Virus record (IMG/VR): IMGVR_UViG_2744054964_000002
Coordinates: 1 to 43,041 of that record
Origin: a virus
Taxonomy: Duplodnaviria; Heunggongvirae; Uroviricota; Caudoviricetes
DNA: 43,041 nt
Strand: one strand, 5' to 3'
Part shown: positions 1-43,041 of the stretch, in pieces
How the letters are laid out: each line of letters begins with the position of its first letter
How positions within the stretch are numbered: the first letter of the stretch is position 1
Notes under the pieces: generated by a model
Databases searched by the model: none
What the model was told of the DNA's origin: nothing
What the model saw: only the letters and a program-made list of their open reading frames with translations
Made by a program: the position numbers and the translations under genes

Positions 1-1194
1 ATGATCACCGACACAAAGCTCAGGAAGGCGCTCGGCAAGAAAAGAGATGATATCGAGATTATTTCTGATTCGCACGGGCTCAACGCCAGAATCAGCCAGG
101 CCGGAAAAATATCATTTTTCTATCGGTATCGCTGGGCCGGTAAAGCGGTAAAACTCAATGTTGGTGATTATCCTGCAATGAGTATCACCCAGGCAAGAGA
201 GCGTCGCCAACAATTCAGAAACTGGTTAACTGAGGGACTGGATCCGCGAGAGCAGGTGAAGCTGGATAAGCAGACCCGACAGGAAGCGATGTCCGTTGCC
301 GAAGCGTTCAATTACTGGATTGAAAGGCACTGTATCGCTAACGGGCTAGTTAAAGTCGATTACTATCGCCAGGTGTTTGAGAAACATATCGCCGAACCGA
401 TGAAGAATGTCAAAGTCGATAACACAGCGAAAATGCACTGGATCAACGTCTTCGATTCTATAGAAAGCAGGGTGATGGCTCATTACATGCTTTCGCTGTG
501 CAAACGGGCGTTTAGGTTCTGCGTTAACAGAAGTGTGATCGCCTCAAACCCACTCGAGGGATTACTGCCATCTGATGTCGGGCAAAAGCCTAAAAAGAGA
601 ACTCGCAGGATGGACGATGACGATCTGCGCAAAATCTATCAGTGGTTGAAAAGCCATATGTCGATAGAGTCCGTTTTCCTGGTGAAATTTATTATGCTTA
701 CCGGATGCCGTACGGCTGAGATTCGACTTAGTGAGAGATCATGGTTTCGATTGGATGATAATGAGTGGGTCGTGCCTGCGGGCAGTTATAAAACTCGGGT
801 ACATATTAGAAGGGGGCTCTCAGACGCCGCCGTTAACCTGGTCAGAAATCACCTCAAGAAAATAAACACCAATCACCTGGTGACTTCACAACGTAAAATT
901 GATGGCGGGATCAAAGATTCGCCCGTTCATTCACCTGTGGCATCCAATTACGCCCGTTCTATTTGGAATGGAACAGGTATGGCAGAGTGGTCGCTTCATG
1001 ATATGAGGCGGACGATAGCCACAAATCTCTCTGAGTTAGGTTGCCCGCCGCACGTAATTGAAAAGCTGCTCGGGCATCAGATGGTGGGGGTTATGGCGCA
1101 TTACAACCTTCATGACTATATCGATGATCAGAAACACTGGCTCCGCGTTTGGCAGAGCCATCTTGAAGAGATCATCGGAGAGCCCTTCAGTTAA
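1..1194 (+). CDS. int: Phage integrase, tyrosine recombinase (P4-type N-terminal arm-binding-like region)
   Basis: 397-aa ORF; N-terminal [10 protein letters not shown] segment typical of P4-like integrase arm domain; C-terminal HDMRRT...LLGHQ...MAHYNLHDY matches the R-H-R-Y tyrosine recombinase signature. ORF begins at window position 1, so the true start and att site may lie upstream. Confidence 0.9.
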
Positions 1195-1433
1195 TTTATC
1201 TTCTTTTTATCCTCCCACTCTTTGATTGACTCAGAGCGCCAGCGGTTAGGGTTGCCGGGCCAGTCAGGGGGTGGGAACGGGCATACGAAGCCCCGAGGCA
1301 TTGTGTCTGCACTTTGCCATGACCAAAGGGTTTTGCGTGAAATTTTGTAGCGACTGGTCAGGTCTGACGTTACCAAAATATCATCCATAGCTCTCTCCAG
1401 TTGCCCGTTCGGGCCATTCAAAATCTTTTTCAA
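1191..1433 (-). CDS. Putative excisionase / AlpA-like small DNA-binding protein
   Basis: 80-aa ORF immediately next to int, 4-nt overlap with the downstream ORF; Trp-rich basic segment ([10 protein letters not shown]...[11 protein letters not shown]) resembles small Xis/AlpA-type HTH proteins. Assignment by position and composition only. Confidence 0.45.
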
Positions 1434-1675
1434 CCAACCTGCCCGGGCAGGGAGCGGAGACGGCGCATGCCGGTCATCGCTGTGGCCACGTAGCTCGCCT
1501 TTCGGTTCACCACCTCCACCCAGACTTTCACGCCTTCAACCTTCACCGTATAAGTCTCTTTCATCTTGCTTCGCCCATAGTCGCCATATGTTTGCAAGTG
1601 AGCTGCCAGCGCAACATCGCAAGCGCGGCGACCAATAGGTGATTGCTTACTGCGATTAATCAGCTTCATCATCAC
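1430..1675 (-). CDS. Hypothetical protein (81 aa)
   Basis: ORF translationally coupled (ATGA-type 4-nt overlaps) to Dam upstream and putative xis downstream; no recognisable motif. Confidence 0.45.
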   Translation of the reverse strand: MMMKLINRSKQSPIGRRACDVALAAHLQTYGDYGRSKMKETYTVKVEGVKVWVEVVNRKASYVATAMTGMRRLRSLPGQVG

Positions 1676-2577
1676 TGCACTCCCAAAGTGGCTACGACAT
1701 CACTCGCTGTTTCGCGGGTACTGCCTTTGCTGGATATAGCCCGGCGAGCACTGACGCGGTGCAGCGTGAAGCCGTGCTGTTCGTAAAGTTCAATTACGCG
1801 CGGAGCGGTAGAATTGCTGATCACCACTTTTGCCCCCCGCTGGTGGGCTGCCACACAGCTTTCCGTAAGTTCTACCTGGCTATCCCATGAGAACCCACCA
1901 GCCGCGTAGTTAGTGAAACCAGCGGTGCCGGGCAGCGGTTCATAAGGCGGATCGCAGTAAACGACGTCACCATCACCTGCCAGCGCGAGCGTGCGCCTGA
2001 AGCCTGCATTCATGAATACGCATGCGTGAGCCTTCCGCTTAAATGCCCTGATCTCTTCTTCCGGGAAATATGGCGCTTTATATTTCCCAAAGCCGACGTT
2101 AAAAAAACCGTCCAGGTTATAACGGATCAGCCCGTTGAAGCAGTGCCGGTTGAGGTAAAGGAGCGCTGCTGCGCGCTCAACCGCATCCAGCCGCTGCGCG
2201 TTGAATGCTTCACGAATTACCGTGTAGTTTTCGGCATCATTCAGATGCCTGAATGCCTTCATTGCCTCATAGATCACCGAGTCGGGGACCACCGCCAGCA
2301 TCTGATACAGGTTAATCAGGTCAGCGTTGACGTCAGCCAGAAGAAAGCGTTCGTGCTTGTCTGAGTTAAGGAACACCGAGCCGCCACCCACAAAAGGCTC
2401 AATAAGGCGTTTCCCTGCGGGGATCAGGCGATCCAGTTCCGGCAGCAGCGAATATTTGCCGCCAGCCCATTTAAGGAACGGGCGCTGCCAAATTCGTGAT
2501 GCTGGATTGTGTGCGGGTGGCAGCTTAACCGCTTCATTGAATTGCTCAACGCAAACACTTACAAATCCGTAATTCAT
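1672..2577 (-). CDS. dam: DNA adenine methyltransferase (Dam family, GATC N6-adenine MTase)
   Basis: 301-aa ORF with FLKWAGGK (AdoMet-binding) near the N-terminus and DPPY catalytic motif (VVYCDPPYEP); Dam/D12-class hallmark motifs. Confidence 0.9.
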   Translation of the reverse strand: MNYGFVSVCVEQFNEAVKLPPAHNPASRIWQRPFLKWAGGKYSLLPELDRLIPAGKRLIEPFVGGGSVFLNSDKHERFLLADVNADLINLYQMLAVVPDSVIYEAMKAFRHLNDAENYTVIREAFNAQRLDAVERAAALLYLNRHCFNGLIRYNLDGFFNVGFGKYKAPYFPEEEIRAFKRKAHACVFMNAGFRRTLALAGDGDVVYCDPPYEPLPGTAGFTNYAAGGFSWDSQVELTESCVAAHQRGAKVVISNSTAPRVIELYEQHGFTLHRVSARRAISSKGSTRETASDVVATLGVQ

Positions 2578-2732
2578 GCTGCCACCTGCTTTTCGTTAAG
2601 TTCTTCAGCCAGTCGTTGCGCCTTCAGTGGGTTGGTAACGACATTACCCCACGGCAGCAACCATCCGTTTTTCTCTTTGAGCCAGGGAAGGCGCAGTGTG
2701 CCAACCCTGATGTCGTCGTGAGCGTGAGTCAT
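2574..2732 (-). CDS. Small hypothetical protein (52 aa), not in ORF track
   Basis: Hand-translated: MTHAHDDIRVGTLRLPWLKEKNGWLLPWGNVVTNPLKAQRLAEELNEKQVAA; its stop overlaps the dam start (ATGA) and its ATG overlaps the stop of the upstream 142-aa ORF (ATGA), which argues for real translational coupling. Confidence 0.3.
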   Translation of the reverse strand: MTHAHDDIRVGTLRLPWLKEKNGWLLPWGNVVTNPLKAQRLAEELNEKQVAA

Positions 2733-3157
2733 AGGATGGACTCCATTTCGTCGATGTAGAGGCCCTGAGCAATCAGGCGGCTACGGCGGGCGGCACGGGC
2801 TATGCACTCCTGCCGTCTACCTTCCTGCGATTGCTCAATGGCGCGCCGGGTGAACAGACGCGATTTGCCCTGCGGCGTCACAACCTTCGGCTTCGTGACC
2901 AGGTCGAAAGTCCGGTCGCAGATGCCGTCCCCGTTGATCCACTTTTCCGACTCAACGATCTGCGCTATCTGTCCGGAGCCGCGGGTAATACCGTTGGCTA
3001 CCCGGTTAAACTCGATGAGCGTTACGCCAAACTTCTCAGCGATTTCGCTGCCGGTTACCGGGCGGCCGCGCGTCTGAATCATCCAGATAACGCGCTCACG
3101 AAGGCCGGAGAATTGCCCGGTGCGCCCTGGCCTGCGGTAAAATGGTGTGCGTTTCAT
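2729..3157 (-). CDS. Hypothetical protein (142 aa), possible HTH
   Basis: ORF coupled to the exonuclease gene upstream (4-nt overlap); segment VTGSEIAEKFGVTLIEF looks like a helix-turn-helix; no firm family assignment. Confidence 0.5.
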   Translation of the reverse strand: MKRTPFYRRPGRTGQFSGLRERVIWMIQTRGRPVTGSEIAEKFGVTLIEFNRVANGITRGSGQIAQIVESEKWINGDGICDRTFDLVTKPKVVTPQGKSRLFTRRAIEQSQEGRRQECIARAARRSRLIAQGLYIDEMESIL

Positions 3158-3771
3158 GCTGCACGCTCTGTGATTTTCTGAATTTCCGATTCCAGATCTG
3201 CAAGGAAGCTCTTAACCTCAGATTCGATTTCGCGCGCCAGCTCTTCATCGAAATGAATCCGCTTCTTGAAATAGGCGAGGTCAGGCGGCAGGCGATCATC
3301 GAAACTAACGAAATCACACCATTTCCGCCCGGTGCACATCATCTGTGCATGCATTTGCAGCATGTACTGGCGCTTTGGCTCACCAGTTTTCAGCGTTTCA
3401 AGATGGGTCCAGGTGTTGGGGCATTTGATTTCGATAAGCCCGTCGTCGTTGACAAGTCCGTCCGGGCTGGCTGCGAATCCGGGTATGGTTGGGTGATCGA
3501 TGAGCCCAACTTCAGTGATTGCCGCATTGAACTCATTCAGCGCGTACATTTCGCGTGCCACTGGCTCAAGTTCAGTGCCGCGCATCATCGCGGCATTCGA
3601 AAACCCTTCCTCCAGCTTCCCGGTCAGCCGTTGGCAAATCAGCTCGGCCATGTAGTTCTGGCGGCTGGTGGAGTAGCCCGACTTAGTCCGGGCCATGACA
3701 TCAGCCAGGCGACTGGCTGTGACCTTGCCGCAGCGCGCAGCAAACCATTCAGGGGTGCGTTGCTCTATCAT
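3154..3771 (-). CDS. YqaJ-type phage exonuclease (PD-(D/E)XK, lambda-Exo-like functional partner of RecT)
   Basis: 205-aa ORF; N-terminal MIEQRTPEWFAARCGKVTASRLADVMA is the characteristic YqaJ viral recombinase domain start; sits directly downstream of recT with 4-nt overlap. Confidence 0.85.
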   Translation of the reverse strand: MIEQRTPEWFAARCGKVTASRLADVMARTKSGYSTSRQNYMAELICQRLTGKLEEGFSNAAMMRGTELEPVAREMYALNEFNAAITEVGLIDHPTIPGFAASPDGLVNDDGLIEIKCPNTWTHLETLKTGEPKRQYMLQMHAQMMCTGRKWCDFVSFDDRLPPDLAYFKKRIHFDEELAREIESEVKSFLADLESEIQKITERAA

Positions 3772-4529
3772 TCAGCCTCCGTCTCTGCGACATTGACAGG
3801 TTCGGCGTTGTCGACAGCAAGACTCATGTCATACATGCGTCGTTTCTCAACTGCGCCGATCACCTGTTTCTCTTCGGCGCTCAGCGCCACCCAGAACTCC
3901 TGATACTTAACGGTTCCAAGGCGCGCGGCGGACTCACCTTTTGCGATCAGTTCCGGGCGGCGGCTATCTGATTCATGGCCCGCATGAACCTCTGCCGTTG
4001 TTCCTTCAATTACTCGCTCTGCCTCGTCCTGGTCGAAGATGCCAGCGAAACCAAAGGCCAGACGCGCGCACTGGATCAGCGTCTTGTGGCGAAGCATGCG
4101 GGTAGGGTGGGACTGCCATGGCTGAGTGTTGCGTTTGCACTCTCCCATGTACTCGGTGACGATGGTCGGGTGCTTACGGTCTTTGCGGTAAATCTTGCAG
4201 GTACACGCGCCTTCCTCCTTGTCGTAAGAGAACTCCATGCCGTCAAACTGAGGATGCTCGTTGATAATGCGAGCCCATCCATCAACGCCGACGACCGGGA
4301 CAATCCCGCCTTTATCTGGGAATGCGTAAATCTCTTTGGTCCATGGGTTCAGGCCATACTGGTTGGCGACGATCAGCAGGGCTGTAAACTGCTCGTCCGT
4401 GACGTTGCCACCTTTGAACGCTGTATTCTTCAGCGTATTCATCAGGTCTGTACCGGCATCCATGCCGAGGCGTGCGGCCAGTTTCCCGGCCATGGTGGAA
4501 AGTGCAGTACTCATTGTTAAATCCCTCAA
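3768..4529 (-). CDS. recT: RecT-family single-strand annealing recombinase
   Basis: 253-aa ORF; core segment LLIVANQYGLNPWTKEIYAF...GVDGWARI is typical of RecT/Bet-like annealing proteins; paired with the YqaJ exonuclease. Confidence 0.9.
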   Translation of the reverse strand: MRDLTMSTALSTMAGKLAARLGMDAGTDLMNTLKNTAFKGGNVTDEQFTALLIVANQYGLNPWTKEIYAFPDKGGIVPVVGVDGWARIINEHPQFDGMEFSYDKEEGACTCKIYRKDRKHPTIVTEYMGECKRNTQPWQSHPTRMLRHKTLIQCARLAFGFAGIFDQDEAERVIEGTTAEVHAGHESDSRRPELIAKGESAARLGTVKYQEFWVALSAEEKQVIGAVEKRRMYDMSLAVDNAEPVNVAETEAE

Positions 4530-4532
4530 AAA

Positions 4533-4814
4533 TTAAAACGGGCAGGTTGGATGAAGGCGATCCCACTCTTCTTCGGCGCGGTCGTAACAGATGCGTGTGA
4601 CATAGTCGTTATAGGCTTCCTCTGCCTTTTCACCGACTAGTGCCATTTGCGCTTCTTTTGGGAGAAACAGGCTACTCATTTGCAGAGCATATTTCGGGAA
4701 CATGGCGATCAGTTCTTTCGCCCGGTCGTCGATCCACTTCTCTTTCTCGTCGGTGAGTTGCTGCTCAACCCAGCGCCGATCTTCGATGCGGTCGTAAGTG
4801 AGGTATGCGTTCAT
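4533..4814 (-). CDS. Hypothetical protein (93 aa)
   Basis: ORF in the leftward operon between the coiled-coil gene and recT; acidic; no recognised motif. Confidence 0.45.
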   Translation of the reverse strand: MNAYLTYDRIEDRRWVEQQLTDEKEKWIDDRAKELIAMFPKYALQMSSLFLPKEAQMALVGEKAEEAYNDYVTRICYDRAEEEWDRLHPTCPF

Positions 4815-4821
4815 GGTTGCC

Positions 4822-5793
4822 TCAGTAGTGGATTTTCGCGCAGGGGATCAGGTCATCCTTCAGAGCGGTGAGCACTTCGATAGCCTGTTCGCGGGTTAAG
4901 CTTGTGTGGCTGGTGAGCGCGTTAACGATGTTGGTGCCGACCGTCTTGCGGTGCTTCACGTCGGCTTCACGTTTTGCCTGCTCATCGGCGATGCGCTTCT
5001 CTTCGGCCAGACGTTTCTCTTCTGCCTGTTTTGCCTTGAGGCGCTCAGCTTCCACTGCCGCGGCTTTTTCGCGTTCTGCCCGGGCTTCTGCTTCCTGCTT
5101 CTCGCGAGCTGCACGCTGTTCCGCTTCGACGCGCTGGCGTTCAGCCAGCTCTGCACGTGCTTTCTCTTCAGCTTCACGGCGCGCTGCGGCTTCAATCTCT
5201 GCTTTGTGCATCGCTTCGGCATCGCGGCGGGCTTGTTCTGCCGCTTCCTGCTTCAGTCGTTCGTCACGTTCACGCTGAGCCTGTTCTGCCTGGCGGCGCT
5301 GCTCTTCGCGGTCACGGTCAAAATCCTTGTTCATCAGTAGAGCCATTTCGTGGTCCGCTTCGAACTTGGCAGCCAGCTCCTGATCAAACCTGATGTTCAT
5401 CTCCAGCGCTTCGGCGTGCATCGCGTTCATGGCTTCTTCAGCCTTAATGCGTTCCTGCTCGGCTTCCCATTCGGTGAGTGGGCGGCGGGTCGCATCGCGC
5501 AGCTCGTCGCAGGCATCAACGAATCGCTTAATTTCGGCCTCAGCCGGACGCACAGCCTCTTTCAGGCGCTTCAGGTACTCACGGCCCGGCTTTTCGATTG
5601 CCGTCTTGCTGCGGGACACCTGCGCTGCCAGAGAGGCAACACGGTCACGGCCTTTCTTCGTGGACAGGTCCGGCACTTCGTTTACAGCCTGGCGGATTTG
5701 CTCAAGGTACGCGTCAAGGCCGCCCGCTACGTAAAGCACTGGGGCCTGTTCCGGCTTGATTTCGATGACAGTTAAGTCCGTTACTTCGCTCAT
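4822..5793 (-). CDS. Coiled-coil protein with extreme E/A/R/K-rich low-complexity central region
   Basis: 323-aa ORF; central ~150 residues are near-repetitive (EAERLKAKQAEEKRLAEEKRIADEQAKREAD...); the many antisense ORFs in the track here are by-products of this bias. Confidence 0.6.
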   Translation of the reverse strand: MSEVTDLTVIEIKPEQAPVLYVAGGLDAYLEQIRQAVNEVPDLSTKKGRDRVASLAAQVSRSKTAIEKPGREYLKRLKEAVRPAEAEIKRFVDACDELRDATRRPLTEWEAEQERIKAEEAMNAMHAEALEMNIRFDQELAAKFEADHEMALLMNKDFDRDREEQRRQAEQAQRERDERLKQEAAEQARRDAEAMHKAEIEAAARREAEEKARAELAERQRVEAEQRAAREKQEAEARAEREKAAAVEAERLKAKQAEEKRLAEEKRIADEQAKREADVKHRKTVGTNIVNALTSHTSLTREQAIEVLTALKDDLIPCAKIHY

Positions 5794-5863
5794 GGTTTCT
5801 CCTGAAATTTGGATGTGCAGAACTCGCCCGCGTAATGCCAGGCCGATCGGTTGAATAGGGTGG

Positions 5864-6061
5864 TTACTGCTGCGCGATGGATTTCGCCGGGAACTCGCCG
5901 TTGCGGATGATGCTTTCTACCGGCCAGCACTCAGCTGACACTTTCTGCTCTGTAGCTGCCAGGCTGCATTCCTGCTGGCTGTCGTAAACGCCGAGAATGA
6001 CATCCTGATAATCACCGTTGGTCATTGCCACGGTCAGGACGAGTGCGAATAAAGTTTCCAT
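5864..6061 (-). CDS. Small hypothetical protein (65 aa from the internal ATG)
   Basis: Track ORF 5864-6115 begins with GTG; an internal ATG at 6061 (METLFALVLTVAMTNGDY...) overlaps the stop of the upstream small ORF (TGATG), suggesting coupled translation. Hydrophobic N-terminus. Confidence 0.35.
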   Translation of the reverse strand: METLFALVLTVAMTNGDYQDVILGVYDSQQECSLAATEQKVSAECWPVESIIRNGEFPAKSIAQQ

Positions 6062-6189
6062 CAGTGAAGAGTCCTCCCGATGGCGACGGCGTAAAGGCGT
6101 TTTGCTTCTTCCCACGCCGGAGCATTGCGATGGAGCACCGCGAACGACGCGAGCCGTTGGGCCTCTCTGATCTGCTGCTGGTTTACCAT
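6061..6189 (-). CDS. Small hypothetical protein (42 aa), not in ORF track
   Basis: Hand-translated MVNQQQIREAQRLASFAVLHRNAPAWEEAKRLYAVAIGRTLH; preceded by AGGAAA RBS; stop overlaps the next start. Confidence 0.3.
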   Translation of the reverse strand: MVNQQQIREAQRLASFAVLHRNAPAWEEAKRLYAVAIGRTLH

Positions 6190-6324
6190 GATTTCCTCTT
6201 GGCCTTATCGCGGCGAACGGAACGGTTAATACAAGACTTCAACGCATTTATTCAGTGTTTCATTGGGCGGTGGATGGCCGCCGGTTGTCATAACTTGAGT
6301 CACTCGTAAATAACTCCAGGTATG

Positions 6325-6348
6325 AAAAAGGCCGCCTACCTGGCAGCC
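6325..6348 (-). terminator. Candidate rho-independent terminator (minus strand)
   Basis: Minus-strand RNA GGCUGCC-AGGUA-GGCGGCC (7-bp stem with one G-U pair) followed by UUUUUC; lies about 75 nt downstream of the 6427-6768 ORF. Confidence 0.4.
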
Positions 6349-6426
6349 TCAACTTGAATGAGTGCCGGGATGTTTAGCCACGCCCGGCGCGTGCTCTCCT
6401 GCTATTCCCCAACAGCAAGAAATCGC

Positions 6427-6768
6427 TTACTCTTTAATTTCCCCAGCAGTAGAAAGGATATATTCATGCAAACCATGCGGACCGTGTGCCCTGACTGCGG
6501 AAGTGAGATGTTCAACCAGCCCGATGATTTTGACTTTGAGACAAATTTCACCGGCGTCAGTTGTGCTGACTGTGGTCGAGAAATCACTAAGGACGATGTT
6601 GTCAATCAGGCCACGGACACGGTCAAAAAACAGATCGACGACATGCTCAGGAATTCCCTGAAAGGAACTGGCTGGAAGTTCAAGTAACTTTAAAAGCTCC
6701 CCGGTCTGAGTAAGTACCTCGCTGGCGTCTACGTTAAGCAGTAGTGGCGCCGTTTTTTTATCTGCCAT
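6427..6768 (-). CDS. Hypothetical protein (113 aa); competes with the antisense ORF 6466-6687
   Basis: ATG at 6766-6768 preceded by GAGGAG RBS (5-nt spacer); same orientation as the surrounding leftward operon; followed by the candidate terminator at 6325-6348. No recognisable domain. Confidence 0.4.
   Translation of the reverse strand: MADKKTAPLLLNVDASEVLTQTGELLKLLELPASSFQGIPEHVVDLFFDRVRGLIDNIVLSDFSTTVSTTDAGEICLKVKIIGLVEHLTSAVRAHGPHGLHEYILSTAGEIKE
6466..6687 (+). CDS. Hypothetical small zinc-ribbon protein (73 aa); antisense to 6427-6768
   Basis: Internal ATG at 6466 with AAGGA RBS; paired CxxCG motifs (CPDCG ... CADCG, 19 residues apart) typical of a zinc ribbon; third-position GC looks higher than in the opposing frame (hand count). 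Confidence 0.35.
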   Translation: MQTMRTVCPDCGSEMFNQPDDFDFETNFTGVSCADCGREITKDDVVNQATDTVKKQIDDMLRNSLKGTGWKFK

Positions 6769-7313
6769 ACACACTCCTCTTTTTGTTTACCGTCAGCCCC
6801 TCGCAAAGAGCTGCTGGTAAACTTCGCCACACTCTCGCAGTGGCCGCGCACATGCCCTTGAGACCTTGTCGCTCATCGCCGCTCATAACCGGTGCGCGTC
6901 TGGCGTTCGCGCTGCTTTACCGGAGCTTGTTTTGATATAAGAACCTTGACCCATCACTACACAGGCTCGCCATTCGGCGACTCAGGGCGGCATCATTACT
7001 GCTGCATTGCCTTTAGGCTGCGGTCTGTCCGCTTTAGTTCTTCATTGGAATCACTCCTCTAAGTTGAATCAGCGCCCCATCATCGGAGCGCTTCAAATTG
7101 AGTGACTTATCAGCTCATCGCAGCGTGGTCCTCTACACCTACCGTACGCATACGGACTCAGTGCTTACCTCGATCCCATCGGGTGCCATTTCTTTTTGCC
7201 AGGAGAGCTACGGCTTGCCTGTCACTCAGTCTGATTTGTTAAAGAAGCAGGCGACTTGCTGTCCGCCGCTGGCTAACTTCGCTCAGCTGTCGATGTTTCG
7301 TTTCGATGAGCTG

Positions 7314-7342
7314 ATTATTAACTAATGGTTATTTTCAGTCAA
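7314..7342 (-). promoter_or_regulatory. Candidate leftward sigma70 promoter (possible pL)
   Basis: On the minus strand TTGACT (7342-7337), 16-17-nt spacer, then TAATAA/AATAAT (7320-7314); embedded in an AT-rich TGGTTA repeat region. Hexamer match only. Confidence 0.3.
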
Positions 7343-7460
7343 TAACCATTGGTTAATTATTTTGCCGTTGGTTATTAAGGTTATGATTTATTGGTTAATT
7401 TAGTTCTGTTATGGATTTGTGCAGTACGTGCTATGCTGCAAAAAACATCAGGAGGTAGCT

Positions 7461-7667
7461 ATGGAACGAGATGAACGTGCAGATGAACGAATAGCCTTCA
7501 TGGCTGGAGAGGTTGGGTGCGTAGTGTTCGAGCTGGTTTATAACGGAATTGAAATCAATAAGGACAACATTGTGGGATTTCTGGAAGGGAAGCGCAAAGC
7601 CGTAGGAAACGTGATCCATAAGGGGATGCTACGGGATGCGGCTGAGATGGTGCGGAAGGGCAAATAA
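7461..7667 (+). CDS. Hypothetical protein (68 aa)
   Basis: ATG at 7461 preceded by AGGAGG RBS and an extended -10 like element (TGcTATGCT, 7429-7437); convergent with the cI-adjacent cassette. Confidence 0.4.
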   Translation: MERDERADERIAFMAGEVGCVVFELVYNGIEINKDNIVGFLEGKRKAVGNVIHKGMLRDAAEMVRKGK

Positions 7668-7686
7668 AAACCCGGCGCTGGCCGGG
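7662..7686 (-). terminator. Rho-independent terminator ending the cI-adjacent cassette
   Basis: Perfect 6-bp GC stem CCCGGC-GCUG-GCCGGG (7671-7686) followed on the minus strand by UUUUUAUUU, starting 8 nt after the stop of the 7695-8045 gene. Confidence 0.6.
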
Positions 7687-7694
7687 TGATAGCG

Positions 7695-8045
7695 CTATTT
7701 CAAAACAAGTCCGTTTAAAGCATCAAGAATTTTAGAAACATAATTACCGAATACATAAACACAAAAAGCAAACACAACTGATAGAATGGCAGAAGAAGCT
7801 TTAAGTGTTGTCTTCATGGATTTTACTCCATTTTCGATTTCACTCAGCCTTGAGTCGATGCTCTTAATGTCTGATTTAATCTCAGCAATATCTCGCTTAA
7901 TGTATTCTACATCGGATTCTAAGCGTGCAACTCTGTATTGCATGTCATCGCCTCCGCCATTACCGTTGCCATGCCTCAAAGTATGCACGTTGAATTCTTC
8001 GTTAGCAACTGGTTGGCTTCGTTTGAGATATGCTGAATTTGCCAT
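7695..8045 (-). CDS. Coiled-coil protein with C-terminal transmembrane helix (XhlA-like architecture); cassette gene B
   Basis: 116-aa ORF; Gly-rich N-terminus (HGNGNGGGDD), heptad-like coiled coil (RLESDVEYIKRDIAEIKSDIKSIDSRLSEIENGVKSMK), hydrophobic C-terminal segment (AILSVVFAFCVYVFGNYV). Start is 1 nt after the stop of gene A. AT-rich by eye. Confidence 0.6.
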   Translation of the reverse strand: MANSAYLKRSQPVANEEFNVHTLRHGNGNGGGDDMQYRVARLESDVEYIKRDIAEIKSDIKSIDSRLSEIENGVKSMKTTLKASSAILSVVFAFCVYVFGNYVSKILDALNGLVLK

Positions 8046-8046
8046 G

Positions 8047-8472
8047 TCAGACTTTCCATTCTTTTGATAAGTAGAAATAACACTCTGAATCGTGAACTAA
8101 TCTACTTTTATCTTTATCATCAATGACATGAAGTGACAGTGTTACCTTGTAAACACCCTCTTCTTTAACAAGGATGTTCATCAGAGACATATTTTCAATG
8201 CTTACTGACTCACTTCCAGAGGTCGTGCCAGCCACAATAGGGTCTGATTGCAATGACTGACCACTACCGAAATCAATTCTCTGGTCGCCAAAAAATAGGT
8301 CTACATCAACACGATAGTTAACTTTAGTTTTAATAATTAGCCCAAAGGAAACGTCAATGCTGATTTTCCCTGAGTGCTCATCTGGCTTTATCCATGGCTG
8401 TGGATAATTTAAGGAGCGCGATATTTTACCGGGAAATATCTGGGATACATATAAAAATGAAATCTTTTCCAT
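8047..8472 (-). CDS. Hypothetical protein (141 aa); cassette gene A
   Basis: ORF with GAGGA RBS 6 nt upstream of the ATG, 72 bp downstream of the cI stop; AT-rich codon usage by eye; no recognised domain. Confidence 0.6.
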   Translation of the reverse strand: MEKISFLYVSQIFPGKISRSLNYPQPWIKPDEHSGKISIDVSFGLIIKTKVNYRVDVDLFFGDQRIDFGSGQSLQSDPIVAGTTSGSESVSIENMSLMNILVKEEGVYKVTLSLHVIDDKDKSRLVHDSECYFYLSKEWKV

Positions 8473-8544
8473 CGCTTATCCTCGTTAGCAAGCTATTTGT
8501 TACCAGATCTTCCCATGATCACTAACCCATCAGCATCTTCGTCT

Positions 8545-9321
8545 CTACAGCAGCACCGAGTACCAGAAGAGACGGCCAATTATCTCGACATCATCAATAT
8601 CAGCCTCTTCGTCTGGGTAGGAGTCGTTGTTGTAACTGCGGATGATCAGCTTCCCACCTGGCTTACGATACAGTTGTTTAATGCGCTTGAGTTGACCATT
8701 CCCGCCATCTGTCTGACCAATGGCATACAGTTTCCCATCAACTATGCGTTTGTTGTTCGTATCGACGGCTACAGTCGTACCATCCGGTATCACAGGTTCC
8801 ATGCTGTCGCCAGTAGCAGGGAAACACAGGATGCCAGACCCATCTGTGTTAGCTCCAACGCGGCGGAGGGTTGCCTTTGAGAACCTGAGCTTAAAACCAT
8901 TGTGATCTTCGCTGTGTACGCGTCCATCGCCACACGCAAATTCAATATCCTTAAGAAACGGCACTTCAACCTCGTCAGCAGGAAGCGGTGTGTTTTTATC
9001 CCAGGCGTCAACAGTTCCCCATTCAGATTCTGGAGGGATAGATGACTCCCTACGCAGTTCAGGTTCGGGATCATTCCTTCCGTATTCAAGCCACTCAGGC
9101 CGTACCCCAAGCCAGCGGCTAAGGGCAAGGATATTGGTTTGGTCTGGTATCGCTGATGCGTTAAGCCATTTCCAGATCCCGGGCTCAGATACAGTAATTC
9201 CTTGGGACTTCATAGCCTCTCTGATCCTACCAGCCTGCCCACGACCACCAACGCCAGCATCAAGCAATGCAGCGCGAAGTCTTTTCGAGAATTCTTCTTT
9301 TAAATCGTCTTTTTTAACCAT
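8545..9321 (-). CDS. cI: CI-like prophage repressor (N-terminal HTH, C-terminal LexA/S24-type autocleavage domain)
   Basis: 258-aa ORF; C-terminal domain contains the S24 serine motif (ATGDSMEP) and downstream lysine (KRIVDGKLYAIG); divergent from a cro-like gene across an operator-bearing intergenic region. Confidence 0.9.
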   Translation of the reverse strand: MVKKDDLKEEFSKRLRAALLDAGVGGRGQAGRIREAMKSQGITVSEPGIWKWLNASAIPDQTNILALSRWLGVRPEWLEYGRNDPEPELRRESSIPPESEWGTVDAWDKNTPLPADEVEVPFLKDIEFACGDGRVHSEDHNGFKLRFSKATLRRVGANTDGSGILCFPATGDSMEPVIPDGTTVAVDTNNKRIVDGKLYAIGQTDGGNGQLKRIKQLYRKPGGKLIIRSYNNDSYPDEEADIDDVEIIGRLFWYSVLL

Positions 9322-9405
9322 TCGTTAATTATCAATTAGAGTTGACATAACTGTCAGTTAAGATATAACCTTAACTCGTAGTTAATATAGTTAACGGAAA
9401 ACACT
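9322..9405. promoter_or_regulatory. OR-like operator/promoter region between cI and cro
   Basis: Palindromic TTAACT/AGTTAA half-site pairs (TAACTGTCAGTTA at 9348-9360; TTAACTCGTAGTTAA at 9371-9385; GTTAAC at 9391-9396) overlapping a strong rightward promoter: -35 TTGACA (9342-9347), 16-nt spacer, -10 TATAAC (9364-9369). Confidence 0.65.
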
Positions 9406-9651
9406 ATGAACCCAATGCAATTTGCAATCGAAGCTGTAGGCGGTCAAACCGCTGCTGCTCGCCTGTGTGGCCTATCGAACGTTGCTATTCACAAGTGGGT
9501 GAAGAACGCGGCGCTGCCTCGTACTGAGTACACAGAGAAAACCAACTATTCGCAGCTTTTGGCTGACGCATCAAATGGGCAGTTTACGGCTGAATGGCTC
9601 CGTCAAGCAGCTAACCCTGACCGAATTAAACAAGATTCACATGCCGCCTGA
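9406..9651 (+). CDS. cro: Cro-like HTH regulator
   Basis: 81-aa ORF, first rightward gene after the operators; HTH-like segment TAAARLCGLSNVAIHKWVKNAALP. Confidence 0.7.
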   Translation: MNPMQFAIEAVGGQTAAARLCGLSNVAIHKWVKNAALPRTEYTEKTNYSQLLADASNGQFTAEWLRQAANPDRIKQDSHAA

Positions 9652-9691
9652 CCGGCGGCAATAACCAATTAAATCAGAGGAAGTATCGCAA

Positions 9692-9913
9692 ATGGAAACC
9701 TTAACGACACGCAACAAAGCGGAGGCGCGACGAATTGAGAGCTGGGTGCAGCGGCAAATCGCAGATCTTGGGACAACCAGGATCGCCGAAGTAGCTGGCG
9801 TCAACAAATCAACCGTAAGCCGGTGGCGGGAGAGCCTGGTGCCGAACATGTCGCTGCTGCTGGCCATCCTGATTTCGAACAGGGATGGAGCGAAGGGAGA
9901 TTTTGAAGCATGA
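9692..9913 (+). CDS. cII: CII-like transcriptional activator
   Basis: 73-aa ORF; RRIESWVQRQIADLGTTRIAEVAGVNKSTVSRWRESLVPNMSLLLAIL closely parallels lambda CII (as recalled: ALRIESALLNKIAMLGTEKTAEAVGVDKSQISRWKRDWIPKFSMLLAVL). Confidence 0.7.
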   Translation: METLTTRNKAEARRIESWVQRQIADLGTTRIAEVAGVNKSTVSRWRESLVPNMSLLLAILISNRDGAKGDFEA

Positions 9914-10140
9914 ACGTAGAAAGGGCGAAAGCCGCGGTGCTGGAACACCAACGGCTTTCAGGTGCAAAAACGACAGTAGTTGCAGGAGGAATAATGGCAA
10001 AAAATCCACGCTATTACCATACCGCTGTACATAAAAACATAACCCGCGACCGCTTCATCCGCTCGGTTAATCCGATTGTGGCAGAGAAGATGCGCGCCAT
10101 CCTGGAAGAACTGAAACGTAAGGAGAGTGGCCGTGGGTAA
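9910..10140 (+). CDS. Hypothetical protein (76 aa)
   Basis: ORF between the cII-like gene and the replication initiator; basic; no recognised motif. Confidence 0.45.
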   Translation: MNVERAKAAVLEHQRLSGAKTTVVAGGIMAKNPRYYHTAVHKNITRDRFIRSVNPIVAEKMRAILEELKRKESGRG

Positions 10141-11032
10141 CGTATCCAATTTAGCCGAAGCCAGAGAGGCCAGAAGGCTCCAGAAACCGCGCACGAATGA
10201 CGGTAAGGGGTTTGCCTTGCTGCACCGTAAAATTATGGATGTGCCGTTCTACAAGGACGCTGAGGCGGCTCATTTATGGGTTCACCTGCTCCTGCGCGCT
10301 AATCATGAACAGACACTGGTATCGACTGATGTCGGCGATGTGATCTGCGAGCGCGGAGAGTTCATTACCGGGCGAAACACGCTGGCAATGGAAACGGGTT
10401 TGACCGCTGATCGCGTTAAATCACTGCTCCGTAAATTCCAGAACCTGGGCATGATCACCACCAAATCGAACAACCGTTTTACTGTTCTAAAAGTGGTCAA
10501 ATATGACGAATATCAGTCAAATTTTTGTCCAGCCGATGTCCAGCCGGTGTCCAGCGCAAACGCAGTTATATCAATGCCTGTGGAGGTGGAGTGTCCAGCC
10601 GATGTCCAGCCAGTGTCCACAGATAACAATATATTAAATAACTTACTACCTAACGGTAGTAAGTATGTCGCAAATGACCAGAAACCCGCTGAAGAGAAAA
10701 AGTCTCGTTTGTCATGCGATGAAGTGTGGCAATGCCTGAAAGACGAACTGCCTGAAGCCCGGGGATGGAGATGCCTCACTGATGAGCGACGCAATCTGAT
10801 CCGCACATTCTGGGGTAAGGCTAACAAAATTGCCCGCAACCTGGACGGCAAGCCGATGGACATGGACGGTTTCAGAAGTTATCTGCGTTACATCGCTCAG
10901 AACTGCCGCTGGATGCTTGAAGACCGACCAGACCAGAAATCCGGGAAGACCTGGCGCCGCATGAAATTCGATAAGTTCCTGACCGAAAAGCTCTACATCG
11001 AAGTGCGCGAGGGGGATCGTGATGACCGCTGA
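10127..11032 (+). CDS. Replication initiator, lambda O-like (origin-binding), with the origin inside the gene
   Basis: 301-aa ORF (GTG start at 10127 or 10133 after AGGAGA); N-terminal region FALLHRKIMDVPFYKD...ERGEFITGRNTLAMETGL resembles phage replication protein O N-domain; contains the iteron array; followed with overlap by a DnaB-type helicase gene. Confidence 0.7.
   Translation: MAVGNVSNLAEAREARRLQKPRTNDGKGFALLHRKIMDVPFYKDAEAAHLWVHLLLRANHEQTLVSTDVGDVICERGEFITGRNTLAMETGLTADRVKSLLRKFQNLGMITTKSNNRFTVLKVVKYDEYQSNFCPADVQPVSSANAVISMPVEVECPADVQPVSTDNNILNNLLPNGSKYVANDQKPAEEKKSRLSCDEVWQCLKDELPEARGWRCLTDERRNLIRTFWGKANKIARNLDGKPMDMDGFRSYLRYIAQNCRWMLEDRPDQKSGKTWRRMKFDKFLTEKLYIEVREGDRDDR
10526..10664 (+). 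repeat. Candidate origin of replication: two clusters of three 11-bp-phased TGTCCAGCC iterons, AT-rich tract and 10-bp inverted repeat
   Basis: TGTCCAGCCG at 10526, 10537, 10548 and again at 10593, 10604, 10615 (11-bp period), then AT-rich ATAACAATATATTAAATA and perfect inverted repeat ACTTACTACC-TAAC-GGTAGTAAGT (10641-10664). Confidence 0.65.
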
Positions 11033-12455
11033 TTTCATGGCTGTACCACAAAACCTCGAAGCAGAGCAGAGCGTTATCGGTGGCCTGCTGCTGGATGATG
11101 ACAACAGCGAGCGAGTCCAGAAGGTTCTGGCGATGCTCAAGCCTGAGTCGTTCTACAGCCGACCTCACCAGCTGATCTTTGCAGAGATGCGCCAGATGTT
11201 CCGCGACAACAAGCCAGTCGATGGTCTGACATTGTTCGACGCGCTTGAAGGCAAAGGGCTCGCGGAGCAGGTAGGTGGCTTTGCTTACCTGGCGGAGATA
11301 GCCAAGAACACTCCCAGCGCTGCAAACATCGTAGCTTACGCAGCATCAGTCCGGGAAGCCGCAATGGAGCGCTACGGTATCAACCGCCTGACCGAAGCTA
11401 CTGAACTGCTGTATTCCCGCAACGGCATGAGCGCTACGCAGAAGTACGAGGCCATTCAGGGTATTTTCACCCAGCTCGCAGACCATTCAAAAACCGGAAG
11501 TCGTCGTGGGTTGCGGTCTTTCGGCGAGGTTATGGATGACTGGGTAGCGGATCTGGAGAAACGGTTTGACCCTTCAGGCGAACAGCGCGGCATGAGTACC
11601 GGTATCCCGTCACTAGACCGGCTGCTGGCGCCGAAAGGTCTGGTTAAAGGCTCTCTGTTCGTGATTGGCGCAAGGCCAAAGATGGGCAAGACAACGCTGT
11701 ACGGGCAGATGGCGATCAACTGCGCGGTTCGTGAGAAAAAGCCAGCGCTGATGTTCAGCCTCGAAATGCCTGGCGACCAGATCCTTGAAAAGCTGGTTGG
11801 TCAGAAGTCCGGCATTAACCCGAGCATTTTTTACATGCCCGCCACGGATGACGCCGATGACCAGTACCAGGGCGACTACGACGGCGACTTTAAGAAGGCG
11901 ATAGCAACAGCCGGGCGGCTGAGTGAAATCGACATGCTGTACATCGACGACACCCCGGGCCTGTCACTGGCGCACATTGTTAGCGAAAGCCGCCGAATCA
12001 AACGCGAGAAGGGCTGCGTAGGCATGATTTTGGTTGACTACCTGACGCTGATGACCGCCGAAAAGGCCGACCGTAATGACCTGGCCTACGGGATGATCAC
12101 CAAAGGGTTGAAGAACCTCGCCAAAGAGCTTGGCTGCGTCGTCGTGCTGCTGACCCAGCTCAACCGCGAACTGGAGAAGCGAGTGAATAAACGCCCGTTG
12201 CCGAGTGATTCCCGCGACACAGGACAGATTGAGCAGGACTGCGACTACTGGGTTGGTATCCACCGGGAAGGTGCTTTCGATGACAGCGTGCCGCCGGGCG
12301 AAACCGAGTTAATCCTGCGACTCAACCGCCACGGCAGTACCGGCACGGTGTATTGCAATCAGATTAACGGGGCAATTTACGACACAGACCAGCAGGCCGC
12401 CGCCGCAGAACGCCGCGGGCGCGAGCAGCAGCCGAAAAAGAAAGGGGGCTTCTGA
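11019..12455 (+). CDS. Replicative DNA helicase, DnaB family
   Basis: 478-aa ORF; N-terminal EAEQSVIGGLLLD (DnaB N-domain), Walker A GARPKMGKTT, downstream DnaB-like motifs (MFSLEM, ILVDYLTLM, VLLTQLNR). Confidence 0.9.
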   Translation: MMTADFMAVPQNLEAEQSVIGGLLLDDDNSERVQKVLAMLKPESFYSRPHQLIFAEMRQMFRDNKPVDGLTLFDALEGKGLAEQVGGFAYLAEIAKNTPSAANIVAYAASVREAAMERYGINRLTEATELLYSRNGMSATQKYEAIQGIFTQLADHSKTGSRRGLRSFGEVMDDWVADLEKRFDPSGEQRGMSTGIPSLDRLLAPKGLVKGSLFVIGARPKMGKTTLYGQMAINCAVREKKPALMFSLEMPGDQILEKLVGQKSGINPSIFYMPATDDADDQYQGDYDGDFKKAIATAGRLSEIDMLYIDDTPGLSLAHIVSESRRIKREKGCVGMILVDYLTLMTAEKADRNDLAYGMITKGLKNLAKELGCVVVLLTQLNRELEKRVNKRPLPSDSRDTGQIEQDCDYWVGIHREGAFDDSVPPGETELILRLNRHGSTGTVYCNQINGAIYDTDQQAAAAERRGREQQPKKKGGF

Positions 12456-12754
12456 TGAAAGGCAAACAGGCAATTCTGCGTTATCTCGAAACGCATCGGA
12501 CCTTCACCGCGAAGGATGTGGCCACAGAGTGCGGCATGACCATCAACTGCATCACGAAGAACGCTATCGATCTGGAGCGGGCCCGCAAGATTGTCCGGGT
12601 GAGCAAGGTCTGGCGAACGGTGACTTATCGCCTGGCGACGCCGGAAGAGCAGGACGGCACCGCGCGCAGCTGCACCAACGGAATATTTCAGGAGTGCCGC
12701 AACAGCCCGGCGATGAAACGAATTTTGATGGTTTGGGGGAGGGTAGGGGTATGA
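12455..12754 (+). CDS. Hypothetical protein (99 aa)
   Basis: ORF start overlaps the helicase stop (TGATG); no recognised motif. Confidence 0.5.
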   Translation: MKGKQAILRYLETHRTFTAKDVATECGMTINCITKNAIDLERARKIVRVSKVWRTVTYRLATPEEQDGTARSCTNGIFQECRNSPAMKRILMVWGRVGV

Positions 12755-13170
12755 GCAACAAATACGAAGATCTGATTAAAAATGCCAGGGTGAATGCCGA
12801 ATGTGGTGAGCACATGTCGCCTGAAGAGGTTACGACTTTGCTTAACGTGGTTGAAACCACATTCGCGGCGCTGGCTGCGGAGAATGAGTGGCTGAAGGAG
12901 TGGAGCCCTAATCCGCATAGCGCCTCGATTTTTGAGGCTATCGAGAAAGCCGAAGCGCTCATGGATGACGGAATGCCAGAACTGGCGATGATCAAGGCGT
13001 TCGAAATTCTCAAGATGAAGCGAACCCCGGCCACCGACGATTTCCTGGCTGAAGTGCGGGCTCAGGGTGTGGAGATGTTGGCGGAACATTTATCCGGAAT
13101 GAATATCAGCGCCAGCGAAAACAGCGTTCGCGAGTTCGCCACTCAGCTTCGCGAAGGAGTGCAGTCATGA
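12751..13170 (+). CDS. Hypothetical protein (139 aa)
   Basis: Internal ATG at 12751 of track ORF 12529-13170, preceded by GGGGTAGGGG and overlapping the upstream stop (ATGA); the upstream part of the track ORF is an out-of-frame overlap with the previous gene. Confidence 0.5.
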   Translation: MSNKYEDLIKNARVNAECGEHMSPEEVTTLLNVVETTFAALAAENEWLKEWSPNPHSASIFEAIEKAEALMDDGMPELAMIKAFEILKMKRTPATDDFLAEVRAQGVEMLAEHLSGMNISASENSVREFATQLREGVQS

Positions 13171-13427
13171 GCATTCTGGACATTCTAAACACTGGTCTCG
13201 CTCTGATGGGGTGGTTATTCATCATGTTCAAAACGGGCCAGTGGTTTATCTCCATTGCGCTAAAACAGTGGGATACGCGTAGAAAGCTATCTCGTAGACA
13301 GAAGGCAGTAAACGAATTTTACGATGCGTTTGACCTGTCCAGCATCGAACCAGGAACAACGGTGCGCCTGGCGACTAAAGGCGATCTGACAATCATGATG
13401 TATCGCACAGAAGGGGTCGCCCAATGA
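13167..13427 (+). CDS. Hypothetical small membrane protein (86 aa)
   Basis: N-terminal hydrophobic helix (ILNTGLALMGWLFIMF); ATGA overlap with flanking genes. Confidence 0.5.
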   Translation: MSILDILNTGLALMGWLFIMFKTGQWFISIALKQWDTRRKLSRRQKAVNEFYDAFDLSSIEPGTTVRLATKGDLTIMMYRTEGVAQ

Positions 13428-13843
13428 GCAACATCAACAAACAGGAGTTGCGCAGAACATCCGATCGCGACTGGTTTGAGGATTGGTTTAAGCGAGAATT
13501 CCATCCAGATAAGACAGGCCCATATATCAAAGACCAGCTGTTCTTTGCTGTACTGGCTGCAAGAGCGCCGCTGCTGGATGAGCTGGAAGCCGCAGAGAAG
13601 CGGATTGCAGAGCTGGAGGCACGGGAAGTGAAATTGCCTAATCCTCATGCTCACCTCATCTGGATTCAGGCAGGCCATGCCCCTGATGACTATTGGGATG
13701 ATGTTGCCGTTTCTCATAGCGAAAAGGATAAGTGCTGCGACGGTTCAGATCGCTATCCGGTTTATACTCTCTGGGAAATCAAAGAGGCACTATCTGCTAT
13801 TGGCATCAACATCGCCGCAGCCGGTAAAGGAGAGGACTCATGA
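13424..13843 (+). CDS. Hypothetical protein (139 aa)
   Basis: ORF with ATGA coupling on both sides; no recognised motif. Confidence 0.5.
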   Translation: MSNINKQELRRTSDRDWFEDWFKREFHPDKTGPYIKDQLFFAVLAARAPLLDELEAAEKRIAELEAREVKLPNPHAHLIWIQAGHAPDDYWDDVAVSHSEKDKCCDGSDRYPVYTLWEIKEALSAIGINIAAAGKGEDS

Positions 13844-14598
13844 GCACTATTGCCCGAGAATTCACCAAAGAGCAGTTACAGCAAATTATCGAAACTGACC
13901 ACGTTCAATGCGGTGAGGCTTCGGCGCTGGCGCGTATCGCGCTGGCATCGCTCGAAGCGGAGCCTGTGGCGTGGCTACTGTCAGGAGGCGGCGCAAAAAA
14001 CAACGTCAGCTTCGATAGTGGCAATGCTTATGCCGACCCGCTGCGAGAAGTAACGCCGCTTTACACCGCCCCTCCAGCGCCGGTATCTGTGCCTGATGAG
14101 ATGGAAATGGATGATGACTTTGACAGCGCGTTTGAGCATGGAAAAGCAGTCGGCTGGAACGCCTGCCGCGCCGCCATGCTTCAGGGTGCCGAACCTGTAA
14201 ACCAGAACGATGAGTTACCGCTGGACTATCTGCAAGGCCACAAAGACGGGCTGGAGTGGTCGGCACAACTGGCAGAAGCCAATCATCCGCAAACAGGTGA
14301 CTGGTTGTACGATGACCCAATCGAGCTTGCTAGGGCGATTCGCAAAGGTCCGGATATGCCTACAGCTCAGGATGGCAACTCTCCGGTAACTCCAGATGGT
14401 TGGATTCCGGTAAGCGAGCGGATGCCAAATGATAAAGACTTTGTATGGTGTTGGGGATATGTCTCTGGGTGGACGGAATCAGATGGCTTTGAAGCTTACT
14501 ACGACGCAACTAGAAACAAATGGTGGACCATAGATGACGAAACGGTTCGAAAGGTAACACACTGGATGCCACTTCCAGCAGCACCTCTGTGGGAATGA
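13840..14598 (+). CDS. Hypothetical protein with C-terminal DUF551-like domain
   Basis: 252-aa ORF; C-terminal GWIPVSERMPNDKDFVWCWGY...WWTIDDETVRKVTHWMPLPAAP matches the Trp-rich DUF551 pattern common in lambdoid nin regions. Confidence 0.55.
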   Translation: MSTIAREFTKEQLQQIIETDHVQCGEASALARIALASLEAEPVAWLLSGGGAKNNVSFDSGNAYADPLREVTPLYTAPPAPVSVPDEMEMDDDFDSAFEHGKAVGWNACRAAMLQGAEPVNQNDELPLDYLQGHKDGLEWSAQLAEANHPQTGDWLYDDPIELARAIRKGPDMPTAQDGNSPVTPDGWIPVSERMPNDKDFVWCWGYVSGWTESDGFEAYYDATRNKWWTIDDETVRKVTHWMPLPAAPLWE

Positions 14599-14659
14599 TG
14601 TATAATCCATCTCAATTTATTTAGAGAATTTACTATCACGTATAATGGGAATCGAGTAA

Positions 14660-14944
14660 ATGAGATGGATTTTAGCAATGGCGTTAGTTATGCCAATTTC
14701 AACTTCAATTGCAAAAAACAATGACTCATTTGATTACAAAAGAAAAACAGAGTCAGTTTGCTTTGACCCATCCAATAAAGAAAAGCAAGATTTATGTGAA
14801 AAAATAGTTAAGTCAATGCTGTTGAATGCCGCCTTTGCTGGTTACTCAGAGGCGGCATGTACTGCTAAAATTGTAAAAGATAAACAACGGTGTAAAGCAA
14901 CAGAAGAAGAATACCAAGAATTAATTAGATTCAGCATGCCATAA
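14660..14944 (+). CDS. Small secreted Cys-containing protein (94 aa), AT-rich moron
   Basis: N-terminal signal-peptide-like MRWILAMALVMPISTSIA; four Cys; low GC by eye; two TATAAT hexamers upstream (14605-14610, 14641-14646). Confidence 0.5.
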   Translation: MRWILAMALVMPISTSIAKNNDSFDYKRKTESVCFDPSNKEKQDLCEKIVKSMLLNAAFAGYSEAACTAKIVKDKQRCKATEEEYQELIRFSMP

Positions 14945-15122
14945 ATTGATTTTCCAGAATCAACCCTCCATAATCATGTCATCGGAGCCTGAACAACTCC
15001 GGTGACTTCTGCGCATTTAAGGGGACTTAAATGCGACCACAATCTGAACTCCTCACCTTGTCACAGATGCAGAAATGCACCTGCGATTTTCTGCATTCTG
15101 CGTTACCTCTCGGAGGTGGCGT

Positions 15123-15572
15123 ATGAAGCAGCACTACTGCATCGTTAACGACACCGTTAAAGACAACCTCATCGCGTACATTCGCACCCTACCGGTAAAC
15201 CCTCGTGCGCCAATGGTGGTCGAGGCTCGGGAAGAGACCCGCACCGACAAGCAAAATCGTTTGATGTGGCCGCTGCTGAAAGACCTGTCTGACCAGGTTG
15301 TCTGGCACGGCGAGAAGTTGACCCGCGAAGAGTGGAAGGACCTCATCACCGTTCTGGTGAATCAGACCCAGGACCAGGAACAGAAATCCGCGCCGGGCAT
15401 CAACGGCGGCCGCGTTTATTTCGGCGTCCGCACATCCAAATCCAGCAAGCGTTACATGGTCGATGTGATCGAGGCGATTTACTGGTTCGGTACCGACCGC
15501 GGCGTGAAGTTCTCCGAAGCATCCAATAAGCGCATCGCCTGGGCGCAAGAGTGGAGGACTTCCCGTGGGTAA
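15123..15572 (+). CDS. ninB: NinB (Orf-family recombination mediator)
   Basis: Internal ATG at 15123 after GGAGGTGG RBS; DKQNRLMWPLLKDLSDQVVWHGEKLTREEWKDLI...GVKFSEASNKRIAWAQEWR aligns by eye with lambda NinB. Confidence 0.85.
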   Translation: MKQHYCIVNDTVKDNLIAYIRTLPVNPRAPMVVEAREETRTDKQNRLMWPLLKDLSDQVVWHGEKLTREEWKDLITVLVNQTQDQEQKSAPGINGGRVYFGVRTSKSSKRYMVDVIEAIYWFGTDRGVKFSEASNKRIAWAQEWRTSRG

Positions 15573-15735
15573 TCCTCTCGCACGCGTCATCACAAACGAA
15601 ATCTTTCGCGTTCCGGCGCGCCGCCAGCGTAAGCCCGCGGTTAAGCCGTCCGACATCCCGACTTTCAAGGACTACACCGCCAGTCTGGTGGATCAGAAAT
15701 GGCTGCGCCTCGCAGCGAGGAGAAAATCCGCATGA
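15565..15735 (+). CDS. NinE-like small protein (56 aa), not in ORF track
   Basis: GTG start after GGAGGA; translation [56 protein letters not shown] resembles lambda NinE as recalled; its stop overlaps the phosphatase ATG. Confidence 0.45.
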
Positions 15736-16400
15736 GCATGTATCAACGCATTAATGGCGCTGACTGGCGCCATATCTTCGTCGTCGGGGATCTGCATGGG
15801 TGCTACACGCTGCTGATGAATGAGCTCGAAAAAGTTTCGTTCGACCCTGCGCGTGATTTGCTGATCTCGGTTGGTGACCTTGTTGACCGCGGCGCGGAAA
15901 ACGTCGAGTGCCTGGATCTGATTACTATGTCGTGGTTCAGGGCAGTGCGCGGTAACCATGAGCAGATGATGGTTGATGGGCTTTCAGAGCATGGAAACGT
16001 CAATCACTGGCTGGTAAACGGTGGCGGTTGGTTCTTCAATCTCGACTATGACAAAGAGGTGCTGGCTAAGGCTCTGGTTCACAAGGCAGCTGAGTTACCA
16101 CTCATCATCGAGCTGGTTACCTCCGATCGGAAAATCGTAATTTGCCACGCTGACTACCCGCATAACGAATATGCGTTCGACAAGCCGGTCCCGAAAGACA
16201 TGGTCATCTGGAATCGTGAGCGGGTTAGCGACGCTCAGGGCGGCATTGTCTCGCCGATAGCCGGTGCTGATCTGTTTATCTTCGGCCACACCCCTGCGCG
16301 CCATCCCCTGAAGTATGCCAACCAGATGTACATCGACACAGGAGCGGTGTTTTGCGGAAACCTCACGCTGGTTCAGGTGCAAGGTGGTGACCATGAGTAA
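15732..16400 (+). CDS. Lambda-type Ser/Thr protein phosphatase (NinI-like metallophosphoesterase)
   Basis: 222-aa ORF from ATG 15732; metallophosphatase motifs GDLHGC, GDLVDRG, GNHE; same size and position as lambda PPase. Confidence 0.9.
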
Positions 16401-16677
16401 AACCTACCGCAGCAAGAAGTGGCTCGCCGCAGTCGGCCAGATTGAGCAATGCGTCCTTTGCGGAGCGTGGGGCGTACAGGTAGCACACCGCAATGAAGGT
16501 AAGGGAATTGGCATGAAGACAGACGACTGCGCCACCGCCGCTATCTGTGTCACCTGCCATTCAGAGATTGATAACGGGAAGGGGCTTAGCCGTGACGAGC
16601 GCCGCCAGTTAATGGATCGCGCCATCGTCCTGACCATTATTCAGATTGCCCGTCGTGGCTTGGTGGTGCCTGCATGA
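16393..16677 (+). CDS. DUF1364-like Cys-rich nin-region protein
   Basis: 94-aa ORF from ATG 16393 (ATGA overlap with the phosphatase); [20 protein letters not shown]...[11 protein letters not shown] has the paired-Cys pattern of DUF1364-type phage proteins (from memory). Confidence 0.55.
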
Positions 16678-17033
16678 AAATCTACGACATCACACCAATC
16701 GGCAAGCCTCGCATGACCCGCGCGGATAAGTGGAAGCAGCGTCCACCTGTAATGCGTTACCGCGCTTTTTGCGATGAGGTCCGCCTGCGCAAGTTGACCA
16801 TGCCTGAATCCGGATCACATGTGACATTCGTCCTACCAATGCCACCAAGCTGGAGTAAGAAGAAACGAGCGGAGTTCGCCGGGAAGCCCCACCAGGCCAA
16901 GCCAGACTGCGACAACATGCTGAAAGCCCTGATGGATGCGCTTTATGAGGATGATGCTCACATCTGGGATTGCCGCATCACAAAGGTCTGGGGAGAGAAG
17001 GGGCAGATCATTATTGGGGAGTGCGCGCCGTGA
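16674..17033 (+). CDS. rusA: RusA Holliday-junction resolvase
   Basis: 119-aa ORF; ITPIGKPRMTRADKW...KPDCDNMLKALMDAL matches RusA, including the catalytic Asp-containing DNxxK region. Confidence 0.9.
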   Translation: MKIYDITPIGKPRMTRADKWKQRPPVMRYRAFCDEVRLRKLTMPESGSHVTFVLPMPPSWSKKKRAEFAGKPHQAKPDCDNMLKALMDALYEDDAHIWDCRITKVWGEKGQIIIGECAP

Positions 17034-17142
17034 CCAGAGACGAGATAACCCGATACCAGGCAGAAAGCGTTAAGCGCGCCAGCCTGCCGCCAGTAGCAAA
17101 GCACAGCCAGACCAAAACCAACCAGCCACAGAAGGAAGCCGC

Positions 17143-17832
17143 ATGAACAGTCAGCAACTGGAATACGTACGTCAGCAGCTCATTGTGGCGACCGCAGACC
17201 TCAGCGGGGCGACGAAAGGGCAGCTGGTAGCTTTCGCCGAAAACGCGCAGTTCACCGCGACGGCGCGCAGCCGGGGCAGGAAGAAAATCACCGACCCGGT
17301 CACTGGTCGGAAAGTTAACCCTGACGGCCCGGCGATGAGCGGCAGCCAGTCCCGCGCAAAGGGATCATCTATCGCGCTGGTGGGGCCGGTTGAGTTTGTG
17401 ACCGCATCGTGGCGCCGCGCGGTGCTGTCGCTTGAAGACCACCAGAAAGCATGGCTTCTGTGGAACTACAGCGAGAATATCCGCTTCGAGTACCAGGTGG
17501 CGATAACTCAGTGGGCATGGGCAGAGTTCAGGGAACAGCTCGGCGCGAAGAAAGTGGCGGGCAAGACGATGGAGCGCCTGAAGAAGCTTGTCTGGCTCGC
17601 GGCTCAGGACGTGAAAGCAGAGCTGGCAGGGCGTGAGATGTACGAATATCAGGCGCTGGCGTCGCTGGTTGGCGTAACGCCAAAAAACTGGTCAGAGACC
17701 TTTACTGACCGCTGGGTTGAGATGCGCAGCATCTTCCTGCGACTGGATAGCGGGGCTTTATTGCAGGTTACGCGATCACGTTCACAACAAAAGGCGACAA
17801 ATTTAGACTCAAGTCTTGCAAAACTGGATTGA
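17143..17832 (+). CDS. Putative late-gene antiterminator (Q-like)
   Basis: 229-aa ORF located between rusA and the late promoter/terminator, as Q is in lambdoid phages; assignment by position and general resemblance, not a confident family match. Confidence 0.5.
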   Translation: MNSQQLEYVRQQLIVATADLSGATKGQLVAFAENAQFTATARSRGRKKITDPVTGRKVNPDGPAMSGSQSRAKGSSIALVGPVEFVTASWRRAVLSLEDHQKAWLLWNYSENIRFEYQVAITQWAWAEFREQLGAKKVAGKTMERLKKLVWLAAQDVKAELAGREMYEYQALASLVGVTPKNWSETFTDRWVEMRSIFLRLDSGALLQVTRSRSQQKATNLDSSLAKLD

Positions 17833-17844
17833 AACGCATATATT
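17816..17844 (+). promoter_or_regulatory. Candidate late promoter pR' (with expected qut region just downstream)
   Basis: -35 TTGCAA (17816-17821), 17-nt spacer, -10 TATATT (17839-17844); overlaps the 3' end of the Q-like gene. Confidence 0.5.
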
Positions 17845-17897
17845 TCATGTAAATCTGATATCGTCGCCATAGCTTCGTAGGTCGACAAAGAATTAAG

Positions 17898-17922
17898 AAC
17901 CCGCCATCGAGCGGGTTTTTTG
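17898..17922 (+). terminator. Rho-independent terminator (tR'-like)
   Basis: CCCGC-CATCGA-GCGGG stem-loop followed by TTTTTTG, about 50-70 nt downstream of the candidate pR' start. Confidence 0.65.
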
Positions 17923-18190
17923 TCGAAACTTTGTTTTTATATTTGGATTGTTACGTGCATCAAAAAAGATGATGAATAATCCAAAAAAGCCGTTTTTATG
18001 AGCTTTTAATCCCTTTTTTACTTGTCAAATCTGTAATTGACTCGCTATAGTCTGTTTAGTTCTTTATCAAAAAGACTCTTTTAAAGCCTCGTTTTGAGGC
18101 TTTTCGTGTATTTAAAGACCGTAAATCACTACATCTTGTGTTTGTTGTTTTGTTTTTGAGCTAGATGTAGCTATAACGAGGGACAAAATC

Positions 18191-18391
18191 ATGGGCGCTG
18201 CAGAATTTTACGAAAAAGTAGGTATTAAATCAGAGGAACTCCATAAAGGTGAATCTGTACAACACTATGCTATGCGCGTTCTTGCTCAGCAAGACGACCA
18301 GGCTATACGTAGTGGTGTTCTATACTCCTACAGCACTGTAAGTTCAGTTGAAGCTGTAGAGCAACAATCTCATCAACTGTACTCATATTGA
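18191..18391 (+). CDS. Hypothetical small protein (66 aa); first gene of the Q-lysis junction cassette
   Basis: ATG after GAGGGA RBS; AT-rich leader with promoter-like TTGTCA-18nt-TATAGT (18022-18051) and an 8-bp hairpin (18083-18103); no recognised motif. Confidence 0.5.
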   Translation: MGAAEFYEKVGIKSEELHKGESVQHYAMRVLAQQDDQAIRSGVLYSYSTVSSVEAVEQQSHQLYSY

Positions 18392-18403
18392 TAAAAGAAG
18401 AAC

Positions 18404-19303
18404 ATGCCAAATTGGATAGACGTGTTGGGCGAGATGGGTACTATTGCTCAACGTACACCAGCGGATGAGGTTCGCCACAAGTACTTACGAGAGTTGTCGA
18501 AGCATACAGGCCGAAACGTAATTTCATATTACTCAGGCTTCCTCCAGAAGGGGGGGCCTGGGTTGCAGCATTTAATACAAATGTCAGATGACGATAAAAA
18601 TGGTCTTATGTCAGCCATTAACGGCTTAGACACGTCATTAGGGCTGGATATCTTGCTTCATACCCCAGGGGGAGATATTGCAGCATTGGAATCTATTGGT
18701 CATTATCTTCGTTCAAAATTTGGGACCAATATCCGGGCAATTGTTCCTATGATCTCAATGAGTTGTGGGACCATGTTGGCTTGCTGTGCCGAACAGATTG
18801 TATTGGGCAAACAGTCAAATTTGGGGCCAATTGATCCGCAGCTTGGTGGTTTATCATCTCATGCGATCATAGAAGAGTATGAGCGAGCTAAGAAAGAGAT
18901 TTCTGAAAATGCTGCAGCGATCCAATGGTGGCAATTTACTCTTCAAAAGCTAAACCCGACTCTCATTGGTGAATGTGAAAAGGCTATTGTTTGGGCTAAT
19001 GAAATAGTACAAAAATGGCTGTGTACTGGTATGTTTGCAGGTCATGCTAACGCTCAAGATAAGGCTAAGCGAATTTGTGATGAGCTAAACAATCATCATA
19101 CAACCTATGCGCATGCTAGACATATTCATCTGGATAAAGCGCAAAGCATTGGTTTGAACATTATGGAGCTGGAGAGCGACCAAACTCTGCAGGATCTTGT
19201 GCTGACTATACATCATTGCTACATGCATTCATTTGGTACGAGTCCTGCTGCGAAAATTATTGAAAATCATAATGGCAGCACGATGATGTGGAATATTCGC
19301 TAA
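18404..19303 (+). CDS. ClpP/crotonase-fold serine peptidase-like protein (S49/SDH-like); second cassette gene
   Basis: 299-aa ORF; LLHTPGGDI resembles the xxSPGG oxyanion-hole motif of ClpP/SppA-fold peptidases; candidate nucleophile in MISMSCGTMLA; AT-rich by eye. Family call is motif-based only. Confidence 0.55.
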   Translation: MPNWIDVLGEMGTIAQRTPADEVRHKYLRELSKHTGRNVISYYSGFLQKGGPGLQHLIQMSDDDKNGLMSAINGLDTSLGLDILLHTPGGDIAALESIGHYLRSKFGTNIRAIVPMISMSCGTMLACCAEQIVLGKQSNLGPIDPQLGGLSSHAIIEEYERAKKEISENAAAIQWWQFTLQKLNPTLIGECEKAIVWANEIVQKWLCTGMFAGHANAQDKAKRICDELNNHHTTYAHARHIHLDKAQSIGLNIMELESDQTLQDLVLTIHHCYMHSFGTSPAAKIIENHNGSTMMWNIR

Positions 19304-19326
19304 ACGATATATCCTCGAATCACATA

Positions 19327-19352
19327 AGGCCACCTTCGGGTGGCCTTTTTTA
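19327..19352 (+). terminator. Rho-independent terminator closing the cassette
   Basis: AGGCCACC-TTCG-GGTGGCCT (8-bp stem) followed by TTTTTT. Confidence 0.7.
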
Positions 19353-19397
19353 TTCCCCTCATTCCTGAGAGGACTCACAGCAATAAGAGGGGGCTTA

Positions 19398-19793
19398 ATG
19401 TCCGATCCTGTTTCTGGCACTACGGTCGCGGCTGGTGGCCTGATGGGAGCCAGCGTATTTGGTCTTGCAACCGGTATTGATTATGGCGTGGTATTTGGCG
19501 CATTCGCTGGTGCAGTATTTTATGTAGCGACAGCGGCAAATATCACACGAGTACGATTGATTGCTTACTTCATGACGTCATTCATTGTTGGCGTTCTTGC
19601 CGCTGGACTGGTGGGTTCAAAGCTGTCACAGGCTACCGGGTATAGTGACAGACCATTAGACGCACTTGGTGCTGTTGTAGTGGCGGCGATGACAATCAAA
19701 GTGCTCACATTTTTCAACAGTCAGGATTTGGGAAGCCTGTTCAGTATTCTTTCGCGATTCCGTGGAGGAGGGGCCAGCAATGGTAACAAGTGA
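19398..19793 (+). CDS. Putative holin (multi-pass membrane protein)
   Basis: 131-aa ORF after AGAGGGGG RBS; three hydrophobic segments rich in Gly/Ala; immediately upstream of the endolysin. Confidence 0.65.
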   Translation: MSDPVSGTTVAAGGLMGASVFGLATGIDYGVVFGAFAGAVFYVATAANITRVRLIAYFMTSFIVGVLAAGLVGSKLSQATGYSDRPLDALGAVVVAAMTIKVLTFFNSQDLGSLFSILSRFRGGGASNGNK

Positions 19794-20061
19794 TCCGTCA
19801 GCGATGGTGAATGCAGGTATTTGTGCGGTCATCGTCCTTGTCCTGATGTTCTACCAGCGTGAAGGGGCAAGACATCGCCCCGCTATATCATTGCTGGCGT
19901 ACTTCGTTGTGCTGGTTTATGCCAGCGTTCCATTCCGATATCTGTTCGGCCTCTACCAGGAGTCACACTGGATGGTGGTCATCGTAAACCTTCTTATTTG
20001 CGCTGCCGTGTTATGGGCTCGTGGGAATGTGGCGCGTCTCGTTGATACGCTGAGGCATTAA
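19780..20061 (+). CDS. Second lysis-cassette membrane protein (holin/antiholin-like)
   Basis: 93-aa ORF from ATG 19780 (GGAGGAGGGG RBS), overlapping the holin stop; at least two hydrophobic helices; stop overlaps the endolysin ATG (TAATG). Confidence 0.5.
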   Translation: MVTSDPSAMVNAGICAVIVLVLMFYQREGARHRPAISLLAYFVVLVYASVPFRYLFGLYQESHWMVVIVNLLICAAVLWARGNVARLVDTLRH

Positions 20062-20678
20062 TGAACCAATCACAATTTCAACAGGCGGCTGGTGTAAGCG
20101 CCGGGTTAGCTACGCGCTGGTTTCCGCACATTGACGCGGCAATGAAAGAGTTCGGCATTGTTAAGCCTGAAGACCAGGCAATGTTTATTGCTCAGTCAGG
20201 ACATGAATCAGCGGGATTCTCTGCGCTGGTGGAGAGCTTCAACTACACCCCAGCCGCTCTGCTGACCACATTTGGACGCCGCATTACGAACTATCAGGCA
20301 TATATGCTTGGGCGTGACAAAGAAAAAGGGCACGTAGCCAATCAGCCAGCCATTGCAAATCTGGTGTACAGCAATCGCCTCGGTAACAAAGCATCAGGCG
20401 ATGGGTGGAAATATCGTGGCCGTGGGCTGATTCAGATTACCGGTCTTGATAATTACCGCCGCTGCGGAACGGGATTAAAACTGGATTTAGTCAGTAATCC
20501 TGAGTTGCTGGAAAAGGATATCAACGCGGCACGTTCAGCTGCATGGTTCTACGCCACCAGCGGATGCCTGAGCTATTCCGGCGATCTGGTTCGCATCACC
20601 CAGATCATCAATGGTGGACAGAACGGCATTAACGACCGTCGTGCACGCTACGCCAAAGCAAAAGCCGCACTGGTATGA
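20061..20678 (+). CDS. Endolysin, glycoside hydrolase family 19 (chitinase-like lysozyme)
   Basis: 205-aa ORF; FIAQSGHESAGF and YRGRGLIQITGLDNY are GH19 catalytic-region motifs; high overall similarity by eye to known Salmonella-phage GH19 endolysins. Confidence 0.9.
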   Translation: MNQSQFQQAAGVSAGLATRWFPHIDAAMKEFGIVKPEDQAMFIAQSGHESAGFSALVESFNYTPAALLTTFGRRITNYQAYMLGRDKEKGHVANQPAIANLVYSNRLGNKASGDGWKYRGRGLIQITGLDNYRRCGTGLKLDLVSNPELLEKDINAARSAAWFYATSGCLSYSGDLVRITQIINGGQNGINDRRARYAKAKAALV

Positions 20679-20685
20679 GGTCGCT

Positions 20686-20961
20686 ATGGGACTTGAAATG
20701 ATTATCGGCCTGGCTGTTGCTGTGCTGGCTGCAATTGCAGGTGCTTTTGGTCTGGGTAAATCGCGCGGTACTAACATCGCTGAGACAAAAGCGGACCAGC
20801 AACGCACTGAAGAACGTGCAACAGCTACTGAAGCTGTTGCTGAACGCCGGGTAGAAACAACGAAAGAGGCCAGCAATGTACAGCAGAGTGTTAACCATAT
20901 GCTTGGCGACGATGTTGATCGTGAGCTGCGCAACAACTGGACCCGCCCCGGTAGTCGTTGA
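20686..20961 (+). CDS. i-spanin (Rz-like)
   Basis: 91-aa ORF from ATG 20686; N-terminal TM helix (IIGLAVAVLAAIAGAFGL) then charged coiled-coil region; follows the endolysin. Confidence 0.65.
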   Translation: MGLEMIIGLAVAVLAAIAGAFGLGKSRGTNIAETKADQQRTEERATATEAVAERRVETTKEASNVQQSVNHMLGDDVDRELRNNWTRPGSR

Positions 20962-21127
20962 TACCGCCTGTGATTGGGTAAAGCCCATCTATCTTACTGA
21001 CCACGATATTGCCGTTATGGATAAGCAGACGAAGCGCGACATCCTAGTGCATAACAAAGCATGGAAGGTGAACTGTAATCCCAAAAAGGTAAAGACGAGC
21101 ACTCTAAAATTTGTGGACAAGCCATGA
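20876..21127 (+). CDS. o-spanin (Rz1-like lipoprotein), overlapping the i-spanin in another frame
   Basis: 83-aa ORF starting inside the Rz-like gene; signal/lipobox-like TMLIVSC followed by a Pro-containing mature region. Confidence 0.6.
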   Translation: MYSRVLTICLATMLIVSCATTGPAPVVVDTACDWVKPIYLTDHDIAVMDKQTKRDILVHNKAWKVNCNPKKVKTSTLKFVDKP

Positions 21128-21189
21128 AGTACCCGTTATCCTTTCTATAGGATTCCAAAGGAATACCATAGGAAACCAAAGGTAACATT

Positions 21190-21441
21190 ATGGCAAAAAC
21201 ATATTTCCCCATCGAAGACTCTGTAGAGTTAGTGACAGCATCTAAACCACACCCAAGTAACACGCATTACAAAGTTTCTCGTGGAACTGAAATCTGGGAT
21301 GGTGAAAATGTTGAGGTAATCAAAGTTCAGATGGTTTACAACGGCGAAGTGGCCGGAAGAAGAAGCCCTTCATATCCCGTTGGGACTGATGATTATCAAC
21401 GTGTCCATTTAGCTATAGAAAAAATCATCAGGTCAAGATAA
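21190..21441 (+). CDS. Hypothetical protein (83 aa)
   Basis: ORF preceded by two 15-bp direct repeats (21147-21182) and followed by a terminator. Confidence 0.5.
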   Translation: MAKTYFPIEDSVELVTASKPHPSNTHYKVSRGTEIWDGENVEVIKVQMVYNGEVAGRRSPSYPVGTDDYQRVHLAIEKIIRSR

Positions 21442-21448
21442 AAGCAAA

Positions 21449-21471
21449 AGGTCGCTTAGGCGGCCTTTTTT
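21449..21471 (+). terminator. Rho-independent terminator
   Basis: AGGTCGC-TTAG-GCGGCCT stem (one G-U pair) followed by TTTTTT. Confidence 0.5.
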
Positions 21472-21679
21472 CATCGATAATACATTCACTGGGTTATATC
21501 CAATCCCGTGGTTGAGAGGCATGCTGTATTGCTACTCGACTAACTGCATTACAGAAAGCATTCACTGAGTGCCTGCGATAATGCAAATTGACGGACTCGT
21601 CAGAAATCCTTTACAAAACATGATGTTGAATTAAATTGTTGCGTGGGTTAGCTTGAGGTTAGTTCACACAGGAGGTCAT

Positions 21680-21922
21680 ATGTCACAATCAGCGCTTGCT
21701 ACTGAATTAGAACTCACTGACGATGAGTTGGATTCCATACCTCTATCACCTGAAGACCTTGAGGAGAATACAGGGCATTCAGGCGATATGGTATATGAGT
21801 ACTATTTCTATGTTCCCGATACTACCCCTGAAGATATTCTTAGCAAGAAAGGATGGGAAATAGGTGAGTGTGTTTACTTATCTATTAATGTTTTTGATGA
21901 CCCGGATTCGGAGCAAGAATAG
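21680..21922 (+). CDS. Small highly acidic protein (80 aa)
   Basis: ATG at 21680 after AGGAGG RBS; about 30 percent Asp/Glu (ELELTDDELDSIPLSPEDLEE...DDPDSEQE); own terminator downstream. Confidence 0.5.
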   Translation: MSQSALATELELTDDELDSIPLSPEDLEENTGHSGDMVYEYYFYVPDTTPEDILSKKGWEIGECVYLSINVFDDPDSEQE

Positions 21923-21938
21923 AACGATAAGCATAATG

Positions 21939-21961
21939 CACCGCCTCCGGGCGGTTTTTTT
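21939..21961 (+). terminator. Rho-independent terminator
   Basis: CCGCC-TCCG-GGCGG stem followed by TTTTTTT. Confidence 0.65.
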
Positions 21962-21983
21962 ATGTCAGTACACTGGAGCGTTT

Positions 21984-22622
21984 ATGGCAACACTCAAAGA
22001 CCTTTCTCAGCAATTAAAGAAGGTACAAAAGCAGGTGCCATATGCTACAGCACTAGCTATGACAAAAGTTGTTCGTCAAATAGAAACGGCACAGAAAACA
22101 GCGTTCGAACGACATCTGGAGAGCCCGACACCGTTTACCGTTAAATCAGTTGGTTCGGTGGCGGCAAGGAAGAACAACCTGACTGCAAAGGTTTTTGTCC
22201 GCGATACCGCGGCTGGTTATCTGGAACCATTCGAGTTAGGTGGAGAGCATAAGCTCAATAGCCAAGCGCTATTGAACCCCAAGAACGTCAAGCTAAACAA
22301 ATACGGCAACATGCCGCGTAATAAGCTCTCACAGCTTAAAGCAAAGGAAAATGTATTCGTAGGTGAGGTTGATGGCGTTAACGCTGTCTGGCAGCGTAAG
22401 AAGCCGATGAAAGCTAAGAAGCGACGGGCCAAACGTTCCGCTAACGGGACGCGAAGACCGAAACGCAAACAGCGTTCTCCAAAGCTTTTGATCCGGTTTG
22501 GTGATGCGCTACCTGTGACTCCAGTGCTGGGGTATATGGATAGGGCCCGTACCATGGCGAACGCACTGCTACCGTCTGCTTTAAATCAGGCGATAGCAGA
22601 AGCCATCAGGACGGCAAAATAA
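21984..22622 (+). CDS. Hypothetical protein with basic Lys/Arg-rich segment (212 aa)
   Basis: Internal ATG at 21984 (the upstream part of the track ORF contains the terminator); KKPMKAKKRRAKRSANGTRRPKRKQR basic tract; no confident family. Confidence 0.5.
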   Translation: MATLKDLSQQLKKVQKQVPYATALAMTKVVRQIETAQKTAFERHLESPTPFTVKSVGSVAARKNNLTAKVFVRDTAAGYLEPFELGGEHKLNSQALLNPKNVKLNKYGNMPRNKLSQLKAKENVFVGEVDGVNAVWQRKKPMKAKKRRAKRSANGTRRPKRKQRSPKLLIRFGDALPVTPVLGYMDRARTMANALLPSALNQAIAEAIRTAK

Positions 22623-22632
22623 AAGCAGTAAC

Positions 22633-23136
22633 TTATAAGTTAATTTCGCAAGCTTTTATGAAGCTGTTTACTGCAGTTGTCGATCCAGAAACATTGGCTG
22701 ACATGGAATGCTGGTTTCCGCCATCCTTTGTTTGCACACCAACTAACACTTTGGATTTCGCCCCCTGAAGCTGCTTAAGCACTGTTTTTAGTTGGTCCGC
22801 GTCATCCGATTGAATCTGGAGGCTCTGAACATTACGTCTTGAAAGGGTAGCATCGAGCTTCACTGCGGTATTCCCGTCGACCTTCATTATCAGGTCCATT
22901 GGTACCTCTGATAGTGATTCGGTGCTTTTATCCATTTCAACGTATGCCGCCGATAGCTTTTCTTTAGTGCAGTCAAACACAATGGCGCCATTGTCGGATG
23001 AAACCTCGCCAAGCATCATTGCTTTCTTACCACCAGAGAAAAGGTCATCTTCAGTATTAGTTACCCACTGGGCATGAGCAATTGGTGATGCCAGCACTGC
23101 GGCTACGAAAGTTATTTTGATTATATTGTTACCCAT
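22633..23136 (-). CDS. Secreted hypothetical protein (167 aa), opposite-strand moron between lysis genes and cos
   Basis: ATG at 23134-23136 after AAGGAG RBS; N-terminal signal peptide MGNNIIKITFVAAVLASPIAHA; only minus-strand gene in the late region, in the position bor occupies in lambda. Confidence 0.55.
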   Translation of the reverse strand: MGNNIIKITFVAAVLASPIAHAQWVTNTEDDLFSGGKKAMMLGEVSSDNGAIVFDCTKEKLSAAYVEMDKSTESLSEVPMDLIMKVDGNTAVKLDATLSRRNVQSLQIQSDDADQLKTVLKQLQGAKSKVLVGVQTKDGGNQHSMSANVSGSTTAVNSFIKACEINL

Positions 23137-23229
23137 TACATTCTCCTTGTATTGAATAGGAATAATCATAGTCGGAGCGAATGGTCGAAGCCAATAAAAA
23201 AATGGGTCCTTCCTGAGACTTTTGTAAGG

Positions 23230-23260
23230 TACGGGCATTGCGCGCCGCGGTGTTTTCCTA
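23230..23260. other. Candidate cosN-like region
   Basis: GC-rich GGGCATTGCGCGCCGCGGTGTTTTCCTAGCTA resembles, from memory, the lambda left cohesive end (GGGCGGCGACCTCGCGGGTTTTCGCTA); lies about 170 bp upstream of the small terminase gene. Confidence 0.3.
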
Positions 23261-23279
23261 GCTACAACTTTCAGATTTG

Positions 23280-23427
23280 TGTCCCATGTCCCACCTCTGG
23301 CGATCATTACGGACACCTCGCCAGCTCTGGCTATTCCAGTTTATTCCAGTGGGACATTCTGGTGGGACATGGCAAAAATGTCCCAGGCGAATGTCCCACC
23401 CCAGAAAATGTCCCAGGTGATGTCCCA
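23280..23427 (+). repeat. Array of eight TGTCCCA / TGGGACA heptamers (candidate cosB-type small-terminase binding sites)
   Basis: TGTCCCA at 23280, 23287, 23379, 23392, 23409, 23421; inverted TGGGACA at 23350, 23363; the last copy abuts the terminase small subunit start codon. Confidence 0.6.
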
Positions 23428-23996
23428 TGACCACGATGAACCAGAGTCAGTACGCACAACATTCAGGTGTGGATCGCAAAACAATTGGTCGGTGGATTAA
23501 AGCCGGGCGCTTCATTGTGATGGACGGAGACCTGATTGACGTAGAGGCCAGCGATGCGGCATTGAAGAAAAACCGCGATGGCAAAGACCCGCGCGCCTCG
23601 AACGCGAAGAAAAAGAAAACTCCCGTCGTTAGCGATAACGATGATGACGGTGATGAAATCAATAAAACTGTCCGCCAGATAATGCTCACTGAAGGGGCAG
23701 ATCTTTCGAGAGAGGAAGCGGGACGTATCCGCGAGAATTACATGGCCCTGCAGGCAAAGCTGCAGTATGAAAAAGACAGCGGCCAGCTTATTGAGCTGAC
23801 AGCAGCCGAGGAGGTTTTATTCAACGCCTTTCGCCAACAGCGTGATGCCTGGCTTAACTGGCCGTCCAGGGTGGCGCCGCTAATGGCTGCTGATCTGGAT
23901 GTACCGGCGGACAGGATGACAGAGGTGCTGATTGAACATGTCCACAAACACATCTCAGTCCTCGGAGAGCCAGAGTTTAACCCGGCAGAAGATTGA
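23427..23996 (+). CDS. Terminase small subunit (lambda Nu1-like)
   Basis: 189-aa ORF; N-terminal HTH-like YAQHSGVDRKTIGRWIKAG similar to Nu1 N-terminus; immediately upstream of the large terminase. Confidence 0.75.
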   Translation: MTTMNQSQYAQHSGVDRKTIGRWIKAGRFIVMDGDLIDVEASDAALKKNRDGKDPRASNAKKKKTPVVSDNDDDGDEINKTVRQIMLTEGADLSREEAGRIRENYMALQAKLQYEKDSGQLIELTAAEEVLFNAFRQQRDAWLNWPSRVAPLMAADLDVPADRMTEVLIEHVHKHISVLGEPEFNPAED

Positions 23997-26061
23997 GCGT
24001 CTTGAATTAAGCGTCCGCAAAGGCTGGACACCCCCGCCGCGTATCAGTGTGCCGCAGTGGGCAGATGACTATCGTAAGCTGGCAAAAGAGGCTGGGAGCA
24101 CTTCGGGAAACTGGGAAACATCGACGGTAGAAATTGCCCGCGGACCGATGCTTGCCGCGACGGAGTCCGGGGTTCATATCATCACTGTAATGTGCTGTAC
24201 CCAGTTGATGAAGACAGCACTGCTGGAAAACCTTTTTGGCTATTTTGCCCACCTCGATCCTTGTCCGATACTGCTGCTGCAGCCGAAAGAAGAAGCCGCT
24301 GAACAGTTTTCGAAAGAGCGTATTAGCCCGCTGGTAAGGGTGACGCCGGTACTGCGTAAAATCATCGGTGATTCGAAACAGAAAAGCTCGAAAGAAACCA
24401 TTCTTTACAAGGCGTTCACTGGCGGATTTCTGGCGCTGGCGGGTGCTGGTAGCCCTGATAACCTTGCGCGTCGTCCGATTCGTGTCCTGCTGGCGGATGA
24501 AGTGGACAAGTACCCGATAACCCGCGAAGGCGATCCAATTGCGCTGGCCGAAGAGCGTACAGCGACATTTGGCCTGACCTGGCTGTCTGTACGCGCCTGT
24601 TCGCCGACGGTGGAGGATGAGAGCCGCATTGCTGACAGCTACGCCGACTCCGATCAGCGCCGGGCATCTGTGGTTTGCCCGCACTGTGGCCACCGCCAGT
24701 TCCCCGACTTTTTCAAACACGTTCAGTGGCCGAAAGAGGGAGATAAACACCTGACTAAATCGGCGATGCTCTATTGCGAATGCTGTGGTAGTGGCTGGTC
24801 CGAAGGACAGCGCCTCAGAGCTCTGCAAACTATTCGATGGCATCAGACGCGCCCATTTGAGTGCTGCGGGGAGCGGCACTCACCGCTGATGGATTATGAC
24901 CTTGCCTGGCGGGCGGCAGACGAGGGCAGCGTTGAAAAGGTCTGGCAATGGTCAGAGTCGGAACGGCATGCGGTCTATCGCGCAATCTGCCCCTCCTGTG
25001 GAAAGGAGGCAGTCGATAACCACCACGCGGGGTACCAGGCATCCAAGCTTTTCAGCCCCTGGCAAAAAGATAAGCCGTCGGATATTGCGAAAAAATATAT
25101 CGATGCGAAGGGCGATCCGGATAAGGAACAGGCGTGGTGGAATACCCAGATGGGGCTTCCGCACCGACCTAATCATGGGAAACAGCTCCCTGTTGATGTT
25201 CTGCTGGCGCGCCGGGAAATATTTCCGGCCGTCGTTCCGGACGGGGTGGCATTGTTAACAGCTGGAGTTGATACCCAGGACGATCGCTTCGAAATTACGA
25301 TCACCGGCTGGGGGAGAGATGAAGAATCGTGGTCGGTCGCGCATGACGTTATTTATGGTGACCTTGAGACGGAAGAACCCTGGAAGCGACTGGATGCATA
25401 CCTGAAACAGATCTGGCGACGTGGTGACGGGCGCGGCCTGAATATCATGGCAACGTGCATGGACTCCGGTGGCCACCATACGCAGAAGGTATACGAATTC
25501 GCCAAAGAGCGTCTTGGCCGTCGTGTCTGGGCAATTAAGGGGGAGTCTGCACAGGGAGGTAAACGCAATCCTGTCTGGCCGACCAAACGACCATCATCGA
25601 AAAGCAAAGCCAGTTTCCGCCCTGTCATTCTGGGGGTTAACTCAGCGAAAGACGTGATACGCGGTCGCCTGCATCTTGAGCCACCCAAACCTGGCGCCGC
25701 CGCTGCGGGTTATATGCATTTTCCTGACGATCGCGATCTCGGGTACTTCAATCAGCTGCTGGCGGAGCGACTGGTTTACAAAGTCATTTCCGGGCAGCGG
25801 TACAGTATCTGGGAAGCAATACCAGGACGAGCTAACGAAGCGCTTGACTGCCTCGTTTACAGCTATGCCGCGCTGTGCGGTCTCAAACATATGGGGTTAA
25901 AACTCAACGTCCGGGCCGCCAACCTCGAAGCCGATCCGGATAAGTTCCTGCCAGCGCCAGTTGGACAGGAAGAAAAAATCAATTACGAGCTGCCGGGTGC
26001 GGTTATTGAAGAACCAGCGCCGGTCAAACGTAAGCGAATATCGCAACTCCTGCCGAAATAA
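23938..26061 (+). CDS. Terminase large subunit (lambda gpA family)
   Basis: About 707 aa from ATG 23938; blocks align by eye with lambda gpA (VCPHCGHRQF vs ACPHCGEEQY; LTAGVDTQDDRFEITITGWGRDEESW vs LTAGIDSQLDRYEMRVWGWGPGEESW; ANEALDCLVYSYAAL vs RNEALDCFVYALAAL). Confidence 0.9.
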   Translation: MSTNTSQSSESQSLTRQKIERLELSVRKGWTPPPRISVPQWADDYRKLAKEAGSTSGNWETSTVEIARGPMLAATESGVHIITVMCCTQLMKTALLENLFGYFAHLDPCPILLLQPKEEAAEQFSKERISPLVRVTPVLRKIIGDSKQKSSKETILYKAFTGGFLALAGAGSPDNLARRPIRVLLADEVDKYPITREGDPIALAEERTATFGLTWLSVRACSPTVEDESRIADSYADSDQRRASVVCPHCGHRQFPDFFKHVQWPKEGDKHLTKSAMLYCECCGSGWSEGQRLRALQTIRWHQTRPFECCGERHSPLMDYDLAWRAADEGSVEKVWQWSESERHAVYRAICPSCGKEAVDNHHAGYQASKLFSPWQKDKPSDIAKKYIDAKGDPDKEQAWWNTQMGLPHRPNHGKQLPVDVLLARREIFPAVVPDGVALLTAGVDTQDDRFEITITGWGRDEESWSVAHDVIYGDLETEEPWKRLDAYLKQIWRRGDGRGLNIMATCMDSGGHHTQKVYEFAKERLGRRVWAIKGESAQGGKRNPVWPTKRPSSKSKASFRPVILGVNSAKDVIRGRLHLEPPKPGAAAAGYMHFPDDRDLGYFNQLLAERLVYKVISGQRYSIWEAIPGRANEALDCLVYSYAALCGLKHMGLKLNVRAANLEADPDKFLPAPVGQEEKINYELPGAVIEEPAPVKRKRISQLLPK

Positions 26062-26069
26062 GGAAAATC

Positions 26070-26333
26070 ATGTTCAACCGGAACACCAGCCTGCTTGCCG
26101 GCGCAATGACTGACGATCAGCTCAGGGATGCGCTTGCGAAAGCTCAGCAGGCGTACATTGATTTAGCAACCGGGAGCCACGGTGTTTCGTTTTCCTATAC
26201 GCAGGGAGACGGGACGCGATCAGTGTCCTATCAGCAAAGCACCCTAGCTGATCTGCTGGCCCTGATTCAACTTCTGCAGGCGCAACTGGGGATTATCTCT
26301 CGTCCCCGGAAACCAGCGAGGTTTAGATTCTGA
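26070..26333 (+). CDS. Head-tail joining protein (lambda gpW-like)
   Basis: 87-aa ORF between terminase and portal; pattern L..A..A..DL.TG...DG.R.V.F...L..I..L..Q.G...R.P..F parallels lambda gpW. Confidence 0.7.
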   Translation: MFNRNTSLLAGAMTDDQLRDALAKAQQAYIDLATGSHGVSFSYTQGDGTRSVSYQQSTLADLLALIQLLQAQLGIISRPRKPARFRF

Positions 26334-27970
26334 TGAATAAAGTACAGATACTGGGCTCTGATGGGCAGCCGTTGCGACAGCAGCGTCCCTCTATGCTGGT
26401 GGGGGGGAGCCGCGTACCTTATGACGCAGCTGACTCTTTCAGCGATCAACTGGCGAACTGGCAACCCGCGCTGTGGTCCCCGGACAATGAAATTAACATT
26501 TACCGGGATCGCATCGTGTCCCGCGCACGCGATCTGGTCCGTAATGACGGCTGGGCAAACGGTGCGGTCACACGTCTGCTGGATAATGCGGTTGGTGCCA
26601 ACTTCCGCCCCATCATGAAACCCGATTACCGTGTTCTCAGAATGATCACCGGAAACAAGGCGTTTGATGCGTCCTGGGCGGAAGAGTACGGAAAAGCACT
26701 GGACGGGCACTGGCGGACCTGGAGTAACGATCCTGGCCGGTATTGTGATGTTGAACGAAAACTCACCGTGTCGCAGATGTTACGCCTGGGATTTCGTCAC
26801 AAGCTTATTGACGGGGATGCTCTGGCCATTCTCCAGTACAGAACTGACAGGCTTGGTCCCGGAAGAGGGCGTTACGCCACCACGGTACAGATTGTCGATC
26901 CTGACCGCCTCAGTAATCCTCAGCAGAATTTCGATATGCCAAATGTCCGTGGTGGCGTTGAAATTGATGCGGACGGTGCGCCGGTTGCTTACCACATCAG
27001 GGAGGCCCATATCGGTGACTGGTGGAGCGGGGCTAAAACCATGACGTGGCAGCGTATCCCGCGTGAAACTGACTGGGGCCGCCCGCATGTGGTTCACGAT
27101 TTTGATCATGAGCGTGGCGCGCAGCACCGTGGTAACGGCATCCTGACTCCGGTTATTCAGCGTCTGAAAATGCTGGTGAAGTATGACCAGAGTGAGCTTG
27201 AGGCAGCAATTCTTAATGCCATATTTGCCGCTTACATTGAGTCACCCTATGACCCTGCGATGGTTCAGTCTGCCCTGGGCGAGACCTATGACGAGTCGGA
27301 GTTAGGCACTTATCAGGACGGGCGTGTTGAGTTCCATAACGATCGGCGTCTGACACTTCAGAATGGTGCCCGAATGCCCATTCTTTATCCTGGTGAGAAA
27401 ATCACGACGGTTAACGCGGCGCGGCCCTACAGCAATTTTGAAGTCTTCGAATCTGCTGTTCTCCGTAATTTTTCTTCAGGAACAGGGTTGTCCCCACAGC
27501 AGGTCACCCAGGACTGGTCTGACGTTAACTACAGTTCTGCACGCTCCTCGTTGCTGGAGGCATGGAAAACACTGACTCGCCGCCGGGACGATTTTTCTAC
27601 CGGCTTCGCTCAGCCCATTCTCACCGCCTTTGTTGAAGAAGTTCACGACAATGAGGATTTACCCCTGCCCGCAGGCGCACCTGATTTTGTTGACGCCAGA
27701 GCCGCGTATTCTCGCGCGCGCTGGATGGGGCCAGGGCGCGGCTGGGTGGATCCGGTTGCAGAGAAAAAAGGCGCCATTCTTGGTCTGGATGCCGGACTTT
27801 CCACCCTCGAGATTGAGGTGGGTGAAAACGTCGGTGAAGACTGGGAAGAAGTGCTTGATCAGCGCCAGAGAGAAATTGAGTCATGTCTTAAACGCGGATT
27901 ACCGCTTCCGAGCTGGGCACAGGTTGACCAGTTTGCGAGCCAGACCATTACCGATCCGGAGGAAAAGTGA
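26333..27970 (+). CDS. Portal protein (lambda gpB family)
   Basis: 545-aa ORF; DLVRNDGWANGAV and VFESAVLRNFSSGTGLSPQQVTQDWSDVNYSSARSSLLEAW align with lambda gpB segments. Confidence 0.9.
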   Translation: MNKVQILGSDGQPLRQQRPSMLVGGSRVPYDAADSFSDQLANWQPALWSPDNEINIYRDRIVSRARDLVRNDGWANGAVTRLLDNAVGANFRPIMKPDYRVLRMITGNKAFDASWAEEYGKALDGHWRTWSNDPGRYCDVERKLTVSQMLRLGFRHKLIDGDALAILQYRTDRLGPGRGRYATTVQIVDPDRLSNPQQNFDMPNVRGGVEIDADGAPVAYHIREAHIGDWWSGAKTMTWQRIPRETDWGRPHVVHDFDHERGAQHRGNGILTPVIQRLKMLVKYDQSELEAAILNAIFAAYIESPYDPAMVQSALGETYDESELGTYQDGRVEFHNDRRLTLQNGARMPILYPGEKITTVNAARPYSNFEVFESAVLRNFSSGTGLSPQQVTQDWSDVNYSSARSSLLEAWKTLTRRRDDFSTGFAQPILTAFVEEVHDNEDLPLPAGAPDFVDARAAYSRARWMGPGRGWVDPVAEKKGAILGLDAGLSTLEIEVGENVGEDWEEVLDQRQREIESCLKRGLPLPSWAQVDQFASQTITDPEEK

Positions 27971-28833
27971 ATCTACCCCATCTGGCCCAGCGATTATTTA
28001 ACACCCCGCTGGCGCTGCACCCGAGTAAAGCCGAAGTCATCATGGCATCCGTAATGGACCGATTTGGTATCAGTAAAATCGAATCTTCTCTTGCCATGGA
28101 GGATGACTGGTACGGATATGACGATAACCGGGGACGTGAATCCCGTAGTGATCCGGGTTATGACAATGTGCTGGGTGTCGCCGTCATCCCGATATGCGGA
28201 ACGCTGGTGCAAAAACTGGGCAGTCTGCGTCCGTACAGTGGAATGACAGGGTATGACGGCATTCGTCAGGCGTTTCTTACTGCGATGGAAGATCCCGACA
28301 TTTCGGGCATTTGCCTGGATATCGACTCACCCGGCGGCGAGGTCGCTGGATGCTTCGATCTGGTTGATGTCATTTACGGCTCCCGGGGGAAAAAGCCTAT
28401 CCATGCCATTCTGACGGAAAGCGCTTATTCCGCTGCGTATGCCATTGCCAGTGCAGCGGACCGGATTTCTGTTCCGCGCACCGGCGGAGTGGGTTCTGTG
28501 GGTGTGATCACCATGCACCTTGACTGGACGCAGCGGATTAAAGATGACGGTCTTAAAGTTACGATCATCACCTATGGATCCCGCAAGGCTGAAGGTTCGC
28601 CGCTGAGAGAGTTGTCAGATGAAGCTCTGGCCGCCATCCAGCAGGACATTAACACCATGGGCGAATTGTTTGTGAACACTGTTGCCAGAAACCGGGGGAT
28701 TAGCGCAAAGGTTATAAAAAGTACCCAGGCCGCCTGTTTTATGGCTGCTGATGGCGTTGAAATTGGACTGGCTGATGAGGTGTGTCCTCCTGACGCTGCG
28801 TTCAAAAACTTACTTGAAAAAACAGGAGCCTGA
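27967..28833 (+). CDS. Head maturation protease, S49 family (lambda gpC-like)
   Basis: 288-aa ORF (GTG start overlapping portal stop); ClpP/S49 fold motifs (DIDSPGG; ESAYSAAYAIASAADRI). Confidence 0.85.
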   Translation: MNLPHLAQRLFNTPLALHPSKAEVIMASVMDRFGISKIESSLAMEDDWYGYDDNRGRESRSDPGYDNVLGVAVIPICGTLVQKLGSLRPYSGMTGYDGIRQAFLTAMEDPDISGICLDIDSPGGEVAGCFDLVDVIYGSRGKKPIHAILTESAYSAAYAIASAADRISVPRTGGVGSVGVITMHLDWTQRIKDDGLKVTIITYGSRKAEGSPLRELSDEALAAIQQDINTMGELFVNTVARNRGISAKVIKSTQAACFMAADGVEIGLADEVCPPDAAFKNLLEKTGA

Positions 28834-28834
28834 A

Positions 28835-29425
28835 ATGGCAAAGAAAAAGACGTTTAGTTTTGCTCACCTCATTGGTCTTGGCCCTTCCGCTTCTGAGGAA
28901 GAAGAGGATAAAAAAGCCAAAAAAGCGAAAGCCCGTCGCACGGAAGAGGACGAGCGCGAAGATGATGCCGATGATGATGAGCGCGACGACGACGCGGAAG
29001 AAGACGAACGCGACGATGATGCTGAAGATGACGGCGATGATCCGGATGCGTCAGAAGATGATGATTCTGAAGACGACGGCGACGACGATCGCAAAGAGAG
29101 TAAGGCGGTAAAAAATGCACGCGCTGCTGAGCGTAAACGCTGCGCCCGTATTTTCGGCAGTAAGCATGCAGCTGCGAATCCTTCACTGGCCGCGTCACTG
29201 GCTTTCAATACCGGGATGAGTTCTGCGGCAGCAATTAATGTCCTAGCCTCTTCGGCTCCGGCCGCAGCCGCATCTCAGCCATCCCGTAAACGCTCTCTCG
29301 ATCAGCGTATGCAGGAAAGCCACCAGGTCCGGCTTAATCCGGATAGCGGACAGAAAGAGACCGGAAAGTCTGCGCTGGTAAGTAAAATGACCGGCCTCTA
29401 CAACTCCACAAGAGGAGAGAAATAA
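28835..29425 (+). CDS. Putative scaffolding protein with acidic repeat tract
   Basis: 197-aa ORF; EEDEREDDADDDERDDDAEEDERDDDAEDDGDD tract encoded by near-repetitive DNA; position between protease and decoration/capsid genes. Confidence 0.55.
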   Translation: MAKKKTFSFAHLIGLGPSASEEEEDKKAKKAKARRTEEDEREDDADDDERDDDAEEDERDDDAEDDGDDPDASEDDDSEDDGDDDRKESKAVKNARAAERKRCARIFGSKHAAANPSLAASLAFNTGMSSAAAINVLASSAPAAAASQPSRKRSLDQRMQESHQVRLNPDSGQKETGKSALVSKMTGLYNSTRGEK

Positions 29426-29829
29426 TGGATCAGTTTGGTCAGAATGCGTTTGCGCCTGGCATGAAGAGCGCGCTGTTTGTTCCGGATCAGCTTGTCGCTG
29501 GCACGCTCCAGCTGGTGACTGACACCGGGATCATTACGGGCGGTGCCTTTAAGCGTGGTACTGTCCTGGGCCTGGTGGCTGCCAGCGGGAAATACACGCA
29601 ATGTGTGAAAACGGCTGAAGATGGCAGTCAGTTACCCGTTGCTATTCTGGTTGATGATGTTGATGCATCGTCTTCCGATCAGAACGGCGGCCTGTATCTG
29701 ATGGGGGAATTCAACCAGCACCGAATTATTTTTGATAACTCCTGGACGACCGCTGACCTGAAAAAAGCGCTCCGACCGCTGGCTATCTTCCTGAAAGACA
29801 GTGACCAGGCACCTGTAACCACCTCCTGA
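29425..29829 (+). CDS. Head decoration protein (lambda gpD-like)
   Basis: 134-aa ORF directly upstream of the major capsid gene; size and position as gpD; weak sequence resemblance only. Confidence 0.55.
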   Translation: MDQFGQNAFAPGMKSALFVPDQLVAGTLQLVTDTGIITGGAFKRGTVLGLVAASGKYTQCVKTAEDGSQLPVAILVDDVDASSSDQNGGLYLMGEFNQHRIIFDNSWTTADLKKALRPLAIFLKDSDQAPVTTS

Positions 29830-29926
29830 TTTCCCCCACGGCTCTCCTGACGAATGCTTTAACCGGCAGGGGCTGGCTCGTTTAAATTTTTTGCCAGCTG
29901 CGGCTGGCACTATCAAGAGACTGAAT

Positions 29927-30976
29927 ATGGAAAATATTTTTGATACCAGCGTGCTGGTGCAGGTTGTTCCTAACCTGAAAACCAGTCAGAACTGGCTGCT
30001 CGATCGCTTCTTCCCGAATGTCGTGACTTACGAGACTGAAGAAGTGGCGATTGATGTTGATGTCGGCCTGCGTCGTATGGCGCCGTTCGTCTCCCCGCTG
30101 GTGGAAGGTAAGCTGGTCGAATCCCGTAAATACCAGACCAATACCTTCAAACCGGCATACATCAAAGATAAGCGCGCTCCGGACCTGCGCAAACCTATCC
30201 GCCGCCAGATTGGTGAGCGTATTGGCGGGGAATATACCGCTGCCGAGCGCGAAATGCTGAACCTTCAGTTTGAAATGACTGACCAGATTGACATGATCAA
30301 CCGTCGTCTGGAATGGATGGCGGCGAGTGCGCTGGTGTCTGGGACCGTAACCGTCGCCGGGGAGGGCTATGAAACTAAGGTGGTGGATTTCGGGCGTGCT
30401 TCGGATCTGACCATCACTCTTAGCGGCTCGGATAAATGGCCACTGACCGTTGCAGCTGGCGCTACCAATACCCAGCCATCAGATGACATTGAAATCTGGC
30501 AGACTACTTTCCTGAAAGAGTCCGGCTCTGTCGCCACGGATCTGGTCTTTACGAATAAGTCATGGCGTGCATTCCGACTGGATACCACCATCAAGGATAA
30601 CGCCATTACATTCCCGGCGCTGAGCCCGTTTGGTAACCAGATTAACGCCGGCCCACAGGTAATGAAGGGCGCAATTTATAAAGGGCGCTGGGGTAACTTT
30701 GACCTCTGGTTATATAACGACTGGTTTATTGACCCGCTGGACAACGTCGAGAAGCCTATGATCCCCGATGGCGCTGTCATTATGAGTGGTGCCGATCTGA
30801 TGGGTACCCGCGCCTTTGGCGTTATCCTGGACCCGGCTTTCAACTACGGTCCGCTGGCTTATGCGCCAAAATCCTGGGTGAAAGAAGATCCAGCCCAGCG
30901 TCTTATCCTGATGCAATCCTCCCCGCTGGTTATTCCGAGCCGGGTAAATGCATCCCTCTGCGCAACGGTGGTCTGA
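29927..30976 (+). CDS. Major capsid protein (lambda gpE family)
   Basis: 349 aa from ATG 29927; RRMAPFVSPLVEGKLV and PKSWVKEDPAQRLILMQSSPLVIP align with lambda gpE segments. Confidence 0.85.
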   Translation: MENIFDTSVLVQVVPNLKTSQNWLLDRFFPNVVTYETEEVAIDVDVGLRRMAPFVSPLVEGKLVESRKYQTNTFKPAYIKDKRAPDLRKPIRRQIGERIGGEYTAAEREMLNLQFEMTDQIDMINRRLEWMAASALVSGTVTVAGEGYETKVVDFGRASDLTITLSGSDKWPLTVAAGATNTQPSDDIEIWQTTFLKESGSVATDLVFTNKSWRAFRLDTTIKDNAITFPALSPFGNQINAGPQVMKGAIYKGRWGNFDLWLYNDWFIDPLDNVEKPMIPDGAVIMSGADLMGTRAFGVILDPAFNYGPLAYAPKSWVKEDPAQRLILMQSSPLVIPSRVNASLCATVV

Positions 30977-30977
30977 T

Positions 30978-31358
30978 ATGGCAAAACAACCTAATACCGG
31001 GCTGGCTGATGATCTGAATGCAGAAGGATCTGCCAAAGACGGCCTGAGCGTTGACAACCTGAATGCTGGCGATAATACCCAGGAAAAACAGCCTTTGAGC
31101 AAAACAGATGATGCCGAATTGTCTGTTGATGACGATGGTGGTGACGAAAAATCCGGAGACACTGAATCGCAGGAGTATGTGGTGTTGAAAGGGAATTGCA
31201 TTCGTCATGACGGGGAGATGTACCGCGAAAATATGCGCATCCCTGTAACCGGCAAAGATGCTGAGCGTCTTCTGCAGTCCGGCGTTATTGCTGATGTTGA
31301 TGTGCTTCGTAAGCGAGTTCTTGCTTCTCAGCCATCAGTTTCAGTTACGACAGGGTAA
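30978..31358 (+). CDS. Hypothetical head protein (lambda FI position)
   Basis: 126-aa acidic ORF starting 1 nt after the capsid stop; assigned by position only. Confidence 0.4.
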   Translation: MAKQPNTGLADDLNAEGSAKDGLSVDNLNAGDNTQEKQPLSKTDDAELSVDDDGGDEKSGDTESQEYVVLKGNCIRHDGEMYRENMRIPVTGKDAERLLQSGVIADVDVLRKRVLASQPSVSVTTG

Positions 31359-31362
31359 TGAC

Positions 31363-31722
31363 ATGGGCGTGGACTGGGATTCTCATCTTCTGAGTCCGCT
31401 GCATGATGTCTTTGGCGATGAGCACGAGTACCGTCCACGTAACGGTACTCCTTTTACAATTAACGGGATTTTTGACCGTGGTTATGCGCAGGTTGCTGAA
31501 AACCTTGATGGCGATTCAGAAATTAACACCTCCAGCCCGATGTTGGGTGTGCGCGATGCTGAATTTCGCAAGCTGGGTAAATCGCAACCTGCTGTATCTG
31601 ACCGGGTATTTATAAAGACGGTCGGTGGTCACATCATCAATCAGTTATTTGTTGTGTCAAACGTCGAACCCGACAGTCATGGCGGATCTCGTCTTGTCCT
31701 CAATGTGGTAAAACCGCGATGA
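31363..31722 (+). CDS. Head-tail connector protein (lambda gpFII-like)
   Basis: 119-aa ORF; spacing pattern F..P.N...G.G....P.L.VR..E...L.....V..V.PD..G...L.L parallels lambda FII as recalled. Confidence 0.55.
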   Translation: MGVDWDSHLLSPLHDVFGDEHEYRPRNGTPFTINGIFDRGYAQVAENLDGDSEINTSSPMLGVRDAEFRKLGKSQPAVSDRVFIKTVGGHIINQLFVVSNVEPDSHGGSRLVLNVVKPR

Positions 31723-32264
31723 ATTCAGCAGCGATACGGCAAATGGTTGTCACTGCACTAACCGGGACAACCAGCGCGGGCGACCGCGTATTCTCTCCAC
31801 GCGACTGGTCAACTTCACCAGATATGTATCCTGTGTTGTTGGTTCAGACGCCTTTTGAACAGAAAAAATCACAGGGGCGTAATACCCCTGCTTTTACCAC
31901 CCTCACCACTGTCAGGATCACTGGGCGCGTTCAGGAGTATGACGGCGATACGGTGGATGATGGAGCCATGCGGGCAGAGCTGGCGCTTGAAAGCCTTCGC
32001 GAGCAGGTGGAGCGCGCGGTGATCAACAGCTACGAACTGACGCGGAATATTCAGAAATACGCGGAAGTTCGTTCAACCATCAATGTTGATTCAGAAGGAG
32101 AGGCCCATATGGGGCAGCTTCTTTTCGAGATCGACATAGAGCATTACCAGGGGCCGGAAGATTTTTATCCTGTCCAGTCGGTTCCCCTTGAGGGCATGGA
32201 TATTGCGGTCGATATGCCAGACGGCACAGTTAAACCGGGTATCAGCCTCAATCTTCAGGAGTAA
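31719..32264 (+). CDS. Hypothetical neck/tail-completion protein (181 aa)
   Basis: ORF between the FII-like gene and the sheath gene; no confident family. Confidence 0.45.
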   Translation: MNSAAIRQMVVTALTGTTSAGDRVFSPRDWSTSPDMYPVLLVQTPFEQKKSQGRNTPAFTTLTTVRITGRVQEYDGDTVDDGAMRAELALESLREQVERAVINSYELTRNIQKYAEVRSTINVDSEGEAHMGQLLFEIDIEHYQGPEDFYPVQSVPLEGMDIAVDMPDGTVKPGISLNLQE

Positions 32265-32267
32265 TCC

Positions 32268-32465
32268 ATGTTTGTTAAGCCGAACAACGGGCTCAGCGTT
32301 CGCTGCCCCGTCAAGGGCATCCCATTGCCTAAAGAGGGTGCTGAAGTACCTGACAATATTTTCTGGCGTCGCCGTCTGAGCGATGGGGACGTGATCCTCT
32401 CTAAAAAGGATGAGGGCGCGCCAGAGAAACAATCATTACCTAAAAAAGCGGGAGAAAATGAATGA
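32268..32465 (+). CDS. Hypothetical protein (65 aa)
   Basis: Small ORF whose stop overlaps the sheath start; no motif. Confidence 0.4.
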   Translation: MFVKPNNGLSVRCPVKGIPLPKEGAEVPDNIFWRRRLSDGDVILSKKDEGAPEKQSLPKKAGENE

Positions 32466-33964
32466 CCGTACCTTTCGCTCGTGTTCCCGATAACCTGCGG
32501 GTAGGGCTTTTCTTCGTTGAGTTTGATAACTCAATGGCGAATAACGCCACTGCCACGCAGCGCACCCTGCTTATCGGTGGGATGCTCAGTACCGGCTCAA
32601 CCCCCCCTGGTATTCCGCAGCGAGTTTCCTCTTCGGATACCGTCGGTGAGCTGACAGGAAAAGGGGGAATTCTGCAGGCCATGATGGCGGCGTATCAGAA
32701 AAATGATACCGCAGCCGAAGTCTGGATCCTGCCGCTGGAGGAAGACTCCGATTCCATGGTGGCTGCAACCGGCACCATTAAAGTGAGCAGCGCACCGACG
32801 GCAACCGGAGTGATCTCCCTTTATATTGCTGGTGAGCGCATTCAGTTGACCGTTGTAGCAACAGATACGGTGGCAGCGATCGCCACCTCTCTGGCCGCGG
32901 CGATTAACGCAAAAACCACGCTACCTGTAACCGCAAGTGCGACTACGGATACCGTAACCCTGACCGCGAAGAATCTTGGTGCTACGGGTAATGGGATCGA
33001 CATTCGCCTGAACTTCCTCGGCTTACCTGGAGGCGAGTCCACACCTGCAGGCCTGGAACTGACGATTACTGCTATGTCTAACGGAGTCGGGGCTCCGGAT
33101 ATTACCGGCGAGCTGGCAAACCTGCAGGATCGGACATTCGATTTCATCATCAACCCTTACGACGATACAACCTCGTTGAATGTGATGAAGGAGTTCCTGT
33201 CAGACACTGGCGGTCGCTGGGCATGGGACAAGCAGCTTTATGGCCATTCCTTTGGTACCACCACCGGGACTTACGCCCAGCTCGGTACCAAAGGTGAGCT
33301 GCGCAATAACCAGCATGAGACCCTGCTGGGCGTAAATAAATCGCCGTCCCCTTCCTGGGCATGGTCTGCAGCTTACACCGGCGCAGCTGCGGTGAGTCTG
33401 CGTAATGACCCCGGCCGCCCGCTACAGTCGCTCGCTGTTCAGGGGGTGCTTGCGCCAGAACTGCAGGATCGCTTTGAGCTGACCGAGCGTAACAATCTGC
33501 TGTACAGCGGCATTTCGACATTTACGGTCGATGACGATGGCACGGTGCGCATTGAAAACCTGATCACCACCTACCAGAAAAACAGCTATGGCGATGCAGA
33601 TGACAGTTATCTGGAAGTGGAGACGCTGTTCAGCCTGATGTTTGTGACCCGCTACCTGCGCACAGCGGTGACCAGCAAGTTTGGCCGTATGAAGCTTGCT
33701 GCGGATGGAACCCGATTTGCACCTGGCGCGGCGATCGTCACGCCAAACATTATCAAGGCCGATCAGATTGCCGAGTACCAGACTCTGGTATGGAACGGTT
33801 ATGCGCAGGATGCGGAGGCATTCGCAAAAAATATCATCGTCGAGCAGAACGCCAAAAATCCGAACCGCGTCGATGTGCTGTGGCCGGGAACCCTCATGAA
33901 CCAGTTGCGCATTTTCGCGCTGCTCAATCAGTTCCGCACTCGGGCTGAATCAACAGGAGCTTAA
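32462..33964 (+). CDS. Contractile tail sheath protein (Mu gpL-like)
   Basis: 500-aa ORF followed directly by a tube-sized gene and Mu-type baseplate genes; size and order as in Mu/SfV-type tails. Confidence 0.75.
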   Translation: MTVPFARVPDNLRVGLFFVEFDNSMANNATATQRTLLIGGMLSTGSTPPGIPQRVSSSDTVGELTGKGGILQAMMAAYQKNDTAAEVWILPLEEDSDSMVAATGTIKVSSAPTATGVISLYIAGERIQLTVVATDTVAAIATSLAAAINAKTTLPVTASATTDTVTLTAKNLGATGNGIDIRLNFLGLPGGESTPAGLELTITAMSNGVGAPDITGELANLQDRTFDFIINPYDDTTSLNVMKEFLSDTGGRWAWDKQLYGHSFGTTTGTYAQLGTKGELRNNQHETLLGVNKSPSPSWAWSAAYTGAAAVSLRNDPGRPLQSLAVQGVLAPELQDRFELTERNNLLYSGISTFTVDDDGTVRIENLITTYQKNSYGDADDSYLEVETLFSLMFVTRYLRTAVTSKFGRMKLAADGTRFAPGAAIVTPNIIKADQIAEYQTLVWNGYAQDAEAFAKNIIVEQNAKNPNRVDVLWPGTLMNQLRIFALLNQFRTRAESTGA

Positions 33965-33967
33965 ACG

Positions 33968-34339
33968 ATGGCAGGTGATACTACTAACCGCCTGGCGGGA
34001 ACCGCCTATGTCACTGTTAACGGTGTGACGGTAATGGTGGAGGGCTCGTTTAAATACCAGGCTGCCACCGTAAACCGTACCACCCTGACAGGGATGGATG
34101 GTGTGCACGGATATAAGGAAAAACCTGTGGCGCCATACATTTCTGCCCGACTGCGTGACAGTGGCGGAACGAATGTGCAGGGCTTTAACCAGCAGACGAA
34201 CGTCAACGTGATCGCCGAGCTGGCTAACGGGAAAACTATCATTGGCCGTTCACTCTGGACGGTCAACGTCCAGGAAGTGGAAAGCGAAGATGCAGTATTT
34301 GATGTTCGCTGGGAAGGCCGCGACGTAACGGAGAACTAA
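33968..34339 (+). CDS. Tail tube protein (Mu gpM-like)
   Basis: 123-aa ORF immediately after the sheath gene. Confidence 0.7.
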   Translation: MAGDTTNRLAGTAYVTVNGVTVMVEGSFKYQAATVNRTTLTGMDGVHGYKEKPVAPYISARLRDSGGTNVQGFNQQTNVNVIAELANGKTIIGRSLWTVNVQEVESEDAVFDVRWEGRDVTEN

Positions 34340-34340
34340 G

Positions 34341-43041: not shown

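Follow-up and report, generated by a model that had tools for sequence, protein, structure and literature searches.

In bacteria and phages, long antisense overlaps with two protein-coding frames are a rarity and a matter of dispute. The reported cases are mostly taxonomically restricted ORFs that lie in much larger "mother" genes, and they are supported mainly by expression data. Antisense overlapping genes in the E. coli O157:H7 (EHEC)/Pseudomonas aeruginosa literature include oloz0137, oloz4542, and oloz5029, three genes that by their authors' statement are not in phage-derived regions (PMC9927249). One reported EHEC case is in frame -1, as is the overlap described here, and an origin by overprinting has been proposed (PMC9927249). 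Such genes are also the subject of "Shadow ORFs illuminated" (PMC8850804), taken here as it is cited in PMC9927249. Shadow ORFs themselves are antisense reading frames, open and in register with a genuine gene, and their statistics were treated by Mir et al. in 2012 (PMC3454372, again as cited in PMC9927249). A shadow ORF has the same frame relation to its gene as the ORF that concerns us, but it is without a conserved start, a Shine-Dalgarno (SD) sequence, an extension past the gene, and upkeep across lineages, all four of which are found in the minus-strand ORF of the present locus. Like the oloz-type genes, this locus would involve a long, nontrivial antisense overlap of two protein-coding frames; it differs from the reported antisense genes in that its two ORFs are alike in size and the overlap is complete, the pair is mobile between prophage operons, and the evidence is comparative only.

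In excludons and type I toxin-antitoxin systems, convergent complementary transcripts interfere with one another, which makes expression mutually exclusive; type I systems consist of a noncoding antisense RNA and a small hydrophobic peptide toxin. The likeness of our pair to both would lie in its convergent, fully complementary transcripts. It departs from type I systems in that the minus-strand product has 113 aa and is not of a membrane type and in that the antisense partner is an ORF under selection. Lambda N and HK022 Nun, the latter similar in size to the 113-aa product, are the first pL genes after nutL or putL, and the class is defined by an arginine-rich RNA-binding motif at the N terminus. 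The minus-strand ORF occupies the same map position, but the arginine-rich motif is absent from its N terminus and, unlike N and Nun, it sits in tail or antirepressor regions in other phages. The put biology of the HK022 type is covered elsewhere (PMC9378689). Antitermination of that type is marked by a put RNA with two stems immediately downstream of pL.

Each of the two ORFs has a described counterpart. The plus-strand ORF is a member of NF047912, a family of enterobacterial prophage proteins of 60 to 80 aa named after ECs_2282 of prophage Sp12 in E. coli O157:H7 Sakai. ECs_2282 itself lies antisense to the pL-side operon of Sp12, as its homolog does here; the family description is silent on an antisense partner, whereas both here and in Sakai an in-register ORF covers the gene. 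The minus-strand ORF is orthologous to HK639_45 of Escherichia phage HK639 and lies in the same place, after a putL-like leader and a putative pL. The HK639 record is without the zinc-ribbon gene, the frame with the stronger evolutionary signal.

Locus and existing annotation

The window, meaning the whole stretch of 43,041 nucleotides of viral DNA that was analyzed (IMGVR_UViG_2744054964_000002:1-43041), is a lambdoid prophage, and a near-identical prophage is present in E. coli 88COLEC. The same ~220 bases of it carry two ORFs, one per strand: a zinc-ribbon ORF on the plus strand and a 113-aa ORF on the minus strand (Table 1). An initial annotation had described this arrangement, and its structural particulars proved accurate. 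Both ORFs are present with the extents it gave; the minus ORF has a strong GAGGAG ribosome-binding site, runs in the operon direction, and is followed by a terminator; and the plus ORF encodes paired CxxCG knuckles (CPDCG...CADCG), has an AAGGA ribosome-binding site, and has the higher third-position GC (0.62, versus 0.46 for the minus ORF). The minus-strand neighbors of the locus include gam, bet, exo, and DUF1482, and the minus ORF is therefore taken to head the leftward early (pL) operon as its first cistron.

The gap in existing annotation is systematic, in that GenBank gives one strand for HK639 and RefSeq gives the other, with a start too far upstream. RefSeq has the plus strand only, as a 109-aa "ECs_2282 family putative zinc-binding protein" at 6358-6687. 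The HK639 record (NC_016158), whose DNA is 96.5% identical to the window over 6363-6821, has the minus strand only, as the hypothetical protein HK639_45. There, HK639_45 adjoins a "putL-like antiterminator RNA" and a putative pL, and its annotated start is a GTG inside the SD; an ORF finder extends the ORF of the window in the same way, to a GTG at 6774, inside the SD. The putL-like feature maps to 6765-6890 of the window, of which only 6769-6821 is homologous, the 5' part being different. An Rfam search of 5500-8500 gave sub-threshold chance matches only, none of them for the putL-like leader. Full-text searches of the literature on ECs_2282 and HK639 returned nothing relevant to expression of either strand.

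Table 1. Features of the locus, in window coordinates
Feature	Position	Strand	Details
Intrinsic terminator downstream of minus ORF	6323..6350	-	9-bp hairpin 6328-6350, then U5; centroid -16.1 kcal/mol
Two interleaved conserved stems	6364..6393	.	A: GCCGGG 6364-6369/CCCGGC 6383-6388; B: CCACG 6378-6382/CGTG 6390-6393
Conserved region upstream of plus gene, with direct repeat	6406..6449	+	TCCCCAACAG 6406-6415, TCCCCAGCAG 6440-6449
Minus ORF, 113 aa, HK639_45 ortholog	6427..6768	-	ATG 6768, stop 6427-6429; covers the whole zinc-ribbon gene
SD of plus gene (AAGGA)	6454..6458	+	7 nt before ATG, read from sequence
Zinc-ribbon gene, 73 aa, ECs_2282 family	6466..6687	+	two CxxCG knuckles, then C-terminal helix
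N-terminal 27 codons of minus ORF, outside plus gene	6688..6768	-	motif h-x-h-x-h-D-[TAI]-[ST]-x-h-x-x-[KQ]-h-x-x-L
Intrinsic terminator of plus gene	6723..6759	+	hairpin 6723-6752, then U7; -12.4 kcal/mol
Leader, shared with 3' part of HK639 putL-like antiterminator RNA	6769..6821	-	96.5% identity to HK639 up to 6821
SD of minus ORF (GAGGAG)	6774..6779	-	5 nt before ATG, read from sequence

What the shared register allows by chance

The two ORFs share their triplets, the difference between 6466 and 6427 being divisible by 3, and plus positions 1, 2, and 3 are thus minus positions 3, 2, and 1. In this register, the "shadow ORF" frame, antisense stops arise solely from TTA, CTA, and TCA codons of the plus ORF. 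Given the plus protein and the codon usage of the window, the antisense frame would be free of stops over the 73 shared codons with a probability of ~0.43. The overlap in one genome is therefore unremarkable and proves nothing; its significance can come only from relatives.

The plus strand: an ECs_2282-family zinc ribbon

The plus ORF reads MQTMRTVCPDCG...CADCGREITKDDV..., with the knuckles CPDCG and CADCG, and its product matches NCBIfam NF047912 over model positions 4 to 60 of 60 with 83.3 bits (cutoff, 37; E = 8e-24). From 168 homologous loci we obtained 87 distinct sequences, and the plus ORF is intact in all 87. Substitution counts use 76 distinct sub-regions, with one locus (L007) excluded, and were made on a codon alignment by parsimony on a neighbor-joining tree. 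Among these 76 relatives, the shared codons have 104, 55, and 280 substitutions at plus positions 1, 2, and 3 (Wilcoxon test for position 3 over position 1, 1.5e-8), and the plus-frame dN/dS in the overlap is ~0.19, a value that shows purifying selection on this frame. Codon-position conservation, one of the checks that the initial annotation had named, follows the plus positions inside the overlap, and by this comparison it is the plus frame that dominates there. The four Cys codons have no changes at positions 1 and 2 and four to eight changes each at position 3; selection on the minus frame cannot explain codons that are frozen at the first two plus positions and free at the third. In an initial alignment of 20 sequences, C33 and C36 do not vary at all, and C8 and C11 hardly vary. 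On these comparisons the plus ORF is certainly a gene.

The RefSeq start at 6358 was rejected, being unconserved and separated from 6466 by in-frame stops in most relatives. Among the 76 relatives, the interval 6430-6465 shows no codon periodicity, and the real plus start is therefore, with those upstream stops, placed at 6466.

An exhaustive profile search divides the family into 100 clusters at 50% identity, which are chiefly small standalone proteins. Translational coupling to codirectional genes is seen in two remote relatives, L201 and L202. In L202 the in-register antisense frame is broken, with many antisense stops; in L201 it is open across the plus ORF but is without an extension or a start beyond. 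AlphaFold2 models the plus protein of the window with low confidence (pLDDT, 57.4), and a PDB profile search gives generic zinc fingers only. The PADLOC model PDC-M14A is matched by 12 of 15 plus-family members (best E = 1.6e-8), and by the window protein in part, residues 6 to 72 aligning with positions 20 to 90 of a model of 152 positions (E = 6e-6, 24.6 bits). PDC-M14 is a multigene defense candidate, itself putative, and the likeness here is to the gene A model alone. This resemblance hints at a role for the zinc ribbon as a prophage accessory or in defense.

Signals around the plus gene

The SD of the plus gene is kept as AAGGA or GAGGA across 15 diverged representatives. Its terminator falls within minus codons 3 to 16; its stem arms, GGCGTC and GGCGCC, hardly vary, even at minus third positions, and a homologous hairpin of 10 bp is found in the lineage L075 (z = -2.8). 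With an SD and a terminator of its own, the plus gene therefore looks like a separate transcription unit. A consensus scan found no sigma-70-like promoter for it; the same scan also missed the minus terminator that folding shows.

Upstream of the gene, the direct repeat is 80 to 90% conserved in 15 diverged representatives, and both of its copies change together to TCCACAG in L003 and L006; the region 6406-6449 is possibly an operator or a 5'UTR element. Beyond it, the two interleaved stems fold on the plus strand with -19.6 kcal/mol (z = -2.6). Relatives carry compensatory variants both of stem A (GCCTG/CAGGC, GCTGGG/CCCAGC, GCCCGG/CCGGGC, and ACCGGG/CCCGGT) and of stem B (CCGCG/CGCG, CCATG/CATGG, CCACC/GGTGG, and CCCAC/GTGGG). 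This covariation was judged by inspection of the variants listed, the variant types having been mis-registered in the MAFFT alignment.

The minus ORF among close relatives

The minus ORF is open in 76 of 77 close relatives, and its ATG is kept in 74 of 76. In the 27 N-terminal codons outside the plus gene, substitutions number 89, 63, and 142 at minus positions 1, 2, and 3 (76 relatives, parsimony), a periodicity with Wilcoxon P values of 1e-4 and 1.4e-3 and binomial P values of 1e-5 to 6e-4, and dN/dS is 0.55 to 0.63. The periodic signal peaks in codons 17 to 27, outside the stem of the plus terminator. The near-invariant AP and DA residues of this N terminus coincide with the terminator arms GGCGCC and GGCGTC, where the third positions are held fixed as well, so that some of the conservation of the N terminus reflects a constraint on the nucleic acid.

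Inside the overlap, the minus frame of the window's own family gives no sign of a constraint separate from that on the plus frame: its dN/dS is ~1.5 (76 relatives), its last 12 codons evolve freely, with no constraint, and the 4-fold sites of the plus gene are near Poisson. In another subfamily (P0082, 19 distinct sequences), adjacent noncoding DNA has 1.04 changes per site, the minus N-terminal extension has 0.56 (12/6/24 at minus positions 1/2/3), and the overlap has 0.29 (22/6/26), where two codons that change repeatedly weigh heavily in the 22 changes at position 1. As far as these counts go, independent constraint on the minus frame inside the overlap is only suggestive.

The minus N terminus is acidic and hydrophobic (MADKKTAPLLLNVDASE...; MADKKTAPLLLNVDASEVLTQTGELL), and the protein is without a long uncharged hydrophobic or membrane-spanning stretch. 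The terminator downstream of the ORF is not conserved among relatives. Searches of Pfam, NCBIfam, and PADLOC, in which seven diverged members were tried, gave no family match, PHROGs gave a weak match to phrog_29546 only, and PDB profiles gave no meaningful match, only sub-threshold ones to de novo designed TIM barrels. An HMM search with both translations, likewise proposed at the outset, therefore has a one-sided result: the plus protein passes NF047912, and the minus protein matches no family. AlphaFold2 does not discriminate between the two, the pLDDT of the minus model (55.5) being low like that of the plus model.

The pair across diverged prophages

Distant plus homologs (31 to 46% identity) come from Klebsiella, Enterobacter, Yersinia, Limnobaculum, and Rahnella, and their surroundings differ widely: a tail operon, another pL operon, regions with baseplate and antirepressor genes, and, in one case, a site that does not look like phage. 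In each of them, the zinc-ribbon ORF runs opposite to its neighbors, and an in-register antisense ORF of 88 to 104 aa spans it; in L170, the start of the antisense ORF overlaps the stop of the upstream gene by 4 nt.

A systematic survey of 346 loci, 309 of them usable, yielded 74 distinct plus proteins, which group into 22 clusters at 78% identity. Of these clusters, 20 carry an in-register antisense ORF over the full span of the plus gene, as does Sakai ECs_2282, for a total of 21 lineages. The partner of ECs_2282 in prophage Sp12 is unannotated and carries the same N-terminal motif (N terminus, MALYIDISAIAGQV). Full antisense partners are lacking in L007, from Leclercia, and in the remote L201/L202 type. 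The initial annotation had suggested that homologs of one protein with the other frame interrupted would tell against the pair. Plus homologs with a broken antisense frame were indeed found (L007 and L202), but the minus ORF is not thereby dismissed.

Across the 20 clusters, the antisense ATG lies 24 to 30 codons past the plus stop (86 codons in one cluster), and a purine-rich, SD-like run is found no more than 20 nt upstream of it in every case, mostly at ~5 to 12 nt. In all 20, the long ORFs on either side lie on the minus strand, and at least three kinds of operon are represented. The minus ORF ranges from 88 to 155 aa across lineages, and in L233 the protein has gained an extra N-terminal segment of 58 residues. 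The N-terminal motif is common to all 21 ORF-bearing lineages. Its Asp codon is GAC in 76 of 76 close relatives and GAT in at least L172, which indicates that the motif is not frozen at the DNA level. An HMM of the motif built from the window's subfamily (27 aa) ranks the right ORFs at the top in other subfamilies, though weakly (E = 0.014 and 0.33). In the extension, deep-lineage identity at minus positions 1, 2, and 3 is.42,.55, and.33, with an amino acid identity of 25%.

The codons that would place stops in the antisense frame, TTA, CTA, and TCA, are absent from the body of the plus gene in all ORF-bearing lineages; they are present only in its first 7 codons, which is where the minus ORF ends. 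With the codon usage of the window, the product of the probabilities of an open frame over the 21 lineages is 10^-10.3. We also compared plus third positions between lineages, conditioning on the plus amino acids and assuming saturated synonymous sites. Their identity in the overlap is 1.28 times the expected value in 161 pairs in which both partners have the ORF, versus 1.03 times in 65 pairs in which one partner lacks it (Mann-Whitney P = 2e-12, the pairs not being independent). The excess is real but modest, because the same statistic is 1.14 in the singly coding extension, which serves as a control. By these comparisons, conservation of the pair extends to at least 21 diverged prophage lineages and down to ~30 to 40% protein identity.

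Discussion

The initial annotation had allowed that both ORFs might be expressed, and it is the reading in which both are real that is better supported, the minus start, SD, extension, and open frame being kept in 20 of 22 lineages and in Sakai. We consider it probable, from these comparisons, that both ORFs are protein coding and that they make up an antisense gene pair, fully nested and sharing one codon register. The minus ORF is probably a gene, translated and selected, because its initiation site is conserved, its N terminus evolves in the manner of coding sequence, and its frame has been kept open against the odds. It would be the first cistron of the pL operon, just after the putL-like leader. 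Its residues 1 to 27, outside the overlap, would form a conserved strand-helix motif, and the remainder would be read from the antisense strand of the zinc ribbon. The plus gene points against the leftward pL operon and looks like a separate transcription unit. Of the two, the zinc-ribbon gene is likely the older, and the minus gene would have been born by overprinting on it, because remote relatives have the zinc ribbon without an antisense partner.

A more skeptical account, which we regard as unlikely, is that only the zinc-ribbon protein is functional and that translation of the minus ORF, or simply its open frame, is maintained for a reason independent of its sequence. In a polarity variant of this account, ribosomes on the antisense cassette would keep the operon mRNA coupled and shielded from Rho or from antisense pairing, and selection would keep the start site and the open frame, not the protein. 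Such selection would fit a minus dN/dS of ~1.5 in the overlap, a C terminus that is unconstrained and an ORF that varies in length, in every case spans the antisense gene almost exactly, and never runs against the flanking operon, as well as a protein without a detectable fold or family. It is harder to reconcile with the N-terminal extension, which is conserved in amino acids (dN/dS, ~0.6) and carries its motif in different codons in lineages below 40% identity, with the 58 N-terminal residues gained by the L233 protein, and with plus third positions that are over-alike only in ORF-bearing lineages. Moreover, the operon here would, by homology, be put-antiterminated, and Rho polarity should therefore matter little.

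It is improbable that the minus ORF is no more than a shadow ORF, one that goes untranslated, owes its existence to the codon composition of the zinc ribbon, and is called by gene finders only for its greater length. This would be the classic in-register antisense frame, with a single-genome probability of being open of ~0.43, and it would explain both why substitutions in the overlap follow the plus frame only and why RefSeq has no minus ORF. A shadow ORF, however, would have its frame broken and its start and SD lost in diverged relatives, which is not the behavior of an ORF whose ATG survives in 74 of 76 relatives and whose SD is found in 20 of 20 lineages. Nor would a by-product be expected to have coding periodicity in a 24- to 30-codon extension past the plus gene, to be open in all lineages at a joint probability of ~1e-10, to end exactly where antisense-stop codons appear in the plus gene, and to be always co-oriented with its neighbors. 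The reverse case, implied by the GenBank annotation of HK639, in which the zinc-ribbon ORF would be a shadow of the minus ORF (HK639_45), the sole real gene, draws on the greater length, operon direction, strong SD, and downstream terminator of the minus ORF and was rejected on the codon-position data as scarcely credible: minus position 1 would vary 2.7 times more than position 3 (280 versus 104), four Ala/Thr codons would have the invariant third base that opposite-strand Cys codons require, and the plus protein scores above a curated HMM cutoff, with remote relatives that lie in ordinary operons.

If both strands do code, as we think probable, the two mRNAs would be fully complementary and convergently transcribed, and expression of either gene would therefore probably exclude that of the other. 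In the lysogen, where pL is repressed, the zinc-ribbon gene would be active; on induction of the antiterminated pL transcript, or of a late operon in other phages, transcription would sweep through the locus, the minus protein would be made, and the plus gene would be silenced. We tentatively raise the possibility, itself rather doubtful, that the pair is a mobile switch cassette that provides a zinc ribbon in the lysogen and an overprinted antisense protein of ~100 aa under lytic transcription, with convergent transcription and duplex RNA enforcing the either/or choice. More speculatively, the two complementary-strand proteins may act on each other or on the same target.

Most earlier claims of antisense genes have concerned young, lineage-restricted ORFs and have been made from expression data. 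The pair described here, if true, would extend over at least 21 lineages and several kinds of operon, with selection signals on two strands and with ORF-less relatives as a natural control. It would thus offer a clean system in which to study overprinting and the constraints of dual coding, and it may reveal a novel means by which prophages link a gene of lysogeny with one of the lytic phase.

Start of the zinc-ribbon protein and the region 5' of its gene

In the RefSeq entry from 88COLEC, an E. coli strain with a near-identical prophage, the zinc-ribbon protein is started at 6358 and is 109 aa long (WP_431195031). This start is probably wrong because the resulting N-terminal extension is interrupted by in-frame stops in most relatives and because no codon periodicity was seen in it among the relatives compared.

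Two features lie just upstream of the plus-strand zinc-ribbon gene (see the table). A direct repeat is found immediately 5' of its Shine-Dalgarno sequence, and in two homologous loci (L003 and L006) both copies are altered jointly to TCCACAG; this co-change suggests a candidate protein-binding site or 5' untranslated region element. Farther upstream are two interleaved stems, and in each of them several double changes seen among relatives are compensatory. With just 1 nt between the 3' arms, a true pseudoknot seems unlikely on steric grounds; the stems may instead be alternative hairpins.

Features of the zinc-ribbon region and its surroundings (window coordinates, except the last row)
Feature	Position	Strand	Detail
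ORF with a charged central stretch	4822-5793	-	323 aa
Fluoride riboswitch model match	5864-5926	+	19.4 bits (gathering score, 34)
RefSeq N-terminal extension	6358-6465	+	
Interleaved stems	6364-6393		GCCGGG/CCCGGC; CCACG/CGTG(G)
Direct repeat	6406-6415; 6440-6449		TCCCCAACAG; TCCCCAGCAG; spacing, 34 nt
5' half of the minus-strand ORF leader	6822-6900	-	
Perfect inverted repeat	7314-7357		ATTAACTAATGGTTATT...AATAACCATTGGTTAAT; 17 bp
Antisense ORF, Sakai Sp12	6819-7175 of locus L347	+	MALYIDISAIAGQV...

Leader, control region, and neighboring features

The 5' half of the leader ahead of the minus-strand ORF is unlike the putL-like RNA of Escherichia phage HK639. Among relatives, the same conserved 54 nt is joined to at least five unrelated leader types, and the put-like region thus has the look of a product of mosaic exchange. 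A perfect inverted repeat is overlapped by a promoter-like site on the minus strand (TTGACT-17-AATAAT; 10/12 matches). It is a candidate operator-promoter or bidirectional terminator lying between the immunity region and the left early operon.

Elsewhere, the middle of the 323-aa ORF, a protein labeled only as hypothetical in RefSeq, is a long stretch rich in Glu, Ala, Arg, Lys, and Gln; it is highly charged and resembles a coiled coil. The subthreshold riboswitch match, antisense to the DUF1482 gene, is most likely due to chance.

Antisense partner in other lineages

In prophage Sp12 of E. coli O157:H7 Sakai, ECs_2282, the namesake of the NCBIfam family, is also faced by an unannotated, in-register antisense ORF, which carries the N-terminal motif of the minus-strand ORF. 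The corresponding ORF in a lineage of IMG/VR contigs (L233 and L235) encodes 155 aa, with ~58 additional N-terminal residues preceding the shared motif; as judged from these sequences, the minus-strand protein can therefore gain further sequence.

Database entries for the zinc-ribbon protein include some, from Klebsiella (P0019, P0020, and P0021), in which the C terminus is frameshifted (…SSGMPSRERAGSSSNPSSSST). Either the sequencing was in error or the frameshifts are genuine, in which case the antisense frame would be shifted too.

Follow-up and report, generated by a model that had tools for sequence, protein, structure and literature searches.

Introduction

To our knowledge, the put sites of HK022 and HK639 are the only known case of processive antitermination by RNA alone in phages. 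The put RNA acts via the zinc-binding domain of the RNA polymerase beta-prime subunit, without Nus factors. For put, the cis-acting RNA is sufficient, and no dedicated protein factor is required (PMC9378689). N-independent protection of untranslated RNA from Rho by boxA and Nus factors is reported for rRNA operons and CRISPR arrays (PMC6614797, PMC7665894). The boxA element can also repress together with Nus factors, as at suhB (PMC5725501). In mEp021, the N analog Gp17 is encoded in the rightward operon, away from the pL-proximal position (PMC11893012).

We analysed a DNA stretch of 43,041 nucleotides (IMG/VR record IMGVR_UViG_2744054964_000002; hereafter the window), in which a preliminary description had noted a candidate leftward promoter followed by an ORF-free leader. 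This region is read here as the long untranslated leader of the early-left (pL) operon, assembled from swappable RNA cassettes, in which a boxA element and the adjoining RNA segB could together act as an N-independent, Nus-assisted antitermination RNA. The reading, drawn from sequence comparison, is plausible but tentative, and we would stop short of calling it probable.

Results

Prophage setting

The DNA of the window is that of a lambdoid E. coli prophage. Strain 88COLEC carries the 563 bp in question (6780-7342) in its chromosome with 100% identity; of 5,426 complete E. coli genomes, 12 contain 80% or more of this region and 168 a part of it. Clear family matches in the window were obtained for cI (8545-9321, minus strand), cro (9406-9651, plus strand), Q (17143-17832), holins and endolysin. 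Two accessory ORFs on the minus strand (8047-8472 and 7695-8045) and a small plus-strand gene of phrog_3975 (7461-7667) are located between the region and cI.

By Rfam release 15 at gathering score, no match was obtained in the region. When 6000-8000 was scanned permissively, with E values of up to 10 allowed, no match covered segB or module C, the second RNA family described below, and all matches in the scan were far below the gathering score. The sole Rfam match at gathering score in the window was isrJ (17848-17920, plus strand; 58.7 bits), which starts 16 nt past the stop of the Q-like gene (17143-17832) and has a terminator hairpin and a U run at its end. It looks like a short pR'-proximal late leader RNA, not a free-standing sRNA. 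A hairpin without U tail, GCCGCC-UGACC-GGCGGC, overlaps the end of cro (9638-9654, plus strand); phi80 carries at the same place a near-identical GCCGCC-UAACC-GGCGGC, which is unannotated there.

Promoter, operators and ORF-free leader

The leftward promoter proposed in the preliminary description, a sigma-70-like TTGACT-17 nt-AATAAT sequence (7342-7314, minus strand), held up as a candidate for pL. It is the only sigma-70-like site within 5800-7800 and agrees at 10 of 12 positions, a count not above chance, as 1.8 such matches are expected in 2 kb and one was found. The call is nevertheless credible because the site is overlapped by operators and its position matches that of phi80 pL. The inverted repeats I3, I4 and I11, with the core TAACCATTGGTTA (7312-7360), are the OL operators; their sequence recurs at 9315-9334 and 9372-9387, between cI and cro (OR). 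The distance from the candidate promoter to the conserved leader sequence ATCGAAACGAAACATCGAC is the same as that from the annotated phi80 pL. The promoter at 7342-7314 is thus predicted to be a good pL candidate, with +1 at about A7307. Apart from the operators, no repeats of the nutL/nutR type were found between the two early operons.

The stretch without ORF was also borne out. No minus-strand ORF longer than 42 aa was found over about 530-540 nt past the promoter, and within 6886-7342 there was no start of a minus-strand ORF of 25 aa or more. The longest minus-strand ORF touching the region in the ORF list is 42 aa (6758-6886). Both of the hairpins that had been singled out exist and are part of conserved helices. 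Module C contains CTCGCC-ATTC-GGCGA (6966-6980) as one of its covarying hairpins, and CCGTA-CGCA-TACGG (7142-7155) lies within segB. The description of the leader as hairpin-rich was unsupported by folding energy: against shuffled sequences, the leader as a whole, segB and module C had z-scores of -1.5, -1.3 and +0.2, respectively. The evidence for structure is therefore covariation, not stability. On this evidence, the suggestion of a structured non-coding RNA was confirmed in the form of two distinct RNA families, both conserved and both showing compensatory changes in their base pairs. Four parts make up the mosaic leader: the start, hairpin and boxA (7307-7236); segB; module C; and a terminal hairpin, D.

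Shared leader start and boxA

The promoter-proximal 44 nt of the leader, ATCGAAACGAAACATCGACAGCTGAGCGAAGTTAGCCAGCGGCG (7264-7307, minus strand), are near-identical in phi80, HK225, HK639 and ENT1, and the first 26 nt were found in at least 120 IMG/VR contigs. Over about 75 nt, the piece 7307-7236 showed 96-99% identity to phi80. A hairpin, GGCGGACAGCAAGUCGCC (7250-7267, minus strand), is located directly 5' of boxA and is also present in phi80, HK225 and ENT1. It was flagged as terminator-like because boxA gives it a U-rich tail; the order of hairpin and then boxA is rrn-like.

The boxA-like element itself is UGCUUCUUUAACAA (7249-7236, minus strand), homologous to the annotated boxA of phi80 nutL. 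Compared with the rrn consensus UGCUCUUUAACAA, the window copy carries one extra U, and a strict search allowing two mismatches misses it because of this insertion. The same variant was observed in 10 of the 64 leaders of the segB class. The boxA consensus of the segB family is GCTCTTTAACAA, and the family-consensus element GCUCUUUAACAA is identical to the rrn boxA. No short boxB hairpin was found past boxA; the closing helix of a 125-nt multi-branch domain is located there instead. In the rightward operon, neither a boxA nor a second nut-type site was detected, nor any repeat that the pR operon has in common with the leader. Antisense within the accessory ORF 8047-8472 there is another boxA-like string, TCTTCTTTAACAA (8159-8171, plus strand); 0.96 such strings are expected by chance.

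The segB RNA

Downstream of boxA follows segB, a conserved multi-helix RNA of about 165 nt (7072-7235, minus strand; nhmmer E = 2.6e-51). The fold consists of a closing helix (7225-7221 with 7106-7102), a multi-branch core and a trailing hairpin (7087-7075), and includes strongly conserved unpaired stretches. The window copy preserves each of the 33 predicted pairs, without a single mismatch. Among 13 representatives, 99.5% of cells were paired and nine pairs were changed on both sides, against 0-2 in slid controls; the independent events are few, because the signal is mostly a single split into two subtypes (4 versus 9 sequences).

The 38-nt core pattern of segB was found in at least 119 IMG/VR contigs, corresponding to 109 unique sequences, and the family is narrow, with 11 clusters at 95% identity. 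A scan of metagenomes with a looser pattern gave true segB at only 10 of 120 loci. segB was found only in pL leaders and in one copy per genome; of 124 contexts, 122 had a gene for a cI-type repressor upstream, and in 104 of these the gene was on the strand of segB. The distance between boxA and segB is fixed, and the unit is inherited together even when the sequence upstream is unrelated.

Phage database records with segB are ENT1 (an Enterobacter phage), BHUENT3, BHUENT6 and the vB_EcoM-606R2 group. In vB_EcoM-606R2 (L012 / L388; record positions 31990-32260), the order is a promoter-like TTGACG-17-TATAAA, a hairpin with six U, a perfect boxA and segB. The hairpin with six U before this boxA is terminator-like in appearance. 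An operon of more than 10 kb, which includes genes for DNA polymerase, a TIR-like protein and helicase, has the 606R2 boxA-segB unit at its head, and this leader is likewise followed by a convergent gene.

A coding explanation for segB was rejected, as substitutions are spread evenly over codon positions and the frame that is open on the antisense strand varies with the subtype. Other antisense ORFs were also rejected as genes, having no family matches, no third-position bias and a change of frame between subtypes. PGAP/RefSeq lists a hypothetical protein, WP_127341169, at 7098-7325 (plus strand), antisense to segB, boxA and pL; it likewise lacks a family match, a third-position bias and a frame that is kept between segB subtypes. 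This ORF is probably a mis-annotation that was propagated by conservation at the RNA level.

Comparison with put

The preliminary description had also raised the possibility of RNA-based antitermination as by the put sites of HK022. A profile made from HK022 putL, HK022 putR and HK639 putL gave no match in the window (best E = 2.1), although it recovered its three sources and a fourth put in viral contig L037 (E 1e-10 to 1e-21). The put boundaries were rebuilt from HK022, HK639 and PMC9378689, and HK022 putL matches the residue numbering of PMC9378689. The two stem-loops characteristic of put, with GAACGGCGCG..CAUGCGUCGG / GGCGGG.UCAGGA.GA.CGGCAAU, are likewise absent from the window.

The window leader occupies the place of put in HK639. 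HK639, ENT1 and the window have a left junction that is identical to the nucleotide, ending with AGCCAGCGGCG, and all three resume at hairpin D; the sequence filling the slot between these identical flanks differs between HK639 and the window. Hairpin D, GUUUACC..GGUAAAC (6785-6822, minus strand; -20.5 kcal/mol, z = -2.8), corresponds to the 3' third of the 126-nt feature annotated in HK639 as 'putL-like antiterminator RNA'. By alignment of HK022 putL, HK022 putR and HK639, both put stems are located in the 5' two-thirds of this feature, so that hairpin D is outside both, and it is the only piece of the feature that the window shares. Since it also follows leaders without put (45 of 64 segB leaders and 2 of 55 phi80-type leaders, besides 10 of 37 put leaders), hairpin D belongs to the backbone and not to put. 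As judged from sequence, boxA points to a route that is linked to Nus factors and thus distinct from that of put.

Module C

Module C is a conserved structured RNA of about 225-240 nt (6820-7060, minus strand; nhmmer E = 2e-75), present in the window as a sole copy that starts 11 nt past segB. Its ends are sharp. The 5' end is formed by a Shine-Dalgarno sequence, AGAGGAG (7060-7054), and a mini-ORF, AUG AAG AAC UAA (7045-7034), and the 3' end by a covarying hairpin (6844-6826). A mini-ORF of 1-4 codons is present in all copies of module C; its presence is kept while the codons vary (AUG UGA elsewhere). Conservation of both the Shine-Dalgarno sequence and a mini-ORF hints at a part for ribosome loading in module C.

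Support by covariation was good. In 64 sequences, 22 of 41 pairs were changed on both sides, compared with 9.9 +/- 1.9 in shuffled alignments and 10-12 in slid controls; none of 500 shuffles reached the observed value. The window copy has two helix-breaking mismatches that are unique among the 64 sequences, A7003:C6989 and U6861:U6850. Three further proposals for module C were rejected: coding, for lack of 3-nt periodicity; a long-range pairing GAGUCGC/GCGAC seen by alifold of seven sequences, as one subtype has a local hairpin instead; and a minimum-free-energy pairing between the mini-ORF and GGUUCUU, as the partner sequences differ in other copies inspected by eye, uncounted.

Besides at least 119 IMG/VR contigs, 17 species-representative genomes contain the core pattern of module C; one of these genomes is labelled Vagococcus, and the other 16 are from Enterobacteriaceae (Kluyvera, Citrobacter, Pseudocitrobacter, Leclercia, Klebsiella and others). 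Module C invariably has the orientation of the operon around it. The 142 copies were distributed over pL leaders (37), the position directly after Q (30), positions after lysis genes (24) and other places (51). It accompanies N of the P22 type in about 20 cases, upstream of the N genes, and segB at 16 loci, with a gap of 6-12 nt. In the viral contig L037, the put-like element (3260-3197, minus strand; E = 4e-11) is located directly upstream of module C (3171-2922, minus strand). As it combines with N, put and segB, module C is an accessory element and not a substitute for N.

Region downstream of the leader

The minus-strand ORF at 6427-6774 had been taken as the first downstream gene. The ORF exists, is not Arg-rich and is followed by a terminator, as described, but it is probably not a gene. 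It is a homolog of HK639_45, with no NCBIfam match and a weak PHROG match. On the opposite strand, a zinc-ribbon gene of the ECs_2282 family (6466-6687, plus strand; 73 aa) matched NCBIfam NF047912 (ECs_2282_CxxC) with 81.9 bits against a cut-off of 37. Among close relatives, counts of synonymous and non-synonymous changes did not discriminate between the two overlapping ORFs at 6427-6774; the distant homologs were decisive. The zinc-ribbon ORF is intact in homologs at 29-73% identity; in the distant homolog L186 the minus-strand ORF is interrupted by stops and the plus-strand ORF is open. Judged from these sequences, the minus-strand ORF is probably spurious and antisense to the zinc-ribbon gene. 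Existing annotations conflict here, as HK639 and a Klebsiella phage have the minus-strand ORF called and PGAP calls the plus-strand zinc-ribbon gene.

The zinc-ribbon gene is convergent with pL transcription and inside the predicted early-left transcript. Because the downstream ORF was mis-called, the untranslated leftward leader is probably about 1.1 kb long and not 540 bp. Next comes an intrinsic terminator (6358-6325, minus strand; -16.1 kcal/mol) with a 9-pair stem and U5, which weak matches to isrD and isrK also picked up as their terminator portion. Past the terminator in the leftward direction, small ORFs and then gam/bet/exo are located. With such a long untranslated antisense stretch and a terminator before gam/bet/exo, some form of antitermination would be useful.

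Search for an N gene

The absence of an N-like gene, noted in the preliminary description, was supported by tblastn with ten N, N-like and Nun proteins (lambda, P22, phi21, phi80, mEp213 (two proteins), yong1, HK225 proteins and Nun), which gave no match of E < 0.05 in the window. The panel also gave no match in Enterobacter phage ENT1 or in the vB_EcoM-606R2 record, and was negative over 3 kb downstream in 63 of the 64 segB leaders. A scan of all window ORFs for Arg-rich motifs, including those of the early operons, gave no credible candidate. The mEpimmI phages were considered as a model and set aside, as they carry the N-like Gp17 and are thus not the same thing.

These results bear directly on an alternative, namely that boxA and segB form a nut-like loading site for an unrecognised phage antiterminator protein encoded elsewhere, with segB as a large boxB equivalent. 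The company of boxA with segB, as in nut sites of the N type, would fit such a partner, and both the panel and the Arg-motif scan leave room for a novel one because N proteins are small, diverse and fast-diverging; the N analog of mEp021, encoded outside the pL-proximal position (PMC11893012), is a precedent. Against this alternative stand the negative panel results in the window, ENT1 and 606R2 and the lack of a credible Arg-rich small ORF in the early operons. Furthermore, no protein family was found to be consistently linked downstream of segB, and a profile search of the rightward operon gave no second segB-like site. We consider a protein partner unlikely.

Alternative cassettes at the leader site

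A census was made of 162 IMG/VR leaders that start with the same 26-mer. The boxA plus segB cassette was found in 64 leaders, all 64 with a boxA-like element and 14 also with module C. The phi80-type nutL region was found in 55, of which 54 have a boxA-like element and 11 also module C. Put of the HK022/HK639 type was found in 37, and neither boxA nor module C was detected in any of these; the remaining 6 belong to none of these classes, with a boxA-like element in 2 and module C in 3. Counted from the leader start, the cassettes begin at 58-72 nt, and in none of the 162 leaders are two of the three main cassettes combined. The lack of boxA in put leaders (0 of 37) fits the requirement of put for cis-acting RNA only (PMC9378689).

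The phi80-type class is not a clean N-dependent comparator, because phi80 N follows within 3 kb in only 5 of these 55 leaders; in 44, no match to the N panel was found. The phi80-annotated nutL region of about 135 nt (boxA plus 'core'; for example positions 2300-2580 of L002 (HK225)) may be a further RNA cassette. Three leaders (L413, L456 and L437) have the same start and hairpin D with other inserts of about 110-150 nt, which match neither segB nor put nor the phi80-type nutL region. More cassette types seem to exist at the leader site.

The distribution of cassettes also weighs on a second alternative, in which boxA alone would protect the long untranslated RNA from Rho through the Nus complex, as in rrn or CRISPR transcripts, and segB would be a sensor or attenuator tuning early-left transcription, an element for processing or stability, or an RNA released from the leader to act in trans. 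The leftward leader is indeed long and untranslated, N-independent function of boxA is reported for rRNA operons and CRISPR arrays (PMC6614797, PMC7665894), and strong conservation of unpaired stretches, as seen in segB, is found in RNAs that bind ligands or proteins. However, segB keeps its fixed distance from boxA and is co-inherited with it despite unrelated upstream sequence, and the mutual exclusivity of segB and put would be unexpected if segB were unconnected to antitermination. This alternative is about as improbable as that of a protein partner. For the reading that we favour, boxA plus segB as an antitermination RNA, the exclusive use of one slot between identical flanks is the main reason to assign to this cassette the job of put, by a Nus-linked route.

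Discussion

The anatomy of the leader, its conservation and covariation, the statistics of its contexts and the lack of put and N are observations. Recruitment of Nus factors and antitermination are inferred, and the case for the latter is best argued comparatively, since boxA plus segB fills the slot of put and of the phi80-type nutL region in otherwise identical leaders. In the mechanism that we propose, transcription would start near 7307 and produce in order the 44-nt shared leader, the hairpin, boxA and segB. The boxA element would recruit the host NusB-NusE (S10) complex, and segB would stand in for boxB plus N of the N-type phages or for put of HK022 and HK639. By the joint action of boxA and segB, RNA polymerase would become resistant to termination without a phage N protein. 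The resistant polymerase would then cross about 1.1 kb of Rho-prone untranslated RNA, the convergent zinc-ribbon gene and the terminator at 6358-6325, and thereby reach gam/bet/exo. Module C would be a separate accessory RNA, riding in the leaders of whichever antitermination system is present. Several observations are counterpoints to this mechanism. Sites of this kind are present in both early operons of HK022 (putL, putR) and of lambda (nutL, nutR), but the rightward operon of the window has no second segB or boxA. The inserted U sets the window boxA apart from the consensus, the segB family is narrow with few independent covariation events, its folding energy is ordinary, and the phi80-type leaders are an impure comparator.

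The opposite effect of boxA plus segB, repression, would make the cassette a suhB-like, Nus-dependent attenuator or translation block that holds the leftward operon low until a signal arrives. Such a role has a parallel in the repression of suhB by Nus factors and boxA (PMC5725501), and the hairpin before boxA with its U-rich tail is terminator-like, as is the hairpin with six U directly 5' of boxA in 606R2. We regard this as quite improbable, as the slot is otherwise occupied by elements that favour read-through, put and the phi80-annotated nutL region, and as no alternative terminator/antiterminator pairing is evident in segB. Very improbable indeed is a decaying prophage that lost its N gene by recombination and kept the leader as a functionless patchwork: the leader is plainly mosaic and the window's module C carries two helix-breaking substitutions absent from the other sequences of the 64, but the same boxA-segB leader recurs in at least 119 viral contigs and in phage database records, the segB copy of the window is intact, and the genes for cI, cro, Q, holin and endolysin can each be assigned clearly to a family.

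Antitermination by cis-acting RNA and by boxA is known in each case as a kind; the architecture of the window is not. A literature search by sequence and by topic found no description of segB or module C. It is possible, though we hold it with some doubt, that boxA plus segB represents an undescribed class of cis-acting RNA that uses host Nus factors and no N, a third solution beside N-nut and put, and that module C is a second undescribed family of mobile structured RNA with a ribosome-loading mini-ORF. If antitermination by boxA plus segB is true, a second, unrelated RNA working with boxA would link the mechanisms of phages and rRNA operons, and would explain early gene expression without N in a sizeable group of enterobacterial temperate phages (at least 119 viral contigs). 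It would also offer a compact new tool for terminator read-through. The cassette census is in itself a natural experiment, with one promoter and one set of flanks carrying three alternative inserts. Independently, module C is a widespread structured RNA with good covariation support, located at the heads of early and late operons.

Comparison with known systems

The window resembles the N-nut systems of lambda and phi80 in having boxA a few tens of nt past pL, and for phi80 the likeness extends to homology of the leader, hairpin and boxA with the annotated nutL boxA region. In contrast to these systems, the window has no N gene, no small boxB hairpin and no matching rightward site.

With the boxA of rRNA operons and CRISPR arrays, the segB family shares a consensus boxA equal to that of rrn, and a hairpin precedes the window boxA as boxB does in rrn leaders; long untranslated RNA would be protected in both cases. 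The differences are the large conserved folded domain that follows boxA and the location in a phage early operon; boxC was not identified.

The bar minigenes of lambda are ORFs of two codons with a Shine-Dalgarno sequence in the pL transcript. Module C is similar in its strong Shine-Dalgarno sequence and ORF of 1-4 codons in a phage early or late transcript. Unlike bar, the mini-ORF of module C is the fixed 5' end of a structured RNA of about 225 nt, and its codons are not conserved.

Put of HK022 and HK639 is located just after pL, as boxA plus segB is after the candidate pL of the window, and in both cases no N gene is present. HK639 further has the 44-nt leader start and hairpin D in common with the window, put and boxA plus segB being alternative inserts between them. 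The two RNAs have no similarity in sequence or fold: put is about 70 nt long with two stems, whereas segB is about 165 nt long with at least seven helices. boxA is always present with segB and never with put. In HK022, put is placed in both early operons, while segB occurs once per genome, in the pL leader.

Follow-up and report, generated by a model that had tools for sequence, protein, structure and literature searches.

The stretch of DNA analysed in this study, hereafter the window, was 43,041 bp long and carried a lambdoid early region, with the leftward recombination genes bet and gamL to the left. Positions 7200–7700 (501 bases searched) matched E. coli 88COLEC (NZ_CP070906) with 100% identity. 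In rightward order, the region consisted of a long ORF-poor leader, a putative OL/PL region, a gene for a 68-aa protein, accessory genes, cI, a cro-like gene and a gene of the CII family. The stretch at 7314–7460 was AT-rich. The 68-aa gene (7461–7667, plus strand, ATG at 7461) belonged to phrog_3975, which has no known function. It was preceded by a Shine-Dalgarno sequence, AGGAGG, at 7450–7455 on the plus strand, and by an extended −10 element, TGcTATGCT, at 7429–7437 on the same strand, which was read from the sequence and is its predicted promoter. A terminator-like GC-rich hairpin with T-runs on both sides (7670–7687) lay between this gene and the convergent cI operon. Two leftward accessory genes (7695–8045 and 8047–8472, both minus strand) were followed by the cI repressor gene (8545–9321, minus strand) and, after a gap of 84 bp, by the cro-like gene (9406–9651, plus strand).

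Five copies of the motif TGGTTAWT were located within 7326–7399, at 7326–7333, 7350–7357, 7369–7376 and 7392–7399 on the plus strand and at 7341–7348 on the minus strand, in agreement with an earlier note on this DNA that had counted at least four. The whole 43-kb window contained 10 matches compared with an expected 2.13 ± 1.32, and none of 100 shuffled sequences reached 10. The inverted repeat that the earlier note had placed at 7325–7351 (AATGGTTATT and AATAACCATT, separated by TTCAGTC) was present, but its true position was 7324–7350, one base further left. It could be extended to arms of 20 nt (7314–7333 and 7341–7360) with 90% complementarity.

OL was set beside the cI–cro gap, and a pattern search followed; the element found in this way was a 15-bp dyad, WTAAC-N5-GTTAW, of which TGGTTAWT is the right half. 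The dyad had exactly 5 matches in 43,041 bp, compared with 0.13 expected, and these were divided into two at OL and three at OR, with none elsewhere in the window. A position weight matrix built from 56 distinct sites of the window and its relatives returned only the same five strong dyads when the 43 kb were scanned. The two sites on the left were OL1 at 7318–7332, which reads TTAAC-TAATG-GTTAT (TTAACTAATGGTTAT; half-site scores of 12.7 and 11.2 bits), and OL2 at 7342–7356, which reads ATAAC-CATTG-GTTAA (ATAACCATTGGTTAA; 11.4 and 13.6 bits). OL1 and OL2 were also present in relatives with the same CI N-terminal domain. Their centres were 24 bp apart, as were those of OR1 and OR2, and this spacing was invariant in the relatives. 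In the 10-bp inverted repeat, one arm belongs to the right half of OL1 and the other to the left half of OL2, with a −35 hexamer between them; a repeat of this kind arises wherever two palindromic operators are neighbours.

The promoter to which this hexamer belongs is the leftward early promoter PL (7314–7342, minus strand), with a −35 of TTGACT at 7342–7337, a spacer of 17 nt and a −10 of AATAAT at 7319–7314. The promoter scan classed it as sigma-70-like, with 10 of 12 hexamer positions matching. PL shared its alignment columns with the annotated pL of phi80, and its hexamers were conserved in the relatives. Its transcript would start near 7307–7308. OL1 covered the −10 and the spacer, and OL2 abutted the −35. 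The operator sites that the earlier note had proposed to overlap a leftward promoter correspond to these two dyads over the −10 and −35 of PL, and they lie near the extended −10 of the small gene, as it had also stated. Judged from the DNA sequence, 7318–7356 very probably holds CI/Cro operators that control PL.

The operator region on the other side, OR (9314–9385), lay between cI and cro and contained three dyads together with PR and PRM. OR3 (9314–9328, TTAACCATTCGTTAA) overlapped the PRM −10 and the start of cI, while OR2 (9347–9361, ATAACTGTCAGTTAA) and OR1 (9371–9385, TTAACTCGTAGTTAA) overlapped PR. On the strand of cI, OR3 is TTAACGAATGGTTAA, which contains the cI start codon ATG and reads TGGTTAA. 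PR, read from the sequence, had TTGACA at 9342–9347 and TATAAC at 9364–9369 on the plus strand. The promoter scan placed PRM on the minus strand, with its −35 at 9357–9352 and a −10 of GATAAT at 9333–9328. The first base of the cI start codon (the A at 9321) is 7 nt away from the PRM −10, and because of this position the cI mRNA transcribed from PRM is predicted to be leaderless, probably starting at the A of the ATG as in lambda. An extra GTTAA was observed beyond OR1, 9 bp past its right half (GTTAATATAGTTAAC, 9381–9394). The same tandem arrangement of GTTAA was seen after OL2 (GGTTAATTTAGTTAAG) in distant relatives (loci L043–L057).

The cI gene encodes a protein of 258 aa, in which residues 1–92 form the N-terminal DNA-binding domain and the C-terminal part is an S24 peptidase. 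The protein matched Peptidase_S24 (1.2e-15) and phrog_4, annotated as "transcriptional repressor". A Pfam search with the N-terminal domain gave no significant helix-turn-helix hit; this domain was 33% identical to that of lambda CI (tblastn) and matched DicA weakly, and this weak similarity suggests a helix-turn-helix domain. Residues 93–258 were 97% identical to HK225 CI, and residues 1–92 were unrelated to it. On this alignment, cI is a domain chimera whose recombination joint falls at the linker that connects the DNA-binding domain with the S24 domain. The combination of an HK225-like C-terminal domain and an unrelated N-terminal domain matches the change in operator sequence. The cro-like gene encodes a protein of 81 aa with a YdaS-type helix-turn-helix, and by analogy with lambda, Cro probably also uses the OL and OR operators, as a second protein beside CI.

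A search of viral contigs with CI residues 1–94 yielded 55 loci of about 8 kb each, with 62–100% identity. The dyad was present at OR in all 55 loci, at fixed offsets from the cI start, and at OL in all 54 that were long enough, the remaining contig ending before OL. The OL dyads of the relatives lay 0.9–2.9 kb beyond the cI start, a distance set by the intervening accessory genes. A pair of exact matches spaced by 24 bp was found at OL in 38 of the 54, and a single exact match in the other 16. The dyad pattern was not found outside OL and OR in the 55 loci. The C-terminal domain of CI in these loci ranged from 47 to 100% identity or was undetectable, and a homologue of the 68-aa protein was detectable in about 29 of them. 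A relative of Cro was encoded in 55 of 55, as was CI, so that co-occurrence cannot tell CI from Cro. When genome contigs (one genome per species) were searched with the CI N-terminal domain, no relative was found.

The reciprocal search of viral contigs, with the 68-aa protein, yielded 49 loci, 48 of which had readable upstream DNA. In 43 of these 48, the operator motif of the phage's own immunity type stood at the same position, including phages of the phi80 and lambda types. Arrays of GGTTAW occurred only in the five loci that also encoded the CI N-terminal domain, and none of the 43 loci lacking this domain had more than one stray dyad match. The motifs found beside the 68-aa gene included TGTKGATT (phi80), TATCACCGC/CAACACCGC (lambda-like), ATAAC-N4-GTTAT (HK639), ACAAC/GTTGT and ATAGC. 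A four-way alignment of the window, phi80, HK225 and HK639 showed near-identity up to 7308 and again from 7428, leaving an immunity-specific patch of only about 120 bp (7309–7427). Across these loci, the motif follows the CI N-terminal domain, together with Cro, and not the 68-aa gene. The comparison also shows how immunity specificity is exchanged in short patches between conserved flanks, one of about 120 bp at OL and another comprising the CI N-terminal domain, OR and cro. When TGGTTA was searched for in the prophage and its relatives, as the earlier note had suggested, it was enriched in the window and its parent dyad occurred only at OL and OR.

Several features of lambdoid operators were found together here: a dyad on both sides of cI, overlap with promoters, a spacing of about 24 bp that allows cooperative pairs of dimers, co-inheritance with the DNA-binding domain of the repressor, and a repressor of LexA/CI architecture. 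We consider it very likely, from these comparisons, that 7314–7412 is the OL/PL region of a lambdoid, phi80/HK225-like prophage of E. coli 88COLEC and the ordinary left arm of its immunity switch. CI dimers would bind OL1 and OL2 through the N-terminal helix-turn-helix domain and, positioned over the −10 and −35 of PL, would silence leftward early transcription in the lysogen. In lytic growth the OL sites would be used by Cro, and the three copies of the dyad at OR would control PR and PRM.

The 68-aa gene is a neighbour of the operator region and not a part of it. Its extended −10, which the earlier note had described, was present and was conserved in most relatives; the promoter sequence TGnTATGCT followed by aaaaaacatca was kept across phages of many immunity types. 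With a conserved promoter and a terminator of its own, the gene looks like an autonomous accessory gene ("moron"). Searches of Pfam, NCBIfam and PDB sequences with the 68-aa protein gave no significant match, and all 108 of its 108 database homologues were named hypothetical. An AF2 model built from 21 sequences had a pLDDT of 93 and consisted of three helices. Among PDB folds, the only notable match of the model was E. coli YmgB/AriR (2oxl_A), with TM scores of 0.76 and 0.83, an rmsd of 0.8 Å over 54 columns, 20% identity and E = 0.015. No sequence-level support was found for the likeness to YmgB/AriR, and neither sequence nor fold gave a match to a known sequence-specific repressor.

The earlier note had proposed that the repeats look like operators for a regulator other than that of the cI operators, possibly acting as a second control point for immunity or an anti-repressor; the regulator would be the 68-aa protein or some other factor. 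The repeats do lie directly upstream of the 68-aa gene, and four of the five TGGTTAWT copies are oriented towards it. However, the same dyad composes OR; TGGTTAW and TTAACT/AGTTAA, the latter of which had been assigned to CI, share the GTTAA/TTAAC half-site and are halves of one dyad that occurs only at OL and OR. The 68-aa protein of HK225 is 93% identical, yet the repeats in the homologous columns of that phage are of the phi80 type, TGTKGATT, which in phi80 are annotated as CI operators. The promoter of the 68-aa gene was found beside PL/OL in at least eight immunity types, each with its own repeat, and about 26 of the 55 loci kept the OL dyads without the gene. The predicted three-helix bundle, with YmgB/AriR as its only notable fold match, resembled no repressor. 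A separate regulator is thus very improbable, and a second control point is not supported either, since the motif is an OR half-site linked to the CI N-terminal domain and not to the 68-aa gene; the apparent lead to a second immunity system was therefore a false one. A separate operator like that of P22 immI was rejected because the motif does not differ from the OR half-site and shows no linkage to the 68-aa gene. Also very improbable is that the AT-rich palindrome of 41 bp acts as an RNA hairpin, a terminator or a DNA cruciform, or that the repeats are replication iterons. The terminator scan did flag 7317–7357 on the plus strand, with 17 pairs followed by a T-rich tail, but G-C pairs made up only 3 of the 17, and the palindrome is located upstream of the PL start with no rightward promoter or transcription unit before it; an intrinsic terminator was rejected on the weak stem and the lack of a rightward unit upstream. 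Two adjacent dyad operators yield such a palindrome automatically, which also argues against a hairpin or cruciform. As for iterons, the dyad was absent outside OL and OR, and the half-sites in the region of the replication genes were isolated single matches. Iterons of a replication origin were rejected on these counts and because the repeats are about 2.8 kb from the O-like gene.

CI/Cro operators at OL1 and OL2 would account for 7318–7356; further GTTAW-oriented half-sites without a matching left half were found beyond OL2, in an auxiliary OL3-like zone at 7369–7412 on the plus strand. Two of them were strong, TGGTTATT at 7369–7376 (scored over 7369–7378, 11.6 bits) and TGGTTAAT at 7392–7399 (scored over 7392–7401, 12.9 bits), and two were weaker, AGGTTAT at 7378–7384 and GTTAT at 7408–7412, all on the plus strand. 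With the weight matrix no third full OL dyad was found; candidates centred at 7368 and 7391 had a good right half and a left half scoring below 0. At 33 bp from the centre of OL2 the window reads TTAAG-GTTAT-GATTT, which is weak, and distant relatives have a half-degenerate dyad, TTAAC-N5-GAAYY, at this distance, which equals the OR2–OR3 spacing. Outside OL and OR, no more than three half-sites in the 43-kb window scored 11 bits or higher; for two strong ones to fall by chance within 80 bp of OL2 is very unlikely, with a rough estimate of about 1e-5. Conservation of the block 7369–7405 was seen in loci L005–L028, whose flanks varied. Of 46 distinct OL segments, 19 had a strong GTTAW half-site 24 bp from the centre of OL2 and 25 had one at 47 bp; in more distant lineages the half-sites stood instead at +14 (GTTAW) and +28 (TTAAC). 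Extra cognate half-sites were also found at the homologous place in phi80, HK639 and the ACAAC/GTTGT type. In phi80 they are direct half-site repeats, one pair of which is annotated as a CI operator.

From this arrangement, the zone at 7369–7412 is probably an OL3-like site of low affinity or one bound cooperatively, where CI would occupy the lone half-sites at 7369 and 7392 weakly or with the help of cooperativity. Because they lack a dyad partner, the lone half-sites are not explained by the standard mode of a dimer on a palindrome. It is possible, though we lean somewhat against it, that they have a function of their own. A related reading, to which we would give slightly less than an even chance, keeps OL1 and OL2 as CI/Cro operators and makes 7369–7412 a distinct element, through which CI represses or activates the promoter of the 68-aa gene or which serves as an OL3 looping onto OR3/PRM. 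The strength of the two half-sites and their improbability by chance, their conservation amid varying flanks, the cognate extras in the three other immunity types and the annotated phi80 pair at the same place all speak for such an element, as does the presence in some relatives of TGGTTAT, 61 bp from the centre of OL2, where the small-gene promoter would have its −35. On the other hand, the centres of the strong half-sites of the window would lie some 53 and 76 bp upstream of the predicted start of the small-gene transcript, outside the core promoter; relatives with lambda immunity have a full OL3 dyad and nothing over the small-gene promoter, and the arrangement of half-sites differs between lineages. 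Since cognate lone half-sites recur in several immunity types, they might even reflect non-canonical binding in which one CI subunit per lone half-site is held by cooperativity, which could couple the immunity switch to the divergent small gene or replace a palindromic OL3 in OL–OR looping; we regard this as rather unlikely.

The positions of the phi80 operators and pL used for comparison were those of the GenBank annotation of NC_021190 and X13065. Phi80 and HK225 resembled the window in having homologous flanks, namely the leader up to 7308 on the left and, from 7428 rightwards, the small gene and its promoter. They also had PL in the same columns, two dyads spaced by 23–24 bp that cover the −10 and −35, with extra direct half-site repeats after them, and a CI C-terminal domain of 83–97% identity. 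In contrast, the operators of phi80 are AATCMACA/TGTKGATT where the window has TTAAC-N5-GTTAA, and the CI N-terminal domain and Cro of phi80 are unrelated to those of the window. Counted from the cro side, the OR sites are spaced by 24 and 33 bp in the window and by 33 and 24 bp in phi80. In lambda, dyad operators common to OL and OR overlap the divergent early promoters, with neighbours 24 bp apart; lambda CI has an S24 C-terminal domain, and its mRNA from PRM is leaderless. The logic of the window is the same as that of lambda, with dyads shared by OL and OR on the early promoters, a spacing of 24 bp and an S24 repressor. However, the dyad of lambda is 17 bp long and that of the window 15 bp, with unrelated sequence, and the third OL site of the window is not a full dyad, unlike the OL1–OL2–OL3 series of lambda. 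The window also differs from lambda in the absence of an N gene and in its leader, which resembles that of HK639 at the 3' end only.

HK639 had the half-site core ATAAC/GTTAT, the same small gene beside OL, and a leader and first leftward gene partly in common with the window. It differed in its dyad, ATAAC-N4-GTTAT, the spacer of which is one base shorter, and its CI N-terminal domain was only 29% identical. Cross-immunity between the prophage of the window and HK639 would be unlikely on these grounds, and the two operators may represent a divergence of immunity by a change of spacing. The HK639 operators were located at 4255–4345 and 6870–6935 of its locus (L002). The closest deposited phage repressors were those of the Shigella Stx phages 75/02 and POCJ13 and of phiSTEC1589-Stx1c, with 71% identity in the CI N-terminal domain; we know of no operator annotation for these repressors. 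IMG/VR loci of the same 71% class (L035–L042) kept TTAAC-N5-GTTAA at both OR and OL, but had fewer exact matches than the window (two at OR and one at OL) and a different gene beside OL. With 71% as the best match of the CI N-terminal domain among the deposited phage records searched, the immunity type is apparently uncharacterised. The literature was searched for phi80 operators, HK phages and the operator type of the window, and nothing on these operators was found. For annotation, the gain is an operator consensus, TTAAC-N5-GTTAA, and the placement of PL, PR and PRM for an immunity type that has no close deposited match.

In Megablast comparisons with deposited phages, 7230–7687 aligned with HK225 at 84% identity, 7230–7308 aligned with the phi80 leader just downstream of pL, which holds the nutL boxA, and 6700–6821 aligned with HK639 beside its annotated putative pL and putL-like RNA. 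The leader of the window (6775–7307, minus-strand transcript) was about 530 nt long, GC-rich and ORF-poor, and extended from the predicted PL start to the first leftward gene (ATG at 6774). No N-like ORF was present in it, and it may contain an element for RNA-based antitermination whose sequence is of a new type. The possibility that the whole PL leader is a putL RNA of the HK639 type was rejected, as only about 55 nt aligned, 3' end with 3' end. Rfam searches at gathering thresholds gave no match in 6700–7700.

RefSeq/PGAP annotated two plus-strand ORFs in this area, at 7098–7325 ("hypothetical protein") and 6358–6687 ("ECs_2282 family putative zinc-binding protein"). The ORF at 7098–7325 sits inside the PL leader and enters OL1, and it is probably spurious. 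The ORF at 6358–6687 opposes a leftward ORF similar to HK639_45 (6427–6774), and its strand conflicts with the HK639 annotation. The sole Rfam match in the window was isrJ, an Hfq-binding sRNA, at 17848–17920 on the plus strand, with 58.7 bits compared with a gathering score of 37.

Follow-up and report, generated by a model that had tools for sequence, protein, structure and literature searches.

A two-gene cassette in the repressor operon of a lambdoid prophage: probably an anti-phage or exclusion module of a widespread modular family

The first abortive-infection system, rexAB, came from the slot between cI and N of lambdoid phages, and its mechanism is still debated. The prophage analyzed here carries two short genes, which we call A and B, at what a first-pass annotation of the same DNA took to be the rexAB position, and the locus thus raises the question of what this pair does for the prophage and its host. 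The annotation had put forward a candidate superinfection-exclusion or abortive-infection module consisting of a soluble sensor and a membrane effector. We examined the pair in the window (by which we mean the whole 43-kb stretch of DNA that was analyzed), in related loci, and in predicted protein structures. The cassette proved to be genuine, non-random, and conserved, and the pair is probably an anti-phage or exclusion module that belongs to a widespread modular family. The cI-N slot itself is a known mosaic hotspot, which is occupied by rexAB in lambda and by bstA in BTP1 (PMC8585504).

Both genes lie on the minus strand and are separated by 1 nt, with the stop codon of A and the start codon of B forming the junction TGAcATG. 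The ORFs and this junction confirm that two tightly coupled genes follow a cI-like repressor on the same strand, as the annotation had stated. E. coli 88COLEC has a lambdoid prophage that is colinear with the window and near-identical to it up to about position 17015; its counterparts of A and B are both annotated as 'hypothetical protein'. That the two ORFs are genuine genes follows from the dozens of conserved homologues of each and from the confident structural model of A (pLDDT 85). The elements of the repressor operon are the following:

9328 to 9357, minus strand: PRM-like promoter (CTGACA-18-GATAAT) found by consensus scan, immediately 5' of the repressor start codon
8545 to 9321, minus strand: cI-like repressor (258 aa) that combines an HTH with an S24 autocleavage domain (PF00717, Peptidase_S24, E=1.2e-15; phrog_4, 'transcriptional repressor', E=2.8e-43)
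8473 to 8544, minus strand: cI-A spacer of 72 nt with a GAGGA ribosome-binding site (sequence and scan)
8047 to 8472, minus strand: gene A, 141 aa, predicted soluble beta-sandwich protein of phrog_5881 (ORF, AlphaFold2)
7695 to 8045, minus strand: gene B, 116 aa, predicted coiled coil and membrane helix (ORF, AlphaFold2, hydropathy)
7670 to 7687, minus strand: intrinsic terminator with a 7-bp stem containing 6 G-C pairs, followed by TTTTTATTT (scan), which closes the cI-A-B unit

The scan found neither a terminator nor a promoter-like site in the 72-nt spacer between cI and A, and the consensus scan gave no second minus-strand promoter-like site between 9328 and 7342. The next such site on the minus strand is located at 7342 to 7314, overlaps a long inverted repeat, and together with this repeat looks like pL/oL. 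The strong terminator that had been said to close the pair (at 7662 to 7686) was found at 7687 to 7670; the hairpin with its flanks folds with an energy of -13.7 kcal/mol (RNAfold), its sequence is conserved with that of three related loci (L019, L018, and L002, blastn), and it is the counterpart of lambda Timm. From the promoter and terminator scans the gene order is PRM, cI, A, B, terminator, and pL, which parallels the order PRM, cI, rexA, rexB, Timm, and pL annotated in the lambda-immunity record EF120460. We infer from this arrangement that A and B would be co-transcribed with cI, from the PRM-like promoter to the terminator.

The cassette stands apart from the remainder of the prophage by its foreign composition. 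Its GC content (0.378) is the lowest of any 778-nt stretch in the window, the mean of which is 0.518, and GC at third codon positions is 0.35 in A and 0.33 in B versus 0.46 to 0.69 in the neighbouring genes. The sliding GC and GC3 comparisons thus agree with the earlier impression of an AT-rich, acquired pair, and the same holds beyond the window, with GC below that of the flanks in 74 of 75 unique related cassettes.

To define the distribution of the pair, we used a comparative set of 112 loci with a B-like gene, drawn from genomes, IMG/VR, and assemblies and analyzed by script. A small gene on the same strand lies directly 5' of B in 110 of the 112 loci, with a gap of -56 to +8 nt in most. 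A programmed frameshift that would fuse A to B was considered and rejected, with no slippery or re-pairing site at the junction and with overlaps that vary among loci over this same range. The partner gene encodes a beta-sandwich protein of the A family in 71 of the 112 loci, one of several kinds of Cys4 zinc-ribbon protein (75 to 154 aa) in about 25 (for example in Enterobacter phage ENT1, phrog_4293), and a member of the phrog_4231 family (90 to 113 aa), the third class, in 9. These partner classes are mutually unrelated. An S24 repressor is encoded directly 5' of the pair in at least 80 of the 112 loci; the repressors at this position form 19 clusters at 60% identity, and among 48 unique combinations the spacer between cI and the partner gene (median 31.5 nt) stays within 100 nt in 46. 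In prophages with a near-lambda cI (237 aa) and a lambda-type Cro, one subtype of the beta-sandwich pair (145 + 123 aa) lies between this cI and N and so fills the rexAB slot. The claim that the pair occupies the rexAB position is strengthened by this subtype and by the 19 repressor types. Of 5426 complete E. coli genomes, 16 contain the lambda-immunity subtype, EPEC E2348/69 (E2348C_RS13570/13575) among them, and 1 contains the cassette type of the window. Related loci, many of them in Enterobacterales prophages, come also from Vibrio, Shewanella, Pseudoalteromonas, and Pseudomonas. Among remote relatives of A (36% identity, or profile E of 1e-20 to 1e-8), the next gene encodes a protein with Gly linker, coiled coil, and membrane helix in all 3 that have downstream sequence. 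A few distant B-like genes are found outside repressor loci, as in locus L016, where the gene is 3' of a capsid gene.

The edge of the cassette on the repressor side is sharp. The repressor gene of phage HK225 matches the window with 94% DNA identity over 8545 to 9039, and the match ends exactly at the cI stop codon; beyond this breakpoint HK225, whose repressor is of the same type, carries other cargo. Linkage, GC, and breakpoint data across the loci therefore indicate that the pair moves as a unit and is linked to the repressor slot rather than to one phage backbone. Like a moron, the cassette is foreign in composition, self-contained, located in a known variable slot, and present or absent independently of the backbone.

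We then asked what the two proteins look like. Using an alignment of 21 sequences, AlphaFold2 modeled A as an all-beta fold of eight strands (pLDDT 85, pTM 0.80). As the annotation had noted, A has no recognisable domain: no match was obtained in Pfam, NCBIfam, or PADLOC. Its PHROG family is phrog_5881 (E=6.8e-37), with a more remote relation to phrog_5893 (E=3.2e-8); neither of these families has an assigned function. Foldseek searches with the model returned from the PDB just generic Ig-like sandwiches (E>1e-3, TM up to 0.55) and from BFVD phage proteins of comparable length that are themselves uncharacterised (best TM 0.58 to 0.60), and the fold matches in these two databases yielded no ligand or enzyme clue. 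Searches of PDB sequence profiles gave no solved relative, and tblastn gave no match to A among 50,697 genomes of isolated phages. The family is small, with 64 clusters in 1.84 billion representative proteins (profile search), nearly all of them stand-alone proteins of 140 to 153 aa; the sole departure from this was weak matching of the A profile to repeats in giant Ig-repeat proteins. A has no signal peptide, and the model places its N-terminus with confidence in one of the strands of the sandwich. The protein is thus predicted to be cytoplasmic, and we propose that it serves as a sensor or adaptor.

The second protein is built of four consecutive parts, of which the N-terminal ones are important for the analysis of its evolution described below:

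7971 to 8045, minus strand: B residues 1 to 25, predicted disordered N-peptide, specific to the type of partner (AlphaFold2, blastn, identity comparison)
7944 to 7970, minus strand: B residues 26 to 34, GNGNGGGDD, Gly-rich linker at which the recombination junction within the gene lies (sequence, blastn)
7800 to 7943, minus strand: B residues 35 to 82, heptad coiled coil with the near-invariant motif RVA(K/R)LESDVEYIKRD (heptad count, AlphaFold2)
7698 to 7799, minus strand: B residues 83 to 116, single predicted membrane helix (about 83 to 103) and short amphipathic tail SKILDALNGLVLK (hydropathy, AlphaFold2)

In residues 35 to 82, 14 of 14 heptad a/d positions are hydrophobic, mostly Ile, Val, and Leu, and the Kyte-Doolittle hydropathy of B peaks at residues 81 to 99 (1.98). 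In the AlphaFold2 model residues 1 to 32 are disordered (pLDDT below 50 across most of 1 to 20) and residues 33 to 114 form one unbroken helix, with a pLDDT of 84 to 94 over the coiled coil and a membrane helix that is continuous with it; 13 residues follow the membrane helix. The Gly-rich, heptad coiled-coil architecture with a single C-terminal membrane helix that had been ascribed to B was thus recovered by heptad count, hydropathy, and modeling, and with the predicted soluble sandwich of A the pair does combine a soluble and a membrane protein. Comparison of the B family profile with the PDB returned coiled coils of a generic kind, most of them trimeric, with SadA, Lpp, the gp26 tail needle, and reovirus sigma-1 as examples; because these matches are mostly trimeric and the core residues are beta-branched, the sequence suggests that B may be a trimer. 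B lacks a signal peptide, is anchored by its C-terminus, and carries an excess of Lys N-terminal to the membrane helix; for these reasons its rod and N-peptide would be cytoplasmic, and we infer that B is probably tail-anchored in the inner membrane with its N-terminus inside.

B had also been described as reminiscent of XhlA-like proteins. The architecture supports this description, but the sequence score does not reach family level: XhlA (PF10779) is the best Pfam match of B, with E=2e-4 and 21.8 bits, which is below the gathering threshold of 34.7 bits, and B is not in a lysis cassette. Matches to XhlA were obtained for 22 of 26 B family members, as best or near-best Pfam match and every one sub-threshold (top E=1.9e-5), and there are weak matches to PHROGs labelled 'hemolysin' and 'holin'. 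Homologues of B are named 'hemolysin XhlA' at NCBI; since the XhlA scores stay below the gathering threshold, this name is a label and not a result. Among the genomes of isolated phages, B matched (tblastn) just three Enterobacter phages and, weakly, Pseudomonas phage PS-1.

The similarity to XhlA, together with the 'hemolysin' and 'holin' matches, could mean that the pair is an accessory of lysis, with B as an XhlA-type holin helper and A as a XepA/YomS-like beta-sandwich protein, by analogy with xepA-xhlA of Bacillus PBSX, where the beta-sandwich gene xepA shares the lytic cassette with xhlA (PMC6834076). However, the prophage has a complete lysis cassette of its own at 17143 to 20678, which encodes Q, two holins, and a GH19 endolysin (the holins and endolysin at 19398 to 20678) and which lies 11 kb from the A-B pair and on the opposite strand, whereas A and B are part of the repressor operon, a position kept in at least 80 loci. 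Because of this conserved position and the separate, complete lysis cassette, the lysis reading is disfavoured. Profile comparison moreover gave a probability of 0.2% for A versus YomS (hhalign) and of 0.4% for B versus BhlA, so that kinship with XepA/YomS or BhlA found no support, and XepA and YomS are absent among the 50 Foldseek PDB matches listed for A. We regard a lysis accessory as the most improbable of the functions considered here.

The NCBI name also invites the idea of some other conversion or regulatory role, either as a virulence 'hemolysin' or in modulation of the lysis-lysogeny switch, on which RexA of lambda acts as well (cited in PMC12894663). Yet the name stems from a sub-threshold domain label and not from data, B has neither a signal peptide nor an export route, and neither protein has a DNA-binding fold (Pfam for both, and for A also the model and Foldseek). 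Such a role is very doubtful.

To locate the evolutionary units within the cassette, we constructed a mosaic map of the window against related cassettes by blastn. With the Klebsiella locus L019, homology covers 8472 to 7975, which corresponds to A plus codons 1 to 24 of B, and resumes just at the terminator, and the B protein of this locus has a coiled coil and membrane helix that differ from those of the window. With the cassette of ENT1, which has a zinc-ribbon partner, and with the lambda-immunity and other cassettes, homology starts at 7973 to 7934, in the codons of the Gly linker, and spans the B core, together with the terminator in the case of ENT1 and the lambda-immunity cassettes. 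The Gly run is present in nearly every B family member, and the motif that follows it is almost invariant in all classes, from Enterobacterales, Vibrio, Shewanella, and Pseudomonas to alpha-proteobacteria. Identity between N-peptides is 0.54 where the partners are at least 60% identical and the cores less than 40%, and it is 0.19 (background) where the partners are unrelated and the cores alike. The break of homology at the Gly linker means that the N-peptide of B travels with the partner and that the membrane core is shared, and the blastn and identity figures together define 2 evolutionary units: the partner with the B N-peptide, and the Gly linker with the B core and terminator. On these comparisons, partner and N-peptide are exchanged together by recombination at the codons of the Gly linker, and a swap of specificity at a junction within a putative effector gene is the unusual and clearly demonstrable feature of this family. 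The simplest reading is that the partner binds the N-peptide of B, with the proviso that N-peptide and A are adjacent on the DNA and their co-inheritance could partly reflect physical linkage.

What, then, could such a module do? Our working interpretation, to which we give slightly less than an even chance, is that A and B form a lysogen-expressed, two-part module that likely protects the lysogen from other phages by damaging or blocking the inner membrane when triggered. The module would be expressed in the lysogen from the repressor operon, and B would stand in the inner membrane as a tail-anchored coiled-coil rod. A, or the zinc-ribbon protein in other phages, would dock on the cytoplasmic N-peptide of B as the specificity element and would be a sensor or else an inhibitor set free by a phage product. 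A phage-derived signal would then change the A-B complex, the B rods would rearrange or cluster, and their membrane helices would form a lesion or block a membrane step, so that the cell would be depolarised or lysed before the invader matures and the superinfecting phage would be excluded. Pore formation by B is argued by analogy with XhlA and holins. The XhlA-like architecture lends support to the lesion model since XhlA is reported to be essential for PBSX lysis (PMC6834076, PMC5589764). One membrane helix per B chain makes it a minimal pore former.

The features that count for a defence role are the slot, the foreign composition, the combination of a conserved effector with a variable sensor, and the XhlA-like architecture. 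Profile and structure searches, moreover, gave neither protein homology to a known non-defence function. The search for a known defence family, by contrast, went against it: PADLOC has no matching system for A or B, and no component showed defence-family homology in PADLOC-DB v2.0.0 (systems to 2023), where A and all partner types were unmatched and the B types gave weak generic coiled-coil matches to LmuB, PbeC, JetC, and CorA-like models. Searches of Pfam, NCBIfam, PHROGs, and PADLOC with A, B, and the alternative partners returned only the function-unassigned PHROGs 5881, 5893, 6136, 2990, 4293, and 4231 and sub-threshold coiled-coil matches; A and B have no homology to RexA/RexB or SieB. 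Nor did fused genes give a clue, the best 120 of 686 B matches being small and devoid of an informative Pfam domain. A description of the cassette was not found in the full-text literature (protein accessions included) or in the DefensePredictor supplements, within the incomplete coverage of these sources. Taken together, these findings leave a role in defence plausible, and with more support than it had at the outset. The broader proposal of a widespread, unrecognised modular prophage immune family, in which a probably trimeric, tail-anchored effector with plug-in sensors, each docking on its matching N-peptide and exchanged at the Gly linker, would replace rexAB in many lambdoid prophages, is in our judgement tentative and somewhat unlikely in this full form.

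The predicted topology bears on a milder form of protection, in which B and its cytoplasmic partner would block DNA entry or an early membrane step and the cell would survive, as with SieA of P22. B is a predicted membrane protein of a repressor operon, and prophage-expressed inner-membrane excluders such as P22 SieA are known precedents (PMC10883804). However, most of B and both partner types (the beta-sandwich and the Cys4 zinc ribbon) are predicted to be cytoplasmic, about 13 residues could be periplasmic, and a swappable cytoplasmic partner is better suited to intracellular sensing than to the block of an entry channel. We therefore consider non-lethal superinfection exclusion of this kind unlikely. 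The gene order and coupling could also be those of a toxin-antitoxin-like addiction or stabilisation pair, with B as membrane toxin and A as an antidote on the B N-peptide, which would keep the prophage rather than sense phages: the putative antidote comes first, the genes are tightly coupled and small, and in the lambda-immunity phage mEp234 this slot contains the hicAB toxin-antitoxin pair. Against this, neither protein resembles a known toxin-antitoxin family in Pfam, NCBIfam, or PADLOC, and such modules enforce prophage retention poorly, which makes pure addiction quite improbable; as many such pairs act in defence, this explanation overlaps with abortive infection.

The preferred reading, a triggered membrane module, matters for several reasons. 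A different and much smaller two-gene module fills the rexAB slot in many Enterobacterales prophages, including the lambda-immunity prophage of the pathogen EPEC E2348/69. If its function is defence, the conserved core and the exchange of the partner with a 25-residue peptide as a unit would allow both the sensing step and the activation of the effector to be probed readily with short constructs, and the intragenic junction would be a clear example of phages reshuffling immune specificity. If it is not, the pair would still be a common, predicted lysogen-expressed membrane module that is mislabelled 'hemolysin XhlA' in annotation.

Among known systems, RexAB is the obvious comparison. The two modules share slot and orientation, after cI and before a Timm-like terminator and pL, and both have the gene for the soluble protein first and that for the membrane protein second, presumably co-transcribed with cI in the lysogen. 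They differ in that A and B have no sequence or fold relation to the Rex proteins (no Rex family was found for them in Pfam, PHROGs, NCBIfam, or PADLOC), and we know of no Rex counterpart to the swap of an adaptor peptide inside a gene. RexB, described as an ion channel (PMC8585504), is polytopic, whereas B has a single hydrophobic segment (about 83 to 103) that ends one long helix; RexA is reported to be a DNA-binding sensor (PMC12894663), and A is a 141-aa beta-sandwich. XhlA (PF10779) is like B a small protein with a short N-region, a coiled coil, and a C-terminal membrane helix, but it is needed for lysis and its gene is part of a late lysis cassette that also encodes XhlB, a holin, and XlyA, an amidase, while B is encoded in the repressor operon of a Gram-negative prophage, and the Gly linker and partner-specific N-peptide further set B apart. 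BstA of the Salmonella prophage BTP1 and hicAB of mEp234 are, like A and B, accessory genes directly 3' of a prophage repressor, and BstA has been shown to be highly expressed in the lysogen and to act by abortive infection (PMC8585504). BstA is, however, a single protein that acts at phage DNA replication sites, with no homology to A or B and no membrane component. P22 SieA, which works at the inner membrane (PMC10883804), and S. aureus PdpSau, which alters the membrane potential on infection (PMC10127798), are prophage-expressed membrane proteins that stop other phages as B might, but these are single-gene systems with N-terminal or polytopic anchors that have neither a swappable partner nor a coiled-coil stalk. 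The best reading of these likenesses and differences is that A and B make up a module akin to RexAB in position and logic, built from unrelated proteins.

The cI-A-B unit, in which genes A and B form the cassette downstream of the cI-like repressor, is closed by an intrinsic terminator, and the following features were annotated around and beyond this terminator:

7461..7667 (+), convergent gene of 68 aa, phrog_3975 (function unknown), ending at the cassette terminator
7317..7357, inverted repeat with 17-bp arms
7342..7314 (-), pL-like promoter TTGACT-17-AATAAT, overlapped by this repeat
6358..6687 (+), gene for a 109-aa CxxC...CxxC protein, RefSeq name 'ECs_2282 family putative zinc-binding protein'
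6427..6774 (-), 115-aa ORF overlapping the preceding gene on the opposite strand

Homologues of the 68-aa gene occupy the same position in the Klebsiella and Salmonella loci and in the Enterobacter phage ENT1, and phage HK225, which has the same repressor type, also carries a homologous small gene (gp41), yet lacks the cassette. The segment 7314..7357, comprising the inverted repeat and the promoter, is probably the oL/pL region. The 109-aa protein matched the PADLOC candidate system PDC-M14A (E=1.7e-5), and both overlapping ORFs are kept in ENT1. In other loci, zinc-ribbon proteins likewise serve as the alternative partners of B-like genes.

The cI-Timm slot holds other cargo in the lambda-immunity phage mEp234 (EF120460), where hicA-hicB and one hypothetical gene are found (1252..2382), indicating that the slot accepts toxin-antitoxin cargo too. 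A distant B-like gene in a Methylocystis MAG (4316..4672), which has the same LESDVEYIKRD motif and a 103-aa partner, is an exception to the repressor-slot rule: the pair lies downstream of prohead protease and HK97-type capsid genes, not of a repressor.

Comparison of the window with the E. coli 88COLEC prophage showed colinearity and near-identity that start at the integrase gene and extend as far as about 17015, with abrupt divergence beyond this point. This sharp divergence indicates that the late region of the window derives from a different phage lineage. Two further stretches of the window with a GC content below 0.42 (14271..15219 and 20971..22099) may represent other acquired cargo genes. 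The late region contains:

17143..17832 (+), antiterminator Q gene
17848..17920 (+), match to the Hfq-binding sRNA isrJ (RF01393; 58.7 bits, exceeding the gathering score), directly 3' of Q
18404..19303 (+), gene for a ClpP-like serine protease of the SDH type (PF01972, E=2e-21)
19398..20678 (+), lysis cassette in which two distinct holin genes, one of the Phage_holin_8 and one of the Phage_holin_3_7 family, precede a GH19-type endolysin

The serine protease gene is flanked by Q and the holins and lies within a low-GC stretch. In Stx phages, toxin genes are located in the late-operon cargo slot, and the serine protease gene occupies this same slot.

Follow-up and report, generated by a model that had tools for sequence, protein, structure and literature searches.

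Does the repeat array inside the O-like gene of this viral genome mark the place where its replication begins? The window, i.e., the whole stretch of 43,041 nucleotides that was analyzed, carries two groups of short direct repeats within the coding sequence of a replication initiator, followed by an A+T-rich tract and an inverted repeat. This site is most probably the origin from which a lambdoid prophage replicates in theta mode, and it falls within the part of the initiator gene encoding a linker predicted to be disordered. An iteron-type origin inside an O-like gene was the original prediction, and it is supported in silico by the match of the gene to phrog_345, its DnaB-type neighbor, a rep_origin feature in phage HK620, the conservation of the layout and the tracking of the repeat units by the N-terminal domain of the initiator. 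The features of the locus are the following:

10133-11032, plus strand: O-like replication initiator gene (phrog_345; homology to HK620 O and ST64T gp18)
10244-10516, plus strand: N-terminal winged-helix-like domain of the initiator (aa ~40-130), proposed iteron reader (AF2, Foldseek, covariation)
10526-10558, plus strand: iteron cluster 1, three units with cores TGTCCAGCC, TGTCCAGCC and TGTCCAGCG (sequence, Tandem Repeats Finder, counts against shuffles)
10559-10591, plus strand: 33-bp spacer between the clusters, fixed in length and free in sequence
10592-10622, plus strand: iteron cluster 2, three units with cores TGTCCAGCC, TGTCCAGCC and TGTCCACAG (sequence, Tandem Repeats Finder, spaced-pattern count)
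10623-10648, no strand assigned: A+T-rich tract, proposed DNA unwinding element (duplex stability, GC content, conservation)
10641-10664, no strand assigned: perfect inverted repeat ACTTACTACC-TAAC-GGTAGTAAGT with 10-bp arms and a 4-nt loop (sequence)
10709-11029, plus strand: C-terminal helical domain of the initiator (aa ~195-300, motif ENCRWMLEDR...DDR), proposed helicase recruiter (AF2, phrog_24933)
11019-12455, plus strand: phage DnaB-family replicative helicase gene (TIGR03600, Pfam DnaB and DnaB_C)

The initiator gene and its iteron array

The mechanical open reading frame of the initiator begins at GTG 10127 (301 aa). GTG 10133 (299 aa) is the probable start, because the Shine-Dalgarno sequence AAGGAG lies 7 nt before it (10120-10125) and the equivalent start is annotated in Enterobacter phage CobraSix and Klebsiella phage Chronis. 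The protein matched the “replication initiation O-like” family phrog_345 over positions 5-301 (E 6.5e-69), and tblastn gave 52% identity with HK620 O over 100% of the query (E 7e-96) and 49% with ST64T gp18. Its identity with the O/gp18 proteins of HK620, HK022-type Stx phages, ST64T, HK75 and Pantoea PA-1 amounts to 42-55%. The gene end is overlapped by 14 nt by the helicase gene, whose product scored 551 bits against the TIGR03600 phage_DnaB model (cut-off 499); a DnaB-type helicase gene is also found directly downstream in HK620, ST64T, PA-1 and HK75.

A family profile search returned no sequence match in the PDB. The architecture of the initiator was taken from an AF2 model of moderate quality (mean pLDDT 64), built on a shallow alignment of 18 sequences with homologs 73-97% identical. 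The N-terminal domain was modeled with a pLDDT of 70-86 and comprises helices 83-90 and 94-106 and strands 110-115 and 118-123, residues 94-106 being the predicted recognition helix. Its Foldseek matches were all winged-HTH DNA-binding domains, albeit weak (best E 1.4e-2); they corresponded to generic regulators and not to plasmid Rep proteins, to which no Pfam or NCBIfam match was obtained either. The C-terminal domain (pLDDT 75-87) matched phrog_24933. Between these two domains lies a linker predicted to be disordered (pLDDT ~30 in the repeat-encoded region), and the origin elements coincide with the stretch that encodes it.

The array is made of six 11-bp units with the core TGTCCAGCC, starting at 10526, 10537, 10548, 10592, 10603 and 10614. 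Cluster 1 reads TGTCCAGCC-ga-TGTCCAGCC-gg-TGTCCAGCG (10526-10556) and cluster 2 reads TGTCCAGCC-ga-TGTCCAGCC-ag-TGTCCACAG (10592-10622). Four of the six cores are exact, one has a single mismatch and the sixth has three; this last unit, at 10614, is degenerate, retaining only TGTCCA and extending into the A+T-rich tract, a form of degeneracy that all family members share. A period of 11 was assigned to both arrays by Tandem Repeats Finder, and the clusters are offset by 66 bp, i.e., 6 x 11, so that a single 11-bp register holds all six units. The original prediction had described two clusters of three TGTCCAGCC repeats phased at 11 bp: the phasing stands, while “three” exact copies per cluster was slightly generous, since the exact units are four in total. 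The enrichment is illustrated by five exact TGTCCAGCC copies in the whole window against 0.5 expected, a count reached in none of 100 shuffles. Four of the five are within the two clusters, and the spaced pattern TGTCCA-N5-TGTCCA-N5-TGTCCA was confined in the window to these clusters, with zero expected. The remaining copy, at 24022 on the minus strand, is a lone one compatible with chance; apart from it, no second set of units was found elsewhere in the window.

The resemblance of the sixth unit, GTGTCCACA, to a DnaA box (7 of 9 positions alike) was likewise dropped, other family members having CCATAAACA at this place. A DnaA-box scan gave nothing within the origin or its vicinity; the window contains two exact matches, at 8399 and 14795. 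No host-factor site was found within the origin.

The units are direct repeats without internal dyad, and the three units of each cluster are translated in three different frames. As had been noted from the sequence, the repeats create a repeated peptide, CPADVQPVS, present twice in the initiator (aa 134-142 and 156-164). Such an exact peptide duplication, together with a Pro and a Gln that are invariant family-wide, could suggest that selection acted on the peptide and produced the DNA repeats only incidentally, or that they are a neutral slippage duplication with no role at the DNA level. We regard this as barely credible. An 11-bp period is incompatible with selection on the peptide, since the three frames yield unrelated residues (C-P-A, D-V-Q-P and V-S-S), and the encoded region is predicted to be disordered. 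Moreover, the peptide is wholly different between groups of relatives (VPADYQQIT, NPKEIQGKS, VPTECQQSA) whereas the 3+3 layout and the CCA core persist, and neutral duplication would not be expected to preserve one spacing across 247 loci. That the linker has an invariant Pro and an invariant Gln is instead explained by the invariant CCA being read in two frames.

Conservation of the layout and specificity of the units

The array was then considered across a family sample of 247 related loci representing 137 distinct origin segments. The unit offsets of 0, 11, 22, 66, 77 and 88 are identical in 247/247 loci. All of them also share the same layout, in which 3+3 units are followed by an A+T-rich tract of ~15-22 bp and a perfect 9-10-bp inverted repeat with a 4-nt loop. 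A comparison of iteron number and spacing in relatives had been proposed as a check of the origin, and none of these 247 loci lacks the repeats. Within 70 close relatives, the 9-bp cores are nearly invariant and the 2-bp gaps are free to vary; in cluster 1, variation is confined to unit positions 10-11 and to the third unit. No other 33-nt block of the gene varies as much as the 33-bp spacer (22 of 33 columns), and just 2 of 33 columns vary at 10622-10654, which covers the A+T-rich tract.

The sequence of the units is group-specific, with at least seven unit types, each associated with a cognate N-domain. The unit type tracks the N-domain of the initiator and not its C-domain. This is illustrated by two loci with an N-domain close to that of the window and a divergent C-domain (L011, 100% and 53% identical, respectively; L012, 90% and 45%), which have the window's units, and by the reverse case of L108 (63% and 98%), which has the units of HK620. 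Residues 95, 96 and 99 of the predicted recognition helix co-vary with iteron bases, in a comparison that includes few independent lineages: residue 99 is Ser wherever the unit has TCCA and Tyr with A/C/G-CCA units, L028 being an exception with Thr, and Asp95-Arg96 versus Asn95-Lys96 track the bases located 3' of CCA. The family hence offers natural matched pairs of units and N-domains for studying how DNA is read by a small winged-helix domain.

The A+T-rich tract and the inverted repeat

The original prediction also included an AT-rich tract after the repeats and a perfect 10-bp inverted repeat, and both were recovered. According to nearest-neighbor energies, 10623-10648 contains the least stable 20-, 25- and 30-bp duplex of the 43-kb window (rank 1 of ~43,000), with a GC content of 0.275 across 10620-10659. 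The tract overlaps the beginning of the left arm of the inverted repeat, whose arms ACTTACTACC (10641-10650) and GGTAGTAAGT (10655-10664) are complementary at 10/10 positions (100%) around the loop TAAC. As single-stranded DNA, the hairpin has a dG of -8.6 kcal/mol on one strand (z -4.4) and -8.7 kcal/mol on the other (z -3.9).

The palindrome is conserved in structure. In 21 distinct family sequences (210 pair cells), 97.1% of the cells are paired, and all ten stem pairs have changed on both sides with zero G-T/G-U pairs, strict Watson-Crick pairing being maintained across at least 19 different stem sequences. The arms were located in relatives by requiring at least seven perfect pairs, yet 33/33 distinct sequences have 9-10. 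Such a collection of compensated variants makes the role of the conserved palindrome testable. A covariation of the palindrome with the C-domain was considered and rejected: L019 has the palindrome of the window with a C-domain only 52% identical. The coupling is also contradicted by L011, which combines the window's iterons with another palindrome.

Could the inverted repeat and the A/T tract instead be a signal at the RNA level, either a minus-strand intrinsic terminator for leftward antisense transcription or an mRNA hairpin affecting the translation or stability of the initiator-helicase message? In a consensus scan, the minus strand from 10664 to 10641 is indeed terminator-like, with ten pairs in the stem, four nucleotides in the loop and TATTTAATAT as the tail, and the hairpin is conserved with compensatory changes. 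However, the tail is a mixture of A and U with no U run, in the window and relatives alike, and no leftward promoter-like site was detected downstream in a scan within 9300-12600. RNA stems normally tolerate G-U pairs, of which the 210 pair cells contain none. An analogous inverted repeat is found at the corresponding position in the lambda ori, and an RNA signal would leave the iterons and their link with the N-domain unexplained. We therefore consider this explanation unlikely. No Rfam family was found in the replication region, nor any match to the conserved lambdoid pO/oop 25-mer.

The repeats could also be initiator sites devoted to regulation (autorepression, titration or handcuffing-like control, or exclusion of related phages), with replication starting elsewhere in the genome. 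Initiator-binding repeats do control copy number as well in iteron plasmids (PMC5043065), and plasmids carrying iterons inhibit incoming phages of the same replication type in lambda (PMC3349717). This would, however, leave unexplained why the repeats invariably have the window's least stable duplex and a palindrome beside them, an arrangement shared with the lambda ori, and why the window holds no second unit set, its only other exact copy being the one at 24022. Furthermore, the genetics of phage L/P22 hybrids, as Hilliker 1981 is cited in PMC8022706, places the origin in the 18-12 region. A purely regulatory function is thus very unlikely in our view, and the array is considered below as an origin.

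Known and predicted origins, domain exchanges and proposed initiation pathway

The closest known counterparts are the predicted origins of phage L, ST64T, HK620, HK022, HK75 and the HK022-type Stx phages (VT2-Sakai, Stx2-86), with initiator homology over the full length (42-55%). These predicted origins of the phage L/HK620/HK022 type are placed at an equal offset within the gene and consist of 3+3 11-bp units with a 33-bp spacer, followed by an A+T-rich tract and a perfect inverted repeat with a 4-nt loop; a homologous DnaB-type helicase gene comes next, as in the window. In contrast, the unit differs (TGTCCAGCC in the window, TGTCCAACGG in L/ST64T/HK75 and TACCAGCAGAT in HK620), with matching differences in the predicted recognition helix, and the palindrome of the window has a sequence unlike theirs. 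In the GenBank record of HK620, the corresponding position of the O gene is annotated as rep_origin, and the homologous repeats of phage L were called a likely origin (Zaworski et al., 2021, PMC8022706). Both designations are predictions from sequence. Our literature search found no footprint, autonomous-replication test or origin mapping for any family member, and searching by iteron sequence returned only unrelated primer lists. The P22 ori in gene 18, known here by description (PMC8022706), has the same genome position (cII, orf48-like gene, initiator, DnaB-like helicase) and is also inside the initiator gene.

The likeness with lambda is of another kind. The lambda ori also sits in the middle of the gene for an initiator of ~300 aa, separating the DNA-binding N-domain from the partner-binding C-domain, and shows the same order of iterons (39034-39118), A-rich A+T tract and inverted repeat (12 nt) with a 4-nt loop. 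In addition, natural hybrids swap halves with lambda-type proteins at the point where the origin lies. Nevertheless, the initiator of the window had no match to Pfam Phage_rep_O (PF04492) at E<=0.01, whereas lambda O and the initiator of locus L253 matched it at 1e-33 to 1e-36, and the comparison of the family profile with lambda O by hhalign gave a probability of 0.1, i.e., no detectable homology. The lambda origin contains four 18-19-bp palindromes, each bound by an O dimer (PMC5043065), instead of six 11-bp direct repeats; its A+T tract is ~40 bp long against ~20 bp in the window; and its partner is the P loader, which hijacks the host DnaB, instead of a phage-encoded DnaB-type helicase. 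Hence, the lambda-type ori-inside-O match that had been claimed applies to the arrangement but not to homology or to the unit type, the units here being short direct repeats. The site is best read as a lambda-style origin made from non-homologous parts, and as a new specificity allele of an already predicted origin type. This origin type had been noted before in phages L and HK620, and current understanding is not overturned.

Iteron plasmids (P1, F, pPS10, R6K, RK2) likewise have helically phased direct repeats with an adjoining A+T-rich unwinding element and a winged-helix type initiator domain (PMC5043065), the latter being predicted only in the window. Their iterons are ~17-22 bp long and usually about two helical turns apart, whereas the 11-bp units of the window abut. 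Unlike these plasmids, the origin of the window has no DnaA boxes and is inside the coding sequence of the initiator, and no protein homology was found.

Natural exchanges of the initiator domains were found among the loci. The C-domain type of the window occurs behind at least three further kinds of N-domain, with a DnaB-like helicase gene next in each locus checked. Conversely, L026 combines a window-type N-domain, iterons and inverted repeat with a C-domain of lambda O (62% identity), and the next gene encodes a homolog of lambda P (49% identity); this lambda-type C-domain/P pairing was seen only in this chimera. L253 has a Pfam Phage_rep_O N-domain and a C-domain of the window's family, followed by a DnaB-like helicase gene. 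Judging from these sequences, the hybrids suggest that the N-terminal half of the initiator recognizes the origin and that its C-terminal half chooses the partner. The link between C-domain and helicase is confounded by the adjacency of the two genes, and L028 has a different C-domain, yet a DnaB-like helicase gene adjacent.

A possible initiation pathway is as follows. The N-terminal winged-helix-like domain would bind the six 11-bp units; since these are direct repeats, a head-to-tail arrangement with a single monomer on each unit is likely. Two groups of three in one 11-bp register would place the proteins on roughly one face of the helix, where they could bend or wrap the DNA. The resulting strain may open the adjoining A+T-rich tract, the easiest site of the window to melt, and the C-terminal domain would recruit, in place of a lambda-P-type loader, the DnaB-type helicase that the phage itself encodes in the next gene. 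Beyond the tract, in the least certain step, the palindrome would act at the DNA level, through a hairpin or cruciform formed upon unwinding that marks or stabilizes the open region, or as a signal for loading or priming. More tentatively, this could be generalized: the palindrome may be a sequence-independent, structure-specific element beside the unwinding element, swapping as a separate small module independently of both initiator domains, with a counterpart in the non-homologous lambda ori, so that a DNA hairpin or cruciform would serve helicase loading or priming across lambdoid replicons. It would go together with 11-bp units read by head-to-tail monomers in a one-sided array, unlike the dimers of lambda on palindromes. 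We propose this combination as a speculative possibility.

The nearest deposited phages with the allele of the window are CobraSix and Chronis, in which the origin is unannotated and most replication genes are listed as hypothetical. The present analysis locates a predicted origin and its specificity allele for a widespread group of Enterobacter, Klebsiella, Kosakonia and Salmonella prophages.

Initiator gene and anatomy of the candidate origin

The replication neighbourhood of the window is a standard lambdoid early-right operon, with the following features:

S24-peptidase repressor gene, opposite strand
Cro-like gene, CII gene and small orf48/hkaW-like gene, before the initiator gene
10127-11032, + strand, open reading frame of the initiator, enclosing the candidate origin
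10526-10664, candidate origin, in the order cluster 1, spacer, cluster 2, A+T tract, palindrome
Phage DnaB-family helicase gene, overlapping the initiator gene (TIGR03600, above cut-off)
12455-12754, + strand, Ren-like exclusion protein gene (phrog_142, E 8e-34), directly 3' of the helicase gene, the position of ren after P in lambda

The initiator probably starts at GTG 10133, located 7 nt after AAGGAG, in agreement with the annotated starts of the near-identical genes of Enterobacter phage CobraSix and Klebsiella phage Chronis (97.6 and 93.6% nucleotide identity, respectively). It matched phrog_345, “replication initiation O-like”, from end to end (E 6.5e-69). Pfam and NCBIfam searches of the initiator gave no match, and no Pfam domain is recorded for any of its 120 closest homologs in the database. 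tblastn gave full-length identities of 42-55% with several annotated initiators, namely O of HK620, HK630, mEp235, HK75 and HK022-type Stx phages, gp18 of ST64T and ST160, and O of Pantoea phage PA-1. A small ORF overlapping the initiator start (9910-10140, + strand) gave a weak DUF2740 match and a match to phrog_1913, labelled “tail protein”; because it corresponds to orf48/hkaW of HK022/HK620, this label looks misannotated in several RefSeq records. Over its first ~150 nt (10134-10285), the initiator gene is ~85% identical in DNA to HK620, HK022, mEp235 and many Stx phages, while the remainder is too diverged for megablast, which marks a sharp mosaic boundary just ahead of the DNA-binding domain. 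Besides, nine separate pieces of region 1-17144, together making up about one quarter of the leftmost 25 kb, share ~94% identity with coliphages phi80 and HK225. These pieces cover the integrase, recombination and some early genes, the replication module matching CobraSix instead, which is typical lambdoid mosaicism.

The candidate origin is composed as follows:

Cluster 1, from 10526 (units at 10526, 10537 and 10548): TGTCCAGCC-ga-TGTCCAGCC-gg-TGTCCAGCG, then 35 bases up to the next core
Cluster 2, from 10592 (units at 10592, 10603 and 10614): TGTCCAGCC-ga-TGTCCAGCC-ag-TGTCCACAG, running into GATAACAATATATTAAATA
Palindrome, after GATAACAATATATTAAATA: ACTTACTACC-TAAC-GGTAGTAAGT

The two clusters of three repeats and their 11-bp phasing, as described in the original prediction, were recovered from the sequence and by Tandem Repeats Finder (period 11 for both arrays), the third unit of each cluster being imperfect (1 and 3 mismatches). 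The clusters lie 66 bp (6 x 11) apart, which places all six units in a single register. Five exact copies of the 9-mer, four of them within the arrays, are present in the window for 0.5 expected, and none of 100 shuffles reached that number. The triple TGTCCA-N5 pattern, for which no occurrence is expected, is found in the window at the two clusters only. The A+T-rich tract and the perfect 10-bp inverted repeat reported after the repeats were both confirmed. Indeed, 10623-10648 is the least stable duplex of the 43-kb window at 20, 25 and 30 bp (rank 1 of ~43,000, nearest-neighbour energies), and the palindrome arms are 100% complementary over 10 bp around a 4-nt loop. As single-stranded DNA, the palindrome reaches a dG of -8.6 and -8.7 kcal/mol on the two strands (z about -4), far better than shuffles. 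A box scan found no DnaA box in the candidate origin.

The origin repeats are constrained as DNA and not as peptide. Since three units of 11 bp make 33 bp, i.e., 11 codons, each unit of a cluster falls in a different reading frame. They are translated as C-P-A, D-V-Q-P and V-S-S, and the repeated peptide noted earlier recurs at the 22-residue cluster period only, not from unit to unit. In a set of 70 distinct, closely related sequences (nucleotide identity of 90% or more), 26% of the columns of the initiator gene vary. The 33-bp inter-cluster spacer is its most variable block (22/33 columns); the 9-bp cores hardly vary, most changes falling at unit positions 10-11, and 10622-10654 contains two variable columns only. 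In the protein alignment, the invariant Pro135, Gln139, Pro157 and Gln161 simply represent the invariant CCA in two reading frames, and residues 131-193 were modelled as disordered by AlphaFold2 (pLDDT about 30). Hence, the origin falls where the protein constrains the gene least, which is also the case in lambda.

Layout and unit types across the family

A total of 275 loci was gathered from species-representative genomes, IMG/VR contigs and phage records, and the family N-domain motif could be located in 247 of them, yielding 137 distinct origin segments. The comparison of iteron number and spacing proposed with the original prediction gave unit offsets of 0, 11, 22, 66, 77 and 88 in every one of these 247 loci. 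All contain an A+T-rich tract of ~15-22 bp, except for one case of 9 bp, and a perfect inverted repeat with arms of 9-10 bp and a 4-nt loop (TAAC, TAAA or TGAC). CCA is the sole invariant part of the unit, and at least seven unit types are built around it:

TGTCCAGCC: this window, Enterobacter/Klebsiella/Kosakonia phages, Izhakiella
TGTCCAACGG: L, ST64T, HK75
TACCAGCAGAT: HK620
TTACCAACAGA: PA-1
GTGCCAACAGA
AATCCAA(A/C)GG
(A/G)GCCAA

The GenBank record of HK620 contains a two-part rep_origin at the same offset in O, and the repeats of phage L, whose gp18 has only 15% identity with lambda O and 25% with P22 gp18, were called the likely origin (Zaworski et al., 2021, PMC8022706). This kind of element has thus already been recognised, as a prediction, and a literature search found no experimental test of an L/HK620/HK022-type origin. 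On every feature accessible in silico, the candidate origin is a member of this type. Prophages of Enterobacter and Klebsiella commonly carry the TGTCCAGCC element, which represents a new specificity allele within an origin type already known as a prediction; the nearest deposited phages lack an origin annotation.

Modules of the initiator

AlphaFold2 modelled the N-domain (residues ~40-130, pLDDT 70-86) as a helix-turn-helix (helices 83-90 and 94-106) with a beta-hairpin wing (110-123), and the C-terminal domain (195-297) as helical. Foldseek hits in the PDB were weak (best E 1.4e-2) and uniformly winged-helix DNA-binding domains (CodY-C, MarR, ArsR/SmtB, CRP, TubR, AspA). In sequence comparisons, the unit type tracks the N-domain and not the C-domain, as illustrated by three related loci:

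L011: N-domain 100%, C-domain 53% identical to the window; window-type units
L012: N-domain 90%, C-domain 45% identical to the window; window-type units
L108: N-domain 63%, C-domain 98% identical to the window; HK620-type units

In the predicted recognition helix, residue 99 is Ser wherever T precedes CCA in the unit and Tyr where this base is A, C or G, with the exception of locus L028 (Thr). Asp95-Arg96 pairs with CCA(A/G)C(A/C) and Asn95-Lys96 with CCAACGG. Overall, the window N-domain is closest to the Tyr99 groups (55-63% identical), yet it has Ser99 and TGTCCA in common with the L/ST64T group, which is more distant (46-51%). This favours a specificity link over mere shared ancestry, although the covariation is drawn from few independent lineages.

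Natural hybrids were found in both directions. In locus L026 (Dryocola sp. BD626, NZ_JBINNY010000001.1, L026 2423-4065), the initiator shares 50% identity with the window protein over residues 27-168, and 62% with the C-terminal domain of lambda O (lambda O residues 162-299) over residues 173-316. The gene carries L/HK620/HK022-type iterons (TGTCCAACGG), an A+T tract and a palindrome, and is followed by a gene 49% identical to lambda P in place of the helicase. Conversely, three IMG/VR contigs (L253, L255, L257) combine a Pfam Phage_rep_O N-domain (E 3e-33) with the C-domain of the window's family, to which two further N-domain types are joined in L264/L268 (one type) and L260/L274 (the other), one being HTH_36 and the other having no Pfam match. 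The C-domain fused to these three other N-domain types has the motif ENCRWMLEDR...DDR, and a DnaB-like helicase gene (~470 aa) follows in 5/5 loci checked (L253, L260, L264, L268, L274). The N-half with the repeats therefore behaves as a cassette for origin recognition and the C-half as one for partner choice, a division parallel to that established for the two halves of lambda O. However, the C-domain and its partner are encoded side by side, and linkage by itself could yield their association; L028 has a third C-domain type, yet with a DnaB-like helicase. The linkers of the three other N-domain types each contain a repeated peptide or DNA sequence of their own.

Palindrome, proposed mechanism and comparison with lambda

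The family contains 33 distinct palindrome sequences, 21 of which were used for pairing statistics. The search for arms required 7 or more perfect pairs, but every sequence had 9-10 at a fixed position. Watson-Crick pairs filled 97.1% of the cells, vs 63% in column shuffles and 28-44% with the partner slid. All 10 pairs had changed on both sides (65 compensatory cells), with zero one-sided (G-U/G-T) changes. Such a lack of wobble pairs favours a constraint at the DNA level, where both strands or the duplex symmetry would matter, over an RNA hairpin. An intrinsic terminator on the minus strand is improbable: a consensus scan does mark the palindrome and A/T tract (10664-10641) as terminator-like, but its tail lacks a U run, and a search for leftward promoter-like sites downstream, within 9300-12600, found none. 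The palindrome is a mosaic unit of its own: in locus L019, the palindrome of the window is combined with L-type units and with a C-domain sharing 52% identity with that of the window, while L011 has the window's units with a different palindrome. Such independent swapping speaks for a structure-specific role rather than for recognition by a co-evolving phage protein with sequence specificity.

The reading of 10526-10664 as a lambda-type origin inside the initiator gene is supported by its anatomy, conservation, covariation and domain swaps. We infer that initiator monomers would bind the six direct units head to tail, roughly on one helix face, in two groups of three; the fixed-length, sequence-free 33-bp spacer suggests that geometry matters. 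The nucleoprotein structure would strain the DNA and open the adjoining A+T-rich tract, the C-terminal domain would deliver the phage's own DnaB-type helicase, and the palindrome may form a hairpin or cruciform stabilising or marking the opened region.

The candidate origin would work like ori-lambda without belonging to the lambda O/ori family. Unlike that of lambda O, the initiator N-domain is not Phage_rep_O, and the partner gene encodes a helicase instead of a P-type loader. The units are short direct repeats, whereas lambda iterons are 18-19-bp palindromes bound by dimers (PMC5043065). A counterpart of the palindrome lies ~44 bp past iteron 4 of the lambda ori (GTCAGAGAATTC-tggc-GAATCCTCTGAC, 12-nt arms, 92% complementarity, 4-nt loop). 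Phased direct repeats and a predicted winged-helix reader are reminiscent of plasmid iteron origins, but there is no homology and the window units are much shorter and abutting. Among the comparative results, the fixed register, the covariation of N-domain and unit, the independently swapping palindrome with Watson-Crick pairs only and the two-by-two natural hybrids with lambda-type modules would give experiments useful starting points, but they will not surprise a specialist.

Elsewhere in the window, the sole Rfam family is the Hfq-binding sRNA isrJ (17848-17920, + strand, full-length model, 58.7 bits for a gathering score of 37). Two further tandem repeats were observed, at 21155-21186 (period 10, CCAAAGGAAA, 3.1 copies, score 41) and at 28943-29041 (period 27 bp, ~3.4 copies, consensus GAAGATGACGAGCGCGACGATGATGCC), the latter giving an acidic repeat if translated.

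Follow-up and report, generated by a model that had tools for sequence, protein, structure and literature searches.

Phage morons in the sense of Hendrix and Juhala, exemplified by bor and lom of lambda and by gp15 of HK97, are extra genes of low GC content that some phages carry and their close relatives lack at the same site, and that encode small envelope-targeted proteins. The gene described here, a 94-amino-acid (aa) open reading frame (ORF) lying just upstream of ninB, resembles the morons on each of these counts, its envelope targeting being predicted. It differs from them in having neither a terminator of its own nor a demonstrable promoter, and its locus looks like a decayed two-gene cassette from which a gene resembling the theta subunit of DNA polymerase III has been lost. 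The small periplasmic superinfection-exclusion proteins of the T4 Spackle (Sp) type, which we take to be of similar size, each with a signal peptide that can be cleaved, a mature domain of helices, and Cys residues capable of forming disulfides, offer a second comparison. It is one of functional analogy and not of membership: sequence and profile searches of the PDB with the 94-aa protein returned 0 chains at E ≤ 10. PHROG 19412, RefSeq WP_126956149.1, and gp52 of Salmonella phage SEN34, on the other hand, belong to the same protein family as the cargo protein, with no difference to report.

The DNA that follows the cargo gene, which we call the leader, has described relatives of its own. The orf33 region of phage 82 and IR4 of phi80 are the same DNA element, at 80 to 96% identity, for which the respective records offer no more than the labels putative promoter, "possible regulator-binding site," or inverted repeat. 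Like tR2 of lambda, the leader stands directly upstream of a gene of the orf/ninB family. Unlike tR2, to which its sequence is unrelated, it combines a promoter-like box with three hairpins that covary and with a translationally coupled ORF of 31 to 33 codons, and hairpin 3 alone is weakly terminator-like.

Throughout, "the window" denotes the whole stretch of viral DNA that was analyzed (43,041 nucleotides [nt]; IMG/VR record IMGVR_UViG_2744054964_000002). We consider it probable that the 94-aa ORF is a rare moron-type gene for an exported four-Cys protein, seated in a hypervariable slot of a lambda-like Escherichia coli prophage. The original prediction, made from the letters of the window and their translated frames, had described an AT-rich moron with its own promoter that encodes a small secreted protein; every element that it listed is present in the sequence, with coordinates shifted by 1 to 2 bases (Table 1). 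As a gene, the cargo is ordinary, one more small prophage protein with predicted secretion and already catalogued as hypothetical; it is also a candidate for functions at the level of the envelope, in phage-host interaction or bacterial competition. The slot upstream of the ninB/ybcN leader is a convenient place for mining accessory genes, and the structured leader is the more interesting by-product, the covariation in its three hairpins being exceptionally clear.

Table 1. Coordinates in the window of the cargo gene, its neighbors, and the leader
Feature	Position	Strand	Details
Upstream gene	13840-14598	+	Pfam DUF551, E = 1.2e-13, residues 187-249
DUF551-domain 3' end of upstream gene	14404-14598	+	No DNA homology in "empty" prophages
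60-bp AT-rich spacer	14599-14659	+	TATAAT at 14601-14606 and 14641-14646
94-aa ORF	14660-14944	+	Stop codon 14942-14944; Cys at residues 34, 46, 67, and 78
Signal peptide of 94-aa ORF	14660-14713	+	Predicted cleavage SIA|K
Antisense promoter-like site	14669-14696	-	TTGGCA-16-TAAAAT with upstream TG; within signal-peptide codons; 10/12 matches in scan
Promoter-like box	14946-14974	+	TTGATT-17-CATAAT, from scan; begins one base after ORF stop codon
Palindrome	14946-14963	+	TTGATT-N6-AATCAA (TTGAT-N8-ATCAA); overlaps -35 of leader box
Leader hairpin 1	14978-15006	+	GTCATCGGAG / loop CCTGAACAA / CTCCGGTGAC
Leader hairpin 2	15012-15035	+	CGCATTTAAG-GGGA-CTTAAATGCG; perfect 10-bp arms, no T-run after
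31-codon leader ORF	15031-15126	+	Counterpart of phage 82 orf33; stop overlaps ninB start (ATGA)
Leader hairpin 3	15064-15083	+	CAGaTGCA-GAAA-TGCAcCTG, then CGATTTTCT; weakly terminator-like
ninB	15123-15572	+	Pfam NinB, E = 4.5e-50; RefSeq; Orf-family recombination mediator, first gene of nin operon

Composition and occupancy of the site upstream of ninB

The sharp drop in GC content that had been noticed by eye between the DUF551 gene and ninB is borne out by measurement. Over 14600-14945 the fraction of GC falls to 0.332, whereas the window as a whole averages 0.519 (z = -3.6); just 0.1% of all 346-bp segments reach so low a value, and no stretch of the window is more AT-rich. The ORF itself has a GC fraction of 0.32 to 0.40 in five genomic backgrounds, 12 to 18 points below its flanks, and its low GC persists even where it is coupled to a theta-like gene of normal GC. 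We rejected a low-GC donor genome as the source of this AT-richness, the five backgrounds all being 47 to 52% GC. Low GC content is a lasting trait of the gene and no proof that it arrived recently. The window contains a second strongly AT-rich block at 7659-8532, which holds hypothetical genes at 7695-8045 and 8047-8472 on the minus strand and sits directly downstream of a LexA-family (CI-type) repressor gene, a rexAB-like position; this block gave a weak XhlA-like Pfam match (2e-4, below the cut-off) and no convincing PADLOC match.

A prophage of E. coli strain 88COLEC matches the region with 100% identity, and the ORF is present in 2 of 5,426 complete E. coli genomes, the second carrier, PCP06021, having ybcN in place of ninB downstream of the leader. 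In one related prophage (L005) and in phi80 the flanks are joined directly, leaving an empty site, and in two others (L006 and L007) unrelated genes, and hence alternative cargo, lie between them. The blastn homology to these four sequences ends at 14398-14403 and resumes at 14944-14959, which delimits a lineage-specific block of ~540 bp. This block takes in the end of the upstream gene that encodes the DUF551 domain, then the spacer and the ORF, its AT-rich portion being the final ~340 bp. None of ~120 further leader-bearing viral loci carries the 94-aa ORF, and pattern scans for related loci in genome and viral contigs confirmed no relatives. Present in some phages, absent from the same site in close relatives, and distinct in composition from the genome around it, the ORF is, by these comparisons, a rare accessory cargo gene of the moron type. 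The original prediction was right in calling it an accessory cargo gene, and a comparison of related prophages, which that prediction had proposed as a check, found the site empty or otherwise filled. Its placement of the gene inside the nin region needs adjustment: the gene is better described as lying at the boundary of that region, immediately upstream of an element that occupies the position of the lambda ren-ninB terminator.

The slot that the ORF occupies is bounded on one side by the accessory genes downstream of the replication genes and on the other by the 5' edge of the leader before ninB, which it abuts. In the 47 loci whose upstream sequence was long enough, the genes that immediately precede the leader sort into 31 unrelated clusters. 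They mostly encode 50 to 110 aa and have a GC content below that of their surroundings, and the 350 nt before the leader are <40% GC in 38 of 124 loci. These counts mark the slot 5' of the leader (~14600-14945 in the window; compared across loci L030 to L149) as a hypervariable cargo hotspot. The 94-aa ORF, one of many alternative cargoes, has the clearest signal-peptide-like N terminus among them, although a few of the other cargo proteins likewise start with a hydrophobic stretch.

The TATAAT spacer, the theta-like gene, and transcription of the cargo gene

Both of the TATAAT hexamers reported upstream of the ORF are present in the 60-bp spacer. The window has four plus-strand copies of this hexamer in 43 kb, two of them inside these 60 nt, where local composition predicts 0.076 copies (P of at least two, ~0.003, a post-hoc figure). 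Neither copy has an acceptable -35 element at 16 to 18 bp, and on the plus strand a promoter scan called nothing upstream of the 94-aa ORF.

Comparison with other carriers suggests where the spacer came from. The ORF follows directly behind a theta-like gene in SEN34, in the Citrobacter prophages, and in two further loci (L017 and L018), and that gene is absent before the ORF in the window. The sequence TGA|TGTATAATCCATCTCAA (14596-14615) matches the Citrobacter locus L012 at 18 of 20 nt, and in L012 the counterpart of TGATGTATAATCCATCTCAA follows another gene's stop codon and precedes the theta-like start by ~35 nt. Beyond this match, the alignment of the spacer with L012 consists of short colinear theta fragments and of the theta 3' end with its Shine-Dalgarno (SD) region, the part that corresponds to the second TATAAT of the window. 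At empty sites the homologous junction is TGATGCAGAACCCAT, which has no -10 consensus, and the hexamer equivalent to the first TATAAT is CAGAAC. The spacer is probably the scar of a deletion of the theta-like gene in which the 5' edge of the cassette was kept, a reading that rests on one strong 20-nt match and a set of short fragments.

An apparently undecayed form of the cassette is found in L018, where the ATG of the ORF overlaps the theta stop codon (TAATG) with a strong SD in front. This overlap implies co-transcription, and any promoter in L018 must accordingly lie upstream of theta. A promoter-like CTGACC-17-TATACT is indeed found there, in L018 alone among SEN34, the Citrobacter prophages, L017, and L018, and an intrinsic-terminator-like site follows the ORF. 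As judged by these signals, L018 is a complete two-gene moron; SEN34 has a terminator-like site after the ORF only. Theta-like genes are seen repeatedly around the beginning of the nin region, in HK639 (L024), in Klebsiella phages (L028 and L029), in L008, and in L009 to L018. In HK639 and the Klebsiella phages the theta-like gene precedes the ninB leader by no more than a few hundred bases, with a small gene in between in HK639, and in Citrobacter loci of the L009 type it is truncated to 47 aa.

These observations bear directly on the claim of the original prediction that the cargo is independently transcribed. In its full form, this reading makes the gene a self-contained moron, driven by its own sigma-70 promoter at one or both of the TATAAT hexamers, expressed from the repressed prophage as a lysogenic-conversion gene, and ended by the downstream hairpin. 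Two perfect -10 hexamers within 60 nt would fit such a unit, as would the promoter-like site upstream of theta in L018 and the terminators behind the ORF in L018 and SEN34. The first TATAAT, conserved at the 5' edge of the Citrobacter cassette where empty sites have CAGAAC, gains some promoter credibility from that conservation, and the spacer possibly contains a putative weak promoter with a -10 element only. Against self-containment stand the missing -35, the silence of the promoter scan, and the L018 overlap, which ties the ORF to transcription with theta. The hairpin, moreover, is backbone DNA common to phages that have no ORF; it has an AU-rich stem and no U-run, and the leader ORF has its start codon there. 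Between the 94-aa ORF and ninB the window has no terminator, the terminator scan having found none between the ORF stop (14944) and the backbone box (14946), and terminators follow the ORF in L018 and SEN34 only. We regard a self-contained unit as unlikely.

Under the reading that we prefer, a moron-type gene in a hypervariable slot, the theta-like gene would have been deleted in the lineage of the window, leaving the 60-bp scar with both hexamers. The ORF would then be transcribed mainly within the early rightward (pR) transcript, since it lies upstream of the element at the tR2 position, and the TATAAT at 14601 may contribute weak independent transcription. A strong antisense promoter-like site inside the ORF (Table 1) has an equivalent in Citrobacter L012 (4037->4010) and may be a mere by-product of AT-rich coding sequence.

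The structured leader before ninB and ybcN

We gathered leaders by their core motif, which yielded 132 copies from other phage and prophage sequences, 112 of them unique. Covariation was scored by folding each sequence individually and by examining positions left free by the search pattern; the columns of MAFFT alignments mis-register hairpin 2 between leader types. In this comparison the leader is made up of a promoter-like box, three covarying hairpins, and a coupled ORF of 31 to 33 codons. Across 59 non-redundant leaders the ATAAT of the box hardly varies (at least 90% conservation), and the phage 82 record X92588 annotates the box as a putative -35/-10. The palindrome that overlaps its -35 has conserved arms and a variable center in most leaders of the E. 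coli type and is missing from those of the Klebsiella type.

The hairpins change in sequence while retaining their pairing. Hairpin 1 has 43 different 5' arms, forms at least 7 bp in 109 of the 112 unique leaders, and keeps a loop with the consensus YYUGAAC. Hairpin 2, with 11 different arm sequences, forms at least 9 bp in every one of the 112 and scores z = -3 to -6 against shuffles; its loop is an invariant, SD-like GGGA or GGGGA, and its 3' arm nearly always contains ATG or GTG, which in the window is the ATG of the leader ORF. For hairpin 3, three position pairs that the search pattern leaves unconstrained are complementary in 111 of 112 leaders (mean of 59 and maximum of 67 when partners are shuffled), and a terminator-like scan site at 15068-15085 overlaps it with a different 5-bp stem. 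The leader ORF is open, with its stop overlapping the following start (ATGA or GTGA), in 109 of the 112.

From 14946 onward the DNA is 80 to 96% identical in a range of phages without the 94-aa ORF, among them HK639, phage 82, phi80, HK225, and Klebsiella phage KO-TP1, and hairpin 2, as conserved backbone DNA in phages without the ORF, therefore belongs to the leader and not to the cargo. The original prediction had described this hairpin correctly, as a perfect 10-bp stem without a T-run, and had listed it with the cargo gene, to which it belongs neither as a part nor as a terminator; it is one of the three covarying stem-loops of the ninB/ybcN leader. Nor does it look like an intrinsic terminator: the center of its stem is AU-rich, no T-run follows, and the terminator scan is silent there.

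Hairpin 2 has been labeled "IR4" in the phi80 record and "possible regulator-binding site" in that of phage 82, and the element could act at the DNA level, as an operator bound by a regulatory protein, instead of as an RNA structure. The perfect palindrome, annotated as such a site in X92588, and its location downstream of a promoter-like box are what an operator would predict. The 11 arm sequences, however, keep their pairing while the sequence changes, which argues for a nucleic-acid structure and not for sequence-specific recognition by a protein, and the constant parts are the SD-like GGGA loop and the ATG or GTG of the 3' arm. A separate palindrome at 14946-14963 is the better operator-like candidate, and we think it improbable that hairpin 2 serves as one.

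The lambda ren-ninB intergenic region contains a strong intrinsic-terminator-like site, which we take to be tR2, and the leader by this correspondence occupies the tR2 position. In the DLP12 prophage of E. coli K-12, the 33-aa ylcH upstream of ybcN is presumably the counterpart of the phage 82 orf33 region; the gene downstream of the leader was ninB or ybcN in the loci checked. YbcN is described in PMC4118853 as a diverged Orf/NinB ortholog, and the text suggests that the operon is expressed adequately only when insertion mutations place an active promoter in front of it. If that is so, the conserved box at this place would not be a strong constitutive promoter.

Rfam gave no match at E ≤ 1 over 14400-15300, and the literature that we searched on phi80 IR4, on ylcH/ybcN, and on tR2/ninB contained no functional description of the leader, which appears to have been uncharacterized so far. 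We suggest tentatively, and with less than even confidence, that the leader is both functional as RNA and new to characterization. It would then be a cis-regulatory RNA, widespread in lambda-like phages, that gates the entry of transcription or translation into the nin/recombination operon. If it does regulate this entry, many lambdoid phages, phi80, 82, HK639, and HK225 among them, would have in it a point of control that has gone unstudied. Elsewhere in the window, the sole Rfam match to reach a gathering threshold is isrJ, an Hfq-binding small RNA, at 17848-17920 on the plus strand (58.7 bits against a gathering score of 37), in an AT-rich gap between the Q antiterminator and holin genes.

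The predicted exported protein and its possible role

The product of the 94-aa ORF begins MRWILAMALVMPISTSIA|KNND: residue 2 is basic, the hydrophobic core spans 11 residues, and small residues occupy positions -3 and -1; hydropathy over residues 1 to 11 is 1.84. Signal peptides were judged manually, by a basic n-region, an h-region of 7 to 15 residues, and small residues at -3/-1, together with conservation, and by this assessment MRWILAMALVMPISTSIA|K has the features of a Sec/signal peptidase I substrate. Most homologs have a basic residue 2, a hydrophobic core of ~11 to 13 residues, and small residues at -3/-1, though their N-terminal sequences diverge; the exceptions are P0005, with His at -3, and P0004, which is truncated at the N terminus. 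Features kept while the N-terminal sequence diverges argue for a cleavable Sec signal peptide. The predicted mature protein has 76 aa, a pI of 7.8, and a Lys-rich composition, and its Cys residues are spaced CX11C...CX10C, each interval amounting to about three helical turns. The small protein with a signal peptide and four Cys of the original prediction is thereby upheld, its Cys being invariant and its signal-peptide features being retained in most homologs.

The protein matches PHROG 19412 with E = 3e-30 (ORF residues 1-92 against profile positions 1-92 of 96), and by this alignment it is a member of a catalogued family to which no function is assigned. The known homologs comprise a metagenomic protein (99% identity), a Citrobacter protein found on 42 contigs (76%), gp52 of SEN34 (52%), and two more clusters (54 to 59%), and wherever the organism of a member is named, it is Escherichia, Citrobacter, or Salmonella. 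Among 1.84 billion representatives searched exhaustively with HMMER, only three proved to be true ones, a yield that makes the family tiny. A degenerate DNA pattern retrieved Citrobacter sedlakii only, plus one Muribaculum metagenome stretch that tblastn did not confirm. Pfam, NCBIfam, and PADLOC contain no family that the protein matches (0 hits in PADLOC). Several candidates were set aside. Two Calx-beta repeat proteins, P0006 (10 stretches) and P0007 (4), are spurious low-complexity matches without Cys in the matched repeats, their scores in the exhaustive profile search being sums over repeats. The weak HMM matches to TFIIS_M (E = 0.058) and to PHROGs 23744 and 34870 are non-informative, as is TIGR04450 (E = 0.008), which falls below the family cut-off and takes in the signal peptide.

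AlphaFold models of the full-length protein (four sequences) and of the mature domain (six) are all-helical, with three to four helices, at pLDDT of 47 and 51. The best Foldseek match in the PDB, obtained with a low-confidence model, has E = 3. Models this poor leave the fold unassigned and make the disulfide connectivity guesswork. The searches for homology and structure that had been proposed for this protein were thus productive in part, placing it in a small family and finding no fold relative.

The preferred reading of an exported moron product would have the 94-aa protein pass through Sec and be cleaved after Ala18, as predicted, and then be oxidized by DsbA, with two disulfides stapling what would be a small helical domain in the periplasm. 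Such a domain is suggested by the Cys spacing, by the helices predicted, and by the expected location in the periplasm. When phages carry genes for small periplasmic proteins as dispensable cargo, the products typically protect the envelope, and for this reason we rank envelope protection first among the roles that the protein could have. By analogy with those proteins, it could be a periplasmic binding or inhibitor protein that protects the envelope of the infected or lysogenic cell, for example, through superinfection exclusion or immunity against an incoming factor that targets the cell wall or envelope; we hold this specific role to be somewhat unlikely, even as the leading one. Searches with Pfam, NCBIfam, PADLOC, PDB sequences, and Foldseek gave no link to known exclusion, immunity, or inhibitor families. 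The protein may found a new family of disulfide-stapled, envelope-protecting periplasmic phage proteins.

The protein might instead serve the lytic program of the phage, influencing lysis timing or a spanin or endolysin step from the periplasm, and give the host no protection. Its predicted periplasmic location is compatible with such a role, and so is the position of its gene, which precedes Q and the lysis genes in the early rightward operon. The ORF is absent, however, from nearly all related prophages that have the same leader and nin genes, from which it follows that it is dispensable; it has no linkage to a lysis cassette, and the L018 copy lies near RecT and integrase genes, in a different region. 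A part in lysis is, to our minds, a poor prospect.

Comparison among homologs shows that the ORF is a genuine gene. The reading frame is intact in 16 of the 16 loci that carry the ORF, so that it is conserved in relatives as well as rare. Between the window and the 76%-identical Citrobacter homolog, dN/dS is 0.136 overall and 0.107 over the mature part (dS, 0.96; dN, 0.13). Homolog alignments contain 29 to 42 invariant columns, all four Cys included, and the Cys and signal-peptide features are conserved down to 52% identity. RefSeq annotates the ORF as a hypothetical protein, WP_126956149.1. These constraints mark the ORF as a real gene on which purifying selection acts. That it is an open frame arising by chance in AT-rich junk DNA, an idea to which its shortness, its lack of a Pfam family, and the low-confidence structure models might point, is effectively refuted by a dN/dS of 0.14 at a dS of ~0.96, by the intact frame in every carrier, and by the features kept to 52% identity, and deserves almost no credence.

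The window contains other annotations that touch on the interplay of phage and host. After the large terminase gene, RefSeq labels the gene at ~22021-23442 (16722-18143 in L003) "anti-CBASS protein Acb1 family protein," and a gene with a NUDIX domain stands two genes beyond it; the two annotations may denote true counter-defence genes or be carried over onto head genes.

Follow-up and report, generated by a model that had tools for sequence, protein, structure and literature searches.

A probable phage-82-type late control module with an isrJ-family leader at the 3' end of a Q82-family gene in a lambdoid phage

The segment following the Q-like gene of this tailed phage (Caudoviricetes) is most probably a late-gene control module, composed of a promoter pR', a Q-utilisation site, a leader and a terminator tR', of a lambdoid phage with an antiterminator of the phage 82 Q family; we put the probability of this reading at about 0.88. 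The DNA analysed, referred to as the window, comprises the 43,041 nucleotides of the virus record IMGVR_UViG_2744054964_000002, and the features discussed below are collected in Table 1. The sequence elements of such a module, its homology to the 82 type, its conservation, its gene order and its Rfam membership are all present in the window. The element belongs both to the late control modules of the phage 82 type and to the Rfam family isrJ, and is as such a known kind of switch.

Table 1. Coordinates of the late control module and of the surrounding features in the window
Feature	Position	Strand	Remarks
Q82-family late antiterminator gene, 229 aa	17143..17832	+	ORF; PF06323 Phage_antiter_Q
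pR' -35 hexamer TTGCAA	17816..17821	+	In all 114 Q-selected sources (with a search pattern that demanded it) and in a 10-sequence alignment
17-nt spacer AACTGGATTGAAACGCA, candidate Q-binding element	17822..17838	+	Q stop codon TGA inside, -21 to -19
pR' -10 hexamer TATATT	17839..17844	+	A-11 and T-7 invariant in 78 unique Q-selected modules
Rfam RF01393 (isrJ) match	17848..17920	+	Model 1-75/75; 58.7 bits, gathering threshold 37; E 2.1e-8 over the whole window
Inferred transcription start (+1), first A of AAATCTG	17851	+	7 nt after the -10 hexamer
Predicted sigma-70-dependent pause element: extended -10 TG, -10-like TATCGT, GC-rich CGCC	17856..17868	+	Agrees with 82 pR' as published
Weak mid-leader hairpin (GUCGCC ... 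GGUCGAC)	17863..17886	+	Stem 1 of the Rfam isrJ model
Predicted promoter-proximal pause, +25 (T)/+26 (C), inferred Q loading point	17875..17876	+	From the register with 82 pR'
Intrinsic terminator tR': core stem CCCGC/GCGGG plus A-U pairs, loop CATCGA	17895..17922	+	Six-T run 17916-17921
Low-GC moron	17923..19350	+	Directly after the terminator
Promoter-like site in moron	18022-18051		10/12 consensus match
Hairpin in moron	18083-18103		
SDH/ClpP-like protease ORF in moron	18404-19303	+	
Strong terminator	19326-19347		Bounds the moron
First late genes: two holin-family ORFs (PF16931, PF05449), GH19 endolysin (PF00182), candidate spanin ORFs	19398..21127	+	
Lambda-type terminase gpA (PF05876/PF20454)	23932-26061	+	
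Portal (PF05136)	26333-27970	+	

The original prediction called the gene upstream of the promoter Q-like, and this was borne out by the Pfam search, in which the ORF matched PF06323 over its full length (E 3e-87, 292 bits, profile positions 1-218 of 220). In the structural literature, where Q proteins are divided into three families unrelated to one another, PF06323 has been equated with the Q82 family (PMC9388147). The window protein is 61-66% identical to AntQ of Gifsy-1, Q of phage 434 and Q of E. coli phage 689R5, and a sequence search of the PDB gave no solved relative. The best Q relatives come from Enterobacter genomes, which suggests that Enterobacter is probably also the host of the phage in the window. 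Q is preceded by genes of the nin region, which comprise a metallophosphatase gene, a YbcO-like ORF and RusA, while the lysis, terminase and portal genes are all found 3' of the module on the same strand; the candidate spanin ORFs among them have no Pfam match and were assigned from position only. Between the terminator and the lysis genes there is a moron with a GC content of 35-44% versus 55-60%, which holds a 66-aa ORF in addition to the protease ORF, and neither of these two ORFs gave a match in a comparison with PADLOC. The order nin, Q, moron, lysis and morphogenesis is the canonical lambdoid order. That the arrangement is the one expected for Q-dependent late antitermination, as had been proposed, is supported by the homology to the 82-type late regulatory region and by the late genes on the same strand.

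The predicted promoter, TTGCAA and TATATT 17 nt apart and overlapping the end of the Q-like gene, is indeed found at 17816-17844. The final codons of Q (..A K L D stop) supply the -35 hexamer together with the first half of the spacer, and the TGA stop at 17830-17832 lies within the spacer. The description of this promoter as near-consensus was generous, since it matches the consensus at only 9/12 positions. The promoter scan gave 11 sites in 12 kb, as compared to 12.0 +/- 3.4 in shuffled sequences, and a 9/12 score alone is not above chance. Such a density would be in line with a fortuitous promoter match, in which case the hairpin would simply terminate the early rightward (nin-Q) operon and the late genes would be driven from elsewhere, for instance from the better match (10/12) in the moron, 200 bp further downstream; a terminator after the last early gene is also sensible by itself. 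We regard this explanation as very improbable, because the downstream site is located inside a low-GC insert which is absent from relatives, and it can therefore not be the late promoter of the family. Moreover, no variation is found at the -35, -10 and pause positions among 78 unique modules that represent many genera, a conservation which exceeds that of the adjacent coding sequence, and where relatives have an insertion after Q, as for the HNH gene in the relative L077 and the c4/antirepressor cassette in Gifsy-1, the block is kept intact downstream of it. The evidence beyond chance for the promoter and terminator block comes from homology and not from the consensus match.

In phage 82 the Q-binding element has been placed between the -35 and -10 hexamers (PMC4914094). 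The spacer of the window is conserved, but its invariant positions coincide with the last codons and the stop of Q, and for this reason it is a candidate Q-binding element only. A CII-dependent antisense promoter, paQ, is annotated in phage 434 over the same -35 region; this was considered for the window and rejected, as the reverse complement TTGCAAGACTTGAG lacks the second TTGY repeat.

According to published work, 82 pR' has a -10-like element that begins at +9 and is preceded by an extended -10; further landmarks are GCC at +15-17, a stretch rich in A and T at +18-25 and a pause at +25 (U)/+26 (PMC5001585). Coliphage 689R5, which encodes a Q of 229 aa with 66% identity to that of the window, has the sequence AAATCTGATATTTTGCCGATTTTGT after TTGCAA-17-TATATT-TCATGC, and this agrees with every published landmark if the first A is taken as +1. 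The 82 register used here is the fit of this coliphage sequence to the published verbal description of 82 pR'; a full-text literature search for ATCTGATATTTTGCC, as the sequence of 82 pR' in text form, gave no match. In the same register the start of transcription in the window would be at 17851, and the initial transcribed sequence from this putative +1 reads AAATCTGATATCGTCGCCATAGCTTC. It has AAA at +1, TG at +6/+7, TATCGT at +9 to +14 and CGCC at +15 to +18, and position +25 is a T. A+10 and T+14, the second and sixth bases of the pause hexamer, are both invariant, and T+25 is conserved with 1.76 bits among the 78 unique modules. Initiation at 82 pR' is reportedly prone to slippage, going by the title of a 1990 paper by Guo and Roberts, and the AAA at +1 of the window would fit such a start. 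The 5' end of the Rfam isrJ model, and of IsrJ as given in 2008, corresponds to 17848, 3 nt upstream of the predicted +1.

The module of the window resembles that of phage 82 in having a Q of PF06323, a -35 hexamer overlapping the end of Q, and a short leader leading to an intrinsic terminator which is followed by lysis genes. The two also have a common register of AAA at +1, TG at +6/+7, a -10-like element at +9 to +14, a GC-rich stretch at +15 to +17/18 and T at +25. Differences within the 82 type are found in the -10-like element (TATCGT in the window, TATTTT in coliphage 689R5) and in the discriminator, which at +15-17 is CGC(C) in the window and not GCC as in phage 82. Over the stretch from -35 to +26, window and coliphage 689R5 have 77% identity, whereas the leader past +18 is unrelated, and the Q of the window is approximately 66% identical to the coliphage Q proteins. 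In phage 434, the Q of which is annotated as 'Q82-like', this promoter is found again, with a terminator placed about 55 nt after the start.

The sequence comparison of the region between promoter and terminator, which the original prediction had suggested, was carried out across Q82-family loci. Among loci chosen by similarity of the Q protein alone, all 29 species genomes (61-96% identity) and all 80 viral loci had the module at the 3' end of the Q gene, and for the sampled Q82-family genes as a whole it was found there in 114/114 sources, each matching a regular expression that demanded the TTGCAA hexamer. In the converse search, where viral contigs were searched for the 16-mer CATGTAAATCTGATAT, a Q82-type gene was located just upstream in 77 of the 80 loci listed; of the other three, two (L145 and L177) match by chance within sequence that is unrelated, and the third lacks DNA upstream. 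The positions that are invariant or nearly so in the 78 unique modules are A-11, T-7, A+2, T+4, G+7, T+9, A+10, T+11, T+14, C+17 (nearly invariant) and T+25, while +12/+13 and everything past +25 are variable. Past approximately +25 the leaders fall into at least nine classes unrelated to each other, and at the position of tR' the relatives have at least 25 different terminator hairpin sequences, each with a T-run. Of the 172 unique modules, 162 (94%) have a terminator whose end is no further than about 85 nt from +1, while the same detector gave one in 96/3000 random segments (3%). The comparison therefore shows a promoter and a pause element conserved up to +25, a variable leader beyond this point and a terminator that is kept. 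A cis-acting Q-loading site would predict such a pattern, in which the DNA is invariant as far as the pause site and the leader is free to vary while a terminator is kept; a shared trans-acting seed would not.

The terminator hairpin of the window has the sequence AAGAACCCGC-CATCGA-GCGGGTTTTT and is followed by a run of six T. It had been expected about 50-70 nt after the promoter, which holds for the stem, as this begins 51-54 nt past the -10 hexamer (at 17895 or 17898, depending on the A-U pairs counted), and the end of the T-run is at 77 nt. The terminator scanner lists this terminator on the minus strand only (17917..17898), as the maximal extension of the plus-strand stem uses the T-run. 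Folding of the RNA from 17851 to 17922 gave a terminal hairpin of 10 bp with a U-tail and a minimum free energy of -20.6 kcal/mol (z = -2.6, 3/200 shuffles as good). Compensatory changes were found at 3/13 predicted pairs, all three in the terminator stem. With the tR' annotated in phage Ayreon, a phage whose Q is of the lambda family, the terminator has 91% identity, and this indicates that terminator cassettes have been exchanged between Q systems. For the weak mid-leader hairpin of the window, the stability was not above that of shuffled sequences (354/1000), and there was no covariation signal in its stem, which is invariant within isrJ-type leaders. A mid-leader hairpin with its 5' arm over +11 to +18 recurs in several long leaders of distinct sequence, and this recurrence hints at selection at the RNA level.

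Counted from the predicted start, the leader would be about 72 nt long and hence, as anticipated, much shorter than the 194-nt 6S RNA of phage lambda; a short leader is normal for the Q82 family, where the length is 50-85 nt and in some cases only about 55 nt. Apart from the claims of the original prediction, the analysis has added the pause signature of the 82 type, the membership in isrJ and the linkage to Q82-family genes. In relation to the lambda pR'-qut-tR'/6S system, the module of the window would work in the same way, yet it falls outside that family. Q of lambda belongs to PF03589 and that of the window to PF06323 only. The pause in lambda is at +16/17, in contrast to the predicted one at +25 in the window, where the element is shifted downstream by 9 bp. 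Similarity at the sequence level is confined to the terminator cassette held in common with Ayreon, a phage of the lambda-Q type.

The leader of the window is a full-length match to the Rfam isrJ model, and isrJ is the only Rfam family above threshold across the whole window. IsrJ is a 74-nt RNA of the Salmonella prophage Gifsy-1, which has been reported to depend on HilA and to be required for efficient invasion (PMC2330248), a role that is specific to its host. By megablast, the match between Gifsy-1 and the window covers 17816-17920 only, that is the promoter and the RNA, with 81% identity over this part. From -35 to +26 the identity is as high as 93%, compared to 64% for the Q genes at the DNA level and 61% for the Q proteins. 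The two RNAs are of similar length (about 72 nt in the window) and have two hairpins in common, but the terminator hairpin is of another sequence type. They also differ in that the module abuts Q in the window, whereas in Gifsy-1 it is separated from antQ and the isrJ block comes directly after anrP. The interval from antQ to the block holds isrK, which overlaps a match to Rfam c4-a1b1, a C4-type antisense RNA and the ORF6N antirepressor gene anrP. This c4/antirepressor segment looks like an immI-like cassette that has been inserted between Q and the late promoter. P_isrK, which lies directly after antQ, was considered as the Q target of Gifsy-1 and rejected, since its initial region ACGCCAGCAAAATCTGG lacks the motif TGnTATnnT that the isrJ promoter has.

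Strong transcription of IsrJ in lysogens has been described for every condition that was examined (PMC7067206). A constitutive pR' with constitutive termination would yield such an expression (PMC7547250). From the sequence comparisons, IsrJ appears to be a late leader of Q82-type prophages in its terminated form, and this is the only modestly new point of the study; no link of IsrJ to a late promoter, or to antitermination at its own terminator, was found in the literature searched.

The isrJ match, which is above the Rfam threshold, also brings up the possibility that the element is primarily the gene of a trans-acting, chaperone-binding sRNA, an IsrJ orthologue regulating host mRNAs in lysogeny, with the adjacency to Q being incidental. 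Deletion of isrJ reduced invasion and effector translocation in Salmonella (PMC2330248), and a precedent is found in StxS, an Hfq-binding sRNA derived from the terminated pR' transcript of Stx phages, for which processing by RNase E and targets have been shown (PMC7547250). StxS resembles the predicted RNA of the window in being a short RNA made constitutively from an antiterminated late promoter in lysogens (PMC7547250), and indicates that by-products of late leaders can gain trans-acting functions. The leader is also built like an sRNA, with the A/U-rich single strand AAAGAAUUAAG preceding the terminator and its U-tail in the folded RNA, and +26 to +45 is fairly conserved within isrJ-type leaders. 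Nevertheless, what is conserved throughout the family is the promoter and +1 to +25, which is not a plausible seed, whereas the sequence past +25 is replaced by nine unrelated classes and some leaders of about 55 nt are found. The Rfam isrJ model detects isrJ-type leaders only, and misses the 82-type, 434-type and short leaders that are located on the same promoter and pause module, and the module is strictly linked to genes of the Q82 family. In addition, the host of the phage in the window is probably an Enterobacter, for which a HilA/SPI-1 role is not known to have been described. Taken together, we find it improbable that the element is primarily a trans-acting sRNA gene. A dual function is less improbable, but we still hold it to be less likely than not: the leader could serve as the Q-loading and termination site and, in addition, the constitutively made RNA of the IsrJ family could act in trans in lysogens, in the manner of StxS, with mRNAs of the host or the phage as its targets, and conversely Salmonella IsrJ could be the terminated late leader of Gifsy-1, with P_isrJ as the natural target of AntQ. 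If this is true, the phenotypes of isrJ deletion and the toxicity of AntQ need to be re-read as matters of late-operon control.

As a late control module of the 82 type, the segment may be expected to function as follows, with start site, pause, Q binding and read-through all transferred from the biochemistry of phage 82. The sigma-70 RNA polymerase of the host would initiate constitutively at about 17851, sigma-70 would re-bind the -10-like sequence TGaTATCGT (+6 to +14), and the polymerase would pause near +25/+26. Without Q, the polymerase would escape from the pause and terminate at 17921-17923, so that an IsrJ-family RNA of about 72 nt is released. Once Q has accumulated, it may bind the spacer DNA and load onto the paused complex with the assistance of NusA, as it does in phage 82. 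The Q-modified polymerase would then pass tR' as well as the hairpin at 18083-18103 and the terminator at 19326-19347, and proceed into the lysis, terminase and head genes.

Similarity to the closest phages ends by 17925, a few bases past the T-run (at 17921 in the distant-mode search), and what follows the terminator differs widely between relatives, where dozens of sequences, in many cases tRNA genes or morons, take this place. This resembles a classical moron insertion point. The low-GC protease moron would accordingly be placed inside the Q-controlled unit, at the position which the stx genes have in Shiga-toxin phages.

For the phage in the window, the module would fix the start of late transcription and the site of Q action. 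The finding further joins two literatures that are unconnected in the papers searched, namely the biochemical work on the late promoter of phage 82 and that on the Salmonella sRNA IsrJ. The StxS paper lists the leaders of lambda, 21, phi80, 82 and P22 and cites IsrK, but not IsrJ (PMC7547250). If IsrJ is a late leader of the Q82 type, its constitutive expression in lysogens would be explained, and AntQ would gain an obvious natural target. RF01393 proves to be one branch of a far wider set of late leaders in prophages of Enterobacteriaceae. For the Q82 family itself, the only Q family still without a structure, the comparative set may be used as a ready mutational map, with an invariant promoter and pause, a free sequence past +25 and interchangeable terminators.

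The extreme 3' end of the Q antiterminator gene carries an inserted HNH_3 endonuclease ORF in some close relatives (see table). Since the C-terminus of this ORF (..RLAKLD stop) rebuilds the -35 hexamer and the spacer, the late promoter is kept intact. The ORF looks like a homing-endonuclease insertion that spares the regulatory site. At the place corresponding to window 17808-17821, the record of phage 434 has a CII-binding site and the -35 signal of the anti-Q promoter paQ annotated on the minus strand (TTGCAATATTTTGC). The window's minus strand reads TTGCAAGACTTGAG, in which the second TTGY repeat is missing, so that no CII-dependent promoter against Q is evident here.

In the Salmonella prophage Gifsy-1, an inserted cassette separates antQ from the late-promoter module of isrJ. 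The isrK locus gives Rfam matches to the c4-a1b1 target, overlapping isrK, and to the C4 antisense RNA, 3' of which comes the ORF6N antirepressor gene anrP; this layout is the same as that of the immI-type c4-ant cassette of P1/P7. The TGnTATnnT pause element is present at the isrJ promoter and missing at the isrK promoter.

Several long leaders without sequence kinship (in phage 689R5, L011, L018, L024 and L170) keep a hairpin at about +11 to +39, with a 5' arm (+11 to +18) consisting of pause element and discriminator, and with arm pairs that include TTTTGCC/GGCAAAA, GCTGCC/GGCGGC and TGCCAtTG/CAcTGGCA. It is significant against shuffled sequences in L011, L018 and L170, is not so at the equivalent position of the window (354/1000), and is missing from leaders of about 55 nt.

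Directly 3' of tR' in the window lies an insert of 35-44% GC, against 55-60% in the backbone. This insert is a moron, at the position where Shiga-toxin phages carry stx. Its 66-aa ORF gave no Pfam match, and neither of its two ORFs gave a PADLOC match. Downstream of the late leader, Rfam STnc100 matches were observed above threshold in a Kluyvera prophage and below it in phage 434; STnc100 is another catalogued 'sRNA' within the lambdoid late leader/moron region.

Coordinates of features in the window and in relative loci (L-numbers)
Feature	Sequence	Position	Detail
HNH_3 ORF	L077	3684-4160	477 bp; PF13392, 7e-17
Further HNH_3 insertions at Q 3' end	L085, L089, L105, L107-L109, L165, L167, L183, L187, L188		
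isrK locus	L001 (Gifsy-1)	3164-4000	c4-a1b1 target match, 48 bits
C4 antisense RNA	L001 (Gifsy-1)	3299-3382	69 bits
Leader hairpin	L004 (689R5)	2551-2579	
Leader hairpin equivalent	window	17863-17886	
Terminator cassette	window	17888-17922	AAGAACCCGCC..GGCGGGTTTTTT
Annotated tR'	L234 (Ayreon)	1500-1543	
Low-GC insert	window	17923-19350	
Promoter-like site in insert	window	18022-18051	TTGTCA-18-TATAGT, 10/12 match
Hairpin in insert	window	18083-18103	
SDH/ClpP-like serine protease ORF in insert	window		299 aa; PF01972
Strong terminator closing insert	window	19326-19347	
STnc100	L027 (Kluyvera prophage)	4223-4411	71.7 bits
STnc100	L003 (434)	2700-2904	41.4 bits

The terminator cassette of the window has about 91% identity with the annotated tR' of phage Ayreon, the Q of which is of the lambda family (PF03589), and terminators of SfV, mEp460 and Stx2c phages also match it. 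Different Q systems thus have terminators in common.

Follow-up and report, generated by a model that had tools for sequence, protein, structure and literature searches.

What is a two-gene insert doing among the late genes of a lambdoid prophage? Lambdoid phages carry morons between their conserved late genes: stx of the Stx phages lies in the slot between Q and the lysis genes, and bor of lambda in the slot between the lysis and the terminase genes. The window analysed here is a stretch of 43,041 nucleotides, the IMG/VR virus record IMGVR_UViG_2744054964_000002 (Caudoviricetes), and all the features described below lie on its plus strand. An initial annotation, made from the sequence alone, had seen in the Q-to-lysis slot of this window a cassette with its own promoter, a leader hairpin, a small protein, a peptidase-like protein and a terminator, and had proposed that it might serve protease-based defence or lysogenic conversion. 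We examined the anatomy of the insert, its distribution, the two proteins and the leader, and weighed the functions that the pair could have.

The insert and its borders

The slot is bordered upstream by the gene of the antiterminator Q (17143–17832; Pfam Phage_antiter_Q, 3e-87; PHROG 304), named 'bacteriophage antitermination protein Q' by PGAP in an identical E. coli locus, and downstream by the holin gene (19398–19793; Pfam Phage_holin_8, 2e-39). A scan of the region for promoters and hairpins placed a candidate pR' (TTGCAA-17-TATATT) at 17816–17844, and a short late-promoter RNA follows at 17848–17922. Rfam isrJ matched at full length over 17848–17920, scoring 58.7 bits (gathering score 37; E = 8.5e-10), and the 3' end of this match is the tR'-like hairpin at 17898–17922, which fits a short RNA running from pR' to tR'. 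Phages without the cassette keep the segment up to about position 17925, along with Q.

Over 17850–19350 the G+C content is 34–45%, compared with 52–62% upstream and about 50% downstream. Here lie a 66-aa ORF (18191–18391; PHROG 25714, function unknown) and a 299-aa ORF (18404–19303; Pfam PF01972; PHROG 11747, 9e-127), the former ending 12 nt upstream of the latter. All the elements initially described for this AT-rich insert between the late terminator and the holin gene were recovered at their positions.

Mobility and distribution of the cassette

A megablast search with positions 17800–19450 of the window as the query matched, over query positions 178–1568, a prophage of E. coli Nissle 1917 at 80% identity among different neighbours; the block in common, 17977–19367, comprises the promoter, the leader, both genes and the terminator, and delimits the mobile cassette. 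Related cassettes occupy the lysis-to-terminase slot of other prophages, and one related prophage shows the empty site, in which Q and tR' are followed directly by holin. Only about 80 of the 5426 complete E. coli genomes carry the cassette; every copy sits in a prophage, in one or the other of two cargo slots. More than 30 distinct prophage loci have it within the late operon, either Q-to-lysis or lysis-to-terminase, and always in the orientation of late transcription. Lambdoid morons are recognised by a promoter and terminator of their own, an atypical composition, insertion amid conserved genes and a varying occurrence among relatives, and the cassette shows all of these. By these comparisons, the cassette is a horizontally mobile moron that different lambdoid prophages carry at either of two positions in the late operon, and the early reading of the insert as moron-slot cargo holds, given its recurrence at 80% identity among other neighbours, the second slot and the empty site in a relative.

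The family extends well beyond E. coli, where clinical isolates are among the carriers. The E. coli prophage protease is about 50% identical to proteins of many phyla, and members of the family are carried by temperate Shewanella, Porphyromonas and Gordonia phages, the homologues of the oral Porphyromonas phages being 42% identical to the protease of the window. There are plasmid-borne copies too (two of them on plasmids of about 43–44 kb), and close family members are found in free-living environmental bacteria and in an archaeon. The pair also occurs in chromosomal contexts devoid of phage genes, next to restriction-modification systems. Copies in satellite islands (phage-inducible chromosomal islands) were sought among the IMG/VR and Enterobacteriaceae loci, and these gave prophage contexts only.

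The protease and its candidate catalytic residues

The larger protein matches Pfam SDH_protease (PF01972) over residues 22–253 with 76.6 bits against a gathering cut-off of 31.3 (E = 2.2e-21), and its AF2 model, of high confidence (pLDDT 91.4), has the ClpP fold and matches ClpP chains in a Foldseek search of the PDB. These results substantiate the proposed ClpP-fold serine peptidase. The Pfam assignment agrees with the name that PGAP gives to this protein where the locus recurs identically in E. coli, 'SDH family Clp fold serine proteinase' (the name of NCBIfam NF047768), and with the best viral structural matches in BFVD, giant-virus proteins called 'serine dehydrogenase proteinase'. The equivalog cut-off of NF047768 (Clp_like_SDH) was missed, with 91.3 bits against 250, so the protein is related to, but not an equivalog of, that family and belongs to a distinct SDH subfamily, characterised by a length of about 300 aa, by a C-terminal half that is helical and contains many invariant His, and by the obligatory small partner discussed below. 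A Pfam scan of the 299-aa protein gave no match to CLP_protease or Peptidase_S49 at E ≤ 1, and the SppA model TIGR00706 (SppA_dom) was not passed (11.3 bits against 155). Weak matches were obtained to head-maturation proteases, which belong to the same clan (PHROG 53, PHROG 26628 and NCBIfam Clp_rel_HeadMat).

The HTPGG motif pointed out in the initial annotation is present at residues 86–90, corresponds to the oxyanion motif and is invariant in 104 homologues. The residues invariant in this set are, in order, H86-T-P-G-G90, S120, D144, H237, R239, H240, H270 and H271. Ser120 aligns with the position of the Ser nucleophile of ClpP and of Pyrococcus 1510-N, as the xxPGG oxyanion motif also does with its counterparts. 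In our own reading of the sequence the invariant Asp144 appears to occupy the position of the catalytic His of ClpP, in which case the candidate His would have to lie in the C-terminal half; the putative catalytic residues are Ser120, Asp144 and either His237 or His240. As read from the translations, both this protein and the small one are free of signal peptides and transmembrane segments, and both look cytoplasmic.

A small partner encoded beside the protease

The initial annotation had paired the peptidase with a small partner protein, and the linkage of the two genes proved to be nearly universal, which reinforces the pairing. A co-directional small ORF abuts the start of the protease gene in 140 of 151 loci. 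In a comparison of genome loci drawn from many phyla, an ORF of 45–110 aa abuts the gene in 66 of 76 protease loci (87%), against 58 of 318 control genes (18%; Fisher p = 1e-29). Where the upstream partner is missing, a homologous partner lies directly downstream, and in one lineage the gene order is swapped. The intergenic gaps between partner and protease range from −41 to +16 nt, which suggests that the translation of the two is coupled. No conserved third gene was found among the 148 neighbouring proteins, in which 167 Pfam families occur; the neighbours that recur most often are type I restriction-modification genes, and no conserved modifying enzyme or exporter was seen among the neighbouring proteins. 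Judged by this conservation of gene neighbourhood, the small protein is an almost universal, obligatory second component, from enterobacterial prophages to archaea. The two proteins most likely form a complex.

The 66-aa partner has two short N-terminal helices followed by a disordered tail rich in Ser, Thr and Gln, which contains GVLYSYST and ends in QLYSY; in the AF2 model the helices span residues 3–9 and 23–41, and confidence is low over most of the tail (48–66). It is acidic, and a Pfam scan shows no DNA-binding domain. Values of dN/dS between 0.04 and 0.15, from pairs with unsaturated dS, indicate purifying selection, and by this measure the small ORF is a genuine gene under selection. 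A phi-x-Tyr-Ser motif is conserved in the tails of the partners, and the enterobacterial copies also keep a C-terminal LYSY; of 120 partners, only 55 have the strict form, phi-x-Tyr-Ser/Thr. Profile iteration unites 49 of 110 partners, among them those of Nitrospinae, Smithella and an archaeon. A search of 1.84 billion representative proteins for fusions or domains of the partner returned eight standalone relatives only, in addition to one spurious low-complexity match. The partner is a rapidly diverging protein and the protease a conserved one.

Promoter, leader and terminator

The number of promoter-like sites in the region, 6 found for 4.2 expected, is not above chance. The proposed element TTGTCA-18-TATAGT (18022–18051), of the sigma-70 type, is nonetheless the best consensus match of the region (10/12), and both hexamers are kept in cassettes only about 80% identical; TATAGT is kept also in relatives of about 70% identity that occupy another slot. 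Conservation, together with the rank of the match, thus speaks for the promoter. At the other end of the cassette, the strong terminator reported after the 299-aa ORF was found by the scan as a hairpin at 19326–19347 with its T run (feature 19326–19353; 9-bp stem with 6 G-C pairs), and it is kept in related cassettes although their flanks diverge.

Between the promoter and the genes lies a leader with two hairpins. The one noticed initially, AAAGCCTC-GTTTT-GAGGCTTT (18083–18103), was recovered by the hairpin scan and is conserved in related cassettes; with the U-rich run that follows it (hairpin 1, 18083–18113) it resembles an intrinsic terminator or attenuator. The second is hairpin 2, CTACATCTTGT ... 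CTAGATGTAG (18129–18170), whose stem is kept while its loop of 20–27 nt varies, whose 3' end lies about 8 nt before the Shine-Dalgarno sequence GAGGGA (18178–18183), and which differs from the minimum-energy fold of the single sequence of the window. In 22 distinct cassettes, compensatory changes affect 4 of the 7 pairs of hairpin 1 and 2 of the 8 pairs of hairpin 2. For the two helices together, 97.6% of the cells are paired, compared with 86.2% in shuffles, the observed value being reached by 0 of 500, and sliding the partner strand as a control gave 28–57% of cells paired. The two hairpins of the leader are therefore supported by covariation. A search of Rfam with the leader gave no family match.

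The terminator-like hairpin of the leader lies about 30–50 nt downstream of the expected start of transcription.

We also considered whether the promoter and the leader hairpin could be the phage's own pR' and tR'. This was rejected because the leader travels with the cassette, accompanying it into the lysis-to-terminase slot, and because the isrJ-like RNA upstream is the real short late RNA. In enterobacterial copies the structured leader probably limits the expression of the pair, and we suppose that it would do so by attenuation.

Comparison with known systems

The closest match in architecture is the DefenseFinder system FS_HP_SDH_sah, a hypothetical protein plus SDH_sah, which is reported to have been validated by Fillol-Salom et al. 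in Cell in 2022 and to come from phage-inducible chromosomal islands. As in the window, there are two genes, for a hypothetical protein and for a protein with the SDH_sah/SDH_protease domain, on a phage-linked mobile element; the element is a satellite there and a lambdoid prophage here, and the likeness is one of gene layout and Pfam domain. The SDH_sah domain (PF01972) is present in the window, as judged by the Pfam model rather than by the DefenseFinder profile, and the adjacent hypothetical protein may correspond, by position, to the 66-aa gene 12 nt upstream, a pairing that recurs in 87–93% of loci. The two-gene layout is thus already named in a defence catalogue and is less novel than had first been implied. 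No model of PADLOC-DB v2 matches either protein. Two further candidates were set aside: the Tai tail-assembly system, from the laboratory of the 2022 study, involves no protease, and an E. coli functional-selection paper contains no ClpP-type system. A search of the literature on the SDH protease family in defence found no paper, the sole trace being a single instance in which the DefenseFinder name of the SDH_sah system is applied to phage-borne genes.

Other comparisons concern the parts rather than the whole. ClpP (S14), SppA (S49) and the NfeD-type Pyrococcus 1510-N have the same fold as the window protease, with the Ser nucleophile and xxPGG aligned; the window protease differs in that no ClpP or SppA model was passed and in that it has no membrane anchor and no ATPase partner or stomatin nearby. 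Pyrococcus 1510-N, which cuts the stomatin of its own operon, is, like the window protease, encoded beside a dedicated partner protein. The cassette shares with stx and bor an AT-rich insert, own promoter and terminator, a position between conserved late genes and variable presence; it differs from them in that its cargo is neither toxin nor surface protein but a cytoplasmic protease pair, and in its leader with a conserved two-hairpin structure. Lit of the prophage e14, a zinc metalloprotease, cleaves EF-Tu when triggered by the Gol peptide of T4. The protease class is unrelated to ours, but the window pair may resemble Lit, by analogy, as a prophage protease held inactive until it is triggered by a phage product.

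Possible function of the pair

We consider it somewhat probable that this mobile moron in the late operon of a lambdoid E. coli prophage, an SDH protease with its co-translated partner, is an anti-phage defence module of the FS_HP_SDH_sah-like architecture. The defence part of the original proposal is consistent with the evidence, and from it we infer an anti-phage role. In a lysogen, the cassette's own promoter would give a low expression, held down by the terminator-like leader hairpin, and the partner would inhibit the protease within a complex, its disordered, Tyr-Ser-rich tail occupying or gating the substrate groove so that the protease is inactive; that the tail acts as a pseudosubstrate is speculation. 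A product of an infecting phage would then displace or consume the partner, and the freed protease would cut phage or essential host proteins, aborting the infection. On induction of the resident prophage, RNA polymerase modified by Q would read past tR' and past both the leader hairpin and the terminator of the cassette, and the late genes would therefore still be expressed.

The same read-through, which would reach the leader and the terminator, is also what one would expect if the pair served the lytic growth of the phage itself, as a counter-defence or host-takeover protease acting on host immune or housekeeping proteins, or by excluding co-infecting phages at assembly. Such a lytic-cycle function is equally compatible with the fact that the cassette, at more than 30 distinct prophage loci inside the late operon, always points the way of late transcription, and the weak matches to head-maturation proteases of the same clan point in this direction. 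We regard it nonetheless as unlikely: a conserved promoter and terminator of its own are the distinguishing mark of genes that a lysogen expresses, the pair is found also in chromosomal contexts without phage genes, beside restriction-modification systems, and in an archaeon, and the cassette is missing from most related phages and therefore not needed for growth. There is less to be said for an addiction module, in which a protease toxin and a small labile antitoxin would stabilise the prophage or island with no direct anti-phage role. A small gene that abuts or overlaps a larger enzyme gene fits a type II toxin-antitoxin pair, as do the fast evolution of the small component beside a conserved enzyme and the patchy, mobile distribution; however, the gene order is permuted in one lineage, and a partner that is acidic, made of two short helices and a disordered tail and without a DNA-binding domain detectable by Pfam leaves the autoregulation typical of type II systems without support. 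We therefore hold this reading to be distinctly improbable. Since many toxin-antitoxin-like modules turn out to be abortive-infection systems, it also overlaps with the defence explanation.

Could the small protein instead be a precursor peptide, processed by the protease into a signalling or antimicrobial peptide? A dedicated protease encoded alongside, and a disordered Ser/Thr-rich tail with the phi-x-Tyr-Ser motif and, in enterobacterial copies, the LYSY end, would suit such a role, but neither protein has a signal peptide or transmembrane segment, no conserved modifying enzyme or exporter lies nearby, and the strict motif is confined to 55 of the 120 partners, which makes a precursor very unlikely. 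Even less can be expected of the lysogenic-conversion alternative of the initial annotation, a virulence factor comparable to stx. The slot is indeed used by stx and other conversion genes of lambdoid phages, and clinical E. coli isolates are among the carriers; against this stand the close relatives in free-living environmental bacteria and an archaeon, the cytoplasmic look of both proteins and the presence of the cassette in the probiotic strain Nissle 1917, and we consider conversion extremely unlikely.

Within the defence explanation, a more specific scheme can be imagined, in which the hypervariable partner would be the sensor, a bait or pseudosubstrate plug removed by a phage factor, and the leader would depend on antitermination, being switched on by the late transcription of a resident or invading lambdoid phage. 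We give this scheme little credence. If it were true, the defence would be wired to the phage's own Q-type regulation, and the leader would be a new cis-regulatory RNA element.

Implications

To our knowledge, SDH-protease systems have been catalogued for defence with no account of how they work. What is new here is the partner as an obligatory, fast-evolving second component, even where the gene order is swapped. The invariant residues of the protease provide a short list of mutations, and the structured leader of the enterobacterial copies a further handle. Since Nissle 1917 and clinical E. coli carry the cassette, the range of therapeutic or Stx-type phages able to grow on them may be influenced by it.

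A two-gene cassette in a cargo slot of an E. coli prophage

The sequence in the window belongs to an E. coli prophage. Five complete chromosomes of this species match its segment 17800-19450 at 100% identity, and two more at 99.9%. The two ORFs of the cassette sit where the initial annotation had placed them: the 66-aa small partner at 18191-18391 and the 299-aa protease at 18404-19303, both on the + strand. Upstream is the Q antiterminator gene (17143-17832), recognised by Pfam Phage_antiter_Q at 3e-87; downstream is a lysis block composed of a holin (19398-19793), a second holin (19762-20061) and a GH19 endolysin (20061-20678). G+C content drops from 52-62% upstream to 34-45% across 17850-19350, and is about 50% on the downstream side. 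Of the promoter-like sites in the region, TTGTCA-18-TATAGT (18022-18051), noticed before, is the best (10/12 consensus), and a scan recovered both the leader hairpin (hairpin 1, 18083-18103) and the 3' terminator (19326-19347 plus a T run). The number of promoter-consensus matches in the region was no higher than chance; the case for these three signals comes from their conservation in otherwise diverged cassettes. The two ORFs share a reading frame, with TGA TAA and three codons between them (18389-18406). In many distant loci, the partner stop overlaps the protease ATG by 8 nt (xAT GCC TAA over ATG CCT AA); this suggests that the two genes are translationally coupled.

That the insert is a moron is borne out by a survey of the same junction in related prophages, in which cassette-bearing sites and an empty one were found. 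The block common to the window and Nissle 1917 runs from promoter through terminator (17977-19367); the cassette occupies the Q-to-lysis slot in these two and in others, the lysis-to-terminase slot in other prophages, and lies behind 82-type as well as lambda-type Q genes. In the empty site of E. coli KFu022, the Q 3' end and tR' are followed by a holin 190 nt on, without the cassette. In the window, the other lambdoid cargo slot, between lysis genes and terminase, is a second low-G+C stretch (39-43%, 21000-23320); for its four ORFs (21190-21441, 21653-21922, 21864-22622 and, on the - strand, 22633-23316) no Pfam family was found.

The Q gene and a promoter-like site (17816-17844) are immediately followed by a segment, 17848-17920 on the + strand, that matches Rfam isrJ over its full length with 58.7 bits against a gathering score of 37. 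The hairpin at 17898-17922, previously assumed to be the late terminator tR', is the end of this match and fits that assignment. The segment is common to phages and prophages sharing Q, and divergence begins after it. isrJ is an island-encoded, Hfq-binding sRNA of Salmonella. The simplest reading of the matching segment is a short late-promoter RNA ending at tR' and, if this is the case, the isrJ family would be the lambdoid pR'-tR' transcript.

The protease

The ClpP-fold serine peptidase proposed for the 299-aa product was supported both by HMM search, in which it passed the cut-off of Pfam SDH_protease (PF01972; 76.6 vs 31.3 bits), and by structure prediction: with 104 homologues as input, AlphaFold2 gave a confident model (pLDDT 91.4, pTM 0.88), and Foldseek against the PDB retrieved ClpP chains (TM ~0.6 on target). 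In PGAP annotation the identical sequence goes under the name 'SDH family Clp fold serine proteinase', and the product also matches PHROG 11747, a group of unknown function. Since its score of 91 is far below the NCBIfam equivalog cut-off of 250, it represents a separate subfamily. Against BFVD, the matches were giant-virus 'serine dehydrogenase proteinase' proteins (TM 0.64 on query), indicating that the family is also expanded in eukaryotic giant viruses; the closest viral structures came from Marseillevirus, Mimivirus, Klosneuvirus and Hyperionvirus, with many copies in the last.

A family profile alignment places Ser120 at the nucleophile Ser positions of ClpP and the archaeal NfeD protease 1510-N. 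Invariant in 104/104 sequences are H86-T-P-G-G90, S120, D144, H237, R239, H240, H270 and H271. Read directly from the sequence, Asp144 would fall at about the position of the ClpP catalytic His, a placement that would fit the Ser-Asp-His order behind the family name. Reading the protease sequence, we saw no signal peptide or membrane segment.

The small partner protein

Judged by its own sequence alone, the 66-aa protein looks like an orphan: a word-based search returned only four clusters of close relatives, and among 1.84 billion representatives a full profile search found only eight, all standalone and of 66-73 aa. The loci of protease relatives, 80 from genomes of many phyla and 80 from IMG/VR, give another picture. 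Of the 151 with enough sequence upstream, 140 have a co-directional ORF (median 68 aa) that ends no more than a few bases from the protease start. In the genome loci, such an abutting small ORF was present in 66/76 cases, against 58/318 for other genes of the same loci (Fisher p 1e-29). Eleven loci, most of them from rumen and gut samples and many from Firmicutes, had no upstream partner. In 9 of them a protein of 54-72 aa sharing the sequence pattern lies directly downstream; here the gene order has been swapped and the pair kept. In the group with downstream partners (genes directly after the protease in L021, L025, L032, L040, L057, L162, L153, L154, L015, L069 and L035), the small protein keeps the N-terminal pattern and an ISYS-type motif.

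Profile iteration from the 66-aa protein reached 49 of 110 distinct partners, including those of Nitrospinae, Smithella, Planctomycetes, Bdellovibrio and the archaeon Methanimicrococcus. The shared core consists of an N-terminal helix phi-x-x-F/Y-x-x-phi-x-I, an 'FA-x-x-F/V' segment and a phi-x-Tyr-Ser-x-x-Ser/Thr motif; enterobacterial partners carry an extra tail ending in LYSY. Across phyla the partner diverges almost past recognition, whereas protease identity stays at ~50%. Among close relatives, the small ORF shows purifying selection (dN/dS 0.04-0.15). A low-confidence model of its 66-aa product shows two short helices, the tail being disordered. From these comparisons, the small protein is a real, near-universal and obligatory partner of the protease.

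A structured leader

The cassette 5' UTR (18052-18190, + strand; alignment A7 of cassette leaders) keeps one layout in 22 distinct enterobacterial cassettes, even where the sequence has changed: promoter, hairpin 1 with its U run (18083-18113, +), hairpin 2 (18129-18170, +), Shine-Dalgarno and small ORF. The conserved stem of hairpin 2, ACAUNUNGU / ACNANAUGU, surrounds a variable loop of 20-27 nt, which suggests that it is recognised by something. RNAalifold predicted both helices, with compensatory changes in 6/15 pairs. On the named structure 97.6% of cells were paired, against 86.2% in shuffles (0/500 reached the observed value), a control that exaggerates significance because the sequences are related; the covariation score was 0.398 vs 0.184. 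The stronger evidence is the slid control, in which only 28-57% of cells were paired, together with stem swaps (GCCUC/GAGGC to CCUCC/GGAGG). Hairpin 2 is not in the minimum-energy fold of the window's own sequence, whose overall z-score is only -1.5, and the leader matched no Rfam family. Hairpin 1, ~30-50 nt past the expected transcription start, resembles an intrinsic terminator and may be an attenuator holding expression low in the lysogen.

Distribution and neighbours

A detectable relative is present in ~80 of 5426 complete E. coli genomes; all copies are chromosomal, and each copy examined is within a prophage. Outside enterobacteria, phage-borne relatives occur in a Mu-like Shewanella phage, Porphyromonas gingivalis phages and the Gordonia phage BeeGee, and others are on plasmids, two of them of ~43-44 kb. 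No satellite-borne copy was found among the IMG/VR and Enterobacteriaceae loci. The 148 proteins flanking the pair in the genome loci are diverse (167 Pfam families) and include no conserved third gene; only Type I restriction-modification subunits recur (HsdR and HsdS, 3-4 proteins each; loci L003-L082). The pair seems to lie inside a restriction-modification operon in some Fibrobacter loci, probably L048 and L076, where the protease is followed after 0-9 nt by a gene of ~1050-1080 aa. Two related prophages, from Klebsiella (L169, L171), carry several cargo genes in a row between Q and terminase: an N6_N4 DNA methyltransferase, the SDH pair and an NMT1_3 protein. The lysis genes of L169 are followed by a protein of the anti-defence family Acb2/Tad1-hairpin.

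Possible function of the cassette

The compact two-gene unit, the conserved enzyme with a hypervariable partner, the patchy distribution from horizontal transfer, and the siting in cargo slots of prophages and next to restriction systems give the cassette the look of an anti-phage module. The initial reading was sound and the finding real; the kind of system, however, is already catalogued. DefenseFinder lists FS_HP_SDH_sah, short for 'hypothetical protein + SDH_sah', the latter being the former Pfam name of PF01972; the system reportedly comes from Fillol-Salom et al., Cell 2022, on immune systems of phage-inducible chromosomal islands. On balance we are inclined to file the cassette with this kind, by architecture and not by demonstrated homology. 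The disordered, motif-bearing tail and the tight gene coupling lead us to propose that the partner tail could gate the protease up to its removal by a phage factor.

It is also possible that the pair serves the phage itself in late lytic growth, given that in every case the cassette has the orientation of the late transcription that would run through it. The anti-phage reading overlaps with that of a pure addiction module. For a precursor-peptide system, an export or modification partner is missing. A role in virulence is unlikely, considering that there are environmental and archaeal relatives and that a probiotic strain carries the cassette.

What is new here is the near-universal, permutable pairing of the protease with a rapidly evolving small protein, the list of invariant protease residues, the empty site and second cargo slot, and the conserved structured leader. 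The cassette is a clean, small object for studying the mechanism of the SDH-protease system.
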